Source of the DNA: an uncultured Candidatus Saccharibacteria bacterium
GTDB lineage: Bacteria; Patescibacteriota; Minisyncoccia; Ryanbacterales; 2-02-FULL-48-12
Assembly (NCBI GenBank): GCA_964349275.1
Contig: CAYGFT010000001.1
Span: 20,795 to 66,103, forward strand
Length of the DNA: 45,309 bases
Direction of reading: 5' to 3'
The position numbers and the translations under genes were made by a program. Below the pieces are notes generated by a model, which saw only the letters and a program-made list of their open reading frames with translations, ran no database searches and was not told the DNA's origin. Below, piece after piece: positions 1 through 45,309 of the stretch; within the stretch, counting starts at the first letter, position 1, and each line of letters starts with the position of its first letter.

Positions 1-1
1 G

Positions 2-556
2 TTGTATAGTATATTTGGCTTCTTTTATTTTTTGCGGAGTCCGGGCTGGTTTCGCTATTTGTTCGCTGTGGAGCTTATTCTCTTGATCTTGTGGTACCCC
101 GCACTCTGCCATTTTGTGCAGTCTCTTAGAAATTATTTGCCATGGCATCGGCACATAGGTAAGTACGTTGTGGTAGGTGTTGCTAGTTTTATGGTCGTTG
201 CCCAGATCATACAGCTCTTCTTTTTTTCGACCATATTATCCTCTTCTGCGCCGCAAGAGGTGGGTGCGTATGTGCTTGAGCGACTCGGGCATACAAAGAC
301 AGTCGGAGTAATCGATAACCAGCAGATTGCGGCACTCATGCCGATTGATCGCCGCTATCAACAGTTTTGGTGGACGGGGGTGGGGCTTGTGGGGAAAAAT
401 CCGCTTTCCTATGATATAACGCATTTGCCTGATTATGTGGTGTTTGAGAATCGAGCAGAGAAGGAGTTTGTATCGCCCTACCGGGATGTATTGGATCAGT
501 ATTATGCCCAAGATACGCTTATTTTTAAAACCTATTACATATTTAGGAAAAAATGA
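2..556 (+). CDS. Polytopic GT-C/ArnT-like membrane glycosyltransferase, C-terminal part (5' truncated by the window edge). Paralog of 5017..6471.
   Basis: The open frame runs from the window edge. It shares YFLRSPGWFRY, GK(N/H)PLSY and a similar C-terminal tail (..Y.F/YKRK) with the 484-aa protein at 5017..6471. The N-terminal part is hydrophobic. Confidence 0.6.
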   Translation: MYSIFGFFYFLRSPGWFRYLFAVELILLILWYPALCHFVQSLRNYLPWHRHIGKYVVVGVASFMVVAQIIQLFFFSTILSSSAPQEVGAYVLERLGHTKTVGVIDNQQIAALMPIDRRYQQFWWTGVGLVGKNPLSYDITHLPDYVVFENRAEKEFVSPYRDVLDQYYAQDTLIFKTYYIFRKK

Positions 557-1476
557 GTACGGATATCTGTTATTTTTGTGGGAGTACGCAGTATAAAAAA
601 ATATCCCGCCATACATTCCGCGGAGAAAATTTTTATTTGGCGCAGTGTCTTCACTGTAGTCTTGTCTACACTATCCCGCGTGTTTCCGTCCAGGAGGCGG
701 CGCACTATTATGCAGATTATTATGGGGATCGCAAACCACTTGTTGATAGGTTTCTCAACCGTATTCGAGTACGCAGAGTCCGACGCATTATCCGCTCGGG
801 GAGCATCTTAGATGTGGGCTGTGGTACGGGCTCGTTTCTTTTGTGTATGCATCGCCTTGGTTGGCAGACGGCGGGCACGGAGGTATCCGCGGCATATCGG
901 TATACCGATCTTGCCCGACAGGGTGTTCATATACAGAAAGGAGATTTGCCTCTGTGTAGTTTTCCTCCAAGATCTTTTGACGTAGTGACCTTGTGGCATG
1001 TATTTGAGCATCTTGCGGATCCCACAGCATATCTAAAAAAGATCCATGAGATATTAGGTGCCGATGGGACGCTTGTTATTGAGGTGCCTAATTATGCCTC
1101 TTTGCAGGCGGGTGTTGGGGGGGCGGTATGGTTTCATCTGGATATCCCACGTCATACTATGCATCTTACGCCAAAAACACTTTCCCAATTCCTTTTATCA
1201 GCAGGGTTTACGGTAGAGCGTACACGGTCAGGATCTATGTTCTACGATATATTTGGAGAGATACAAACTCTCTATAATCGGTGCTTACGAAATCAACATG
1301 TTCTTTTTGATCTGATAGGAGGGCGCAAGCGCCTTAGGGCACACAAGAGGGATGTATCTATAATGTTCCTGCTTGCTCCTTTTGTGGGGGTGTATGCATT
1401 TTTTGCATTTGTACTTGCTACTCTCTTGGGGCGAAGCGGTACTATTCTTGTGTATGCGAAAAAAGCTACCATATAG
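553..1476 (+). CDS. Class I SAM-dependent methyltransferase with an N-terminal Cys4 zinc-ribbon and a C-terminal TM helix
   Basis: SAM motif I is ILDVGCGTGSF. The N-terminus has CYFCGS...CLHCS. There is a Methyltransf_11-like VVTLWHVFEHL..DGTLVIEVPN. ATGA overlap with the upstream gene. Confidence 0.8.
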   Translation: MSTDICYFCGSTQYKKISRHTFRGENFYLAQCLHCSLVYTIPRVSVQEAAHYYADYYGDRKPLVDRFLNRIRVRRVRRIIRSGSILDVGCGTGSFLLCMHRLGWQTAGTEVSAAYRYTDLARQGVHIQKGDLPLCSFPPRSFDVVTLWHVFEHLADPTAYLKKIHEILGADGTLVIEVPNYASLQAGVGGAVWFHLDIPRHTMHLTPKTLSQFLLSAGFTVERTRSGSMFYDIFGEIQTLYNRCLRNQHVLFDLIGGRKRLRAHKRDVSIMFLLAPFVGVYAFFAFVLATLLGRSGTILVYAKKATI

Positions 1477-1478
1477 TC

Positions 1479-2522
1479 ATGAGAATTATTTATCTTACCC
1501 CACTTCGGTATCCCTCAAAATATACAAATCGTCTCCAGGTTCTCAAAATGGCGGAGGCCTTTTCTGCTCGTGGTGATTTCGCGCTCTATATAGAACAGTT
1601 GCCGGCATCTAAAGATGCCCTATTTCAGGATTATGCGATTGCGCATGCATTTAGTATAGAATCCGTTGGCTCACCAAAAATATGGCCGCGGAGTTTTTGG
1701 CTTGCGCGACGATATCGCGCACTCATCAAGCGCCAGCCACAGGGCACGGTATTCTATACTCGTGATGTATTACTCGCTTTTTTCCTTACGTACTGTTCAA
1801 AGCGGTTTCGGGAGCAGTTCTTTTTTGAAAATCACTCGCTGGGCAAATTCCCCAATTTTGTATACCAAAGGGTGTTTGGGTTGGCGCGCGGTATAGTAAC
1901 AACCAATGCGCGCAAAAAAGAAGATATTATAAAAAAATTCAGTATCGCATCGGATCACATTCTTGTATTTGGCAATGGCATCGACTTGGGCCGTTTTGCT
2001 CGCCTAAAAAGCAAAACGGATACGCGTCTCGCTCTTGGTATGAAGACAGACAAACCAAATATCGTATATACCGGTACGATAGCCGAATCATACGGGTCAG
2101 GCGTTATAAAACGTATGCAGGAGCTTCTCCGAGGAGAGGTGTATATCCATGCTATCACTGGTCTCCCCGGGAGTGTCGCACTCGATTATATAACGGCAGC
2201 TGATATAGTGCTTGCGCCGTATCTCGCGGCATCGGATCATTTTCGCTATTACATGTCACCCATGAAGATAAAAGAATATATGGCCGCAGGGAAGACCATT
2301 GTCGTATCAGATTTGCCCGCTATCCGAGAGATTTTGAGCGAGGATGCGGCGTATTTTGCACCCCCGGGGGACACAGAAGCATTCGTCGGCGCAGTGCGGC
2401 GGGCGATTACGCATCCCGAGGAGGCGGTAGCAAAGGCGTATCACGCTCGGGAGCTTGCACGTGAGTTTTCATGGGACAGGCGCGCGGATGCTATTACGCT
2501 ATTTATTGAGCAACACATATGA
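1479..2522 (+). CDS. GT4-type (GT-B fold) glycosyltransferase
   Basis: C-terminal EX7E-like region MSPMKIKEYMAAGKTIVVSDLPAIREIL. The length (347 aa) is typical. The start is 3 nt after the upstream stop. Confidence 0.8.
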   Translation: MRIIYLTPLRYPSKYTNRLQVLKMAEAFSARGDFALYIEQLPASKDALFQDYAIAHAFSIESVGSPKIWPRSFWLARRYRALIKRQPQGTVFYTRDVLLAFFLTYCSKRFREQFFFENHSLGKFPNFVYQRVFGLARGIVTTNARKKEDIIKKFSIASDHILVFGNGIDLGRFARLKSKTDTRLALGMKTDKPNIVYTGTIAESYGSGVIKRMQELLRGEVYIHAITGLPGSVALDYITAADIVLAPYLAASDHFRYYMSPMKIKEYMAAGKTIVVSDLPAIREILSEDAAYFAPPGDTEAFVGAVRRAITHPEEAVAKAYHARELAREFSWDRRADAITLFIEQHI

Positions 2523-3553
2523 GTACTACAAAAATACTGATAACAGGTGGAGCGGGCTTTATTGGGTCCAATTTTATCCGGCATCGCCTAGAACATTTTT
2601 CCGATGATGTTATTACAAATCTTGATGCGCTGACCTATGCGGGGCGGCTTGAAAATGTTCGAGATGTAGAGGAGCGGTTTGCGGGAAGATATGCCTTTGT
2701 AAAAGGGAATATTGGCAATGCTGAACTTGTTGCGCACATTTTTAAAACACAAAAGCCGGATATAGTGGTAAACTTTGCGGCTGAGTCGCACAACAGCCGT
2801 GCCATACTCCATCCAAAAGTATTCTATGAGACCAATGTGCTTGGGGTACAGTGCTTGCTCGATAGCGCGCGTGCATTTGGGGTGAGACGTTTTCACCACA
2901 TTTCTACTTGTGAAGTATATGGAGACCTCGCGCTTGATTCTGAAGAACGATTTACGGAAGAGTCCCCATATCGTCCGCGGACTCCCTACAATGCCTCCAA
3001 GGCCTCGGCAGATATGACCGTCCGTGCGTACTATGAGACATTTGGGATTCCTATATCAATATCAAACTGTGCCAACAACTATGGGCCCTATCAGTTTCCG
3101 GAAAAACTGATTCCGCATTTTACGGCAAGAGCCATACGCAAAGAACAGCTCCCCTTGTACAAAGCGAGTAAAAATAGGCGAGAGTGGATTCATGTCGATG
3201 ACCATTGTCGGGCGATTGATTTGATTCTCGAGCGGGGCATGATCGGCGAGACATACAATGTCGGCACGGGGGTAGAGGCAGATATAGAGACTATAGCCGA
3301 CATAATACTTGGCGAGTTTGCACTTGATCAATCTCATAAGGTGTATGTAGAGGATAGGCCCGGCCATGATCGACGCTATTTGCTTGACTCATCAAAAATC
3401 CGTACAAAACTTGGTTGGGTCCCGAGTATTTCCTTTGAGGATGGTATACGGGAGACCATTCATTGGTACAAGGAGCATACATGGTGGTGGAAGCCGCTTT
3501 TTGAGGGTCTTGAAATTAGAGAGGGGGCATGGGGCAAGGGAGGTGGAAAATAG
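2519..3553 (+). CDS. rfbB: dTDP-glucose 4,6-dehydratase
   Basis: ILITGGAGFIGSNF Rossmann motif, YNASKASAD catalytic YxxxK, and SNCANNYGPYQFPEKLIPHF, which is highly characteristic of RfbB/RmlB. ATGA overlap with the upstream gene. Confidence 0.9.
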   Translation: MSTTKILITGGAGFIGSNFIRHRLEHFSDDVITNLDALTYAGRLENVRDVEERFAGRYAFVKGNIGNAELVAHIFKTQKPDIVVNFAAESHNSRAILHPKVFYETNVLGVQCLLDSARAFGVRRFHHISTCEVYGDLALDSEERFTEESPYRPRTPYNASKASADMTVRAYYETFGIPISISNCANNYGPYQFPEKLIPHFTARAIRKEQLPLYKASKNRREWIHVDDHCRAIDLILERGMIGETYNVGTGVEADIETIADIILGEFALDQSHKVYVEDRPGHDRRYLLDSSKIRTKLGWVPSISFEDGIRETIHWYKEHTWWWKPLFEGLEIREGAWGKGGGK

Positions 3554-3578
3554 GCCAGAAATAAGCTATAAAACACTC

Positions 3579-4301
3579 ATGAAGATATCAAAAGTCTCGG
3601 TTATCATCCCTGTTTATAATGAAGAAAAAACGGTACTGGACGTGCTCGATAAGGTGCTCCAACAGTCTGTGGTGAGTGGTATCAGTTTTGAGATTATTGT
3701 AGTAGATGACGCCTCAACTGACACTACGGCAAGTCTTGTCACTCGATACCAAGCTGATCGGCCGGAGGGGGTTATCAGATACTTCAAGCAGAATAAAAAT
3801 CAGGGCAAGGGAGCGGCACTCAAGCGAGGGTTTCTGGAGGCATCGGGGGACGTGGTGCTCGTGCAAGATGCGGATCTTGAGTATGATCCTCAAGACTATC
3901 CAAAACTTTTGGATCCAATAGAAAAAGACAAGGCAGACGTAGTCTTTGGTACGCGTTTTCGCGGCGAGTATCAGCGAGTACTCTATTTTTGGCATTATCT
4001 GGGCAATACGACGCTTACTCTTCTTTCTAATATTTTTACCAATTTAAACCTCTCTGATATGGAGACGGGGTACAAGGTTTTCAAACAGGAGGTTATCCAT
4101 GCTATTGCGCCTAAGCTCAAATCAAAGCGTTTTGGTATTGAGCCGGAACTTACCGCGCGTGTGGCACATGGTCATTGGCGGATATACGAGGTGCCGATAA
4201 ACTATCATGGGAGAACATATCAGGAAGGTAAAAAAATAGGCTGGCGTGATGGCTTTAAAGCCATCGGCGCGATTTTATATTTTAATCTCTTCGATCGATG
4301 A
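3579..4301 (+). CDS. GT2 glycosyltransferase, DPM1/GtrB-like (polyprenyl-phosphate sugar synthase type)
   Basis: VSVIIPVYNEEKTV, IIVVDDASTDTT, GKGAALKRGF, VLVQDADLEYDP. I chose the internal ATG at 3579 because the tracked ORF start (3366) overlaps rfbB out of frame. Confidence 0.85.
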   Translation: MKISKVSVIIPVYNEEKTVLDVLDKVLQQSVVSGISFEIIVVDDASTDTTASLVTRYQADRPEGVIRYFKQNKNQGKGAALKRGFLEASGDVVLVQDADLEYDPQDYPKLLDPIEKDKADVVFGTRFRGEYQRVLYFWHYLGNTTLTLLSNIFTNLNLSDMETGYKVFKQEVIHAIAPKLKSKRFGIEPELTARVAHGHWRIYEVPINYHGRTYQEGKKIGWRDGFKAIGAILYFNLFDR

Positions 4302-5020
4302 AGGCCATTATTCTTGCGGGAGGCACAGGCACGCGCTTGCGTCCGCTCACAGAAGTTACCAACAAGCATCTCTTGCCGGTGTACAACAAGCCGATGATTT
4401 ACTATCCGCTTGAGGCGCTCAAAGTTTGTGGTATCACCAATATTATGATTGTTTCCGGTCGAGGGCATGCTGGACATTTTTTGGATTTGCTGGGGTCGGG
4501 CAAAGAGTTTGGGGTAGATCTTTCCTACGACATTCAAGAGGAGGCGGGGGGTATTGCACAAGCACTCAGTGTCGCGGAAGACTTTGCGGATGGAGAGCGC
4601 ATCGCTGTAATTTTGGGGGACAATATCTTCTCGCGGGTTGAGGAGCTACGTGCGGGAGTAGCGGCATTTGAGACGCAAGCCCAAGGCGCAAAAATATTTG
4701 TAAAGTCAGTTTTGGATGCGCATCGGTTTGGTGTTGCCGAAATCGCAGGAGAGCGTATTGTGAGCATTGTGGAGAAACCAAAACAGCCAAAATCAGATCT
4801 TGCAGTGGTAGGATTGTATCTCTATGACAAACAAGTATTTGATGTGATACGGACGCTCAAGCCTTCAGCGCGCGGAGAGCTCGAGATCACCGACGTGAAC
4901 AATTGGTATGTGACAAATAGTACGATGACCTATCAGATTATAAAAGGAGACTGGACAGATGCGGGCACCTTTGATTCACTACTCCGTGCGAATATGCTTG
5001 CGGCGGGCATACAATCATGA
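4298..5020 (+). CDS. Sugar-1-phosphate nucleotidyltransferase, short-form glucose-1-phosphate thymidylyltransferase-like
   Basis: N-terminal MKAIILAGGTGTRLRPLT signature and EKPK motif (VEKPKQPKS). It lies near rfbB. ATGA overlaps at both ends. Confidence 0.75.
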   Translation: MKAIILAGGTGTRLRPLTEVTNKHLLPVYNKPMIYYPLEALKVCGITNIMIVSGRGHAGHFLDLLGSGKEFGVDLSYDIQEEAGGIAQALSVAEDFADGERIAVILGDNIFSRVEELRAGVAAFETQAQGAKIFVKSVLDAHRFGVAEIAGERIVSIVEKPKQPKSDLAVVGLYLYDKQVFDVIRTLKPSARGELEITDVNNWYVTNSTMTYQIIKGDWTDAGTFDSLLRANMLAAGIQS

Positions 5021-6471
5021 ACAGATTTTATCATGTTTCGTTTTTGCCTTTGGGGGTACTACTACTTCTTGTCCTCGGGTTCTCTCTCTCAAGCCCGTTT
5101 TTTTCTTTTTCGCGGGATGGCGTGGTGAATGCATTGGTGGGTACACCAAAGTTTTGGTTTGATGAGGGATCAGTAGTGGAGGCGGCACGGGGGTTTTTGG
5201 ATTTGGGAGTGCTGGATGCCGTTGTTGCACCTGATACGCTTCTCGGTAAACCTTATTATGTAAACACACCCGGGTTCCCCGTGGCACTTTCTCTTGCGGG
5301 AATATTTAAACTCTTCGGGGTGGGCGTATTGCAGGTGCGTGTGGTCGCGCTTTTGTGGCTTTTAGTTGGAGTAACAGTGATGTATGTCGTCTGGAAACAT
5401 TTTTTTGATGCACGACTCGCGTTTTTAGGTACGCTATTGGTGGTTACATTTGCTTCTTTGTATGGGGATGGCAAGACCATGACCGGCGAGATCCCTGGGT
5501 TTTTGTGGATGATGCTCGCGCTTTATTTTTTGTACAAAAAACGTATGCCCGGGTGGGGCGGGGTTTTTGCGGCTTTGAGCCTGGTCACAAAACCTTCGAT
5601 GTTCATTTTTTTCGCTCCGGTGCTCGCACTGGAGTTTCTCCTATTTGAGCGACCATTTTTGCGTTCGGCGATGCGTGCGGTGCTGGGGGCTCTCCCCGTG
5701 ATGCTTGTCTGGGTATGTATTATGTTCCCCCATCTATTTTCCCCTGACTCATGGCAGGGAGCGATTGCGATATACCAAAACCATTATCCGGAGCCTGCAG
5801 TCTTTGCGAGTCTAAGTCGTCTCCTACAGATTGCCATACATCCTACTTTTTTGTATTTTATGATATTTTTTGCAGGGCTCATCTTTGTGCGTGTGCGTAG
5901 CGGGTTCGTAGTAGGTCCGGAGGAGCGTCTTGCAAATGTCGCTATCATATATGGTGCCGCCGCTCTTATATACTTTTTGCGGAGTCCGGGATGGTTTCGG
6001 TATCTCCTTGGTCTCTTCCTTTTGCTTTTGCTTTTTGTGCCGGTGCTCCTTGATCGCCTGATTCCCTGGATGCGGCAAGTATGGCGGGATGGCATGATAT
6101 ATTTCCTGGTTGCTTTCCATGTAGTGGTATTTTTCTTTTTTTCTGATATGCGCTCTGGGCTTGAGGTGCCTGCTCTTGTGCGTTATCTTGACGAGCATGT
6201 CCTTCAGGAGGCTGGCGTCACTGTCGGGGTGGTGGATGCAGTGCAGGTGAGCGCCTTTGTGCCTTCAGATAAAAAGTTTAGTATCATTCACTGTGGTGGC
6301 GATTGCGTATTTGGCAAACACCCGCTTTCTTATGGCAATGAGTCGCCGACCTATGTGCTGGTGCCCAAAAACTTGCGTATAAAAACAGAGACCGAGTATC
6401 GTGAGGCACTGCGGTTGTATCAGTCAGATCCCGATGAGCGTTTTGGTATGATTATCTATAAACGAAAGTAA
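5017..6471 (+). CDS. Polytopic GT-C/ArnT-like membrane glycosyltransferase
   Basis: About 11 hydrophobic segments. The first-loop acidic motif FWFDEGSVVEAA is typical of GT-C enzymes. There is a soluble C-terminal tail. It is a paralog of 2..556. Confidence 0.7.
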   Translation: MNRFYHVSFLPLGVLLLLVLGFSLSSPFFSFSRDGVVNALVGTPKFWFDEGSVVEAARGFLDLGVLDAVVAPDTLLGKPYYVNTPGFPVALSLAGIFKLFGVGVLQVRVVALLWLLVGVTVMYVVWKHFFDARLAFLGTLLVVTFASLYGDGKTMTGEIPGFLWMMLALYFLYKKRMPGWGGVFAALSLVTKPSMFIFFAPVLALEFLLFERPFLRSAMRAVLGALPVMLVWVCIMFPHLFSPDSWQGAIAIYQNHYPEPAVFASLSRLLQIAIHPTFLYFMIFFAGLIFVRVRSGFVVGPEERLANVAIIYGAAALIYFLRSPGWFRYLLGLFLLLLLFVPVLLDRLIPWMRQVWRDGMIYFLVAFHVVVFFFFSDMRSGLEVPALVRYLDEHVLQEAGVTVGVVDAVQVSAFVPSDKKFSIIHCGGDCVFGKHPLSYGNESPTYVLVPKNLRIKTETEYREALRLYQSDPDERFGMIIYKRK

Positions 6472-7805
6472 TGTTGCAAAGGAGTAGGTTAATTTTGTGG
6501 TGCGCATTGATAGCCGTGGTGATCAGTATGGCGCTTTCTTTTCATTGGCAGTTTCCGCCACGGGTGGATGCGGGTGCGTATGATGCTATCGCCTGGAATT
6601 TTGCGCAGGGACTTGGGTATATAGAGGACGCCGGAAATACAGCACATCCGGAGCTTGATGACGGTATTGTGCGGGTGGGTCCGGGGTATCAATTTTTTCT
6701 GGCAGGTGTGTATACGCTATTCGGTCATCATGTTTGGATTGTCTGGATTTTACAGGCGATATTGCATGCCATATCTGTGCTATTGGTATTTCGTATCGCG
6801 GGCTTGCTATTTCCTGTATATAAGTCGCTCCCGCTTCTTGCCGCTATCCTATTTGGGTTTTCGCCGGATATTCTTTTTATGACGACTATGCTTCTTACGG
6901 AGACGTTATTTTTATGTGTACTATTGGCATCTTTGTATGTGACTCTAGTGTTTTTTAAAAATTCGGGGTGGGGGAGTCTTATTAGTATGGGACTTTTGTG
7001 GGGGAGCGCGATTCTTATACGTCCGGTTGCGCTATTGCCGTTTTTGCTTATTTTGGGGATTTTGTCCGTACGCAAGGAATTTTCCCGGGTGGCGATATTT
7101 GCCGCTTTGGTGATACTTCTTGTCGCGCCCTGGTCTTTCTCCATGTCACATCGCTACGGTGCGTTTATCCTTACTACTACGGCGGGAGGGTATGATCTCT
7201 GGGTGGGTAACAATCCTGATGCAACCGGTGGCTTTGATAAGACCCCCGAGATACAGACATTTCGCAATACGCATCATAGCGTCGAGGCGGATCGAGTGGG
7301 TAAGGAAAAATATTTTGCTTTTATTGGGGAACATCCGATCCAGTTTATTGAGCTACAAGTGCGTAAGACGGCTCTCTATTTTAGCCTTCTGCGTCCGACG
7401 GGGAATTGGCTTGATCTGCAATTTTTTCCGGTGGATCGCGCAATTTTGGCGTTATTCTCGGCCGTCTGGACTGCGGTGTTGTTTGGGTTGGGTATTGCTG
7501 GACTTATTGCTTTGGCAGTATCCTCGGGAGCGGGTTTGCATGCTCGATTTTTTGTTGCTTGTGCCGTACTTCAGCCGATTGCGGTGATACCAATCATTGT
7601 TGCTACGCGTTATAGATATGCGCTCTTCCCGTTCCTAGCTCTTGCGGGGGCCTACATGGTCATGCGTATACGGGAATCGGCGGTATATGATAGGGTAGTG
7701 CGATCCGCTATCATGGGGGCGGGTGTTTTCTTGTTTGTTGCTACCTGTTACGACGTAGCACTGCATGCGGGGGAGATTTGGGCGAAAATCACTACGATAT
7801 TATGA
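6471..7805 (+). CDS. Polytopic GT-C (GT39/ArnT-like) membrane glycosyltransferase
   Basis: Multiple TM segments. The first loop is PRVDAGAYDAIAWNFAQGLGY. TAATG overlap with the upstream gene. Confidence 0.7.
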   Translation: MLQRSRLILWCALIAVVISMALSFHWQFPPRVDAGAYDAIAWNFAQGLGYIEDAGNTAHPELDDGIVRVGPGYQFFLAGVYTLFGHHVWIVWILQAILHAISVLLVFRIAGLLFPVYKSLPLLAAILFGFSPDILFMTTMLLTETLFLCVLLASLYVTLVFFKNSGWGSLISMGLLWGSAILIRPVALLPFLLILGILSVRKEFSRVAIFAALVILLVAPWSFSMSHRYGAFILTTTAGGYDLWVGNNPDATGGFDKTPEIQTFRNTHHSVEADRVGKEKYFAFIGEHPIQFIELQVRKTALYFSLLRPTGNWLDLQFFPVDRAILALFSAVWTAVLFGLGIAGLIALAVSSGAGLHARFFVACAVLQPIAVIPIIVATRYRYALFPFLALAGAYMVMRIRESAVYDRVVRSAIMGAGVFLFVATCYDVALHAGEIWAKITTIL

Positions 7806-8797
7806 TACGTATCTTCTATATTACTCGAGCCAATCTGGGGTTGCGTCGCGCGCATACGGCTAATATCGCAGAAACTGTTAAAGCTTTGGCTCGTCAGGGC
7901 GCTTTTGTGGAAATCATAGGAGGGCGTATCTTATGGGCACTGGTGGCACGCCGGAGAGACTACGATGTTGTATATGTGCGCGATCATCGACTGTTGGTGC
8001 AGGCTTGCGTCGCAAAGCTTCTTTTGGGTAAAAAGGTTGTATACGAAGTACATAGTACACATGGGTTGTTGTTTCTGCGTCGCTTTCTGTTCCGTATTGC
8101 TGATGGGGTAGTATATATCACCCGTCGTCTCAAAGAATATTATGATCCTCAAAAACAAAAACGAGGTGTTGTGGTGCATTCCAGCGGCGCGTATCTCGAG
8201 GATTTTATGATCCAGAAAGTCCGTGAAGATGTGCGCGAGACTCTTGGTTTGCCACGGGATGGGTATCTTGTGCTCTATGCCGGCAGTACGCGATGGTACG
8301 ATATAGAGCTCCTCATGCATGCACTTGCACATTTACCGCAAGATACGTTTCTGGTGCTTGTAGGTGTGAAAGAAGAAGAAATGCGAAGTTTGCGGTCTAC
8401 TATAAAAGAAGAGCGTAGCTCATCGCGCGTTCTCTCCATGGGGCGAGTGCCGAGAGAAAAAATACCACTACATCTTTTTGCCGCGGATGTACTGGTAAAT
8501 CCACTCTCCGCAAGTCTCCCGGGTAGTATTTCTTCTAAGCTGTATGAGTATCTTGCCGCAGGTCGTCCGATCATCTCTTCTCGCGGTGGTGCTAATGATG
8601 AGGTATTGGAAGATGGTAAAAATGCTTTGTTTGCAGATATGTCACCAGAGAGTTTTGCGCAAAAAATAATAGAGATTCGTGAACGTCCGGATTTGGCATT
8701 GCATCTTTCTCGTCAAGCCAGTCTGGATGCGAAGCGGTATACCTGGGATGAGCGTGCCAAAATCATTCTATCCATGATACAAACAATACATGACTGA
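7802..8797 (+). CDS. GT4-type glycosyltransferase
   Basis: EX7E region SSKLYEYLAAGRPIISSRGGANDEVLEDGKNALF. The ATG at 7802 forms an ATGA overlap with the upstream stop. The tracked start at 7778 is in-frame but upstream. Confidence 0.8.
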   Translation: MIRIFYITRANLGLRRAHTANIAETVKALARQGAFVEIIGGRILWALVARRRDYDVVYVRDHRLLVQACVAKLLLGKKVVYEVHSTHGLLFLRRFLFRIADGVVYITRRLKEYYDPQKQKRGVVVHSSGAYLEDFMIQKVREDVRETLGLPRDGYLVLYAGSTRWYDIELLMHALAHLPQDTFLVLVGVKEEEMRSLRSTIKEERSSSRVLSMGRVPREKIPLHLFAADVLVNPLSASLPGSISSKLYEYLAAGRPIISSRGGANDEVLEDGKNALFADMSPESFAQKIIEIRERPDLALHLSRQASLDAKRYTWDERAKIILSMIQTIHD

Positions 8798-9407
8798 ATC
8801 TGCGCATGCATATGGACAATCAAAATATAACAGCCGAACTCGCTGGATGAATTTTTGGCATCAGATAGACGAGGTTGCGCGTCTGGGTGGGAAGCGTGTG
8901 CTGGAGATTGGCAAAGGATCGGGGATCGTCTCGGATCGCCTGCGTGCCATGGGGTACGAGGTGGTCACAGTAGACATTGACCAGAATCTTAAACCGGATA
9001 TTGTAGCTTCAGCTGAACGGCTTCCATTTGCGGATAGGTCATTTGATGTGGTGCTTGCCGCAGAAGTTTTGGAGCATATCCCATTTGAGCGTGTATCTGT
9101 GGCACTAAGTGAAATACGTCGCGTTGCCTCATATGCGGTTATTACCTTGCCGCATGCGGGGTCCGCCATGATTGGGCGGCTACGGGTGCCATGGTTGGGT
9201 GATGTAGAGCTATTCATAAAGATCCCATTTTTTTGGGTGCGTCACTACAATAAATATGGCAATGAGGTTGGGCACTATTGGGAGCTTGGTAAACGCGGAT
9301 TTGCGCGCTGGCGTTTTCGGGCTTTGCTCAAGGAGGCAGGGTTTGTTTTGCAGAAAGAGAAACTATATGCAGATGATTTTATTAGAATATTTTTTGTAGT
9401 ACGATGA
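8790..9407 (+). CDS. Class I SAM-dependent methyltransferase (Methyltransf_11-like)
   Basis: VLEIGKGSG motif I, acidic VVTVD motif II, VVLAAEVLEHIP. It overlaps the upstream stop by 8 nt. Confidence 0.75.
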   Translation: MTESAHAYGQSKYNSRTRWMNFWHQIDEVARLGGKRVLEIGKGSGIVSDRLRAMGYEVVTVDIDQNLKPDIVASAERLPFADRSFDVVLAAEVLEHIPFERVSVALSEIRRVASYAVITLPHAGSAMIGRLRVPWLGDVELFIKIPFFWVRHYNKYGNEVGHYWELGKRGFARWRFRALLKEAGFVLQKEKLYADDFIRIFFVVR

Positions 9408-10255
9408 TGAGTTGGCTTTCCCAAATTTTCTGGAGGGTGATGCTCATAACGGGTCTCAACACTGCATATATGCGTTTTGGACCTCGCCGACTCACTATCC
9501 TCGGATATCACAGCGTTTCTGACCCAAAAAATCAGCGTGAACTCCACGGTGAACTCTATCGGCATCTTTCGGTACCTGCGGATGTATTTGAGCGCGAGAT
9601 GCAATATTTGAAAGATCGTGGCTACACGTTTATCTCGTTTGCGGATCTTGCCGCTATCGAACGCAAAGAGCGTCCGATGCCGCCACGCCCGGTGATGGTA
9701 TATTTTGATGATGGGTACCGGGATAATTTTATAAATGCATATCCGATTTTAAAAAAAATGGAGATTCCCGCAACGCTGTTTATTGCGGTTGATTGTGTAG
9801 AGGGGCGTGGTAATCCCTGGGGAGCAACGGTGAGTGATGTTGCAGGTGTGTTTCTTTCCTGGGATGAAATACGAAACATGAAGGGTGTGTTTTCGCTTGG
9901 TACACATACCATGTCGCATCGTAAACTTGTTGCTTTACTACCGGAGGAGGTGCGGCACGAGCTTGCAGAATCCCGTCGGATTATCGAGGAACGCACCGGG
10001 GAGCCGGTTATTGCAATTTCATATCCCAAGAGCAGATGGAATCTCGAGGTGCAAAAGATTGCAGAAGATTTGGGATTTTCATATATACTTTCGCATGATC
10101 GCGGAGCCAATTACGGCCCCCCATATAAATTTTTAAATAAAATTCCCATAGGACCACGTGATACCTTTGTACTATTTCGAGCCAAGCTGGGAGCGTATTA
10201 TCCGCTCATACGACTATTGCACCGCCTGATTTCTGTGTGGCCGGTAAAAAAATAA
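9404..10255 (+). CDS. Polysaccharide deacetylase (NodB homology domain) with an N-terminal TM helix
   Basis: ILGYHSVS, VMVYFDDGYRDN (the metal-binding DD motif region), LGTHTMSHRKL. ATGA overlap with the upstream gene. Confidence 0.8.
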   Translation: MMSWLSQIFWRVMLITGLNTAYMRFGPRRLTILGYHSVSDPKNQRELHGELYRHLSVPADVFEREMQYLKDRGYTFISFADLAAIERKERPMPPRPVMVYFDDGYRDNFINAYPILKKMEIPATLFIAVDCVEGRGNPWGATVSDVAGVFLSWDEIRNMKGVFSLGTHTMSHRKLVALLPEEVRHELAESRRIIEERTGEPVIAISYPKSRWNLEVQKIAEDLGFSYILSHDRGANYGPPYKFLNKIPIGPRDTFVLFRAKLGAYYPLIRLLHRLISVWPVKK

Positions 10256-10258
10256 TTC

Positions 10259-11014
10259 ATGACTAAGACTTCTGCAAAAACCAACCCCATAGTATATCGC
10301 CGGTATGGCCTACTGACTTCGGCACGAGTGATCTTGGATGATGATCTCTTCTTGGAGATGATCAAACGTCCCCGGCATGCGTATATTGTGGCTATCTCGC
10401 ATCAGGTGTTATCGGTGCCGGATACGATAAAAATAAAGCACAAAAAAACTATCAACATATATCTTGAAGGGAAGTTGGAAGAGGTATTTGCGCATTTCAA
10501 TGATACGGCACGAAATGAGGTGCGCAAAACATTCAAGATGCCGGAGTTTTCTGTCTCGCACAATGATAATAATTGGGGTGTAGTATATGCGCTGTACAAA
10601 AAATTTCGTATTGCAAAGCATCTGGAGCTACGGCCGGTTGCATTTTTACAATCATGCCTTCTTTTCAATGCATATTACAAGGGCGAGCTCATCTCTTCGA
10701 TTACCTGCTACGATGTATTTCCTAATTTGCGCATCCAAAATATATTCTCCAAACTTGATGGTGGAGACAAGGAGCTTCGCAAGATTGTCGGGCATGCTAC
10801 GCGCCGCCTCATGTATGAGATTTGTAAATATGGTAATGAGCGCGGGTATCGTCTCTTGGATCTCGCGTCTGCCAATTTTACCAATCCCGCTAAGGCTGGC
10901 ATCACCGCATTTAAAAGCTCATTTGGGGGCAAGATAGAGGATGAGTATACGTACACCTATCGGAGCCCGCTGGTACGAATGGCGGGCGGTTTATTTTCAT
11001 TTTTGAAACAATAA
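10259..11014 (+). CDS. Putative GNAT-fold acyltransferase, FemAB/CelD-like
   Basis: The C-terminal region RRLMYEICKYGNERGYRLLDLASAN...AGITAFKSSFGG resembles the FemAB-like acetyltransferase domain. The call is weak and by eye only. Confidence 0.4.
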   Translation: MTKTSAKTNPIVYRRYGLLTSARVILDDDLFLEMIKRPRHAYIVAISHQVLSVPDTIKIKHKKTINIYLEGKLEEVFAHFNDTARNEVRKTFKMPEFSVSHNDNNWGVVYALYKKFRIAKHLELRPVAFLQSCLLFNAYYKGELISSITCYDVFPNLRIQNIFSKLDGGDKELRKIVGHATRRLMYEICKYGNERGYRLLDLASANFTNPAKAGITAFKSSFGGKIEDEYTYTYRSPLVRMAGGLFSFLKQ

Positions 11015-11016
11015 TC

Positions 11017-12069
11017 ATGGCTATACTTTTTTTTACCAAGGGGGATAAAACAGTAGCATCCAGCCGTCAGCGGGTGTGGTTGTTGGCGGAGCGTCTTGGG
11101 GCAACATATGGATACACCTATGATATTTTGTTCGATATTCGGTATCCATTTTTTTCTCTATCTCGAAGAAGACTTCAAAAGATTACGGAAGTGGCTACAA
11201 AGATTTTTATGCGCTCCCCAGATACGCTTTTTGTGCACAAATCTCTTTTTTCATGGGATGTGATTGCGTTGATTGTATTGGCAAAATTGGTTTTGCGTAA
11301 AAAGCTCATATATGATTTGGATGATGCCGAGTGGGTGCACTCTGGTGTAAAAACAAGACTCTTAGTTCGTCTCGCGGATGTGGTTTTTTGCGGGTCGCAA
11401 GTGATACAAGAGTGGGTACAAAAATATGCGCGACGGGCAGAGTTCGTACCAACCGTATTGGATGCCGATATATATGCGGTGTATACCATACGGTATGAGC
11501 CGCACGAACCCTATACGATAGGTTGGACAGGCACTGGCATGTCGCATTTTAGAGACGGTCTTTTTGCTATAGTAAAACCTGCTCTGGAGCTTTTAAGCAA
11601 AAGTGGTATGACATTTCGTTTTGTAGTGCTTGGTGCGCAAGGGTACCAGCCGCTCAAGGAGTATTTTAAAAATGTGCCGTTCGAGACTATATGGGTAGAT
11701 GAAGTAAATTGGGCGGATCCACACGCAGTGCCTGCACTTATGCAAACGTATCGGTTTGATATAGGGCTTATGCCGCAAAATGACACCCCGTTTAATCGTG
11801 CAAAGTGCTCATTTAAAGCGATAGAGTATATGGCCTGTGGCATACCGACGATAGCATCTCCTGTAGGGGAGAGCCGTGTTCTTATAGAGGATGGGGTGAA
11901 TGGTTTTTTAACTGACTCTACAAAAGGGTGGTTTGAAAAGATGCAGATGCTCTTGACTCATGAAGATATGCGAGAGGCCATGGGGAAGAGTGCGCAAAAG
12001 ACCATACGAGATCGGTATTCGTATGAGGCGATACTCCCCCGTGTGTATGAGGTTATGAAAAACCTCTAG
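11017..12069 (+). CDS. GT4-type glycosyltransferase
   Basis: EX7E region SFKAIEYMACGIPTIASPVGESRVLIEDGVNGFL. 350 aa. Confidence 0.8.
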   Translation: MAILFFTKGDKTVASSRQRVWLLAERLGATYGYTYDILFDIRYPFFSLSRRRLQKITEVATKIFMRSPDTLFVHKSLFSWDVIALIVLAKLVLRKKLIYDLDDAEWVHSGVKTRLLVRLADVVFCGSQVIQEWVQKYARRAEFVPTVLDADIYAVYTIRYEPHEPYTIGWTGTGMSHFRDGLFAIVKPALELLSKSGMTFRFVVLGAQGYQPLKEYFKNVPFETIWVDEVNWADPHAVPALMQTYRFDIGLMPQNDTPFNRAKCSFKAIEYMACGIPTIASPVGESRVLIEDGVNGFLTDSTKGWFEKMQMLLTHEDMREAMGKSAQKTIRDRYSYEAILPRVYEVMKNL

Positions 12070-12078
12070 TAGCAATAT

Positions 12079-12103
12079 AAAACCCGTCTTGCCAACGAGT
12101 TTT
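12079..12103. terminator. Weak bidirectional hairpin between convergent operons
   Basis: AAAACCCGT-cttgcca-ACGAGTTTT forms a 9-bp stem with one mismatch. It is flanked by an A-run and a T-run, and lies between the stops at 12069 (+) and 12138 (-). Confidence 0.3.
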
Positions 12104-12137
12104 ACTAAGAGTAGTGTGATCCTAAGCAAGAAGCATC

Positions 12138-12815
12138 TTAGTATTCTATAAGTTCTTTACCGGTGATGAGATAGCACTTGGTAATAGAGGGTATTTTTTT
12201 TATTGTTTCCATAAATACATTTGCCTCCATTGGGTCTTTCAGGTGCAGGGAGAAGGCGTACTCGGTTTCTTGGGCAGTTTTTTTGGCGTGGAGGAGTTCA
12301 TTGTACTGTGTGTATTTTTCAAAAGCAGTATTCAAAACATCAGGCGAGAGCCCTGATCCTCCCTCAATAGTCAGGAGGAACCCGGTGCGTTCTCCCGAGC
12401 CAAAGTTTGCGCGATAGAGGATAAGTATAATTGCGGATATGACGATGGTAGCGATCGCGGCAATGGTATAGTTGTTGGTACCCACGGCGACACCCACGGT
12501 GAGAGAAAAGAAGAGAAATGCGACATCACGCGTCTCTTTGATAATAGTACGGAAGCGAATCAGCGAGAATGCACCCAGCAGTGCGAATGCACCGATGAGA
12601 TTATTCTGCACAATCATCATGACGACCGCGGCCAAGGGAGCAAGCATGGCGATCGTAAATGCAAACGATTGCGAGTAGGAGAGTCCCTTGTGGGTGCGGC
12701 GCCAAAGCCAGACGATGGCCATACCGAGCGCAAAAGCAAACACGATATTGAAAAGAATAATCGCGGAGCTCGTCTCGGTCTGGGCAAGGTTGTAGAAGTT
12801 GGTAAGTGGGTTCAT
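12138..12815 (-). CDS. DUF4956-family membrane protein
   Basis: 4-5 TM segments followed by a soluble C-terminal domain. The signature LIRFRTIIKETRDVAFLFFSL is shared with the paralog at 28135..28794. It lies directly downstream of the VTC gene. Confidence 0.75.
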   Translation of the reverse strand: MNPLTNFYNLAQTETSSAIILFNIVFAFALGMAIVWLWRRTHKGLSYSQSFAFTIAMLAPLAAVVMMIVQNNLIGAFALLGAFSLIRFRTIIKETRDVAFLFFSLTVGVAVGTNNYTIAAIATIVISAIILILYRANFGSGERTGFLLTIEGGSGLSPDVLNTAFEKYTQYNELLHAKKTAQETEYAFSLHLKDPMEANVFMETIKKIPSITKCYLITGKELIEY

Positions 12816-12821
12816 GGTGTT

Positions 12822-13547
12822 TTAGTGGGGGAGCGGATTATGCCTATAAAATGTATCTATGCTGTGACCATACTTGGAAAAGCTCTCCCGGCGGATATCA
12901 AGTTTTTTTATCATACTATGGAACCAAGCAGGCAGTCTAGTTGCAAATTTCACTTCCATGATAATTTGCTCGGTAATGCGATCGGCAAAAGGCTGTGGGG
13001 AGAGGTCGCTGGCGCGGGCGCATCGGATATCTTCGTCAAAAGTAATGCGCAGCGTCTCATCGTCTTCCTGGAGAAACGGGGTGCGTTTGTAGCGTACATG
13101 GGCGGTAGGGCGTCGTCCCTCCTGAAGCATATACCAGACAAACTCTGCAATGGCGGCCTTATCCGCCTCTGGACGCGAATGGTTGCCCAGCAAAGAGGCG
13201 TATGATTGACGGGAGAGTACCTGCCACTCGTCCCGGGAGAGGAGTGCTCGCGTCTTTTGAAATGCCATATCGTGTTTTTTCTTTGTCTCAATCCAAACGG
13301 GTGACTCCCCATCCCAATAGTCGGCATAAATACGTGCTCGTAGTTTTTTACGTTCCAAAAACCCGCCGCTTTTATCATAATAATCCCCAAGTTGTGGTGT
13401 ATCGAAATAAAGGCTTGTTACGATATACCAGCCTTGCGTGCCTGCTGCAGGGTCTCGCTCCATGAGTTGCGCCACAATGTCTCGCGCCGCGTGAGCTTGT
13501 GCGGAGTTCAGTACATATTTAAATTCAAATCGTGTTGTTGGTTTCAT
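12822..13547 (-). CDS. VTC-domain protein (polyphosphate polymerase-like triphosphate tunnel metalloenzyme/CYTH fold)
   Basis: N-terminal RFEFKYVL (ExK motif). Alternating charged beta-strand motifs LRARIY, WIETKKK, RITFDED, IMEVKF. About 240 aa, as is typical for bacterial VTC proteins. ATGA overlap with CotH. Confidence 0.8.
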   Translation of the reverse strand: MKPTTRFEFKYVLNSAQAHAARDIVAQLMERDPAAGTQGWYIVTSLYFDTPQLGDYYDKSGGFLERKKLRARIYADYWDGESPVWIETKKKHDMAFQKTRALLSRDEWQVLSRQSYASLLGNHSRPEADKAAIAEFVWYMLQEGRRPTAHVRYKRTPFLQEDDETLRITFDEDIRCARASDLSPQPFADRITEQIIMEVKFATRLPAWFHSMIKKLDIRRESFSKYGHSIDTFYRHNPLPH

Positions 13548-15841
13548 GGGGTAAATTCGTAGGATGAATATTCATCTTTTTTTATTTCTTCGCCATTATC
13601 TTTAAATATCACACCAGTGATGCGCGCATGCGCTCCGCCAAAAATCTGTTTTTTACGATAGAGGGAGATACCGATACTATTTTGTACAATAGCACCTCCT
13701 TGGATAACTGCATCTGCCTGGTCTTTGACTGCTATACCAATGGAACAGTTGGAAATAGTATTGTGCTCGATATGCGGTCGTGATCGCTCGCCTATACTTA
13801 TGCCTTTGTCGCTACAACCATACACGGTGTTGTCTCGTATAATTGCTTTGGCAAAACTAATGTCCATAGCGTCTCCCAAGAGATTTGGGTCGGTCGCCCT
13901 GCCAATGGGCGTCTGGAAGACGTTGCGTTCAATAACAGTATCATTGTAGTCAATATCAATTGCATCTGAAAATGTATTACGAAACACCGAGTCGCTAATG
14001 ACGGCTTTGCCGTATTTGATGTTGAGCGCATCATCGTCGTAGGTGTCAGAGAATGTGGCATGTCGTATTTCTGCGGTGTTGTCGCCATGGAGTGCGAGCA
14101 TGCCGGTGGAGGTGACGCCATTTATGGTGCCGCCCGATCCGCCGCTTATAGAGATCCAGATGAATGATGATGATTCGTGTGTATCAAGGACGAGAAATGT
14201 GCCAAATGGTTTGTCGGGAGAAAGCGCTTTTATAGTAATGCGAGCTTGAGGAGTTCCTATAGCTTCCACGGGACTATAAGAAAGGATGCTTACTTTTTGA
14301 TCCAGAAGTACGGTGGTACCGGGGCGTATGATCAGACGAAGATTTGCGGGTATGATGACGGTATTTTTTAAGATTTGGATATTCTTGATGCCAATGGTAC
14401 GAGCGTCTATTTTATGAAATTGTGGGTTTCGGGCAAGAAATGTATCTATGTCGAGCAGGAGATCCGAGAGGTGCTGAAACGCCCCGGGGAATGTGAACGT
14501 GGTCGTTTCTTTGGATGGGATACGTACTTCATTTTCTGGGAGTGTATGGGATGCTTTTTGGAAGTTTGCCTGGATGGCTGTTCGGTAGAGGCGCATCTCG
14601 CTTATCAACGAGAGGTTGTTGTCGAGTTTTACATTATCGCGGAAAAAATCACCTTGATATATCTTGACTAAATTGTCATAGAATGCGAGATCGCCTTTGA
14701 GATTTTGCTCATGTACGGTGTAATTTTTTAGCAGGGCGTTGCGGGCATCGCGGAACTCCGGAATAGAGAACACTCTGCGTGCAAGTGTCTGACTTTCGGT
14801 GTACGCCGCATCGGTGGGTGAGATATCAAATCCGGTATCCCAGCTTATAGGCTCAAATTTACCGGTAGAGGCATTGAAGAATAGCGTGCTATTGTTTTGA
14901 TCGTCTTGATGTGAGCTATTTGCAAGAATGCTTACCACGCTCCAAGCATAGAGTTTTGGAAGATCGATAATATGCGGCGCGAGTTGCTGAAATTCTTTGT
15001 CATTGGTATTTTGTAGGATCTCGATAAGGGTGGTTATCTCATCATGTACTCCACCCTCGATATTTTTTTGATTTTCACTTTTCCAAAGGACCGCCCCTTC
15101 TTTGGTAAATACGGAAAGTTTGCGGAAGTTTGGATGGGTGTCGTCAATGGTAAATAGACTACCAGCGGTGGGGAGTTCATGTCGTTCCACCCAGGAGGGG
15201 GACCAGGATTCATTGGCGAGATACACACCGGCATCCCGCATGTTGATTTTAAGGCGCACGAGTCGCATCTCGGGTGCGAGTACTCCAAGCTTTTGGGCGC
15301 GGTAGATGTTTAGTAGTTCGGCTACCTCGCCACGGTCACTGGGGATGATGAGATTTAACCCTTCCATGCCGTCAAAGAAGTTATTCTGTTTGAAGTTGAT
15401 GCGCCAGGATCGTTTGAGGCTGTTCCAGTGATTGGCATTGGTGCCGCGATAACGCACCTCTACGCGGTCCTGATAGTCACCGGCAAGAAATGTGCCCTTG
15501 ACAGAGATGCGATTGAGTTCGCTCAATTGCCCGCCAATGGGGTCGGTAGGCAGTGAGGACTCTAGCAACTTTAAATCCTCTTCATCAATAATAAGACTGT
15601 AGGTAGGGAGATCGCTTTCGAGGAACCAATAAGGGAGGAAAGCTATGTCAGGGAGTTTTCGAAGTGAATGATAGCTGTGCAGGAAATATTGCACCAGGCT
15701 ATTGCTGATAAGCTGGCGTTTCATCGGTGTAGGAATGTGTTGAGAAAACAAAGAAGCGGCTACAATAAGAGCCGCGAGCATACCGATCGCTATCTTTACT
15801 GTTCGGGCGCCCACAGGTGACGGGTGCTTTAATGAAGCCAT
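13544..15841 (-). CDS. CotH-family kinase-like protein with an N-terminal membrane anchor and a C-terminal right-handed parallel beta-helix domain
   Basis: TM segment VKIAIGMLAALIVAASLF. CotH-like core VEVRYRGTNANHWNSLKRSWRINF. The last ~265 aa contain PbH1-type repeats (DAIDIDYN, DAMDISF, DKGISIGE, NCSIGIAV, NSIGISL). Confidence 0.8.
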   Translation of the reverse strand: MASLKHPSPVGARTVKIAIGMLAALIVAASLFSQHIPTPMKRQLISNSLVQYFLHSYHSLRKLPDIAFLPYWFLESDLPTYSLIIDEEDLKLLESSLPTDPIGGQLSELNRISVKGTFLAGDYQDRVEVRYRGTNANHWNSLKRSWRINFKQNNFFDGMEGLNLIIPSDRGEVAELLNIYRAQKLGVLAPEMRLVRLKINMRDAGVYLANESWSPSWVERHELPTAGSLFTIDDTHPNFRKLSVFTKEGAVLWKSENQKNIEGGVHDEITTLIEILQNTNDKEFQQLAPHIIDLPKLYAWSVVSILANSSHQDDQNNSTLFFNASTGKFEPISWDTGFDISPTDAAYTESQTLARRVFSIPEFRDARNALLKNYTVHEQNLKGDLAFYDNLVKIYQGDFFRDNVKLDNNLSLISEMRLYRTAIQANFQKASHTLPENEVRIPSKETTTFTFPGAFQHLSDLLLDIDTFLARNPQFHKIDARTIGIKNIQILKNTVIIPANLRLIIRPGTTVLLDQKVSILSYSPVEAIGTPQARITIKALSPDKPFGTFLVLDTHESSSFIWISISGGSGGTINGVTSTGMLALHGDNTAEIRHATFSDTYDDDALNIKYGKAVISDSVFRNTFSDAIDIDYNDTVIERNVFQTPIGRATDPNLLGDAMDISFAKAIIRDNTVYGCSDKGISIGERSRPHIEHNTISNCSIGIAVKDQADAVIQGGAIVQNSIGISLYRKKQIFGGAHARITGVIFKDNGEEIKKDEYSSYEFTP

Positions 15842-15849
15842 ATTAGGTG

Positions 15850-15878
15850 ATTGTAGGGGCTAGCTTTTGGTACGTCAA
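15850..15878 (-). promoter_or_regulatory. Sigma70-like promoter for the CotH-VTC-DUF4956 operon, positioned for a leaderless or near-leaderless mRNA
   Basis: The minus strand reads TTGACG, a 17-nt spacer, TACAAT, 8 nt (cacctaat), then ATG at 15841. There is no Shine-Dalgarno sequence. Confidence 0.45.
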
Positions 15879-16035
15879 TGCGCCTTGACTCTATCTATAA
15901 CGTTTTTTTTCGTGGTTTGTTTTTTGGGTATAGGTCATTTATGCTAGAGCTATTGTTATATTTTTTGCGGTATATATGGGACGCGGGTCTCTGTATTTGT
16001 AGCTTATTAACGTGTGCTAGTGGTCTTGCCTGTTT

Positions 16036-17853
16036 ATGCATATTCTAGGAATTTCAGCATTTTATCACGATAGCGCCGCTTGTTTGGTACATGATGGAAA
16101 GATTGTCGCGGCTGCTCAAGAGGAGCGGTTTACTCGCAAAAAACATGATCAGGCATTTCCTAAGCGTGCGGTTGCATACTGTCTCCGTGAGGGGAAGATT
16201 ACTATGGACGATGTCGCGCTTGTGGTGTTTTATGATAAGCCTTTTCTGAAGTTTGAGCGGATTCTCGAGACTTATTTGGCGTATGCTCCGGTTGGCATCA
16301 CTTCATTTGTAAGAGCGATGCCGCTTTGGATAAAGGAAAAACTTTGGATGAAAGAGATTGTGGCGCGCGAGCTTGGATACAAGGGAAAAATGATTTTTCC
16401 CGAACATCATGAGTCGCATGCGGCTTCAGCTTTCTTTGCTTCTCCGTTTGCACATGCCGCTTTCCTTACCATGGATGGAGTCGGAGAGTGGGCTACTACC
16501 AGCTATGGCGTAGGTCATGGTAATAAAATACAGATACATGCAGATATACAATTTCCGCACTCTTTGGGACTCTTGTATTCGGCATTTACGTATTATACGG
16601 GGTTTAAAGTAAATTCCGGTGAATACAAAGTTATGGGTCTTGCGCCGTATGGAGAGCCAAAATACAAGGATTTGATACTCCGTGAACTTATAGATCTCAA
16701 AGAGGATGGATCATTCCATCTAAATATGGATTACTTTGGGTATGCATCCGGGTTGACCATGACTAATGATAAGTTTAATAAACTTTTTGGTGGCAAACCG
16801 CGTAAACCTGAGTCTCCCCTTACACAACGGGAAATGGATCTCGCGCGTTCTCTCCAGGAAGTGACGGAGGAGGTGGTGCTCCGTGTTGCGCGGCATATTC
16901 ATAAAGAAACGGGAGAAAAATATCTGTGTCTTGCAGGAGGGGTGGCACTTAACTGTGTTGCCAACGGCAGATTATTACGCGAAGGACCATTTGATGATAT
17001 TTGGATTCAGCCGGCCTCGGGGGATGCAGGAGGGGCTCTGGGTGCTGCATTGTTTGGGTGGTACCAGTATTCAGGGAACATGCGTGCGGTTGACAATACG
17101 CATGATATTATGCAGGGGTCATATCTCGGGCCCGCATATACGCCGGAGGACATCCGAAGCTTTCTTGATGGAGCAGGTGCATCTTATCGGAAAGTTCCGT
17201 ATGATGAGCTAGCGCGAGACGTGGCAAGACTGCTGGCGGACCAAAAAGTAGTCGGGTGGTTTCAGGGTCGCATGGAATTTGGTCCGCGTGCCTTAGGGAA
17301 CCGCTCTATTATAGGGGACGCACGGTCGCCTGTTATGCAGGAGATGATGAATGTGAAGATAAAATTTCGGGAATCATTTCGGCCCTTCGCTCCTTCGGTG
17401 TTGGTGGAGCGGATGTCAGATTATTTTTTGCTTGATCGCCCGAGTCCCTACATGTTGCTTGTGGCTTGTGTCAGGAAAGAGCGTCAAAAAACAATGACCA
17501 AAGACCAGGATCAGCTTTTTGGGCTTAAAAAGCTCCATGTGCTTCGCTCGGATATTCCTGCAGTTACGCATATAGACTATTCTGCGCGTATTCAAAGCGT
17601 AGATAAAAATACCAATCCTCGATATCATGCACTAATATCCGAGTTTGAAAAGATCACCGGATATGGAATTATTATCAACACGTCTTTCAATGTGCGCGGC
17701 GAACCGATAGTGTGTGCTCCGGAAGATGCCTACCGCTGTTTTATGCGTACGGATATGGATTATTTAATTTTAGGAGATTATATGCTCGCCAAGACTGATC
17801 AAAAACCGCTCGCAAAGGATGTGACATGGCAGAAGGAATTTGTATTAGACTAA
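16036..17853 (+). CDS. Carbamoyltransferase (NodU/CmcH family)
   Basis: N-terminal MHILGISAFYHDSAACLV...AAQEERFTRKKHD. The 605-aa length is typical. The C-terminal domain has FGPRALGNRSI and NTSFNVRGEPIVC. Confidence 0.9.
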   Translation: MHILGISAFYHDSAACLVHDGKIVAAAQEERFTRKKHDQAFPKRAVAYCLREGKITMDDVALVVFYDKPFLKFERILETYLAYAPVGITSFVRAMPLWIKEKLWMKEIVARELGYKGKMIFPEHHESHAASAFFASPFAHAAFLTMDGVGEWATTSYGVGHGNKIQIHADIQFPHSLGLLYSAFTYYTGFKVNSGEYKVMGLAPYGEPKYKDLILRELIDLKEDGSFHLNMDYFGYASGLTMTNDKFNKLFGGKPRKPESPLTQREMDLARSLQEVTEEVVLRVARHIHKETGEKYLCLAGGVALNCVANGRLLREGPFDDIWIQPASGDAGGALGAALFGWYQYSGNMRAVDNTHDIMQGSYLGPAYTPEDIRSFLDGAGASYRKVPYDELARDVARLLADQKVVGWFQGRMEFGPRALGNRSIIGDARSPVMQEMMNVKIKFRESFRPFAPSVLVERMSDYFLLDRPSPYMLLVACVRKERQKTMTKDQDQLFGLKKLHVLRSDIPAVTHIDYSARIQSVDKNTNPRYHALISEFEKITGYGIIINTSFNVRGEPIVCAPEDAYRCFMRTDMDYLILGDYMLAKTDQKPLAKDVTWQKEFVLD

Positions 17854-17857
17854 TACC

Positions 17858-18271
17858 ATGTTTGACGAGATAAAAAATATTGCGAGTGGGAAAAAAGAAC
17901 TTCGTGATTTTGGGTTTGTGGTCGGTGGCGTTCTTGTTGCCGTAAGTATGGTTTTTTGGTGGCTCGAGCGAGAGTCGCATCGCGTCTGGGGTAGTGTGGG
18001 GATCGTTCTGGCAGGAGCAGGTTTGTTTGCGCCATTTATCTTGAAACCGTTGCAAAAAGTCTGGATGGCGTTTGCGGTAGTGATGGGCTGGGTAATGACA
18101 CGGTTTATTTTAGGTGCTTTGTATTATGGAGTATTTACGGTTGTACATGGTATCGGGTGGATTGTAGGAAAGGAGTTTCTTGATATGCGGTATAAGGACG
18201 GGAGTTCTACCTATTGGGTAAAAAGAGCCTCAAGGGATGTCCCCGTATCGGAATATGAACGCCAGTTTTAG
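17858..18271 (+). CDS. SxtJ-family small membrane protein
   Basis: 137 aa with 3-4 TM segments. It has LRDFGFVVGG near the N-terminus and a ...YWVKR...YERQF tail, like SxtJ-type proteins. The start is 4 nt after the carbamoyltransferase stop. Confidence 0.65.
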   Translation: MFDEIKNIASGKKELRDFGFVVGGVLVAVSMVFWWLERESHRVWGSVGIVLAGAGLFAPFILKPLQKVWMAFAVVMGWVMTRFILGALYYGVFTVVHGIGWIVGKEFLDMRYKDGSSTYWVKRASRDVPVSEYERQF

Positions 18272-18281
18272 TGGGGCGCCT

Positions 18282-18440
18282 TTAAAAGAGGGTATAGATA
18301 AAGGGTGCGACTACAGACCCTTGACTCAAGACAAGTAATGTCCCAAAAAGTCCTAGAAAAATAACGATAGGCAGAAGCCACCACTTTTTTCGAATTTTGA
18401 GAAATTCCCAAAGCTCTTTTATCAAAGAGAGTTTTGACAT
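18282..18440 (-). CDS. DUF5989/SxtK-like small membrane protein (52 aa). It is below the cutoff of the ORF track.
   Basis: Hand translation of the minus strand gives MSKLSLIKELWEFLKIRKKWWLLPIVIFLGLFGTLLVLSQGSVVAPFIYTLF*. The pattern ELWEFL..RKKWWL.P....L.....L......APFIYTLF is the family hallmark. The start is 8 nt after the SGNH gene stop. Confidence 0.6.
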   Translation of the reverse strand: MSKLSLIKELWEFLKIRKKWWLLPIVIFLGLFGTLLVLSQGSVVAPFIYTLF

Positions 18441-18448
18441 GGGTGTTC

Positions 18449-19594
18449 TTATTGAATAAGATTGTTTCTTACTATTATAGTATAGTAGTTTTCTGAAAGT
18501 TTTTCTAAGCCAGGTTGCGTATAGTGGACGATGTCGGTAAAGTATTCTTTTTTTCCATGAAGAAATATAGCATTGTCCGCCAGTAGGGTAAGCGTTTCTT
18601 TTGCGGTTATGCGGATAAGGTCATTGAAGCGATGGTGGTGGGCTATAAATTCTTCAGCTTTTGGGTAGAGTACAGCATCGCCATATTTTGTGTTGTATCG
18701 AAACGGTTGCTCTTGGTATTCTTTGAATTCTGCAAGCGGTTGGGTACCCAATATGGTTTGGATGTTGTGTATTTTTGCGATAGCAATTAACGTCCGCAGA
18801 TTCCTTGTGTATACAGACTCGACTTCGGGCGTGAGGGCCATTCCATACGATCGCACCGGGAAGCGGGCAGGATTTTTTTCTTGTTGGCGCCTATCCATCT
18901 TATCCTGGAGTACTTCGATCTTGTTACTGACAAACCAGTAAAAACTTGACCATTGGAAGAGAGCATTGGGGGCGGTGAAATAAGAAAGGTATTTGTTGTA
19001 TGGAATAAATGCTTGGTTGGAGTATTTGTTTGCATAATCCAGGGTAAAGTTTTTGAAGTATCCGGCGGTCAGGTCATTTACATTTTCAGAAATTATCAAA
19101 AGGTCCGCCTGCCATGACACAACATCTAGAGCCAAGAGAATAATCATGTGCGGAGTGGCATATGAGTCGTGACCCACATTGATGACCTCTATCTTTTTTC
19201 CCGGGTATGTATTTTGTAGTTTTTCCTGGAGTATTTTCGGATAGTGGCTACCCTCTATAAAATTTTGCGTGGTGGATCCTCCCAAGGCGACGATCCGGTA
19301 TGTATTTGGTTCTTTCTCAAGGGGATAGAGCTCTTTGTGTGTGCTTACTATATATTTTTTCGCATCTTTTTCGGTGTATAGGTCGTTGCCAAAAGTTCGG
19401 AATGGTCGTATTGGTTCTCGTAAGGGGCGCAAAAGTATATTGCGATGATTAGAGAAAAAACCGTACCCGTGTTTCCAATCAAACGTACGGACACCGAGTT
19501 CTCCAAGCAAAAATATGATTGCAAGGGATCCTACGACAAGTGCACTGTTTTGGATAATAGTTTTTGCGGGCATGGATTCAATATGTATATGCAT
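18449..19594 (-). CDS. SGNH/GDSL-type hydrolase/acyltransferase with an N-terminal TM anchor
   Basis: TM segment NSALVVGSLAIIFLLG. Block I is IVALGGSTTQ, block III is IISENVNDL, block V is TDIVHYTQPG. The true start may be Met8 (19573). Confidence 0.7.
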   Translation of the reverse strand: MHIHIESMPAKTIIQNSALVVGSLAIIFLLGELGVRTFDWKHGYGFFSNHRNILLRPLREPIRPFRTFGNDLYTEKDAKKYIVSTHKELYPLEKEPNTYRIVALGGSTTQNFIEGSHYPKILQEKLQNTYPGKKIEVINVGHDSYATPHMIILLALDVVSWQADLLIISENVNDLTAGYFKNFTLDYANKYSNQAFIPYNKYLSYFTAPNALFQWSSFYWFVSNKIEVLQDKMDRRQQEKNPARFPVRSYGMALTPEVESVYTRNLRTLIAIAKIHNIQTILGTQPLAEFKEYQEQPFRYNTKYGDAVLYPKAEEFIAHHHRFNDLIRITAKETLTLLADNAIFLHGKKEYFTDIVHYTQPGLEKLSENYYTIIVRNNLIQ

Positions 19595-19622
19595 TCTATG
19601 TGGATAGGCTCTCTGTCGTCAA
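19593..19622 (-). promoter_or_regulatory. Putative promoter for the SGNH-DUF5989 operon
   Basis: The minus strand reads TTGACG, an 18-nt spacer, then TAGAAT. The -10 box overlaps the first ATG (19594), which would favour the ATG at 19573 as the start. Confidence 0.3.
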
Positions 19623-19623
19623 A

Positions 19624-19651
19624 TAAAAAAGACCTTCGATAGAGAAGGTCT
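19624..19651 (-). terminator. Rho-independent terminator after the DUF218 gene
   Basis: The minus strand reads AGACCTTC-tctatc-GAAGGTCT, an 8-bp perfect stem with a 6-nt loop, followed by TTTTTTA. It lies 10 nt downstream of the stop at 19661. Confidence 0.6.
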
Positions 19652-19660
19652 CGACATTAT

Positions 19661-20272
19661 TTAGCGTTTTTCCAGGTATTCTAGTATTTTTGCAAGGGGA
19701 GCGATGCTCCCATTGGCTTCATACTGCCGAAGTTTTTTTATTTCCTCCTCGAGTAGCGTAATACGCGTCCCCTGTTGCTTGCCCTGGGAGTGGACAACTT
19801 TTTCAAACCACGAAAGTGGAGACCCTGGGGCGCTGTAGACTTTGAGTTCTGGGTACTCGCGCAGTGCGGCAGTTATCATTGATGCAAATGCCCGTGGTTG
19901 GTGTGCTGGCCACGATATAGTGGTCAGCATCTTATATCCTTGTTGTTTTGCGTACCGGGCGATGACTACCGCCTCTGTCAGTGTGTTGTGGTTTTCTCCA
20001 TCCAGGGTCCACGGTACTTCCACGATGTTTTTCGGGTCTACTTGGAGATCCTGCAGTTGTTGGCGCCAAACTTTCGGACCCGCATAACCATTGTTTTGTC
20101 CTGTTGCCCCAAGGATGAGTAGATGACCACAATATTGCTCGGCTACGCCTCTCCGTAGTATGGAGAGTGCATTTCTAGAATCAGAGGCGGTTACTAAAAA
20201 CGCAGCGCATGAGGATTCTTGTGTAGGACGGGCATCCGCAAGCGATAGAATTGAGAATATTTCCCAATCCAT
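19661..20272 (-). CDS. DUF218 (YdcF/ElyC-like) domain protein
   Basis: LLILGATGQNNGY..., NTLTEA and AHQPRAF resemble DUF218 motifs. I chose the ATG at 20272 because AAGGAG lies 7 nt upstream of it. Confidence 0.6.
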   Translation of the reverse strand: MDWEIFSILSLADARPTQESSCAAFLVTASDSRNALSILRRGVAEQYCGHLLILGATGQNNGYAGPKVWRQQLQDLQVDPKNIVEVPWTLDGENHNTLTEAVVIARYAKQQGYKMLTTISWPAHQPRAFASMITAALREYPELKVYSAPGSPLSWFEKVVHSQGKQQGTRITLLEEEIKKLRQYEANGSIAPLAKILEYLEKR

Positions 20273-20447
20273 CGAAAAGCTCCTTTCTTGCTCGTAAAAG
20301 TATTCTGTACGCACGGTACAGTATTTTTCTTTATTTGTCAATATAACGTATAATATAGTCAACAGTAAGGAGCTCCTTGCCACGTAGACATTTCTCCATT
20401 AGTTATGGACTCGAAGAGGAGACGCATCTCCTCTGTGGGTTTGACGC

Positions 20448-20476
20448 AAGACAATACTTCCAGTATTGTATATAAT
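20448..20476 (+). promoter_or_regulatory. Putative promoter for the UXS-like gene, with an operator-like palindrome in the spacer
   Basis: AAGACA, a 17-nt spacer, then TATAAT (20471-20476). The inverted repeat ACAATACT-tcc-AGTATTGT (20451-20469) lies between the -35 and -10 boxes. Confidence 0.4.
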
Positions 20477-20553
20477 ATTACACATACTCATCATGACAGA
20501 TGATGGGTGGTGGTCCCACGATGTGGGTATTTTATTTCTAACTCTAGGTGTAT

Positions 20554-21621
20554 ATGTTAAAACACCCTCTCATTGAAGAAGACATACAAAATATAGTTGA
20601 CGGCATCGGTGATGAAGCAGTGGCGCTCGAGGGCAAGACTCTTCTTATTAGTGGGGGGAGCGGGTTTTTGGGGTCCTACTGGATAGCCGTTATTCATGCT
20701 CTCAACAAAAAATTTAAAAATCCTTGCCGTGTCATATCGTTTGATAACTATGTGACAGCCCCACGCGAGAATCTTATTCACACTATCAAGAATAGTACTC
20801 TCGTTTCTTTGGAGGGCGATGTTGCAAAGCCCCTTCCAAACATTGAAGGTCCGGTTGATTATATCGTTCATGCGGCAGGTATTGCCTCGCCGTTTTATTA
20901 TAGAAAGTATCCTTTAGAGACTATTGAGGCTGCCGTTACTGGTTCAAAGAATTTTCTTGAGCTGGCGCGCCTTAAGAAGCCCAAGGGTTTTTTATTTTTC
21001 AGCTCTAGTGAAATTTATGGAGACCCTGACTCGGCGCACATACCGACCCCAGAAACATATAAAGGAAATGTCTCCTGTGTAGGACCGCGGTCTTGCTACG
21101 ATGAGTCAAAACGTTTGAGCGAGACTTTGAGTCTTGTGTATCATGAACTTTTTAACATACCGATAAAAATTGTTCGTCCATTCAATATCTATGGTCCCGG
21201 CATGAAAATAGACGACTACCGCGTCATCCCTTCATTTGCAAACCGCGGATTACATGATGAGCCGCTCCCGGTACATGGCAATGGTAACCAGACACGTACA
21301 TTCTGTTATATTAGCGATGCTATGGTAGGTTTTTTTAAAGTTTTGATTTCGGGTGCTCCAGGGGGGATTTACAATATTGGTACGGAAAAAGATGAGGTGT
21401 CTATGCAACAGCTTGGTCAAATGGTGGTTGATATTATCGGTAAGGGGTCGGTAAAGTTAATAGAGTATCCTGACTCTTATCCGGCTGATGAGCCGACAAG
21501 ACGTTGTCCTGATATCTCCAAAGCTCGTACGGAGCTTGCCTACAGTCCCGTCGTGGATCTGCGTAGAGGTATAGAACGTACTATGCAATGGTACCGAGAT
21601 GCGTATTCTCTTGGGGGGTGA
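20554..21621 (+). CDS. UDP-glucuronate decarboxylase (UDP-xylose synthase)-like NAD-dependent SDR
   Basis: LLISGGSGFLGSY, CYDESKRLSETL (compare the UXS CYDEGKR motif), RPFNIYGPGM, GNQTRTFCYISD. AGGTG lies 5 nt upstream of the ATG at 20554. The tracked start at 20548 is GTG. Confidence 0.8.
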   Translation: MLKHPLIEEDIQNIVDGIGDEAVALEGKTLLISGGSGFLGSYWIAVIHALNKKFKNPCRVISFDNYVTAPRENLIHTIKNSTLVSLEGDVAKPLPNIEGPVDYIVHAAGIASPFYYRKYPLETIEAAVTGSKNFLELARLKKPKGFLFFSSSEIYGDPDSAHIPTPETYKGNVSCVGPRSCYDESKRLSETLSLVYHELFNIPIKIVRPFNIYGPGMKIDDYRVIPSFANRGLHDEPLPVHGNGNQTRTFCYISDAMVGFFKVLISGAPGGIYNIGTEKDEVSMQQLGQMVVDIIGKGSVKLIEYPDSYPADEPTRRCPDISKARTELAYSPVVDLRRGIERTMQWYRDAYSLGG

Positions 21622-21623
21622 AA

Positions 21624-22361
21624 CTACACTTGCTTAAAAGAGGATAGTTTCTGTACAACCAGCGTATTGTAATGGATTCGCCAGTGTATAAGATTTTTGA
21701 GGTATGTTCGTGATGTTCTAAAGAGTGCCCGTGCTATAAATGGTGTCCCCCGTTCGCGTGTTCTCCATTCGACGGGGATTTCCACGGTTTTTCCTCCAAG
21801 GTGCCTTGTTTTTATTATTATTTCGCTGTCAATAAAAAAATCTTTTGACTCCAGTTTTAGCTTTCTAAGGAAGTCTTTTCGAACGACTTTAGGTTGTCCG
21901 TCTATGTCCCACCCAGGTACGGAAAAAAGAATTTTTACGAGAATGTTAAAAATTCCGACGAGAACAAGTCGTAGTATTCCCTCAGTTCTATTTGTACGTC
22001 GAGGTTTTATCACGTCTGCCCCGGTTGTGCTTATTGTTTCATAAGCTTTTATAATATCTTTGGGGGGAGTTTGTCCGTCTGATACGACAACGGCAATATA
22101 TTCATACTGAGCCTGTTCCATTCCGGCTATTACCGCTCTGCCATATCCTTTCTCTTTCAGCAGAAGCGGGCGAATCTTTGAGTTTTTCTTCGATAGGTCA
22201 ACAAGTTTTTCTTCGGTCCCATCGGTTGATCCATTGCTGACACAAATTATTTCGTAAGGTATCTCCGCCTGCGTAAGAGCCGCATCGATCTCGCTCGTTA
22301 CGGGTTCAACGCTTTCTTTTTCGTTGTACATTGCCATTACTATGGATAAAGGGTCTTTCAT
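21624..22361 (-). CDS. GT2 glycosyltransferase, DPM1-like, with one internal TM segment
   Basis: LSIVMAMYNEKESV, EIICVSNGSTDGT, GYGRAVIAGM. The hydrophobic segment is ILRLVLVGIFNILVKILF. The ATG is at 22361; the tracked start at 22367 is TTG. Confidence 0.75.
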   Translation of the reverse strand: MKDPLSIVMAMYNEKESVEPVTSEIDAALTQAEIPYEIICVSNGSTDGTEEKLVDLSKKNSKIRPLLLKEKGYGRAVIAGMEQAQYEYIAVVVSDGQTPPKDIIKAYETISTTGADVIKPRRTNRTEGILRLVLVGIFNILVKILFSVPGWDIDGQPKVVRKDFLRKLKLESKDFFIDSEIIIKTRHLGGKTVEIPVEWRTRERGTPFIARALFRTSRTYLKNLIHWRIHYNTLVVQKLSSFKQV

Positions 22362-22376
22362 GATCAATTATTATAA

Positions 22377-23399
22377 CTACATTTTTTTTGATTCCTTTCG
22401 AACGGTGTCTATGATTGTTTGTACGGATACACCATTTTTGAAAGAGGGGGTCATAGATGTTTTATGGAGACATGCCCGTACAAAACGCCCAGCTATTTTT
22501 TCTACTGTTTTCACCCGGGGGTCTTCTCCGTGCCTTGAGCGTCTTGTTCGTGGTTGTATACGTTTGACACTATCTTCTGTGTGTATCTCAAGAGTAAAAT
22601 TGTCTACCACACTATCTCTATTCTCAAGTGTAATTGTAGCGTGTTCACAATAAAGTGTAACCTTGTGTCGGGTAATGCCGCGTGTATTACATGAGATATG
22701 GGCTGCTCCTGTTACCCCGGTTTTAGAAGTAAATACTATGTCTACACCTGTTTCTGCGCCATTGATGCTTTCTGGAGAATAGGTGCATATGCTTTTTGTT
22801 TTTGTTATCTTGCCGGCAAAATTTTCGAGATAATATAATCCATGTGAGAAGAAAAAAGAAAGCGCGCCACCTCCTTCCTTTGCGTCGGTTTTCCATGTTG
22901 ATGCGCGATTTCGTATGTCATAGCTCAAAAAATCCCACTCTGTAGATATGTGCCGAAGGCTACCGTAGGTTCGTTCGTGAATAATCTTTTTTGCTTCTTC
23001 CCACTCGGGAATTTCAGGAAAGATGAAATCGATACCATGGACGACGCGGTAACGTGTAGCAAGCGAAAGAAGTTTTTTTGCTTGAGAAAGATTTATCGCA
23101 AGAGGCTTCTCTGCGAAAATATGAATTCCTTGTTTTATCGCATGCGAGGCAATTTGATACTGACCACGAGGGGTTACTGCCAGAGCGAGTGCATCGGGAT
23201 GTTCTTTTTTGAGGAGTGTGCGCCAATCTGCGTATATTTTTTGAAAATCAAAGTGTGTTGCTGTGCAGTAATCTACCAATTGTTGGCGCTTTTTCCCACA
23301 CAGGGCTACCACTTCACATTCAGGGATTGATCGAAAGGCGGGTAAAAGTCCATATTGCCCAAAACCTGATCCGATGATTGCTACTCTCAATTTTTTCAT
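22377..23399 (-). CDS. Gfo/Idh/MocA-family NAD(P)-dependent oxidoreductase
   Basis: N-terminal MKKLRVAIIGSGFGQYGLLPAF Rossmann motif and EKPLA motif (FAEKPLAINL). ATGA overlap with the upstream methyltransferase. Confidence 0.8.
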   Translation of the reverse strand: MKKLRVAIIGSGFGQYGLLPAFRSIPECEVVALCGKKRQQLVDYCTATHFDFQKIYADWRTLLKKEHPDALALAVTPRGQYQIASHAIKQGIHIFAEKPLAINLSQAKKLLSLATRYRVVHGIDFIFPEIPEWEEAKKIIHERTYGSLRHISTEWDFLSYDIRNRASTWKTDAKEGGGALSFFFSHGLYYLENFAGKITKTKSICTYSPESINGAETGVDIVFTSKTGVTGAAHISCNTRGITRHKVTLYCEHATITLENRDSVVDNFTLEIHTEDSVKRIQPRTRRSRHGEDPRVKTVEKIAGRFVRACLHKTSMTPSFKNGVSVQTIIDTVRKESKKM

Positions 23400-24685
23400 T
23401 TTTTCTTGACTTGAGAATTCTTTACCAGTGTGAGGTCAGGGAGAGGTATCACGAAGTCTGATTTAAGACCTTCTGACTTTAGACGCTCCATTATGGGCCA
23501 GGCATAATGCCAAGCCAATAAAACTACAAAATCAGGTTGTTTGCGAAAAAGACATTTTTCATCGACAATTGGAATATGTTTTCCTGCGAGGTGTTTGCCA
23601 ACTTTTAGAGATGTTGACTGCTCTGCCAGGTACGGCATAAGCTCCGAATCGACTCCATAATAGTTTAAGAGGGTTGAAGCACGTGCAGGGCATGATTTTC
23701 CGACCACGTGCTTCCCCGACATTTTTGCTTTCACCAAAAAGTCCACAAACGCTAATCTCACTTTTCTCACGCGGTCGGCAAATTTTTCATATGTTGCGAG
23801 TGTGTCGAGTCCGGCCTCTTTCTCAAGTTTGAGAAGCTCCACAACCCGTGGGCTTACCGGTATTCCTTTTCCCTTGGTGACGTGTACGCGCAAATTGCCT
23901 CCGTATCTGTCTCCACGTTCGGCATCCGTGACGGTAAAGTCGTAATACTCGAAAAGTTTGATGAGAGACTTAAGAGAATAAGTCCTCAAATGTTCATGAT
24001 ACATCGTATCGAACTGGCTTCCTTTAATGATGTCCAGGAGATAGTGTGTTTCTGAAACGAAAACCCCGCCTTTTTTGAGCAATGTATGGATGCCCCCTAT
24101 GACCTCCCCAAGTGTTTGCATATGAGCGAAAACATTGGTCGCAGTTATAACAGATGCTTGGCCATGTTTTTTGACGATTTCCTTCGCGAGTTTTATGTTA
24201 AAAAATTTCTGGATGGTTTTAATACCGTTCTTGTTTGCTATGCGGGCGATATTTGTAGGTTCAACTCCAAGGACACGAAGTCCATTTTGTTTAAAACCCG
24301 ATAAGAGGGCACCATCGCCCGATCCTATGTCTACGGCAAGATCGTTTTTTTTCAAGGCATACTTTTCAATAAGCGATCGGCTTATGTTCTTTTGGTACTC
24401 AAGAAGAGGTTTTGTGATGCTTTGAAGGTACGGATAGCCTGGGTGGTATACCTGCTCTCCTGCAACACAATAATCGAGTTGAACGCATGTGCAGTTTTGG
24501 CACCACATCATACGAAGAGGGTAGGTTGCTTCCGGCTGGTTTAATTCTTCGCCGCGGGGGAGCGTATTTGCCAGCGGTTGATGCCCAAGATCGAGTACTA
24601 AGTGTAGCTGAGAAGAATTGCACACCTGGCATCGGGAGATATGTCCCGTTTTTATCATGTGATGTTTAGGATATGTTGAGTTCAT
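23396..24685 (-). CDS. NDP-hexose C-methyltransferase-like enzyme (TylC3-type): N-terminal zinc-binding domain, SAM methyltransferase domain, C-terminal C-methyltransferase domain
   Basis: CQVCNSS...LDLGHQPLAN...CQNCTCVQL zinc-ribbon, DIGSGDGALL motif I, and a long C-terminal domain. The start is uncertain (TTG 24721, ATG 24685 or ATG 24658). Confidence 0.7.
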   Translation of the reverse strand: MNSTYPKHHMIKTGHISRCQVCNSSQLHLVLDLGHQPLANTLPRGEELNQPEATYPLRMMWCQNCTCVQLDYCVAGEQVYHPGYPYLQSITKPLLEYQKNISRSLIEKYALKKNDLAVDIGSGDGALLSGFKQNGLRVLGVEPTNIARIANKNGIKTIQKFFNIKLAKEIVKKHGQASVITATNVFAHMQTLGEVIGGIHTLLKKGGVFVSETHYLLDIIKGSQFDTMYHEHLRTYSLKSLIKLFEYYDFTVTDAERGDRYGGNLRVHVTKGKGIPVSPRVVELLKLEKEAGLDTLATYEKFADRVRKVRLAFVDFLVKAKMSGKHVVGKSCPARASTLLNYYGVDSELMPYLAEQSTSLKVGKHLAGKHIPIVDEKCLFRKQPDFVVLLAWHYAWPIMERLKSEGLKSDFVIPLPDLTLVKNSQVKKK

Positions 24686-24736
24686 ATAGGATTTTGTATC
24701 ATACTCTATCAGGGAAGACAAGGCGTATGTTCCCCA

Positions 24737-26569
24737 CTAGAGCTTATAGATAATTATTTTCTCATTTCGGAAGACGACGTCGTTTTTTATGGGAAGTCGC
24801 TCCTCGGAAAAAATATAATCGACCCCATAATCTTCTTGTATCACTTTAAGAACATGCCAGTCTTTTATCATGGCTCGTTCAAGTTCTTGTCGGTGCTTCC
24901 ACTCGAAAGTGACGGTACGGGGTTCGTATGGTATCGCAGTTTCTCTGAATGCGGTGAAAATCGGACGGAAGCATGCAAGTCTGAATTCGCGTGGGTCTTC
25001 TTTGAAAGCGAATGGTTCTACTATAAAGATGCTATCTTTTGGGGTATTATTTTGTACCCATTCACATGCTTGGCGATATGCCGGATCAGCGTAAAAGTAT
25101 GGATATATGGTGAATTTGCTTAGGTAGGGGAGGGGTACGACGATCAGGATGAGTAGGGCGCCAGTGAGTGCAGATGTCATAACTGATTCCAGGCGCAAAT
25201 TTTTGCGCATGTGGATGCTGGCGAGACCAAATCCACAGGTGATAAGAAGATAAAACACGACCAGTGACTTTATATCATGGTAAAAAAGAGCATAGTATGT
25301 TGCAACTCCCACGCCCCCTATGGTCAGTAGGGCGGCGAAGATGGTAGTTAATTTTTTATAGCGCTGAAAGATAGGGAATACACTTTCAATAAAAAGAAGT
25401 GCCATGGGTGGGACGAGCACTACTATTTGCTCGCGGAGAAAAATAAAATTCTCCTTTATTAAAAACCAAAAAACTATGGTTGTAAGAAGTCCATTTTTTA
25501 AAAAAGACGTTGGGAAATGAGTCACATGCCATAAGGTAAATATACCGATAAGGATAGGTGTTAGAATGCTCATCAAAAGTAGCCCGCGCTGAAGGTTGAG
25601 CTGGATAATCCCCTGCACCATAAAATATTCTCCGACGCCGGCAATGAATAGCAAAAGTACGGGGATTATAGAGAGAAGTACTAGTAGTATCCTTTTTTCT
25701 TTTTCTGGAAAAATATGTTTTAGATGGATGAGTGGGAGCGTAGTGAGTATTGCCCACATGCCAAGAGAAATAAAAGATCGGTTATTCCAGAAGGCAAAAA
25801 AGAACGGGTCATTACGTCCTTTGGCCAAATTTTTCCATTCCGTATCTATGACTGTAAAAAACGATTCTCGTATGCCACTGGCTTGAGAGAAAAGAAATAT
25901 GAAGATGAGTACAACGGGCGCTATCATTGCGAGTAGTGCAGGAGCTCTGTTTTTGAGCATCGCGCGGTCGCGCCATAGTTCCCAAGTCATGTGCAGGTAG
26001 AAGAACATGAAAAATGGGACTGTAGTAATGGGGTGTATAAAAAATCCGAGCACTAGGAAGAGCAGGGGCATGGTGCGATGCCCATAAAGATAAAGAGCAA
26101 GCGAAAACATGCCTACACCAAGAGCTACCACGCGATAACTAAATGCAGTTTCTATAGTTGCGTGACCCGTGCCGGGTATAAAAAATTGGGTTACAAAGAA
26201 CAGAAGTGCGAAAAGAGCATAGATGCGGCTATTGCTCAAAAAACGTATCACAAAGTAGAGAGAGGCAAAGAATAGACCCCGAAAAAAGAGAGTTAAAAAA
26301 AAGAGTACCCAGGGTATGGGGATGCCGCCTTGAGTAAAAAATACGAGAAAGCCGGTCAGGAGCGTGCGCTGTGTGTGCATGACCTCAAACCATACCAGAT
26401 CATTTGGAAAAAGCGTAGGATCAAGGACGTGGTAGACGAGAGGTAGAAAAATAGGCTGGTCCGCCACAAAACTTTCATAGCCGGGAGCGACAATAAACGA
26501 AAAAGCGGTAACAAGTGCTATAAAAAAAACAGGGAACCATCGTTGGTGCGGTAGGGCTCTGCTTATCAT
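24737..26569 (-). CDS. Large polytopic membrane protein (610 aa) with a C-terminal soluble domain. Possibly a GT-C glycosyltransferase or polymerase.
   Basis: About 14 hydrophobic segments followed by a tail of ~120 aa. I recognise no diagnostic motif. It is the first gene of the minus-strand operon. Confidence 0.45.
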   Translation of the reverse strand: MISRALPHQRWFPVFFIALVTAFSFIVAPGYESFVADQPIFLPLVYHVLDPTLFPNDLVWFEVMHTQRTLLTGFLVFFTQGGIPIPWVLFFLTLFFRGLFFASLYFVIRFLSNSRIYALFALLFFVTQFFIPGTGHATIETAFSYRVVALGVGMFSLALYLYGHRTMPLLFLVLGFFIHPITTVPFFMFFYLHMTWELWRDRAMLKNRAPALLAMIAPVVLIFIFLFSQASGIRESFFTVIDTEWKNLAKGRNDPFFFAFWNNRSFISLGMWAILTTLPLIHLKHIFPEKEKRILLVLLSIIPVLLLFIAGVGEYFMVQGIIQLNLQRGLLLMSILTPILIGIFTLWHVTHFPTSFLKNGLLTTIVFWFLIKENFIFLREQIVVLVPPMALLFIESVFPIFQRYKKLTTIFAALLTIGGVGVATYYALFYHDIKSLVVFYLLITCGFGLASIHMRKNLRLESVMTSALTGALLILIVVPLPYLSKFTIYPYFYADPAYRQACEWVQNNTPKDSIFIVEPFAFKEDPREFRLACFRPIFTAFRETAIPYEPRTVTFEWKHRQELERAMIKDWHVLKVIQEDYGVDYIFSEERLPIKNDVVFRNEKIIIYKL

Positions 26570-26575
26570 GGCTTG

Positions 26576-26604
26576 AATATACTGTATCGTATTATTTTGA
26601 GCAA
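26576..26604 (-). promoter_or_regulatory. Weak promoter-like element upstream of 26569
   Basis: The minus strand reads TTGCTC, a 17-nt spacer, TATATT, 6 nt, then ATG. There is no Shine-Dalgarno sequence. Confidence 0.25.
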
Positions 26605-26642
26605 TGAATCAAAACGAAGATGGGGTGTGTTATACTAGTATC

Positions 26643-27539
26643 ATGAAAGTGAGTGTAGTGTTGCCCACGTACAATCGCGCCCAGAGCATACGCTCTGCAA
26701 TCGATTCGGTTCTTGCACAGACATATCGTGATTTTGAGTTGATTATTGTGGACGACGGGTCGACCGACTCCACGAGGGAGCTCGTGGAGCAATATTCTGA
26801 TAAAAGGATACGATATATACGACATGAAAAAAACCGTGGTCTTGCCGCAGGGCGTAATACAGGCGCGCGCGATGCCCGCGGTATCTTTATAGCAAATCAG
26901 GATTCTGATGACATTTGGATGCCGGAAAAATTGCAACGCGAAGTCCACGCGCTTGAGTCTGCCTATCCACGTGTTGGCGTTGCGTATTCTCGACTTGAAA
27001 AAGTTTTTTCCGAAGGGGCAGGTCCGGTGTATATTCCCGCATCGAATGCCGCTGTAGCGAATGGCAATTTACATCGAAAACTGCTTGAAGGAAATTTTAT
27101 CACGATGCAGGTGGCACTTATGAGGAAAGAGTGTTTTGAAAAAGTCGGTGGGTTCGATGAGTCGTTGTCAGCTTTTCAAGATTGGGATTTTTGGTTGCGT
27201 GTCTCGAATGCATATGAGTTTGTGTATGTTCCTGAAGTCGGCGTGCGGGCCAGGGTTTCTTTGGACAGTATCACGAAGAATAAAGCGAAGCGTCTCATCG
27301 CGCGCACAGCTATTTTTAGAAAATATCAGGAGGAATTTTCCCAGTATCCTGCAGTTTACGCAACACATGCTTTCTCAATAGGGAACGCCTATGCGCTTCG
27401 AAAGGAGTGGAGGAAGGCCCGTGTCTATCTTCGGCAAGCGGCAGTGTATGCTCCAACTTTGCGGCATGTGGGGGCCTTCATGCTTGCGCTCATAGGATCC
27501 CAAAAGCTGTATCGGCGCATTGCGCGAGTGGTTTCGTAG
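26643..27539 (+). CDS. GT2 glycosyltransferase
   Basis: VSVVLPTYNRAQSI, LIIVDDGSTDST, NQDSDD, QDWDFWLR. I preferred the ATG at 26643; the tracked start is 26604. Confidence 0.8.
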   Translation: MKVSVVLPTYNRAQSIRSAIDSVLAQTYRDFELIIVDDGSTDSTRELVEQYSDKRIRYIRHEKNRGLAAGRNTGARDARGIFIANQDSDDIWMPEKLQREVHALESAYPRVGVAYSRLEKVFSEGAGPVYIPASNAAVANGNLHRKLLEGNFITMQVALMRKECFEKVGGFDESLSAFQDWDFWLRVSNAYEFVYVPEVGVRARVSLDSITKNKAKRLIARTAIFRKYQEEFSQYPAVYATHAFSIGNAYALRKEWRKARVYLRQAAVYAPTLRHVGAFMLALIGSQKLYRRIARVVS

Positions 27540-27543
27540 AATT

Positions 27544-28131
27544 TTATTTTCTAACAACTATCCAGGTAGCAAGAGGATAGGCGGCATCATTTTTTTGTGA
27601 AAGATAGTGTGCCAGGCTTAGCTTCCTTTTGGGAACTTCCCAATCCCGTGCACGGTCATAGAGGAAAAAAAGGATATGTATCCAGCGATTTCCCCATCCT
27701 TCGCATTGGATGACTTCACTAAAATTACGACAAAGATAACGCAAAGCGTCCGGGGAGAAACGCCACATGTCTTTAGGTCCGTAATGTTTCGGATGGATGA
27801 AAACAGTCGCGGCGATAAGTGTACCGCCCGGGCGCAACACGCGGTGTGCTTCATCGATTGCTTGCTGTGGGTCTCCCTCAATATGTTCGAGTACCTGGTC
27901 GCAGATAACGTAGTCAAATGAATTGTCGGCATATGGAAGCTCGAGCATCGTAACATTGGGGTAATCGGCTTCGGTAATACGTGCGGTATCTGCGAGTATC
28001 TTTTGCGGCGGCTGGTAGTGGGGCGATCCTCTCCAGTATTTAAGACCGCTTACACCAAGAATATCTCCTGAGAGCGGTAGTGAAAGTGCGGAGAATATCC
28101 GCGTATAGAGCGTGTGTCGTGTGAGTCTCAT
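27544..28131 (-). CDS. Class I SAM-dependent methyltransferase (Methyltransf_11-like)
   Basis: GDILGVSG, VICDQVLEHI, VLRPGGTLI. It lies 3 nt downstream of the DUF4956 gene. Confidence 0.75.
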   Translation of the reverse strand: MRLTRHTLYTRIFSALSLPLSGDILGVSGLKYWRGSPHYQPPQKILADTARITEADYPNVTMLELPYADNSFDYVICDQVLEHIEGDPQQAIDEAHRVLRPGGTLIAATVFIHPKHYGPKDMWRFSPDALRYLCRNFSEVIQCEGWGNRWIHILFFLYDRARDWEVPKRKLSLAHYLSQKNDAAYPLATWIVVRK

Positions 28132-28134
28132 TGT

Positions 28135-28794
28135 TTAGTACTCAAGAACCTCTTGTTTGTTCATAAACTCTATTCGTTCGACTCCAGGTATGCTCCCCAA
28201 ATCTTGCATGGCCTGCTCCGCGGCATCGCGCGAGCTATTTTGTAGACTGATTACATATTTGTAAAGTCCATTTTTGAGGAGGGAGGAGGATCGCAGGATA
28301 TATGAGTGGTCGAGAGCAGCTTTATCTTTAAAGGAAAGCGCTGAAGTCGCATAGAGCACGAGTATGTGCTCCCGGATATTGCGCCGGTAGAACCCTCCGT
28401 AGTTAAAAATGAGAATAAGAGACGAGATGGTAAGGGTCACGGTAATGGCGGGAATGTACATACTACGTCCTACGGTAACGCCTATCAGAAGCGCAAATAA
28501 TAAGAATATTGTGTCGCGCGTTTCTTTGATAACCGATCGGAATCTAATCAGGGTAAATATGATAAAGAAGGCAAATGCGCCGAAGATATTTTGAGTTACT
28601 ACCATTACGATAGCGCATGACATGGTGCCTATCAGCGCCATAGAGTATAGAGAAGATTGTGCATAGGAAAGGGTGTTGTGTGTTTTCTGGTATACCCAGG
28701 AGGTAAACAAAAGGAGTCCTGCCGCGATACAGATATTCATGACGACAAGGCCGGCATTTACTTCAGTCTCTGCAAGAATAAAAAAGTTTTCCAT
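28135..28794 (-). CDS. DUF4956-family membrane protein (second copy)
   Basis: LIRFRSVIKETRDTIFLLFAL. It has the same TM architecture and the same C-terminal ...EY ending as 12138..12815. Confidence 0.75.
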   Translation of the reverse strand: MENFFILAETEVNAGLVVMNICIAAGLLLFTSWVYQKTHNTLSYAQSSLYSMALIGTMSCAIVMVVTQNIFGAFAFFIIFTLIRFRSVIKETRDTIFLLFALLIGVTVGRSMYIPAITVTLTISSLILIFNYGGFYRRNIREHILVLYATSALSFKDKAALDHSYILRSSSLLKNGLYKYVISLQNSSRDAAEQAMQDLGSIPGVERIEFMNKQEVLEY

Positions 28795-28799
28795 AGAAT

Positions 28800-30155
28800 T
28801 TAATTTGCAAGATCGTGTAGTGGGTATGTTTCTTCCGCGAATGTATAGCGGAACCCGTTTTCTTCGCGTAACATTTTTTGGAGAGTCATGTAGGTATGTA
28901 TGTAGTTTGCACGGTCTCTTTGAATTTGTTGCATAGCTTCAAGAGAAGTCTGGATCTTACTGGTATCAGAGAAGATATCAAGTCGGAGTTCATTTTTTTT
29001 CGTGTCATAAAAGGTCAGATCATCTTGCAGGTTTTGTGTATCACGTATGTATTGAGTGAGCAGGGAATCAAAAGTTTGCCGGAATTCTTTGTGTTGGAGT
29101 ATGCGGTTGACTACACGATGATTACGCACGTCAATGACTTCCCCGAGGGGACTTATGGTCGCATCAAAGAGGATTGGTTCGAATTTCTTCGTTTCTGGAT
29201 TGAAGTAAAAATTCATATTTGCGATATTGCCTTGATGGAAGTTGCCAGAGAGGACGGTAGCGACGGTCCATCGATAGAATGTATCCATGTCGAGTATCTG
29301 CGGAATCTCACGAGCGAACTCTTCGTCTGGTGTCTCCGAGACCACGTGAAGTAGTTGTGCAAGTTCTGGATATGATGTCGCAGGTACGGCAGGATCGCTT
29401 CTATTGTACCACTGCGATATCTGATCACTGCGCCATAGATCGGTTATATTTGTTTCTATATTTTTGTTGCTAAATATATTTCCTGCAAGTTTTTCGTAGC
29501 GATCAAGAAGAGATGGTTCCCATCCTTCTATAAGAAGGTACACGCCGACTTCTTTGCCATTTATTGCGAGCCGTGCCGGCGTAACTGCAGGTGTCATGAT
29601 ACGAAGTTTTTGAGAAATATGATTCCAAAGCATTGCATTCACCCAGCCTTTGTCTTCACTGAGAAAAAAACGGTAGGTGGTGCGCCCCTGGAGGGGTTGT
29701 GCGGGGGGGAGATTTATCTGGACGGATTTTTTGATCGCGTTCCAGTGATTTGGCGATACACCCCGAAAACGGATTTCTGCCTGGTCACTATAATACGATT
29801 CATATGCGAATGACCCTCTGGTGCTGTACTTGTCATCTTCGAGTAATTTGTACTCCCGTGGGTAGTCCGGTAAATTTGCTATGAGTTCGATAAAGTCGGT
29901 GTTGCTGATGGTGACTGCGTAGTGGGGGAGTGAGGACACATGGGACGTTGAGCGGAGGAGATATGGCACATCAAGTATTTTTTTGATCGAACGCCATGTG
30001 GGCGAGAAATGTCGGATAATAGGGTTGGGGTTGGAAGACAGGTTGTCGAGGCGGCGTGTTATATTGGATCCGGATGAGACGAAATGCCACAGGAATGCGT
30101 ATCCTGCAAGAATTGCGAGAGATATAATGATACCGCTGCGGACTATGATTTTCAT
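28800..30155 (-). CDS. CotH-family kinase-like protein with an N-terminal membrane anchor (second copy, no beta-helix domain)
   Basis: TM segment IIISLAILAGYAFLW. AEIRFRGVSPNHWNAIKKSVQINL parallels the first CotH. I chose the ATG at 30155; the tracked start is 30182. Confidence 0.8.
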   Translation of the reverse strand: MKIIVRSGIIISLAILAGYAFLWHFVSSGSNITRRLDNLSSNPNPIIRHFSPTWRSIKKILDVPYLLRSTSHVSSLPHYAVTISNTDFIELIANLPDYPREYKLLEDDKYSTRGSFAYESYYSDQAEIRFRGVSPNHWNAIKKSVQINLPPAQPLQGRTTYRFFLSEDKGWVNAMLWNHISQKLRIMTPAVTPARLAINGKEVGVYLLIEGWEPSLLDRYEKLAGNIFSNKNIETNITDLWRSDQISQWYNRSDPAVPATSYPELAQLLHVVSETPDEEFAREIPQILDMDTFYRWTVATVLSGNFHQGNIANMNFYFNPETKKFEPILFDATISPLGEVIDVRNHRVVNRILQHKEFRQTFDSLLTQYIRDTQNLQDDLTFYDTKKNELRLDIFSDTSKIQTSLEAMQQIQRDRANYIHTYMTLQKMLREENGFRYTFAEETYPLHDLAN

Positions 30156-30185
30156 CGAAATTATACTAACATAAGACCACAATTC

Positions 30186-31490
30186 TTAGAAACGGGCATA
30201 CATATAGAGGAGAGATTGTACTATATTGTTGATGAGCCTTCCGAGGAGTTTTCCTATTACTGCCCCCCAAAGTCCGTAGAGCGGTATGAGTATGACAAAC
30301 GCGAGGATTTGTATGAGTGGAGGGCAAAGCTCGTATATATAAACGCTCTTGATATGTCCCTCGGCTTTTATCGCCGTCCCGAAGATGCCCAGAGGAAAGA
30401 ATACAAGAGAGAGTGCTAGTATTTGCGAAAATGGTATTGCTGCAACGTAGCGCGGAAAGAACGTGGAGAAAAAAAATGGTGCAAGGGCTATGTAGGTAAG
30501 CATGAGTGCAAGGGTGGGCAGTATGGCTTTGGCAAGTTTTTTGGGTAGAGTGGCGCGCATTTGTGCCGTACCTTCATGAGTGACCGTGCGTTCTGAAAGA
30601 TGCGGAAGTGCAATGTCGGCAATATTGCCCAGAAGATTTTTCATCTGCTCGGTGGGGGCAAGCGCGAATGAATAGAGGGCAAGTTGTGCGGGGCCGAGGT
30701 AGGTATACAGGAGTACGCTATCAATATAATTTGCGATGGTAGCCGGTATTTTAATGAGACTCAAATGCAATCCGTACCGTATCGCTCCAGGCTCTTGCGT
30801 TGTTCGGACGCGCGCTATGGAGGATAGTATTTGCCGCGAAAAGAGCAGATTGGGGATGGCATTTCCCAGAAGTGTTGCCGCCAGAAACAGGCCAAGTGCG
30901 GGTGCAAGAGAGAGTTTCTCCAGGGTGATGATTGCGATAGCGGAGGCGACGAGTGCCGCATAAAAAATTTGTATGCCGACGTTGCGCAGAGCCTTTGTGC
31001 GAAAATCTTTTTTGCCGTCCAGATAGGGCCGCCAGCCACCAAGACCTTCAACCGCCGGACTTATGAGCGCTGAAATCAAAAATGCTCCTCCGAGGGCAGT
31101 ATCGCCTTGCCAAAAAAACCATACGGAAGCGATTCCCGATGCGACCCCGATGCCGCAGGATGAAAAAAATATAATTTTTATGCCGCGCGCTGCCGTTCCA
31201 TCAAACCCGCGGGCGACTGCGCGCGTGATGATAGACCCGAGGTCGGAGAGCGAAAACAGAGCAAGCATGCCTAAAACGGAGGCGACGTAGCGATAGCTTC
31301 CGTAGAGCTCTTTCGAGAGGTAACGAGCATATAGTATGGAGAGAAGAAATGCTATGGCTGCGGTTCCTATTTTGCCGAGAGAAGACCATGCTCCCTGTTT
31401 GGCGAATCCACGCACGTCGGTTTTGAAAAACTTTTCCAGAGCGGTAAGCGTTTTTTCTACATAGTAGGTTGTGCGTGTCATGGTATGCAT
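30186..31490 (-). CDS. Wzx-like oligosaccharide/polysaccharide flippase (MOP superfamily)
   Basis: 434 aa with ~12 TM segments. The N-terminal region GAWSSLGKIGTAAIAFLLSILYARYLSKELYGSYRYV is typical of polysaccharide biosynthesis (Wzx) proteins. Confidence 0.7.
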   Translation of the reverse strand: MHTMTRTTYYVEKTLTALEKFFKTDVRGFAKQGAWSSLGKIGTAAIAFLLSILYARYLSKELYGSYRYVASVLGMLALFSLSDLGSIITRAVARGFDGTAARGIKIIFFSSCGIGVASGIASVWFFWQGDTALGGAFLISALISPAVEGLGGWRPYLDGKKDFRTKALRNVGIQIFYAALVASAIAIITLEKLSLAPALGLFLAATLLGNAIPNLLFSRQILSSIARVRTTQEPGAIRYGLHLSLIKIPATIANYIDSVLLYTYLGPAQLALYSFALAPTEQMKNLLGNIADIALPHLSERTVTHEGTAQMRATLPKKLAKAILPTLALMLTYIALAPFFFSTFFPRYVAAIPFSQILALSLVFFPLGIFGTAIKAEGHIKSVYIYELCPPLIQILAFVILIPLYGLWGAVIGKLLGRLINNIVQSLLYMYARF

Positions 31491-31555
31491 ATAGTATCAA
31501 GAAAATGATTCATCGGCGATGTCGGACTGATGTTCGGTAAGTGGTTATTGTGGTA

Positions 31556-31561
31556 TATAAT
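31556..31561 (+). promoter_or_regulatory. -10-like TATAAT box 8 nt upstream of the asnB ATG
   Basis: A perfect TATAAT at 31556-31561, with the ATG at 31570 and no Shine-Dalgarno sequence between them. The -35 region is poor (TTCGGT). Confidence 0.25.
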
Positions 31562-31569
31562 GAAGATAT

Positions 31570-33465
31570 ATGTGTGGTATAGCAGGATTTGTAGGAGAAG
31601 GTTCACGTGGCGTACTTGAGAAGATGACTCGCTCGCTGAATCATCGAGGTCCCGATGGCGAGGGGTACTTTTTTCATCCGCTCGCCGCGGGCTCGTATGC
31701 ACGCGCTACCGCTCTCGGGCATAGACGTCTCTCTGTCATAGATGTTGTTGGAGGAGCGCAACCCATGCAAAATGAGGACGGCTCGATCATAGTCATTTTC
31801 AATGGTGAAATCTACAATTATCGTGAGCTACGAGCCTCGTTAGAGCCCAAGCACACCTTTACAACGCACTCCGACACAGAAGTGTTAGCACATCTGTATG
31901 AGGAAAGAGGTGCAGAATTTGTACGCGAGCTCGAGGGTATGTTTGCGATAGCATTATGGGATTCTCCCAAAGAGTCATTAGTACTTGCGCGAGATCGCTT
32001 CGGAGAAAAGCCCCTTTATTTTTCCCCAGCGCCTAATGCATTTTTGTTTGGTTCAGAGTTAAAAGCGCTTATGGCACATCCAGAGTTTCGGCGTGAGCTT
32101 GACTTGGAGGCGTTGCGCTCCTATTTTATGTACGAGTTTGTGCCTGCACCGCGCACGATCTTTAAAAATGTCTATAAGCTCCAGGCAGGTCATTATCTGG
32201 TATTTTGTGATGGTAGGTACGATGTGCATCGCTATTGGGATATAGCAGAGCGTGCCGCGCAACTACGCCCGGCGAATGTCACACTTGGTGTACGTGAGGC
32301 GCAAGAGATGTTGGATGAAAAATTATCGCATGCGGTCTCAAAAATGTTGGTTGCGGATGTGCCACTCGGCATTTTTCTCTCTGGCGGTATAGACTCTTCG
32401 ACGGTGGCGTATTATGCAGGCCAGCACGCATCCGGCCGGATCAAGACATTTTCTGTAGGCTTTGAGGATCAGTCCTTTGATGAATCGGCTTATGCATGCG
32501 AAGTTGCCAAACGCCTAGGTACGGATCACCAGGTGCAGAAATACTCAAGTGCCGATCTTGTCAAAGTCATCCCTACCATATATGAAAATCTTGATGAGCC
32601 TATGGCCGATCCCTCGTTGGTGCCTACATATATGCTTGCTCAGTATACTCGCCAGCAGGTGACGGTTGCTCTCGGCGGGGATGGATCGGACGAGCTTTTG
32701 ATGGGATACCAAACCTTCCCGGCTGAAAAATTAAGTCAGCTCTATCTGCGTTTGCCCAGAAGCTTGCGTGAATCTGTCATAAAGCCGCTGATCCATAAGC
32801 TACCGACATCATTTTCATACATGAGTCTTGATTTTAAGCTGAAGCGTTTTGTGGATGCGGGAGACCATCCGGTGGCGATAAAGAATCAGCTTTGGATAGG
32901 GGCATTTTCTCCATCTGAACTTGTGCGGTTGTTTGCTCAAAATATTTCCGGATCACTATTCTCCGATATTGAAAAACATGAGTCGGTGCTCCGTACGCTT
33001 GATCCGCATCATCAAATGAGCTATCTCTATCTAACTCATTTTTTGCAGGACGGTATTTTGACTAAGGTTGACCGGGCAAGTATGATGCATGCGCTTGAAG
33101 TCCGTGCGCCGTTTTTGGATTCGGATCTTGCTTCCTGGATTTTTTCTTTGCCGGAGCAGTACAAACTTCGGGGTATTACCACGAAGTATCTCCTGAAGCG
33201 TCTTATGGCGCCGCGTCTAGGTCGCGACATTGCGTATCGTGCCAAACAGGGTTTCCAGCCCCCGGTGGCCTCATGGCTTAAAGAGGATCTGGCGCATCTG
33301 GTTGATAAATATCTTTCGCTGGAGCGGATTACCGCAGAGGGTCTTTTTCATGCTCCGTATGTTCGTATATTGGTGGATGAGCATCAGAGTGGAAAAGTCG
33401 ACCATCGGAAAAAGCTGTGGGCGCTACTGGTATTCGAAATGTGGAGGGAGCACTATCTTTCCTAG
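31570..33465 (+). CDS. asnB: Asparagine synthase (glutamine-hydrolysing)-type amidotransferase
   Basis: N-terminal MCGIAGFVG (the Ntn catalytic Cys2) and the SGGIDSS PP-loop (FLSGGIDSSTVA). 631 aa. Confidence 0.9.
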   Translation: MCGIAGFVGEGSRGVLEKMTRSLNHRGPDGEGYFFHPLAAGSYARATALGHRRLSVIDVVGGAQPMQNEDGSIIVIFNGEIYNYRELRASLEPKHTFTTHSDTEVLAHLYEERGAEFVRELEGMFAIALWDSPKESLVLARDRFGEKPLYFSPAPNAFLFGSELKALMAHPEFRRELDLEALRSYFMYEFVPAPRTIFKNVYKLQAGHYLVFCDGRYDVHRYWDIAERAAQLRPANVTLGVREAQEMLDEKLSHAVSKMLVADVPLGIFLSGGIDSSTVAYYAGQHASGRIKTFSVGFEDQSFDESAYACEVAKRLGTDHQVQKYSSADLVKVIPTIYENLDEPMADPSLVPTYMLAQYTRQQVTVALGGDGSDELLMGYQTFPAEKLSQLYLRLPRSLRESVIKPLIHKLPTSFSYMSLDFKLKRFVDAGDHPVAIKNQLWIGAFSPSELVRLFAQNISGSLFSDIEKHESVLRTLDPHHQMSYLYLTHFLQDGILTKVDRASMMHALEVRAPFLDSDLASWIFSLPEQYKLRGITTKYLLKRLMAPRLGRDIAYRAKQGFQPPVASWLKEDLAHLVDKYLSLERITAEGLFHAPYVRILVDEHQSGKVDHRKKLWALLVFEMWREHYLS

Positions 33466-33472
33466 GGTTTGG

Positions 33473-34900
33473 GTGGGTATCAACTACGTACTGTCCGCTA
33501 AACATTTTTCTGCAGTGTATATTCCAACAAAGCAAACCTATCTATTTCTGTTTGGCATCGCGTTACTTGGTGTAGTCTTCTCGCTCCTGTTTGGCGTTGT
33601 AACGGGGAATATCTACAAGACAGAGTTTGGCGATTACGCTGATGATGCCGAATCTTACAATCGCATGGCGCTCAACCTGCTTGATCGAGGGAGTTTTGCG
33701 GATGCCGAGGGGACCTACTATTATTTTGTACGCCGATCTCCGGGGTATCCGCTCCTCCTGGCTGGTGCGTATGCGGTTGCCAGATCTCCTATTTCTGCCT
33801 GGGTTCTAAATGGTATTTTTTTTGCAGTCTTGGTGTTCCTTATCTATGGTATTAGTCGTATAGCTCTCGGCGGTCAGTGGCTATTCATCCCCGCATTTCT
33901 ATTTTCTATCGGCTGGTTTACGGCTACATTTGTGGTACGCGTAGGATCCGATATCCCTGGCACGTTTCTCGCGCTTTTGTTTCTTTGGTCATTTTTTCGG
34001 CATATGCAACTACCTGCGGATATCCGGTTTCTTCTCCTCTCGGGGGTTTCCCTTGGCGCTTTTGCTTTGGTGCGTCCGGGCGGACTCTATTTTATTCCGG
34101 TGGCGTTCGTATTTCTTCTCTTCTCGAAAAAACAGCAATGGATTACGGTCTGTGTACGGGCGGCGTGCTTTGTCGTTGCGGCTCTGCTTGTTGTTGCGCC
34201 GTGGATGTGGTGGAGCTATAAAATATTCGGCACGCCACAGCTTGCAAGTGCAGGATATATGCTTGCGTGGCGGTCTCAAGAAGCAATTGCGCCACCTGCG
34301 CGTCTTACCGCGTCCGGTATCGCCGCTATCTTTGGGGATGTGGTTGCGGATTACCTATTTCCTGGATATGCGGATGCACCGGACCCCTATGTACACGTGG
34401 AAGATGTATTCCGGCGCAGGGTTGCGATGAAAGTATCGGGGATCCCGGATATCGAGGTTGAGGCTATTTTTTACCGTGAAGGGATAGAGAATATGAAAAA
34501 TCATCCGTACACTTTTTTACTTACAGGGATTTTTAACCTATTCCGATTGCATACGCCCCCAAATCTGGAGGGTATCTCGATGTTCCATTTTCTTGCAGAA
34601 AGCAATCATGCGGCATGGCTCCGTTTGTCTCTCAATCTGGTACTTCGAACGGTATGGTACGCTTTCCTTTTTATTGCCGTTTGGGGTGCAGTTCGCTATA
34701 GTAAAAGCGAGAATGCGTCATGGCGGATTTGGGGGATGCCAGCACTTTTCGCTCTTTATACGGTTGTCCTCCAGGCGCTATTTACCAATCCGGAATTTCG
34801 CTATATGTTGCCGCTCTCGCCGCTGTATCTGATAGGTTTTGTACTTGGAATCAAGGCCATTATTGAAAGGTTTTTTATCCCCCCCCAACCAACAACCTAA
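33473..34900 (+). CDS. Polytopic GT-C/ArnT-like membrane glycosyltransferase
   Basis: First loop GDYADDAESYNRMALNLLDRGSF, followed by many TM segments. There is no in-frame ATG after the asnB stop until well inside the protein, so I propose the GTG at 33473. The start is uncertain. Confidence 0.65.
   Translation: MGINYVLSAKHFSAVYIPTKQTYLFLFGIALLGVVFSLLFGVVTGNIYKTEFGDYADDAESYNRMALNLLDRGSFADAEGTYYYFVRRSPGYPLLLAGAYAVARSPISAWVLNGIFFAVLVFLIYGISRIALGGQWLFIPAFLFSIGWFTATFVVRVGSDIPGTFLALLFLWSFFRHMQLPADIRFLLLSGVSLGAFALVRPGGLYFIPVAFVFLLFSKKQQWITVCVRAACFVVAALLVVAPWMWWSYKIFGTPQLASAGYMLAWRSQEAIAPPARLTASGIAAIFGDVVADYLFPGYADAPDPYVHVEDVFRRRVAMKVSGIPDIEVEAIFYREGIENMKNHPYTFLLTGIFNLFRLHTPPNLEGISMFHFLAESNHAAWLRLSLNLVLRTVWYAFLFIAVWGAVRYSKSENASWRIWGMPALFALYTVVLQALFTNPEFRYMLPLSPLYLIGFVLGIKAIIERFFIPPQPTT
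34879..34886 (+). repeat. C8 homopolymer at the junction of the GT-C and GT2 genes
   Basis: Counted directly: ttt ttt atc ccc ccc caa. It lies 12 nt before the GT-C stop and 25 nt before the GT2 ATG. Confidence 0.9.
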
Positions 34901-34910
34901 TATTCACCAG

Positions 34911-35846
34911 ATGAAATCCCAGCTTGTTTCGATTGTTGTTCCCGTTTACAACGAAGAAGAAAATATTTCTGAGATGCTCCGAAGGCTTGATGTTGTTTTT
35001 GCGCCGCTGGAGGGTATTGAGCATGAGATAATTTTTGTTGACGATGCAAGTATTGATCGCACACTGCAGATCCTTCGTGAGGCTGCAGGTTTCCATAAGC
35101 ATATAAAGGTAGTCCGGTTCTCACGGAACTTCGGTCATCAAAGTGCGGTGACTGCAGGACTTGAGTGTGCAAAGGGTGATGCGGTAGTGGTGATTGACGG
35201 CGATTTGCAGGATCCGCCCGAGGTTGTTTCCGCATTTATTCACAAATGGCGCGAAGGGTATGATGTGGTATACGGCATCCGCAAGAAGCGGAAAGAGTGG
35301 TGGGGTAAGCGTTTAGCGTACTACGCATTTTATCGTCTAATGCGTGCAAGCGCACAAGGAGTAGAGATGCCGGTGGATGCGGGGGATTTTAGTTTGATTT
35401 CTCGGCGTGTGCTCGATGTAATCAAATCCCTACCGGAGCGCAACCGATTTATTCGGGGGTTGCGTGCTTGGGTCGGATTTCGCCAGATGGGTATCCCTTA
35501 TGAGCGTCATGAACGCTATGCAGGCAAGCCAAAGTATACCTTTGTACGCCTGGTGCGTCTTGCCTATGACGGTCTGTTTTCGTTCTCCTCGGTACCACTG
35601 CATATGATTACATTTTTGGGTGCAGTGGTATCGGCAACCTCTTTTTTTGCTATTCTTGTTGTCCTGTATTTCCGTCTATTCACCGATCTTTCTATCCCCG
35701 GGTTTGCTTCGTTGGCGACGATTACATTGTTCCTCGGCGGCATTCAACTCCTCTCTATCGGGGTTATTGGTGAATATGTAGGACGGGTATATGACGAGAC
35801 CAAGCGCCGACCCAATTATGTTATCGAGGAAAAAATAGGTCTGTAG
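34911..35846 (+). CDS. Polyprenyl-phosphate glycosyltransferase, GT2 ArnC/GtrB-like with two C-terminal TM helices
   Basis: VSIVVPVYNEEENI, IIFVDDASIDRT, VVIDGDLQDPPE. The C-terminal hydrophobic pair is FLGAVVSATSFFAILVVLYF and LATITLFLGGIQLLSIGVIGEY. Confidence 0.85.
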   Translation: MKSQLVSIVVPVYNEEENISEMLRRLDVVFAPLEGIEHEIIFVDDASIDRTLQILREAAGFHKHIKVVRFSRNFGHQSAVTAGLECAKGDAVVVIDGDLQDPPEVVSAFIHKWREGYDVVYGIRKKRKEWWGKRLAYYAFYRLMRASAQGVEMPVDAGDFSLISRRVLDVIKSLPERNRFIRGLRAWVGFRQMGIPYERHERYAGKPKYTFVRLVRLAYDGLFSFSSVPLHMITFLGAVVSATSFFAILVVLYFRLFTDLSIPGFASLATITLFLGGIQLLSIGVIGEYVGRVYDETKRRPNYVIEEKIGL

Positions 35847-35848
35847 CT

Positions 35849-36502
35849 ATGGCACGCGCGGATGTAGTGCTTCTGGGGTGTGCAGATATCTCGCGCGATG
35901 CTTATGCACTCCGCATGCATGATAGTCGTATGGGGCACCTCGCGCTAAAACAGGCATTTGTTGATTTCTCAGGCGGTACGATAGGTAGGGACGCTATATT
36001 AGTGGCCCACCATCCGAGTGGGGCGCCGTACGTAAAAGGGAGTGATGTATACGGTTCTCTCGCTCATACAAAGGGAGTTGGCATAGGAGCGGTCTCGGTT
36101 GGTCCTATTGGTGTTGATGTGGAGTACGCCAAAGATCGTGTATATGCGCAACAGCTTCTTGCTTATACCGCTACAAAGCATGAAGTTGATGAGGTGGCGT
36201 CCCGGATGGCTTTGCCGCTACAGGATTTGGTGGCATATATATGGACGGTCAAAGAGTCTGTGCGTAAGCTCCTCGCTGATGCTCGGCCGTATCACCCAAA
36301 AGAATTTTTTATACGCATGGAAGATCCGGGCGTGTGTACGGTAACGATGTGCACTCACCGTGCTTTGTGGCGAGTGCGCAGTTTTCAAAAAGAACGTTTT
36401 TGGTTTTCTGTGGCTCAAGAATATGCGCCGGACATCGTTTGTCCCTCGGCTGTTTGGCGTATTGCTGATGGACGTAAAATACGCAATAATGCCAGGAGAT
36501 AG
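35849..36502 (+). CDS. 4'-phosphopantetheinyl transferase (Sfp-type)
   Basis: GAPY, SLAHTKG, PIGVDVEY (the GxDxE motif) and WTVKESVRK (the W/FxxKES/AxxK motif). Confidence 0.75.
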   Translation: MARADVVLLGCADISRDAYALRMHDSRMGHLALKQAFVDFSGGTIGRDAILVAHHPSGAPYVKGSDVYGSLAHTKGVGIGAVSVGPIGVDVEYAKDRVYAQQLLAYTATKHEVDEVASRMALPLQDLVAYIWTVKESVRKLLADARPYHPKEFFIRMEDPGVCTVTMCTHRALWRVRSFQKERFWFSVAQEYAPDIVCPSAVWRIADGRKIRNNARR

Positions 36503-36504
36503 CT

Positions 36505-36924
36505 ATGCATATGTATACATTTAGCGGAATAGAGGAGGGGGATACTTTGCAGCGGGAGTACACTCTCACGGAGGAGGTCTACAAGAGTTTCTTGGATGCT
36601 TTTCAGGATACAAGCCCGTTGCATGTCGATGAAACATTTGCTCGAGAGCGTGGGTTTGCAGGCAGAGTCATGCATGGGGCACTTCTGAATGGCTTTGTGT
36701 CTCATTTTGTTGGAGTGGAGTACCCGGGAAAATATGCCATGCTCCAGTCGGTGGATATTCAGTACAAAAATCCAAACTATCTTGGTGATACGATACGGCT
36801 TGAGGCGGAGGTGATACAAAAAGTAGAGGCGCTCAAGGTGGTTATTATCAAAATACTCCTACAGAATGTGACGCAACAAAAAATAGCCGCTACAGCGCGT
36901 GCCCAGGTGGGGATGCTTGAGTAA
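36505..36924 (+). CDS. MaoC-like hotdog-fold dehydratase
   Basis: DTSPLHVDETFARERGFAGRVMHGALL is a hydratase 2-like motif. 139 aa. Confidence 0.75.
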   Translation: MHMYTFSGIEEGDTLQREYTLTEEVYKSFLDAFQDTSPLHVDETFARERGFAGRVMHGALLNGFVSHFVGVEYPGKYAMLQSVDIQYKNPNYLGDTIRLEAEVIQKVEALKVVIIKILLQNVTQQKIAATARAQVGMLE

Positions 36925-37005
36925 AATAAGCAGACGTATGCTGTGAGGTTGAGGATGTAGGTAGATAAATCTTTTGTGAATCGTAATGCATAAATCTTTC
37001 ATCTC

Positions 37006-37725
37006 ATGAACGTTTTTGTTACCGGTGGCTCGGGGGATATAGGCACGGCACTGGTGCGTATTTTGTCTGCACGCGGGGACACCGTGGTATTTACGTATCT
37101 TACACATAAAGATCAAGCGCAAGAACTTGCTCAAGAAACGGGTGCGACGTGTGTGCCGTACGATGCGACAAAGCGTGAGGATGTTGAGCGTATTGTACAG
37201 CTTATCGAGGCGAGCGCATTTGACGGACTCGTGCACAATGCCCTCTCTCGCCCCAAGCGTGGATCGTTGCTCTCTATGAACGTCGGCGATTTTGTCTCCT
37301 ATCAATCAGAAGGGCTTATGCCGGTATTTCGCATCTCGCAAGTATTTGCTCAAAAAGCCAAAGATGAGAAGCGTGCAGGTGCTATCGTGAGCGTACTTTC
37401 ATCCTACGTGTTGGGTATGCCGCCACAAAAACTTATTGAGTATGTGACACTCAAGTACGCTCTGCTCGGTCTTACTCGAGCTATGGCTGCAGAGCTTACG
37501 CCGCAAAATATACGTGTCAACGCCGTTTCCCCGAGTATTATGCGTACCAGCTATACCGGCGATATCCCTGAGCGTCTAATGGAGATGGAGGAGGAGGATG
37601 CATCCATGAAGCGTCTGGCGCGCCCCGAAGAGGTGGCGTCTAGCATTGCATTTCTGCTTTCAGATCAAGCGTCATATATTTCAGGTGCCAATATTCCGAT
37701 CACAGGAGGAGGCGTCGCATGCTAA
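37006..37725 (+). CDS. SDR-family oxidoreductase (3-oxoacyl-ACP reductase-like)
   Basis: VFVTGGSGDIGTAL is the TGxxxGxG motif. S...YVTLK is the catalytic YxxxK. The C-terminus has ISGANIPITGG. Confidence 0.85.
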   Translation: MNVFVTGGSGDIGTALVRILSARGDTVVFTYLTHKDQAQELAQETGATCVPYDATKREDVERIVQLIEASAFDGLVHNALSRPKRGSLLSMNVGDFVSYQSEGLMPVFRISQVFAQKAKDEKRAGAIVSVLSSYVLGMPPQKLIEYVTLKYALLGLTRAMAAELTPQNIRVNAVSPSIMRTSYTGDIPERLMEMEEEDASMKRLARPEEVASSIAFLLSDQASYISGANIPITGGGVAC

Positions 37726-39476
37726 CACCTGATACAAAACATTTGCAATATGCAAATTTGCTCAAGGAGGCAAAAAATCCTGGCGATTTTGTGCATACAA
37801 AAATCCTCAAGATAGCGCTTTTGGGAGACGTAGCGACACAACATCTTGCTCTGATGGTGCGCGCATTATTTGCTCGCGAGCATATAAAGACGGAAATATA
37901 CGAGGGGGGATTTGGCGCGACCGAACTGGAGGTATTCAATCCTGATTCAGCGCTTTATCGTTTTGTGCCGGATATTATTGTGGTACTCCATGCAACGCAC
38001 GGCATGCGTGATCGATATCATAGTCTCGAGAGATCCGCTTTGTTTGCGGTCGAGGCATCCGCGCGCGCCGTGTCTCTCTGGGATGCAATACGAAGTCATT
38101 CGGAGGCTCTGGTCATCCAGTCTAATGTAGCGCTTCCCTATGAGCGACTCTTTGGTCAATACGATCATTATGTGCCTGGATCACTCTCTATGTCTCTTGT
38201 GGATTTTAATCAAAAACTTTCCGAGAAGGTGCGTCTTGCAAAAAACATTCGTGTGCTTGATCTGGAGTATCTCGCTTCTTATGTCGGACGTAAAGACTGG
38301 TTTGATGAAAAAATGTGGGTGATCGGCAAATCCTTATGTGCTCCCGCGTATCTTCCCCATGTGGCCCAAGCTATCACTGATATTGCGCTTTCTCATCAGG
38401 GTAAAGGGGTCAAGTGCCTTATTCTTGATCTTGACAATACACTCTGGGGAGGGGTGGTAGGAGATGATGGCTTGGAGGGCATACAGCTGGGGCATGGAGG
38501 CGAGGGTGAGGCATTTCATACATTCCAGGTATTTTTACTGGCACTAAAAAATCGTGGTATTATTCTTGCGGTATGCAGTAAAAATGAAAAAGAGACGGCA
38601 CTCAAGGTATTTCGTGAGCACCCCGATATGGTTTTGCGTGAAAAAGACATAGCGGTGTTTATGGCAAACTGGCAAAACAAAGCCGACAATATCAAAGAGA
38701 TACAGCGTATACTCAACATCGGATTTGACTCGATGGTATTTCTGGATGACAACCCATTTGAGCGCAATCTTGTGCGGGATCGTCTACCCGAGGTGATAGT
38801 GCCCGAGCTTCCCGAAGACCCGGCAGATTATGTAAAGGCGCTTTCAGAGCTTAATCTTTTTGAAGTAGCTTCGTTCTCCGAAGAGGATGCCAAGCGTGCA
38901 GATATGTATCGTGAGGAGGCGTCTCGGGTGATTGCCAAAGCTTCTTATGCAAGTATCGATGATTACCTAGCCTCACTTGCTATGGAGGGGTGGGTTGCCC
39001 GTTTTGATGAGTTTCATCTGCCGCGTATTGCACAGCTCATACTCCGAAGCAACCAGTTCAATCTCACGACGCGCCGTTACACGGATGCCGAGTGTGCAAA
39101 GTTTATGCAAGACGAAAAAAATTACTATCCTTTTTATGTGACTCTAAAGGATACGTTTGGTGATTACGGCCTCGTGGGCCTTGCCATACTCAAGCGTGAT
39201 GGCATACGCGCTTTTGTGGATACATGGCTCATGAGTTGCCGGGTGCTGGCGCGCGGAGTAGAGGAGCTCATGTTGAATCATGCGGTAGCGCAGGCAAAAG
39301 CCTGGGGATGCACGGAGTTGGGAGGTGAGTATGTCCCAACTACAAAAAATATGATGGTTAAAGATTTTTACCCAAGGTTTGGGTTTGAGCTAGTTTCGGA
39401 TGAGGATGGTCACACGGTATGGAGATTACCGACCGCAACCTATGAGGATAAAAAGATACATATTACGCTTGTGTAG
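37719..39476 (+). CDS. FkbH-like HAD-IIIC phosphatase/acyl-loading protein with a C-terminal GNAT-like domain
   Basis: LILDLDNTLWGGVVGDDG is the HAD motif I in the characteristic FkbH context. AVCSKNE is HAD motif II. 585 aa. It overlaps the SDR stop by 7 nt. Confidence 0.85.
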   Translation: MLTPDTKHLQYANLLKEAKNPGDFVHTKILKIALLGDVATQHLALMVRALFAREHIKTEIYEGGFGATELEVFNPDSALYRFVPDIIVVLHATHGMRDRYHSLERSALFAVEASARAVSLWDAIRSHSEALVIQSNVALPYERLFGQYDHYVPGSLSMSLVDFNQKLSEKVRLAKNIRVLDLEYLASYVGRKDWFDEKMWVIGKSLCAPAYLPHVAQAITDIALSHQGKGVKCLILDLDNTLWGGVVGDDGLEGIQLGHGGEGEAFHTFQVFLLALKNRGIILAVCSKNEKETALKVFREHPDMVLREKDIAVFMANWQNKADNIKEIQRILNIGFDSMVFLDDNPFERNLVRDRLPEVIVPELPEDPADYVKALSELNLFEVASFSEEDAKRADMYREEASRVIAKASYASIDDYLASLAMEGWVARFDEFHLPRIAQLILRSNQFNLTTRRYTDAECAKFMQDEKNYYPFYVTLKDTFGDYGLVGLAILKRDGIRAFVDTWLMSCRVLARGVEELMLNHAVAQAKAWGCTELGGEYVPTTKNMMVKDFYPRFGFELVSDEDGHTVWRLPTATYEDKKIHITLV

Positions 39477-39484
39477 ATATCGAT

Positions 39485-39736
39485 ATGCCTATGAGCCGAG
39501 AAGAGATTAAAACAAAATTAGAGGCGATATTGCGCGATGTATTTGGTGACCCTGCACTCGCTATCACCGAAGCTACTACTGCGTCTGACGTCTCGGATTG
39601 GGATTCACTCAATCACATCAATATTATTGTTGCGGTCGAGGAGGCGTTTGGTATTCGGTTTGCCACCCGCGAGGTCTACGTAGCGAATAATGTGGGAGAG
39701 TTTGTAAACTTGATAGCCAAAAAACTTCAGCCGTAA
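39485..39736 (+). CDS. Acyl carrier protein
   Basis: 83 aa and acidic. The phosphopantetheine attachment context is SDWDSLNHINIIVAVEEAF. Confidence 0.8.
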   Translation: MPMSREEIKTKLEAILRDVFGDPALAITEATTASDVSDWDSLNHINIIVAVEEAFGIRFATREVYVANNVGEFVNLIAKKLQP

Positions 39737-39753
39737 AAGCTAGATATGTTTTT

Positions 39754-40195
39754 ATGAAAGAGCGTCACAAGGTGGTCCCCGCAGTGTATCTTTTTCTCAT
39801 CAAAGACGAAAAGATACTGCTTGGGAGAAGGTGTAATACCAGCTATATGGACGGAAAATATATGGTGCCCCGCGGGACACGTAGAAGTAGGTGAGGCGCT
39901 TACCGCGGCCATGATACGGGAAGCAAAAGAAGAAATCGGCATTGATATACAAAAAGAGGATTTGCGTCTGGTACATGTTTTATATCGCCCCAAGCATGAC
40001 GAGACGGGCGAGCGGATGGATTTTTTCTTTACTGTGCGGGATTGGACGGGGGAGATAGAAAATAAAGAGCCGGAGAAGTGCGATATTCTTGATTGGTTTA
40101 GTGGTGATAGTCTCCCGGAAGAAATCGTTCCTTATGTCAAGCTCGCTTTTGGAAAAAGCTTGGATGGCGTGCTTCTTTCGGAATTTGGATGGTAA
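39754..40195 (+). pseudogene. NUDIX hydrolase disrupted by a +1 frameshift in a C4 run (39868-39871)
   Basis: The frame from ATG 39754 gives MKERHKVVPAVYLFLIKDEKILLGRRCNTSYMDGKYMVP and then a stop at 39892. The next frame continues AGHVEVGEALTAAMIREAKEEIGI, a complete Nudix box Gx5Ex7REUxEExGU, through to 40195. Removing one C joins the two parts. Confidence 0.7.
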
Positions 40196-40247
40196 TTTAT
40201 CAATTTAGATTTCCCCTAACCCTTATACCTCTTACGCCTTTCTCCTC

Positions 40248-41681
40248 ATGCAATTTTACTCCCTTCCATTTCTCCTTGTCCTCGGCGTATCTGCCTTTTT
40301 CTATTATCGCGTCAAGCCCAGGAATCAGGCGGTATATCTCTCGCTTGTCTCTATTATTTTTTATGCGCTTTGGAGTATCCCCTATGCAGTGTTACTGTTT
40401 TTGATTGCGTGGGTTGTTTTTCTTGTCGCAAAGCGGATGGAGTACTCGGTAGAGAATATTAAATACCGCGAAGCCATGTTTGCGGTAGGAGCACTTCTTC
40501 TGGTACTCGGGATTTTTAAGTATGCGGGCGAGCTTGCAGAGTTTTTTTCGGTTGATGCGCCATTCCTCGGCATGCTTGCCCCTGTCGGGATCTCTTACTA
40601 TACATTCAAACTCATAAGCTACGTGGTGGATGTATATAGCGGTAAGCTTGTGCCCGAGAAAAGTTTTGCCATGTTTTTCTCTTATGTTGCGTTTTTCCCT
40701 CAGATTTTGGCGGGACCCATTCAACGGGCGGTTGATTTTTTACCACAAATCTCCTCCCCGCATCCACCCAATGTCTCCATGGTTACCAGTGGTCTCCGAC
40801 TTATCCTTTTTGGGATATTTAAAAAACTGGTCATAGCAGACGCGCTTTCTCTGGTAGTCGCAGAGGGGTTTAAAGAACCCGGATCCTATTCGGGGCTTGA
40901 GCTTCTTATTATAAGTTATCTATTCGCGATACAGCTCTATGCGGATTTCTCGGGTATCACGGATATCGCCATCGGATCGGCGCGGCTCTTTGGTATCACC
41001 ATACCCAAAAATTTCGCCAACCCATTTTATGCTCCGACCATCCAGGATTTTTGGCGGCGGTGGCACATGACGCTCACCGCATGGCTTACGGATTATGTAT
41101 TTTTGCCTTTGCGGATGTATATGCGCTATTGGGGAGCTATTGGGCTCGCGATAAGTATCTTTGTCAATATGGTGCTTATCGGTCTATGGCATGGCGCGAG
41201 TGCCAATTTTATTTTGTTTGGCATATTACAAGCTGTCTATATGATAGTTTCGGTATTTACCCTTAAGGCGAGGGATAGGATGTTTGCTCGTGTTCCGATA
41301 GTACTGCAAAAATTGCGCTCCCTATGGCAACCGATGACTGTGTTCACTTGTATAGCGCTTTCACTGATACTCTTTCGTGCACAGAGTTTTAGAGAAGTGG
41401 CTTTGTTTTTTGGCGGCCTTTCTACTCTTTTGCATGATATATCGCTCCATCATTTGCGTGAGACTCTGGTGGTGACGCTTGGTGATACGCGCCTCGCTGT
41501 GGTGCTCGTCGGGTTGATTCTCATGGAGGCTATACACATAGGCTGGAGTGTCGAGCGGGTAAAGGCATGGATGGTACGTTTACCAAGAGCGCTTCGTTGG
41601 TCGGTGTATTACGCGATGATCATGGCTATCGTGTTTTTTGGAGACCAGACCTCCCGCGCGTTTATTTATTTTCAGTTTTAA
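40248..41681 (+). CDS. MBOAT-family membrane O-acyltransferase (DltB/AlgI/PatA-like)
   Basis: FANPFYAPTIQDFWRRWHMTLTAWLTDYVFLPL and LIGLWHGAS (the conserved His region). 477 aa and polytopic. Confidence 0.9.
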   Translation: MQFYSLPFLLVLGVSAFFYYRVKPRNQAVYLSLVSIIFYALWSIPYAVLLFLIAWVVFLVAKRMEYSVENIKYREAMFAVGALLLVLGIFKYAGELAEFFSVDAPFLGMLAPVGISYYTFKLISYVVDVYSGKLVPEKSFAMFFSYVAFFPQILAGPIQRAVDFLPQISSPHPPNVSMVTSGLRLILFGIFKKLVIADALSLVVAEGFKEPGSYSGLELLIISYLFAIQLYADFSGITDIAIGSARLFGITIPKNFANPFYAPTIQDFWRRWHMTLTAWLTDYVFLPLRMYMRYWGAIGLAISIFVNMVLIGLWHGASANFILFGILQAVYMIVSVFTLKARDRMFARVPIVLQKLRSLWQPMTVFTCIALSLILFRAQSFREVALFFGGLSTLLHDISLHHLRETLVVTLGDTRLAVVLVGLILMEAIHIGWSVERVKAWMVRLPRALRWSVYYAMIMAIVFFGDQTSRAFIYFQF

Positions 41682-41707
41682 AAACTAAGTACCTCCACAT
41701 TCAATTC

Positions 41708-42547
41708 ATGAAAAATTTTGAATTCATGCCTTATGACAGAGTTGTAGGTGTCCAGCCGGATTGGCAGGAGGAGACAGAGAGATTGCTTGCCGCATATTAT
41801 GCGGAACACGGGACGTCGGTTATTGAGGGTTTTGAACTTGAGAAAACCCAACGGGACAAGGAAATTATAAAATTTGCCGAAGACGCTGTATCTGCGTATT
41901 TGCGTGCATATGGCAGGGAGCCAAAATTTGACGTACCACTGGAAAAAATTCACTTTCTTCGAGATGGTGGTACCAAAGAATTTACCCAAGGTAAATTGGG
42001 TGGGGGTGCTCATGCCACCAAGTTTGGTAGTATGCTCGTAGACAGGTCTGACTCGGATATCCAGACAGCTCTTATTACATTTCATGAACTCTTTCACACA
42101 AAATCATACAGTGCTTTGCAGATAACGACGCCGGATATGGAGGGGGTAAAAAAACTTGAGGCTTACCGGAACGGATTTACGGTAACTTCCCGGGATGGCA
42201 GGGAGGAATATTTTCATGATTTTGAGGAAGCAGTCATATCGCTTATGACGAAGCGTTTTTATGATGAAGAAATTTCCCAAAATGAGACGTTTAAAAAAGA
42301 ATTAGATTCCGGATGTATGCCTGATATGAGTCGGACAAAAGAAGCTGGGGGTTTGTCCGGTCTTGTGGATGACATATGGAACTCAAACAGGGATTCTTAT
42401 TCGAGCCGTGAGCAAGTTATGGATATTTTTATCAAAGCTCAAATCGATGGAAATCTCTTGCCGGTCGCTCGTCTTGTTGAAAGTACTTACGGGGAAGGAA
42501 GTTTTCGTGAGCTAGGGGAGATAACAGGTAGAAAAGTCGAAGACTGA
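41708..42547 (+). CDS. Hypothetical soluble protein with an HExxH motif
   Basis: ITFHELFHTKSY is an HExxH motif. No signal peptide or TM segment is seen. I chose the ATG at 41708 because the tracked start (41567) overlaps the MBOAT gene. Confidence 0.5.
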   Translation: MKNFEFMPYDRVVGVQPDWQEETERLLAAYYAEHGTSVIEGFELEKTQRDKEIIKFAEDAVSAYLRAYGREPKFDVPLEKIHFLRDGGTKEFTQGKLGGGAHATKFGSMLVDRSDSDIQTALITFHELFHTKSYSALQITTPDMEGVKKLEAYRNGFTVTSRDGREEYFHDFEEAVISLMTKRFYDEEISQNETFKKELDSGCMPDMSRTKEAGGLSGLVDDIWNSNRDSYSSREQVMDIFIKAQIDGNLLPVARLVESTYGEGSFRELGEITGRKVED

Positions 42548-42559
42548 GACAATAGATAT

Positions 42560-43549
42560 ATGACGAGCTTTGTTAAAAAAATAGTAGTTTTTCTTTTAGG
42601 GCTCCTGCTCATCTTTGGAGTGCTGTCGTATCTGTATTCTTTTCGTGTGGGGTCGCGGGACAATTTTTATGCATTGGTCGATCGTTTTGATGATCCCAGC
42701 ATACAACCCAAAGTGCTGGTACTTGGGGATTCGCGTCCTACATTTGGCATACGCCAAGAGTTTTTGCCTTCGGATATCTATAACTTTAGTTTTCCCAGTG
42801 AGACATACCGCGAGATGTTTTTGAAAGTCGAGTATGCTTTGCAAAAAAAGCCCAGTATCAAATATATTGCGATCCCGATAGATTACCACATGCTCTCGGC
42901 TTTTTATGCGCGGGATAAGGACGCAGGACACATGTATCGCATTGCTTCGTTACAAAACATACGCGCGGTGTATGGGTTTTCTTGGGTAGAGTTTTGCAAA
43001 TCGTTTTTTCATGCATACGTACCGCTTACAGATTCAGAAAATAGATTTTTTTTCATTACGGTTATAAAAAAGGACCTTAGAGCACTTTTTACCCGTCAGC
43101 AAAATCCGCGGAGTATATCTGTAACTCCGTATGGCGATTTGGCACCACTGGAGCACAAACGCTGGGGGGATTTTTCGGATGAGGCAAAATATGCGCTTAC
43201 CAGCCGACGGATAGAGGATCATCTCCTTTCAGGATCTCTCGTGGAGCGGGAGATGGTAGATGCTCTCGATAAACTTTTGTATCTTGCACAAGCTCGAGGT
43301 GTGCAGGTTATTGCGGTGCGTTACCCACTCACTACTGCCTATGAAAATCGGGCACGTAAGCTTGCATTGGCTGAAGTAGAGCATGCATTTGACGAACACG
43401 CCCATAGATTTTTATTGGTACTCAATTATGTTGTATCGTTTGAGTCACACGAGGATGATTTGTTCCAGGACGCCGATCATCTCAATACTACGGGCGCCGA
43501 GGTGTTTACGAATATGTTTGTAAGGGATTTACACACTATGCTTAAATAA
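42560..43549 (+). CDS. Membrane-anchored SGNH-like protein (DltD/AlgJ/PatB-like partner of the MBOAT)
   Basis: N-terminal TM segment IVVFLLGLLLIFGVLSYLY. Block I is VLVLGDSRPTFG. The C-terminal DADHLNTTGAEVF is a DxxH block V. Confidence 0.6.
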   Translation: MTSFVKKIVVFLLGLLLIFGVLSYLYSFRVGSRDNFYALVDRFDDPSIQPKVLVLGDSRPTFGIRQEFLPSDIYNFSFPSETYREMFLKVEYALQKKPSIKYIAIPIDYHMLSAFYARDKDAGHMYRIASLQNIRAVYGFSWVEFCKSFFHAYVPLTDSENRFFFITVIKKDLRALFTRQQNPRSISVTPYGDLAPLEHKRWGDFSDEAKYALTSRRIEDHLLSGSLVEREMVDALDKLLYLAQARGVQVIAVRYPLTTAYENRARKLALAEVEHAFDEHAHRFLLVLNYVVSFESHEDDLFQDADHLNTTGAEVFTNMFVRDLHTMLK

Positions 43550-43555
43550 GGCCAT

Positions 43556-44953
43556 ATGGAGGTCAGGGCACTTTTTTCATTTGAACGGGTATATAAAGTC
43601 ATGCTTATCGTAGTGCTTGCTACGGCGCTTTTTCTGGTGCTATTCAGGTTTTTTGACCATGATGAGTTTGAAGCTATACATAGCATTTGGAAGATAGCGC
43701 AGGGCGAAAGAATCTATACTGACTTTGCCAATCAACACCATCCCCTCATGTATTACGCCTCTCTGCCGGTGTGGTATCTATTTGGTGAATCGGTCGCCAT
43801 GATTATAGCTATGCGGATGATTATGTTTTTCTTTTTCATAGGCATGCTCTGGTGTACATACCGTATGGCGCAAGACGTGTGGGGAAGGGAGGTCGGGTAT
43901 ATCAGTGTCTTATTTCTCGCGTCTACTATGATGTTTCTACAAAAGGCGATCGAAGTGCGACCCGATGTGCCACAGACCTTTTTTACGTTGTGGAGTGGTG
44001 TCTATCTCGTGCGTTACATTATGCATCGCGAGCGATCGTATCTCTATGCGAGTGCTATCCTCATGGGGATATCCTTTCTTTTTTTGCAAAAAGCATTATT
44101 TGCCATTCTGTTTGTGGGGGCGGTGCTCCTGTATGCCGTGCACAAAAAAGTCTTACCCATCAAGGATATATTTTTGTACGGCGGGTTGTTTGTATTGGTG
44201 CAGGCGCCCTATTTCATCTATCTTCTCTGGTCTGGTCAGCTACAGTCCTACATTGTCTGGAATTGGATTATGAATGCCAAACTTGATGTAGTATTTCCAC
44301 CGTATAAATTTATGGTAGCTGCATTTACCGAGAACAGTATCCTCTGGCTTTTCTATGCCTTTGGGATGCTCTGGTTTCTCAAAACTCCCTTGCAAAAATA
44401 TGTGGGAGCCGCTTCGATGTTCCTATTCCTCTCGGTATTTTTGGTGCCCGCGCCGAGCCAGCAATACTATATGATGGCTTTGCCGTTTGTGGCTGTGGTA
44501 TCAGCCGCTGGCTTCTATGGGATATGGAGAGATACGCCAAAGGCATATACACTCGGTATGGTGCTTGCGGTAGCGATGCCCTTTGTATCATTGGGCTATG
44601 CCATGACCAACTCCTTGAGCGGCGGCGAGTACAATGATCGCCAGCTCAAAAAGATCCAGTACGTGCTTTCCCACACCAAGCCTGATGACTTTGTCTACGA
44701 TGGGGATATTCAATTTAATATATTTCGAAAAGACTTAGACTTTTTTTGGTTTTCGGTCAGTCCGCATGTAGGCCAGCTTTCCACATACAAAAAGTGGAAG
44801 GGGTATGAATATGACATTTACCAACTGATTGAACAAAAAAAGCCAAAGATAATCTCCACCTACACGATCAGCAAAAACCTCTCCGACCCGCGCATCGTTA
44901 GTTTCTATATCCAGTCAGAAGAGTACCCTGATCTCTATATACGGAGGGATTGA
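43556..44953 (+). CDS. Polytopic GT-C/ArnT-like membrane glycosyltransferase
   Basis: First-loop acidic motif FFDHDEFEAIHSIW, ~11 TM segments, and a soluble C-terminal tail. Confidence 0.7.
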   Translation: MEVRALFSFERVYKVMLIVVLATALFLVLFRFFDHDEFEAIHSIWKIAQGERIYTDFANQHHPLMYYASLPVWYLFGESVAMIIAMRMIMFFFFIGMLWCTYRMAQDVWGREVGYISVLFLASTMMFLQKAIEVRPDVPQTFFTLWSGVYLVRYIMHRERSYLYASAILMGISFLFLQKALFAILFVGAVLLYAVHKKVLPIKDIFLYGGLFVLVQAPYFIYLLWSGQLQSYIVWNWIMNAKLDVVFPPYKFMVAAFTENSILWLFYAFGMLWFLKTPLQKYVGAASMFLFLSVFLVPAPSQQYYMMALPFVAVVSAAGFYGIWRDTPKAYTLGMVLAVAMPFVSLGYAMTNSLSGGEYNDRQLKKIQYVLSHTKPDDFVYDGDIQFNIFRKDLDFFWFSVSPHVGQLSTYKKWKGYEYDIYQLIEQKKPKIISTYTISKNLSDPRIVSFYIQSEEYPDLYIRRD

Positions 44954-44985
44954 AAAATACATAGATATATGGTATTATATTTTCC

Positions 44986-45309
44986 ATGAAAGATGCGGTT
45001 GATATCTCGGTCATTGTGCCATTTTTTAACGAGGAGCGTACGGTCGCAGAGTTGCATAGGCGACTGGTTTCGGTTATGGAGAGCCTGGGACGGACCTATG
45101 AGATTATTTTTGTTGATGATGCTTCCAAAGACAAGACATTTGAAGCGATGCGCGGGCTTCATCCTTTGCACGCATTTCGTCTGGAGCGGAACGTAGGGCA
45201 GACCAAGGCATTTGGTCTTGGGTTTGTTAAATCCCGTGGCGAGATTATTGTCACATTGGATGGGGATCTCGAGAATTTTCCGGAAGACATCCCTAAGTTA
45301 CTTTTACGC
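44986..45309 (+). CDS. GT2 polyprenyl-phosphate glycosyltransferase-like, N-terminal part (3' truncated by the window edge). Not in the ORF track.
   Basis: Hand translation gives MKDAVDISVIVPFFNEERTV...YEIIFVDDASKD...NVGQTKAFGLGF...IVTLDGDLENFPEDIP. The frame is open to the end of the window. Confidence 0.8.
   Translation, partial: MKDAVDISVIVPFFNEERTVAELHRRLVSVMESLGRTYEIIFVDDASKDKTFEAMRGLHPLHAFRLERNVGQTKAFGLGFVKSRGEIIVTLDGDLENFPEDIPKLLLR

Follow-up and report, generated by a model that had tools for sequence, protein, structure and literature searches.

What could a CotH-like protein, a homologue of the eukaryotic polyphosphate polymerase Vtc4, and a DUF4956 membrane protein do together amid the genes for a surface glycan? 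The question is raised by three adjacent genes that lie within a surface-glycan locus of >40 kb in a genome of Candidatus Ryanbacteria (Patescibacteria), which we studied within a 45,309-nucleotide stretch of that DNA (the window). A first-pass annotation made from the sequence had described them as a translationally coupled operon behind its own promoter-like element, and proposed that VTC and DUF4956 could make and export polyphosphate for an outward-facing CotH kinase.

The ORF listing together with Pfam confirmed three tightly packed ORFs on the minus strand within 12138-15878. They encode a CotH-like protein with a C-terminal beta-helix (13544..15841, 765 aa, matching Pfam and 5JD9), a stand-alone soluble VTC protein with a Vtc4-type triphosphate tunnel (12822..13547, 241 aa), and a DUF4956 membrane protein (12138..12815, 225 aa). 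All three families scored above their Pfam thresholds, in agreement with the original assignments: 74.1 bits for CotH (PF08757, cut-off 23.8), 129.9 bits for VTC (PF09359), and 46.1 bits for DUF4956 (PF16316, cut-off 30.6). The coupling claimed for the genes is visible in the overlap of the CotH TGA with the VTC ATG (ATGA) and in the 6 nt between the VTC stop and the DUF4956 ATG. The unit is self-contained, since it lies between a convergent glycosyltransferase gene (11017..12069, plus strand) and a divergent carbamoyltransferase gene (16036..17853, plus strand), neighbors that also bear out its setting in a glycan locus. The promoter is less secure. The element TTGACG-17 nt-TACAAT is present on the minus strand (15850..15878) and, with 10/12 matching positions, is the best in the region, but the number of such sites there (7) equals the shuffle expectation (6.8), so a promoter is not established. 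Its -10 hexamer ends 8 nt ahead of the CotH ATG and there is no Shine-Dalgarno sequence, so that an mRNA starting from it would be nearly leaderless.

Linkage of the three families

The trio itself is not new. CotH, a polyphosphate polymerase, and DUF4956, with or without DUF4832, are already known as accessory genes of Pel loci in Gram-positive bacteria (Whitfield et al. 2020, bioRxiv 10.1101/768473), and in Streptococcus intermedius the genes (SIR_1594/1593/1592) have been partly tested genetically: deletion of CotH or DUF4956 alters Pel level and aggregation, with loss of DUF4956 raising Pel levels, while deletion of the VTC gene has no reported phenotype (mBio 2025, PMC12345266). The authors of that study did not find the synteny beyond Pel loci (PMC12345266); here it occurs outside them in this window and in loci L043 to L046. 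Our literature search found no report of a biochemical activity for a bacterial VTC, a DUF4956, or a non-spore CotH protein, and the earlier statement that the bacterial trio has no demonstrated function was correct.

The arrangement is found far more often than expected by chance. Taking DUF4956 as the anchor, we compared 35 species-level Patescibacteria loci, and in 32 of them the gene immediately upstream is VTC (median gap, 12 nt), as it is in all 6 loci examined from Firmicutes and Actinomycetota. A CotH gene is present no more than 10 kb away in 27/35 of the former and 4/6 of the latter loci. The order CotH>VTC>DUF4956 is kept in 24 of the 35 Patescibacteria loci and is seen again in Firmicutes and Actinomycetota (rough binomial P <1e-17 for the linkage). 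Co-occurrence of the three families beyond this one genome was therefore confirmed. The contexts are always those of glycan synthesis, with glycosyltransferases, PMT_2 GT-C enzymes, a flippase, and a carbamoyltransferase.

The window also holds a second, incomplete version of the set. A Wzx-type flippase gene is followed directly by a shorter CotH (CotH2, 28800..30182, minus strand, 460 aa) that has no beta-helix and carries the same His-Gln loop (F-H-Q-G-N-I-A-N), and then, after 5 nt, by a second DUF4956 (28135..28794, minus strand, 219 aa; PF16316 at 30.6 bits, exactly the cut-off) that keeps every family-invariant residue. There is no VTC gene between them (28135..30182), and the VTC-less pair is also kept in a related Ryanbacteria genome. 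Conversely, VTC-DUF4956 appears without CotH in loci L009, L011, L012, L016, L047, and L048. Taken together, these two partial arrangements show that the three parts do not depend strictly on one another.

The VTC and DUF4956 proteins

The VTC match covers profile positions 2-234 of 235, in effect the full length, and a profile of the clade finds the Vtc4 structure 3G3Q with E=1.9e-12. This cytoplasmic protein is a homologue of Vtc4's catalytic domain that stands alone and has the full set of residues known to be required for polyphosphate synthesis. As the first-pass annotation had it, this is a soluble protein of about 240 aa with an RFEFKY motif (residues 6-11), and hydropathy detected no hydrophobic segment. 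The basic tunnel residues are also in place. Window positions K10, R70, R72, K89, Y153, R155, E198, S224, and K225 correspond to Vtc4 K200, R264, R266, K281, Y359, R361, E426, S457, and K458, and these nine triphosphate- and Mn-binding residues are invariant in 22 homologues. All nine are critical for polyphosphate synthesis in the cryo-EM study of the complex, and one of them, K458, is a lysine only in active Vtc4 and separates it from the inactive Vtc2/3 (bioRxiv 10.1101/2023.01.27.525886); the isolated central domain of Vtc4 makes polyphosphate unaided, according to the same paper. Because TTM enzymes perform several different reactions, conserved residues do not by themselves prove polymerase activity.

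DUF4956 had been described as a multi-TM protein, and hydropathy indeed gave several hydrophobic segments, while the AF2 model (pLDDT 77.8) has five membrane helices followed by a C-terminal beta-alpha-beta-beta-alpha-beta domain. In Foldseek searches, this domain resembled ACT and S6-type folds (E about 3e-4 to 3e-3). The motif quoted earlier, LIRFRTIIKETRD, was found at residues 85-97, and the alignment shows there a conserved basic loop, IRFRxxxKETRD, that is predicted to be cytoplasmic. The invariant residues T41, H42, S46, R87, R89, K93, T95, D97, and a C-terminal Glu-Tyr would all lie in cytoplasmic loops and the tail by the positive-inside rule. All 23 DUF4956 members examined match MgtC (PF02308), but none reaches the cut-off (the best has E=2e-5, the window copy E=0.05), and one homologue (P0220) carries both PF16316 and PF02308 as precomputed domains. 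From these matches and the model, DUF4956 appears to be an MgtC-like membrane protein of five helices plus an ACT-like domain. It is not of the Vtc1 kind, and no similarity to the Vtc1-type channel was detectable. MgtC is not an established transporter.

Such an architecture invites a different explanation, namely, that VTC and DUF4956 form a regulatory module that senses or buffers cytoplasmic phosphate or energy status and tunes glycopolymer synthesis or export from the membrane's inner face, with nothing translocated and CotH acting separately outside. The ACT/ferredoxin-like domain is typical of small-ligand sensors, the sub-threshold MgtC matches extend to 23/23 members, the rise in Pel upon loss of the streptococcal DUF4956 looks like the loss of a brake, and in the loci of Enterococcus faecalis and Acetoanaerobium, two-component system genes adjoin VTC-DUF4956. 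However, the full Vtc4 polymerase residue set is kept, and a pure sensor would have no need of K458-type catalysis. Across phyla, moreover, translational coupling stays tight and the gene order with CotH, an extracytoplasmic protein, does not change. We consider this explanation unlikely.

The CotH-like protein and its variant active site

The CotH match spans residues 129-368 (14738..15457, minus strand), a kinase-like core related to Bacillus cereus CotH (5JD9), which the single sequence finds with E=5e-10 and the clade profile with E=1.6e-25. The sole hydrophobic segment is a putative signal anchor at residues 14-32 (15746..15802, minus strand; Kyte-Doolittle peak, 2.17), preceded by K5, R13, and K16, and an N-terminal hydrophobic segment is present in 143/151 representatives of the clade. 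The earlier prediction of a membrane-anchored, extracytoplasmic protein was supported, and the features are consistent with an outward-facing CotH domain held by one N-terminal membrane helix.

The description of this protein as a kinase stood only in part. The variant catalytic loop H311-Q312-D-D-Q-N-N317 (14891..14911, minus strand) keeps the loop Asn317, and the metal-binding Asp is found downstream of it as D335 (cf. B. subtilis D251), but both CotH proteins of the window carry a conserved His-Gln in place of the Bacillus catalytic Asp. This residue, B. subtilis D228, was identified with the B. cereus "NFD" Asp by its 23-residue spacing to the "WD" Asp. None of the 41 clade members taken from the loci and none of the 151 clade representatives has an Asp there. 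Four VTC-linked CotH proteins from outside the Patescibacteria, none of them from a Pel locus, do keep the N-x-D with its catalytic Asp. With this replacement, a "CotH kinase" cannot simply be assumed, and the protein might perform no phosphotransfer at all. Nevertheless, across the 151 divergent representatives the His is kept in 133, the Gln in 102, the Asn in 147, and the metal-binding Asp in 123, as would be expected under selection on a working site and not under decay.

It is very unlikely that the protein works just as Bacillus CotH does, as an ATP-dependent Ser/Thr protein kinase that phosphorylates envelope or regulatory proteins, with VTC and DUF4956 as mere neighbors. The homology to the B. 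cereus protein is clear at E=1.6e-25, with Asn and the metal-binding Asp retained, but the catalytic Asp is absent from all 151 clade members, and in B. subtilis the corresponding mutant, D228Q, is inactive. Moreover, the domain is predicted to be extracellular, where there is no known ATP supply, and its arrangement with the VTC and DUF4956 genes is strongly nonrandom.

The C-terminal part (residues 585-728; 13658..14089, minus strand) matches Beta_helix (PF13229, 62.6 bits), NosD (PF05048), and the TIGR03804 repeat. This right-handed parallel beta-helix is of a carbohydrate-binding or carbohydrate-modifying type, with many invariant Asp, Lys, and Glu on successive coils (D603, D604, D626, D629, D631, D657, D660, D678, K679, E685, K706, and D707).

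Fungal CotH proteins are surface invasins, and the protein here might likewise be an adhesin, or might only bind or organize glycan or polyphosphate, without using polyphosphate as a donor. Exported polyphosphate would then be the end product, a polyanion secreted by VTC and DUF4956 into the envelope or matrix for cation binding or matrix cohesion. The loci that have VTC-DUF4956 without CotH would fit, as would the loss of the canonical catalytic Asp in the Patescibacteria clade and a Paenibacillus locus in which the place of CotH is filled by a non-catalytic, carbohydrate-binding beta-helix protein (Cthe_2159). On the other hand, a protein that only binds would not be expected to conserve His, Gln, Asn, and the metal-binding Asp so strongly, and the VTC-less CotH-DUF4956 pair suggests a direct relationship between those two proteins. 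On balance, polyphosphate as the end product seems improbable to us.

Proposed function and comparison with known systems

The trio most likely serves a surface glycopolymer as an accessory module that handles phosphate, and polyphosphate export feeding an ecto-phosphotransferase is plausible. VTC would make a phosphoanhydride product at the membrane; the likeliest is polyphosphate, short or long, formed from NTP. DUF4956 would serve as its membrane receptor and probably hand on either this product or a phosphoryl group to the outside, where the CotH-like ecto-enzyme, kept on the polymer by its beta-helix, would transfer phosphate onto a surface glycan or glycoprotein. Its chemistry would differ from that of Bacillus CotH and might proceed via the conserved His. 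In weighing this proposal, we counted for it all nine Vtc4 residues, the linkage, the glycan context, the DUF4956 architecture with its conserved basic loop, the CotH anchor and conserved site, and the S. intermedius CotH and DUF4956 phenotypes; counted against it were the MgtC-like nature of DUF4956, the VTC-less pair and the CotH-less loci, the lack of a reported VTC-deletion phenotype, the absent catalytic Asp, and the variety of TTM reactions. That the trio is a conserved accessory module of extracellular glycopolymer loci working as this phosphate-handling chain is accordingly a tentative conclusion, somewhat short of probable. A bolder version would make it a third bacterial polyphosphate route in Patescibacteria and wider monoderms, with a stand-alone Vtc4-type polymerase docked on an MgtC-like conduit delivering phosphoanhydride energy outside and a His-variant CotH using polyphosphate instead of ATP, possibly via phospho-His, to (poly)phosphorylate the surface glycopolymer; we regard it as quite unlikely.

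The closest known system is the Pel accessory set, with the same three contiguous, same-strand families within an exopolysaccharide locus, a CotH predicted to be secreted or outward-facing, and a DUF4956 that is likewise described as having MgtC-like membrane helices and an ACT domain. However, Pfam scans of most window ORFs of >=150 aa found neither pelDEA(DA)FG nor DUF4832, the host belongs to the Patescibacteria, the window CotH is fused to a beta-helix where the Pel CotH is fused to FN3, and there is an additional VTC-less pair. With the Bacillus CotH spore-coat kinase (5JD9/5JDA), the window protein shares a homologous atypical kinase fold with its Asn and metal-binding Asp, but differs in the D228 replacement, the membrane anchor and predicted extracytoplasmic location, the C-terminal beta-helix, and a non-sporulating host.

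The eukaryotic VTC complex (Vtc4/Vtc3 or Vtc2/Vtc1), a coupled polymerase and translocase, has the homologous catalytic tunnel domain with all triphosphate- and Mn-binding residues, and the window VTC is also genetically coupled to a membrane protein with conserved basic residues on the predicted cytoplasmic side. Here, though, it consists of the VTC domain only, without SPX or a fused membrane domain, and its partner is of a five-helix MgtC-like type, whereas the three-helix Vtc1/DUF202 type forms a pentameric channel. The MgtC/SapB/YhiD family has the same plan as DUF4956, five membrane helices and then a cytoplasmic ACT-like domain, in line with the sub-threshold PF02308 matches. DUF4956 is nonetheless a separate Pfam family, with an invariant GAF..F..IRFR...K.T.D and the C-terminal Glu-Tyr, and while MgtC/SapB/YhiD proteins belong to Mg2+/PhoP regulons, DUF4956 is instead linked to VTC.

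Organization of the trio and its locus

The trio consists of three minus-strand ORFs, for which Pfam agreed with the first-pass annotation in both position and family: a 765-aa CotH protein (13544..15841; PF08757, 74.1 bits, residues 129-368) with a C-terminal beta-helix (PF13229/NosD, residues 585-728), a 241-aa VTC protein whose domain is full-length (12822..13547; PF09359, 129.9 bits), and a 225-aa DUF4956 protein (12138..12815; PF16316, 46.1 bits with a cut-off of 30.6). The translational coupling proposed there was also found, with the CotH stop and the VTC start overlapping in an ATGA and a gap of 6 nt between VTC and DUF4956. Since a convergent glycosyltransferase gene lies on one side and a divergent carbamoyltransferase gene on the other, the trio is a self-contained transcription unit. 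The promoter assigned to it, TTGACG-17-TACAAT, is present at 15878..15850 (minus strand), but promoter-like sites in the region numbered 7 versus 6.8 in shuffled sequence, and a promoter upstream of CotH is therefore plausible, short of established. The -10-like element TACAAT ends 8 nt ahead of the CotH ATG (15841..15878, minus strand) and no Shine-Dalgarno sequence precedes this codon, a spacing that suggests a leaderless, or nearly leaderless, CotH transcript. One public gene call (L049) places the CotH start 20 codons further in, giving 745 aa.

A second minus-strand pair at 28135..30182 comprises CotH2 (460 aa, without beta-helix) and another DUF4956 protein (219 aa), separated by 5 nt with no VTC gene between them. 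The operon also includes a Wzx-type flippase (30186..31490) and a methyltransferase (27544..28131), and the pair is kept in a related Ryanbacteria genome (loci L001-L003).

The nearest relatives of the CotH, VTC, and DUF4956 proteins belong to “Ca. Ryanbacteria” and other Patescibacteria, and public contigs carry a protein identical to the DUF4956 of the window in the same gene order. GC skew is positive in nearly all 1-kb bins of the window (1..45309), irrespective of gene orientation, and the cumulative skew climbs almost monotonically, so that the window lies inside one replichore; the skew gave no indication that foreign DNA had recently entered near the trio.

The remainder of the window is a single large surface-glycan locus, in agreement with the glycan context first described, and has many GT2 and GT4 glycosyltransferases, a Wzx-type flippase, sugar-nucleotide enzymes, methyltransferases, a deacetylase, a carbamoyltransferase, and an FkbH/carrier protein/MBOAT set. 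Four genes of the polyprenyl-phosphate-sugar-dependent PMT_2 (GT-C) family fall on the plus strand of this one 45-kb window (5017..7805, 33230..34900, and 43556..44953), and the same family flanks VTC-DUF4956 in four Patescibacteria loci without CotH (L009, L012, L016, and L025). The plus-strand run 35849..43549 codes for a phosphopantetheinyl transferase, a 139-aa ORF, a short-chain dehydrogenase, an FkbH-like loader (37719..39476), an 83-aa ORF (39485..39736) that is a possible carrier protein, an MBOAT protein (40248..41681), an unknown 326-aa ORF, and a weak DUF1574-like protein. The run resembles a system that would O-acylate a surface polymer by means of a carrier protein, with a logic analogous to that of Dlt or Alg acylation. 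A 251-aa plus-strand ORF (10259..11014) without a Pfam family, showing a faint FemAB-like match (E=0.011), sits between the deacetylase and a GT1 gene, and has the same place in L001-L003 and L049.

Linkage of the three families

To define linkage, we used a survey anchored on DUF4956, with one genome per species and families called with HMMs built in this analysis; because the peptide patterns of the scan were clade-specific, all 35 loci come from Patescibacteria. In 32 of these 35 loci VTC was immediately upstream of DUF4956, at a median distance of 12 nt; CotH was found within 10 kb in 27/35, and seven of the 35 had a tandem pair of CotH genes. Taking ca. 3 CotH genes per 1-Mb genome, the enrichment of CotH had P < 1e-17. 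Chance adjacency of the trio was rejected on the survey statistics. In the CotH-less Patescibacteria loci, the VTC-DUF4956 pair still lies between GT2 and PMT-type genes.

Breadth beyond Patescibacteria was drawn from the literature and from six plasmid-collection loci, for which Pfam was used; the Patescibacteria-trained CotH HMM missed annotated Firmicutes CotHs. VTC was followed by DUF4956 in all six (Pseudobutyrivibrio, Planococcus, Enterococcus faecalis, Nonomuraea, Paenibacillus, and Acetoanaerobium). Thus, the three families co-occur beyond this genome, as the first-pass reading supposed: the order CotH-VTC-DUF4956 was seen in 24 of the 35 Patescibacteria loci, and CotH was also present in four of the six plasmid-collection loci. 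The place of CotH is held by a Cthe_2159 beta-helix carbohydrate-binding protein in Paenibacillus (L047, 9458..11356) and by a PLD/cardiolipin-synthase-like protein in Acetoanaerobium (L048, 9486..11042). The survey therefore identifies the VTC-DUF4956 pair as the core and CotH as a frequent third member. Two-component system genes adjoin the pair on the E. faecalis plasmid (L045, 10626..12645) and in Acetoanaerobium (L048, 6408..7637). On the Planococcus plasmid (L044, 5389..12824) the order is VTC, DUF4956, CotH, a ca. 690-aa hypothetical protein, a HEAT-repeat protein, and a glycosyltransferase, in agreement with that reported for C. perfringens NELoc-2. This NELoc-2-type order is a second recurrent context of the trio besides Pel loci.

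Predicted properties of the three proteins

A profile of 22 VTC homologues matched the catalytic domain of yeast Vtc4 (3G3Q) with E=1.9e-12. The Vtc4 residues that, according to a cryo-EM study, bind triphosphate/Mn and are needed for polyphosphate synthesis are K200, R264, R266, K281, Y359, R361, E426, S457, and K458 (bioRxiv 10.1101/2023.01.27.525886). With the numbering offset verified at E426 and K458, they match K10, R70, R72, K89, Y153, R155, E198, S224, and K225 of the window protein, i.e., the tunnel residues are present, and all nine are invariant across the 22-homologue alignment. The position of K458, which separates active Vtc4 from inactive Vtc2/Vtc3 (bioRxiv 10.1101/2023.01.27.525886), is a Lys (K225). 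Neither an SPX domain nor a membrane segment was detected in the window VTC by Pfam and hydropathy. Since the isolated central domain of Vtc4 is able to make polyphosphate unaided, a stand-alone bacterial VTC domain could be competent too.

For DUF4956, sequence and profile searches against solved structures returned nothing meaningful. In its AlphaFold model (pLDDT 77.8), an amphipathic helix at the N-terminus is followed by five hydrophobic helices and, at the C-terminus, by a beta-alpha-beta-beta-alpha-beta domain, the only part matched by Foldseek (ACT and ribosomal-S6-type folds). Sub-threshold MgtC matches in 23/23 family members (best E=2e-5), one homologue bearing both Pfam domains, and the name YhiD given by JGI to many DUF4956 proteins point to membership of the MgtC superfamily, a kinship also inferred by the authors of the Streptococcus intermedius study (PMC12345266). 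Judged from the sequence by the positive-inside rule, the N-terminus would be outside and the ACT-like domain inside. Invariant residues on the predicted cytoplasmic side are T41-H42-S46, the IRFRxxxKETRD loop with R87, R89, and K93, and the Glu-Tyr-COOH that ends all 23 proteins, including both window copies (12138..12143 and 28135..28140, minus strand). This arrangement is reminiscent of the Vtc channel, whose mouth is ringed by basic residues. Homology to Vtc1 is undetectable and MgtC proteins are, to our knowledge, not established transporters, so that the role of conduit is one we infer for DUF4956 by analogy.

The CotH clade profile matched Bacillus cereus CotH with E=1.6e-25, which makes homology solid. 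In B. subtilis CotH, D228 is the catalytic Asp (D228Q is kinase-dead) and D251 the metal-binding Asp; we placed both on the B. cereus motif NF-D-GFVHN...PW-D by their 23-residue spacing. Both window CotHs and all 41 CotHs from Patescibacteria loci have His-Gln (S-x-H-Q), never Asp, at the catalytic position, and N-x-D is retained in the four VTC-linked CotHs from outside Patescibacteria. An exhaustive representative search provided 1,577 relatives. Among their best 151 cluster representatives, 133 have the His and 102 the Gln, and none has Asp at the catalytic column. Thus, of the kinase catalytic residues that the first-pass annotation required, the catalytic Asp is replaced, while the catalytic-loop Asn (147/151) and the metal-binding Asp (123/151) are kept. 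The predicted membrane anchor fared well, with an N-terminal hydrophobic segment in 143 of the best 151. All named clade members are Patescibacteria, and His-Gln marks out a large CotH subfamily not described before (at least 150 clusters at 50% identity). In the beta-helix half, numerous acidic and basic positions are invariant, and a PDB sequence search gave no match for this half. A four-sequence structure model of CotH (pLDDT 50.2) was set aside.

With the catalytic Asp replaced, Bacillus-type kinase activity is not to be assumed, and it is very improbable that CotH acts as an ordinary protein kinase. The strong conservation of the remodelled site speaks for a working enzyme whose chemistry has changed and against a decayed pseudokinase, and the loss of Asp together with the conserved His would be compatible with a non-ATP donor.

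A candidate phosphate-handling module and its known relatives

The interpretation with the best support is that the trio serves a surface glycopolymer as an accessory module that handles phosphate. A cytoplasmic VTC of the Vtc4 type would most likely produce polyphosphate while docked on its MgtC-like membrane partner, DUF4956, and a membrane-anchored, glycan-binding, CotH-like ecto-enzyme would work on the polymer. What would link these parts is the idea of the first-pass annotation, in which polyphosphate or a phosphoryl group is exported for use by CotH; its observations stand and its interpretation is partly supported, this link being plausible. The full mechanism, from VTC through DUF4956 to CotH, is tentative, with somewhat less than an even chance of being right. 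The case for a strict three-step pathway is weakened by the pair that lacks VTC, the pairs that lack CotH, the relationship to MgtC, and a silent VTC deletion in Streptococcus. Among the rivals, a regulatory role seems unlikely, and equally unlikely is a scheme in which polyphosphate itself is the end product that is exported and CotH acts as a binder. For the accessory module, the presence of up to two copies in very small Patescibacteria genomes implies a weighty role at the cell surface.

PPK1 and PPK2 are credited with polyphosphate synthesis in bacteria, and VTC is regarded as eukaryote-only; if active, the bacterial Vtc4-type enzyme would be a new synthase beyond them. The linkage of polymerase, membrane partner, and ecto-enzyme makes phosphoryl-donor supply outside a bacterial membrane directly testable, and the His-Gln CotHs are candidates for kinase-fold proteins with a non-canonical chemistry. 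The module also goes with exopolysaccharide/biofilm loci of pathogens (Streptococcus, C. perfringens NELoc-2, and Enterococcus plasmids).

The literature search found no biochemical study of bacterial VTC-domain, DUF4956, or non-spore CotH proteins, in keeping with the earlier remark that the bacterial trio has no demonstrated function, and none of the NCBIfam models covers VTC, DUF4956, or these CotHs. An accessory group of cotH, polyphosphate polymerase, DUF4956, and DUF4832 adjoins Gram-positive pel operons (Whitfield et al. 2020, bioRxiv 10.1101/768473), and the trio is visible in C. perfringens NELoc-2. In S. intermedius, deletion of the CotH or DUF4956 gene altered Pel levels and lowered aggregation, while no phenotype was reported for the VTC deletion (PMC12345266). 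Contrary to the statement of those authors that the synteny was not found outside Pel loci (PMC12345266), we saw it in the window and in four plasmid-collection loci (L043-L046). The trio is therefore of a known, previously described kind; new in this instance are the Patescibacteria host, the non-Pel glycan locus, the beta-helix fusion with a His-Gln active site, and the extra VTC-less pair.

What the first reader, a model, noticed from the sequence alone, without database searches (positions are those of the whole stretch)
35849..43549. Dlt-like carrier-protein-dependent acylation module in which an FkbH-type loader and tailoring enzymes replace the DltA ligase
Seen in the sequence: nine tightly packed same-strand genes. 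These are an Sfp-type PPTase (GVDVE, WTVKESVRK), a MaoC hotdog dehydratase and an SDR reductase (TGGSGDIG, YVTLK). They are followed by an FkbH/HAD-IIIC protein (LILDLDNTLWGGVVGDDG) with a GNAT-like tail, an 83-aa ACP (DWDSL) and a frameshifted NUDIX gene. The block ends with an MBOAT (WRRWHMTL, WHGAS), an HExxH protein and a TM-anchored SGNH-like protein (LGDSR...DADHLN). Established knowledge: in teichoic-acid D-alanylation, the MBOAT DltB takes the acyl group from the carrier protein DltC, and the SGNH-fold DltD acts on the outer face. FkbH-type enzymes load a glyceryl (C3) unit from a glycolytic intermediate onto a dedicated ACP. Inference: a C3 hydroxy-acid is built on the ACP. It could be glyceryl, or a lactyl/pyruvyl-type derivative after MaoC dehydration and SDR reduction. 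The MBOAT/SGNH pair would then pass it across the membrane onto a surface glycan. There is no KS, AT or adenylation domain, so this is not a PKS or NRPS. I am not aware of a characterised MBOAT pathway fed by an FkbH-loaded ACP.
Basis: partly seen in the sequence, partly recalled or inferred. Interest (0 to 1): 0.8.

Follow-up and report, generated by a model that had tools for sequence, protein, structure and literature searches.

The report
Carrier-protein-fed surface-sugar acylation cassette (FkbH–ACP–MBOAT–SGNH)
This is a conserved operon, found in at least 15 bacterial phyla but seemingly undescribed, that most likely builds a three-carbon hydroxy-acid on a small carrier protein and passes it through a membrane enzyme pair onto a cell-surface sugar polymer, which would be a third way of supplying the acyl group to such enzyme pairs.

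Summary
Window 35849-43549 holds nine tightly packed + strand genes with the stated motifs.

- An ACP follows the FkbH-like gene in 73 of 80 species-level genomes from about 15 phyla. An MBOAT lies within 10 kb in 62 of 80, usually directly after the ACP and followed by a membrane-anchored SGNH-fold protein.
- No modular PKS or NRPS gene, malonyl transacylase or adenylation enzyme lies nearby.
- The FkbH-like protein keeps all HAD catalytic residues and the one cysteine shared with PKS-type FkbH enzymes.
- Carrier-linked MBOATs separate from carrier-less ones in a tree.

Three corrections apply.
- The NUDIX pseudogene and the HExxH gene are lineage-specific insertions. They are absent from the closest relatives, so the core has seven genes.
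- The MBOAT is not DltB-type. It is PatA/AlgI-type and ends in a fused FIYFQF acyl-shuttle motif, so no DltX is needed.
- MaoC and SDR are optional tailoring genes, present in roughly a quarter of loci and fused to each other in eight.

The acyl group (glyceryl, probably converted to lactyl here) and the acceptor glycan are inferred, not shown. No paper describing this cassette was found. I rate it a new variant of a known kind. It is widespread and can be tested in Sinorhizobium meliloti, whose pSymB carries it.

The parts
35849..36502 (+). Sfp-type 4'-phosphopantetheinyl transferase. It presumably converts the dedicated ACP to its holo form.
   Evidence: PF01648 ACPS, 1e-07, above cutoff. 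GVDVE and WTVKESVRK motifs are in the translation. A PPTase sits at the same position in near relative L173 but not in most distant loci.
36505..36924 (+). MaoC-type single-hotdog dehydratase, an optional tailoring enzyme. Proposed to dehydrate glyceryl-ACP to enol-pyruvoyl/pyruvoyl-ACP.
   Evidence: PF01575, 2e-13. Found next to FkbH/ACP in 21 of 80 loci. Fused to an SDR in the c13 family, which occurs in 8 loci. Same position in L170 and L173.
37006..37725 (+). FabG-like SDR ketoreductase, an optional tailoring enzyme. Proposed to reduce pyruvoyl-ACP to lactyl-ACP.
   Evidence: adh_short_C2, 2e-43, and below-cutoff FabG matches. TGGSGDIG and YVTLK (YxxxK) motifs. Overlaps the FkbH start by 7 nt.
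37719..39476 (+). FkbH-type loader: an FkbH_N domain, a HAD-IIIC phosphatase domain and a C-terminal acyl-transfer half. Proposed to take a glyceryl unit from 1,3-bisphosphoglycerate via Cys507 and pass it to the ACP. Key codons: D237 38427-38429, D239 38433-38435, C507 39237-39239.
   Evidence: TIGR01686, 310 bits (cutoff 146.65), plus PF21211. Residues 21-388 match PDB 3SLR (B. fragilis BF1531, uncharacterized) at 3e-92. Catalytic residues are invariant in A1 and A5.
39485..39736 (+). Dedicated 83-aa acyl carrier protein. Ser41 (39605-39607), in an invariant W-D-S motif, is the phosphopantetheine site.
   Evidence: PF00550. Directly follows FkbH in most loci (73 of 80 have it). W39-D40-S41 are invariant in 73 aligned sequences (window plus 72 locus ACPs). 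E. coli AcpP detects a homologue in only 2 of these loci. Best PDB match is 2LML, a putative ACP; no DltC was listed.
39754..40195 (+). Frameshifted NUDIX gene, a lineage-specific insertion and not a core part.
   Evidence: Two overlapping frames; PF00293. Absent from the nearest relatives L170-L173 and from all 80 genome loci.
40248..41681 (+). PatA/AlgI-type MBOAT. Proposed to move the acyl group from acyl-ACP in the cytoplasm to its own C-terminal tyrosine. Catalytic His315 (WHGAS) is at 41190-41192.
   Evidence: PF03062, 7e-21. TIGR04091 DltB gives 172.8 bits, below the 375 cutoff. Matches DltB structures 6BUG and 8JEM at about 1e-27, with the WHG histidine aligned. H273, H315, F472, Y474 and F477 are invariant in A4. 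Groups with carrier-linked MBOATs.
41661..41678 (+). C-terminal FIYFQF hexapeptide, the FxYxxF 'acyl shuttle' motif. Tyr474 is the proposed acyl-tyrosine intermediate.
   Evidence: These are the last six residues of the MBOAT. 48 of 57 MBOATs in FkbH loci end in F.Y..F. The motif's role was shown for PatA and DltX (PMC12148441).
41708..42547 (+). HExxH (HELFH) protein of unknown family, inserted between the MBOAT and its SGNH partner. Not a core part.
   Evidence: No Pfam or NCBIfam match. Found only in L001, another assembly of the same sequence. Absent in L170-L173, where the SGNH-like gene directly follows the MBOAT.
42560..43549 (+). N-terminally membrane-anchored SGNH-fold acyltransferase, playing the DltD/PatB role. 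Ser58 (GDS, 42731-42733) and Asp304-x-x-His307 (DADH, His at 43478-43480) form the proposed catalytic residues.
   Evidence: AF2 model with pLDDT 97.2. Foldseek top hits are a GDSL lipase, PatB and DltD, probability 1.0. S58 and H307 are invariant in 73 diverse homologues. The family has 2286 representatives. A family member is the next gene after the MBOAT for 38 of 57 MBOATs.
34839..35846 (+). Context: GT2 glycosyltransferase. I read it as polyprenyl-phosphate-sugar synthase-like from its domain layout; this is my inference. It ends 2 nt before the PPTase gene.
   Evidence: PF00535, 2e-32.
43556..44953 (+). Context: PMT_2 (GT-C) membrane glycosyltransferase, starting 6 nt after the SGNH-like gene. 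Marks the likely extracytoplasmic glycan pathway that is acylated.
   Evidence: PF13231, 2e-09. Same position in relatives L171 and L001.

Best explanation
The core is a seven-gene operon module: PPTase, MaoC, SDR, FkbH-like loader, ACP, MBOAT and SGNH-like transferase. It sits inside a large surface-glycan locus.

Proposed mechanism:
1. The PPTase makes holo-ACP.
2. The FkbH-type enzyme takes a C3 unit from 1,3-bisphosphoglycerate. It removes the phosphate with its HAD site, holds glyceryl on Cys507, and transfers it to ACP Ser41-phosphopantetheine.
3. In this organism MaoC removes the 3-OH to give (enol)pyruvoyl-ACP, and the SDR reduces it to lactyl-ACP. Loci without these two genes would deliver glyceryl.
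4. The MBOAT (His315) takes the acyl group from acyl-ACP at the cytoplasmic face and puts it on Tyr474 of its own C-terminal FIYFQF motif at the outer face.
5. The membrane-anchored SGNH-fold protein (Ser58, Asp304/His307) picks it up and esterifies a hydroxyl of an extracytoplasmic glycan made by the neighbouring GT2/GT-C glycosyltransferases.

Shown here: domain identities, conservation of catalytic residues, the fold of the SGNH partner, conservation of gene order across phyla, absence of PKS/NRPS genes, and separation of carrier-linked from carrier-less MBOATs.

Inferred: the substrate of the loader, the MaoC/SDR chemistry, ACP as the MBOAT's donor, and the acceptor.
For: Family assignments.

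FkbH catalytic set: residues are invariant in 20 diverse homologues. They are shared with the FkbH homologue of a B. thuringiensis NRPS/PKS cluster (taken to be zwittermicin) and with a Streptomyces PKS-cluster FkbH.

FkbH chemistry (1,3-BPG to glyceryl-S-enzyme to glyceryl-ACP) is described for OzmB in PMC9057759. FkbH loading domains that give glycerate on a carrier protein, or a D-lactate-ACP product, are described in PMC13122637 and PMC7901079.

Gene order FkbH-ACP-(MaoC-SDR)-MBOAT-SGNH recurs in 80 genomes from about 15 phyla: ACP in 73 of 80, MBOAT in 62 of 80. It also occurs on S. meliloti pSymB next to KPS export genes.

MaoC-SDR fusion proteins occur in 8 loci.

48 of 57 MBOATs end in FxYxxF. 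The acyl-tyrosine shuttle mechanism is shown for PatA and DltX.

SGNH partner: pLDDT 97 model matching PatB and DltD, with invariant Ser and His.

MBOAT tree: all 34 carrier-less MBOATs fall on one side. The other side holds 68 carrier-linked MBOATs plus 1 of unknown context, and the window's MBOAT lies there.

Context is a glycan locus with a Wzx flippase, GT1/GT2/GT4 and four PMT_2 GT-C enzymes.
Against: - There is no biochemical evidence for any step.
- 18 of 80 FkbH-ACP loci have no MBOAT within 10 kb, so the acyl-ACP can feed other acceptors.
- 13 carrier-linked MBOATs fall on the carrier-less side of the tree (10 FkbH-linked, 2 with an adenylation enzyme plus ACP, 1 with an ACP only). 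The tree is neighbour-joining without support values, and the two samples come from different databases.
- The loader shares only about 29-35% identity with PKS/NRPS-type FkbH enzymes and carries an extra N-terminal domain that the 359-aa Bacillus homologue lacks. Its substrate could therefore differ.
- MaoC and the SDR are not homologous to the PKS DH/KR domains that I recall being invoked for lactyl formation.
- No ACP-MBOAT interface could be modelled.
- Insertion of two unrelated genes, one of them a pseudogene, inside the operon could mean the cassette is decaying in this organism, although all seven core ORFs are intact.
Confidence: 0.6

Rival explanations
1. There are two independent modules that merely sit together. 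The FkbH/ACP/MaoC/SDR genes make an acyl-ACP used in the cytoplasm, for example for N- or O-acylation of a nucleotide sugar or lipid-linked intermediate by some other transferase. The MBOAT-SGNH pair is an ordinary acetyl-CoA-dependent O-acetylation system of the PatA/AlgI kind.
For: The MBOAT has the PatA/AlgI architecture with a fused FxYxxF motif. Most of its metagenomic relatives at 30-38% identity are plain MBOAT-SGNH pairs without any ACP. 18 of 80 FkbH-ACP loci lack an MBOAT.
Against: The ACP-then-MBOAT adjacency is kept across about 15 phyla, and no other conserved acyltransferase is present in the cassette. Carrier-linked MBOATs, including those paired with an adenylation enzyme plus ACP and drawn from the same metagenome sample as the carrier-less ones, cluster together and away from the carrier-less ones. 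The Dlt pathway is a precedent for an MBOAT that uses a carrier-protein thioester.
Confidence: 0.15
2. The pathway logic is the same (loader to ACP to MBOAT to SGNH to polymer), but the FkbH-like enzyme loads something other than a glycerate-derived C3 unit. The product would then be neither glyceryl nor lactyl.
For: Identity to PKS/NRPS-type FkbH is only about 29-35%. An extra N-terminal FkbH_N domain of unknown role is present. Related loci carry very varied tailoring genes: methyltransferase, VOC/glyoxalase, B12-radical SAM, split transketolase plus aldo-keto reductase.
Against: The protein scores well above the curated FkbH-domain cutoff. Every HAD catalytic residue and the single universally conserved cysteine are retained. 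MaoC (beta-elimination) followed by a ketoreductase fits a 2,3-dihydroxyacyl thioester chemically; this last point is inference.
Confidence: 0.2
3. The block is part of a cryptic polyketide or non-ribosomal peptide natural-product cluster that uses an FkbH-derived starter or extender unit.
For: FkbH enzymes are best known from PKS/NRPS clusters.
Against: The window has no KS, AT, adenylation or condensation homologue. Across 80 related loci with 10-kb flanks there is one stand-alone FabF, five FabH-like ORFs (in four loci), no FabD and no EntE/EntF-like enzyme. The entire 45-kb window is glycan biosynthesis.
Confidence: 0.02

Closest known systems
[quoted passage not shown]
   Same: A dedicated carrier protein is encoded immediately before an MBOAT, followed by a membrane-anchored SGNH-fold transferase. 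The MBOAT aligns with DltB structures, including the catalytic His. The SGNH partner's model matches DltD structures. The overall logic is the same: thioester on a carrier, then MBOAT, then acyl-tyrosine, then SGNH serine, then polymer.
   Different: There is no DltA-type adenylation enzyme anywhere; an FkbH/HAD-type loader takes its place. The MBOAT scores below the DltB equivalog cutoff (172.8 against 375). It has about 135 extra C-terminal residues ending in the FxYxxF motif, so no DltX microprotein is needed. The carrier resembles ACPs, not DltC. Tailoring enzymes probably act on the carrier-bound acyl group. The cassette occurs in both Gram-negative and Gram-positive phyla.
PatA/PatB, AlgI/AlgJ/AlgX and WssH/WssI MBOAT-SGNH O-acetylation systems
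   Same: The MBOAT has the fused C-terminal FxYxxF acyl-shuttle hexapeptide and the conserved His. The partner is an extracytoplasmic SGNH-fold protein, with PatB among the top structural matches. Some related loci use an AlgX-type (PF16822) or GDSL-type (PF13472) partner instead.
   Different: Those systems use acetyl-CoA and, according to PMC12148441 (2025), 'lack a similar carrier protein'. Here a dedicated ACP, its loader and a PPTase are co-conserved with the MBOAT. Carrier-linked MBOATs also form a separate group.
FkbH/OzmB/ZmaN glyceryl-ACP synthases of methoxymalonyl- and hydroxymalonyl-ACP, tetronate and trans-AT PKS loading pathways
   Same: The protein has the FkbH domain above the curated cutoff, the full HAD catalytic set, the conserved LMSCRV cysteine and an adjacent dedicated ACP. 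On-carrier tailoring of the C3 unit has precedents: methylation and sulfation in suomilide, and a D-lactate-ACP product listed for FkbH loading modules.
   Different: The product is not handed to a KS or C domain, because none is present. The FkbI/FkbK-type oxidation enzymes that OzmD and OzmG represent in the methoxymalonyl-ACP pathway were not seen among the family matches for window ORFs, although I did not search for them specifically. The downstream partner is an MBOAT. Identity to PKS-type members is about 29-35%, whereas MBOAT-linked members share 40-70% with one another.

Membership tests
FkbH domain family (TIGR01686; bifunctional glyceryl transferase/phosphatase) | Score above the curated family cutoff | tested here: met
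   310.1 bits against a cutoff of 146.65, covering residues 231-558.
FkbH domain family (TIGR01686; bifunctional glyceryl transferase/phosphatase) | HAD catalytic motifs: DxDxT, a Ser/Thr, a Lys and an acidic pair | tested here: met
   D237, D239, T241, S287, K321, D343 and D344 are invariant in A1 and A5.
FkbH domain family (TIGR01686; bifunctional glyceryl transferase/phosphatase) | Cysteine that carries the acyl-S-enzyme intermediate | tested here: inconclusive
   Cys507 (LMSCRV) is the only cysteine conserved from this protein through to the Bacillus NRPS/PKS-cluster homologue and the Streptomyces homologue. I could not confirm from a paper that this is the residue mapped experimentally.
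FkbH domain family (TIGR01686; bifunctional glyceryl transferase/phosphatase) | Loads glyceryl from 1,3-bisphosphoglycerate onto a dedicated ACP | not testable with these tools
   An adjacent dedicated ACP is present. The activity itself needs an enzyme assay.
Dlt D-alanylation system | DltA adenylation enzyme that loads the carrier | tested here: not met
   No EntE/EntF-like adenylation homologue in the window or in the 80 related loci.
Dlt D-alanylation system | DltB equivalog MBOAT | tested here: not met
   TIGR04091 gives 172.8 bits, below the 375 cutoff. The protein is homologous to DltB structures at about 1e-27 but has an extra C-terminal region.
Dlt D-alanylation system | Separate DltX microprotein carrying the FxYxxF tyrosine | tested here: not met
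   The motif is fused to the MBOAT C-terminus (FIYFQF). This is the PatA/AlgI arrangement.
Dlt D-alanylation system | DltD-like membrane-anchored SGNH-fold transferase | tested here: met
   N-terminal helix plus SGNH fold. DltD structures 3BMA, 7DXM, 6PFX and 6O93 are among the top Foldseek hits, probability 1.0. This holds at fold level only; sequence identity is about 10%.
PatA/AlgI-type MBOAT-SGNH O-acylation pair | MBOAT with conserved catalytic His and a C-terminal FxYxxF acyl-shuttle motif | tested here: met
   H315, F472, Y474 and F477 are invariant. 48 of 57 related MBOATs end in the motif.
PatA/AlgI-type MBOAT-SGNH O-acylation pair | Acyl-CoA donor, with no dedicated carrier protein | tested here: not met
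   A dedicated ACP, loader and PPTase are co-conserved with the MBOAT. Actual donor use is not testable here.
SGNH/GDSL hydrolase superfamily | SGNH fold with a block I Ser (GDS) and a block V Asp-x-x-His | tested here: met
   Model pLDDT 97.2. SGNH structures are the top hits. S58 and H307 are invariant and G56 and D57 nearly so. DADH lies at residues 304-307. The block II Gly and block III Asn were not examined.
Modular PKS / NRPS cluster | KS, AT, adenylation or condensation domains | tested here: not met
   None in the window. Almost none in the 80 related loci.

The most novel reading that the evidence does not exclude
Bacterial MBOAT-SGNH envelope-acylation machines have a third, widespread way of obtaining their acyl group. 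It would stand beside acetyl-CoA (PatA, AlgI, WssH) and D-alanyl-DltC (Dlt). In this route an FkbH-type enzyme diverts a glycolytic C3 unit onto a dedicated ACP, optional enzymes tailor it on the carrier (to lactyl, methylated forms and others), and a PatA-type MBOAT with a fused tyrosine shuttle exports it. The result would be a so far unrecognised class of glyceroyl or lactyl esters on surface glycans. The bacteria concerned range from gut Bacteroidota and Clostridia to Sinorhizobium meliloti, Leptospiraceae and Myxococcota.
Probability: 0.5. Interest if true: 0.8.

Novelty: new variant of a known kind. Interest (0 to 1): 0.7.

Why it matters
O-acyl decorations of envelope polymers change how bacteria resist lysozyme, cationic peptides, phages and immunity. 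Known examples are peptidoglycan and alginate O-acetylation and teichoic-acid D-alanylation.

The most recent mechanistic paper I could read states that MBOAT/SGNH pathways other than Dlt lack a carrier protein (PMC12148441, 2025). This cassette argues otherwise. It predicts a new acyl chemistry on surface glycans in hundreds of species, including host-associated Bacteroidota and Clostridia and the model symbiont S. meliloti.

The cassette would also link central glycolysis (1,3-bisphosphoglycerate) directly to surface decoration. It would extend FkbH biochemistry beyond natural-product assembly lines.

The prediction is directly testable. The cassette is small, its intermediates can be read by intact-protein MS, and genetically tractable hosts carry it.

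Tried and rejected
- PKS/NRPS reading: rejected. No KS, AT, A or C domains in the window or around homologues.
- NUDIX and HExxH as pathway parts: rejected. They are absent from the closest relatives and from all 80 genome loci.
- Sequence-only identification of the SGNH-like protein: failed. phmmer and a 6-sequence profile against PDB found nothing meaningful. The word-indexed protein search found only 5 homologues, and the first AF2 model was poor (pLDDT 63). The exhaustive profile search supplied 73 sequences, and these gave the pLDDT 97 model.
- Search for a DltX-like microprotein near the five short MBOATs that lack the motif (L065, L070, L071, L072, L074): none found. This remains unexplained.
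- Taxonomic placement of the window: not resolved. No cluster member carries a name. The best RmlB homologues are about 70% identical and unnamed. There are no tRNA or rRNA genes.
- Promoter and terminator scan: uninformative, with promoter-like sites at the chance level.
FkbH+MBOAT, HAD-IIIC+MBOAT, FkbH+O-antigen, FkbH-like+polysaccharide+ACP, MBOAT+meliloti+ACP and MBOAT+SGNH+ACP returned nothing on such a cassette. One search was wasted on a poorly chosen term. Schultz et al. 2023 (PMC10664464) is not held.
- S. meliloti 1021 and 2011 pSymB records carry no annotation in the plasmid table, so I used strain ml28 instead.
- An ACP-MBOAT complex could not be modelled.

Full report
**1. What is in the window**

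Profile searches confirm eight of the nine assignments:
- Sfp-type PPTase (PF01648).
- MaoC hotdog (PF01575).
- FabG-like SDR.
- FkbH-type protein: TIGR01686 at 310 bits against a cutoff of 146.65, with PF21211 FkbH_N in front and TIGR01681 HAD-IIIC inside.
- 83-aa carrier protein (PF00550).
- NUDIX fragment.
- MBOAT: PF03062. The best NCBIfam match is DltB, but at 172.8 bits it is far below the 375 cutoff.
- SGNH-like protein: only a sub-threshold DUF1574 match.

The HExxH protein matches nothing.

The NUDIX gene really is split between two overlapping frames near 39867, and two other assemblies show the same split. The HExxH gene most likely starts at 41708, as called in L001, not at 41567. 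No separate GNAT domain is detected; the 'tail' is the C-terminal half of the FkbH domain.

The sequence comes from an uncultured organism that I could not place taxonomically.

**2. Context**

The whole 45-kb window is a surface-glycan locus. It holds dTDP-sugar enzymes, GT1/GT2/GT4 transferases, a Wzx-type flippase, a sugar C-methyltransferase and other methyltransferases, a polysaccharide deacetylase, a carbamoyltransferase, an AsnB-like amidotransferase and four PMT_2 (GT-C) membrane glycosyltransferases. A GT2 gene ends 2 nt before the PPTase gene, and a PMT_2 gene starts 6 nt after the SGNH-like gene. No KS, AT or adenylation homologue exists anywhere in the window.

**3. Is the FkbH-ACP-MBOAT linkage real?**

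The FkbH-like protein belongs to a very large, well-conserved family. The search returned its maximum of 8000 hits, and all 120 listed are at least 50% identical.

I analysed the best 80, at 40-51% identity. They come from about 15 phyla by record title: Myxococcota, Acidobacteriota, Spirochaetota, Alpha- and Gammaproteobacteria, Bacillota, Bacteroidota, Omnitrophota, Desulfobacterota, Bdellovibrionota, Planctomycetota, Nitrospirota, Cyanobacteriota, Verrucomicrobiota, Elusimicrobiota and Dormiibacterota.

Searching their 10-kb flanks with the window's proteins gave these counts:

| Homologue | Loci of 80 | Note |
|---|---|---|
| ACP | 73 | nearly always directly downstream of FkbH |
| MBOAT | 62 | usually directly after the ACP |
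| MaoC | 21 | |
| SDR | 16 | |
| NUDIX or HExxH | 0 | |

De novo clustering of the flanking genes gave the recurrent order FkbH-ACP-(MaoC-SDR)-MBOAT-X, where X is a 300-480-aa protein.

E. coli AcpP detects a homologue in only two of these loci. The cassette ACP is therefore its own family, with an invariant W-D-S motif around the phosphopantetheine serine.

The same cassette lies on Sinorhizobium meliloti pSymB in the order MBOAT, X, ACP, FkbH-like. It sits beside an rkpR-type polysaccharide export gene, an ABC-transporter pair and a capsular polysaccharide biosynthesis gene.

**4. What belongs to the module?**

The closest relatives share 62-70% identity in FkbH and about 50% in the SGNH-like protein. 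Their gene order is [PPTase]-MaoC-SDR-FkbH-ACP-MBOAT-SGNH-like-PMT_2, with no NUDIX and no HExxH gene. Those two genes are therefore insertions specific to this lineage, and one of them is a pseudogene. The core here is seven genes.

MaoC and SDR are optional across the family. They are fused into one protein in eight loci, which argues that they act consecutively.

Other loci carry different tailoring genes in the same place: a methyltransferase, a VOC/glyoxalase-fold protein, a B12-radical SAM enzyme, or a split transketolase plus an aldo-keto reductase. This is what one would expect if a carrier-bound acyl group is being diversified.

**5. The loader**

All HAD catalytic residues (D237, D239, T241, S287, K321, D343, D344) and Cys507 in LMSCRV are invariant in 20 diverse family members. 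They also align with two PKS/NRPS-context homologues. One is the 359-aa homologue inside a Bacillus thuringiensis hybrid NRPS/PKS cluster, which I take from its gene content to be the zwittermicin cluster. The other is a Streptomyces PKS-cluster homologue.

Cys507 is the only cysteine conserved across all of these, so it is the likely acyl-S-enzyme site.

The chemistry of the family is described for OzmB: 1,3-bisphosphoglycerate, then (phospho)glyceryl-S-enzyme, then glyceryl-ACP (PMC9057759). FkbH-like loading domains that place glycerate on a carrier for further on-carrier tailoring, or that are listed as giving a D-lactate-ACP product, are described in PMC13122637 and PMC7901079.

The N-terminal two thirds of the protein match PDB 3SLR, an uncharacterized Bacteroides fragilis protein.

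MBOAT-linked members share 40-70% identity with the window protein, whereas PKS/NRPS-linked ones share about 29-35%.

**6. The MBOAT**

It aligns with DltB crystal structures, including the catalytic histidine (WHGAS against GFWHG). However, it extends about 135 residues further and ends in FIYFQF.

This is the FxYxxF 'acyl-shuttle' hexapeptide, and its tyrosine is the covalent acyl carrier. In the Dlt system it sits on the separate microprotein DltX. In PatA, AlgI and similar enzymes it is fused to the MBOAT (PMC12148441). 48 of 57 MBOATs in FkbH loci end in this motif, and H315, F472, Y474 and F477 are invariant. Mechanistically, then, the MBOAT is PatA/AlgI-type, not DltB-type.

The same paper states that MBOAT/SGNH pathways other than Dlt 'lack a similar carrier protein'. 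To test whether this MBOAT is simply an acetyl-CoA enzyme that happens to lie nearby, I anchored a metagenome scan on the MBOAT itself. Among its best 80 relatives, most are plain MBOAT-SGNH pairs with no ACP. Eight have an ACP plus an adenylation enzyme directly upstream. One (L160) has a FkbH, and two with truncated upstream flanks have MaoC, SDR and an ACP (L096, L103).

Nearest-neighbour analysis gave these results:
- 64 of 70 FkbH-linked MBOATs have a FkbH-linked nearest neighbour.
- None of the 34 carrier-less MBOATs has one.
- 6 of the 8 adenylation+ACP-linked MBOATs are nearest to another carrier-linked MBOAT.

A neighbour-joining tree gives a split with all 34 carrier-less MBOATs on one side. 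The other side holds 68 carrier-linked MBOATs plus one of unknown context, and the window's MBOAT lies there.

Caveats are that there are no support values, that the two samples come from different databases, and that 13 carrier-linked MBOATs sit on the 'wrong' side.

**7. The SGNH partner**

Sequence methods alone failed. An exhaustive profile search then found 2286 family representatives. An alignment of 73 of them has invariant Ser58 (in GDS) and His307 (in D-A-D-H, the SGNH block V pattern). A profile search of PDB gave weak hits, all of them SGNH proteins.

With that alignment AlphaFold gave a model of pLDDT 97.2 with an N-terminal membrane helix. Its best PDB matches are a GDSL-like lipase, PatB and four DltD structures, all at probability 1.0.

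An iterated profile of this family recognises the gene following 38 of 57 MBOATs in the FkbH loci and many partners in the carrier-less pairs as well. Other loci use AlgX-type or classical GDSL partners instead.

**8. Exclusion of PKS/NRPS**

Across the 80 loci with 10-kb flanks there is one stand-alone FabF, five FabH-like ORFs (in four loci), no FabD and no EntE/EntF-type enzyme.

**9. Most likely mechanism**

1. The PPTase activates the ACP.
2. The FkbH-type enzyme loads a glyceryl unit from 1,3-BPG via Cys507.
3. MaoC eliminates the 3-hydroxyl, which is the normal beta-elimination chemistry of this family, giving enol-pyruvoyl and then pyruvoyl-ACP.
4. The SDR reduces this to lactyl-ACP.
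5. The MBOAT (His315) transfers the acyl group to Tyr474 at the outer face.
6. The SGNH-fold enzyme (Ser58/His307) moves it onto a hydroxyl of the glycan built by the adjacent GT2/GT-C enzymes.

Steps 1, 2, 5 and 6 are supported by conserved residues, gene order and precedent. Steps 3 and 4 are chemical inference. The acceptor is inferred from context only.

My confidence that FkbH-ACP-MBOAT-SGNH is one functional unit is about 0.8. That the acyl group derives from glycerate is about 0.6, and that it is lactyl in this organism is about 0.4.

**10. Comparison and novelty**

The system works like Dlt in using a carrier-protein donor. It works like PatA/AlgI in using a fused tyrosine shuttle. It works like PKS FkbH pathways in how the carrier is loaded. 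It is a full member of none of the three (see the membership table).

Ten full-text searches found no description of it. The library lacks most subscription journals, so prior description cannot be excluded.

I rate it a new variant of a known kind. It is widespread, it contradicts a recent general statement in the field, and it can be tested in tractable organisms. Interest 0.7.

Noticed in passing
window 41708-42547 (+): A 279-aa protein with an HELFH (HExxH) motif and no Pfam or NCBIfam match is inserted between the MBOAT and its SGNH partner. I saw no obvious signal peptide or TM segment on reading the sequence. It is absent from the closest relatives and from all 80 related loci. Its function is unknown.
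   Followed up: partly
window 39754-40195 (+): A NUDIX gene is split by a frameshift near 39867, at a CCCCGCGGG run. The same split is called in two other assemblies. Like the HExxH gene, it is an insertion into the cassette that relatives lack.
   Followed up: yes
window 18449-19594 (-): A second, orphan member of the same SGNH-like family (profile E 3e-06; weak Lipase_GDSL_2 match). It has no MBOAT next to it.
   Followed up: no
window 12138-15841 (-) and 28135-30182 (-): Two sets of CotH-kinase-like and DUF4956 genes lie inside the glycan locus. The first set also has a VTC-domain protein, and its CotH protein carries a beta-helix domain. Their role here is unknown.
   Followed up: no
window 16036-18271 (+): A carbamoyltransferase (Carbam_trans_N and Carbam_trans_C domains) is followed by a small SxtJ-like protein. 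This suggests the glycan is also O-carbamoylated.
   Followed up: no
window 5017-7805, 33440-34900, 43556-44953 (+): One 45-kb locus holds four PMT_2-type GT-C membrane glycosyltransferases, an unusually high number. It points to extensive extracytoplasmic glycosylation.
   Followed up: no
L166 (S. meliloti ml28 pSymB) 8642-13677: S. meliloti pSymB carries MBOAT (ending in FLYQGF), a 409-aa TM protein with GGS...DPGH motifs, an ACP and a FkbH-like gene. They lie next to an rkpR-type export gene, an ABC-transporter pair and a capsular polysaccharide biosynthesis gene. The 409-aa gene is annotated 'TonB-dependent receptor', which looks like a mis-annotation of an SGNH/DltD-like partner. In strain 1021 the FkbH match is in two pieces.
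   Followed up: partly
L095, L100, L105, L117, L125, L147, L153, L159 (metagenome loci): A second non-Dlt carrier-dependent class: an adenylation enzyme and an ACP lie directly upstream of a PatA-type MBOAT that ends in FxYxxF, and an SGNH-family partner was detected downstream in five of the eight. These MBOATs cluster with the FkbH-linked ones.
   Followed up: partly
L021, L036, L038, L054, L056, L081: Clostridia, Treponema, Desulfovibrio and Verrucomicrobiota versions of the cassette add the N- and C-terminal halves of a split transketolase plus an aldo-keto reductase beside MaoC. This suggests a different carrier-bound acyl chemistry.
   Followed up: no
L065, L070, L071, L072, L074: Five FkbH/ACP-linked MBOATs are short (390-428 aa) and lack the C-terminal FxYxxF motif. 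A simple search found no DltX-like small ORF nearby. How these shuttle the acyl group is unexplained.
   Followed up: partly
L003, L009, L019, L042: An AsnB-like amidotransferase lies within 10 kb of FkbH in four loci. In L003 and L042 no MBOAT is present and a MaoC-SDR fusion or other genes accompany it. The window also has an AsnB-like gene, at 31570-33465. The acyl-ACP may feed a different, possibly amide-forming, acceptor in some organisms.
   Followed up: no
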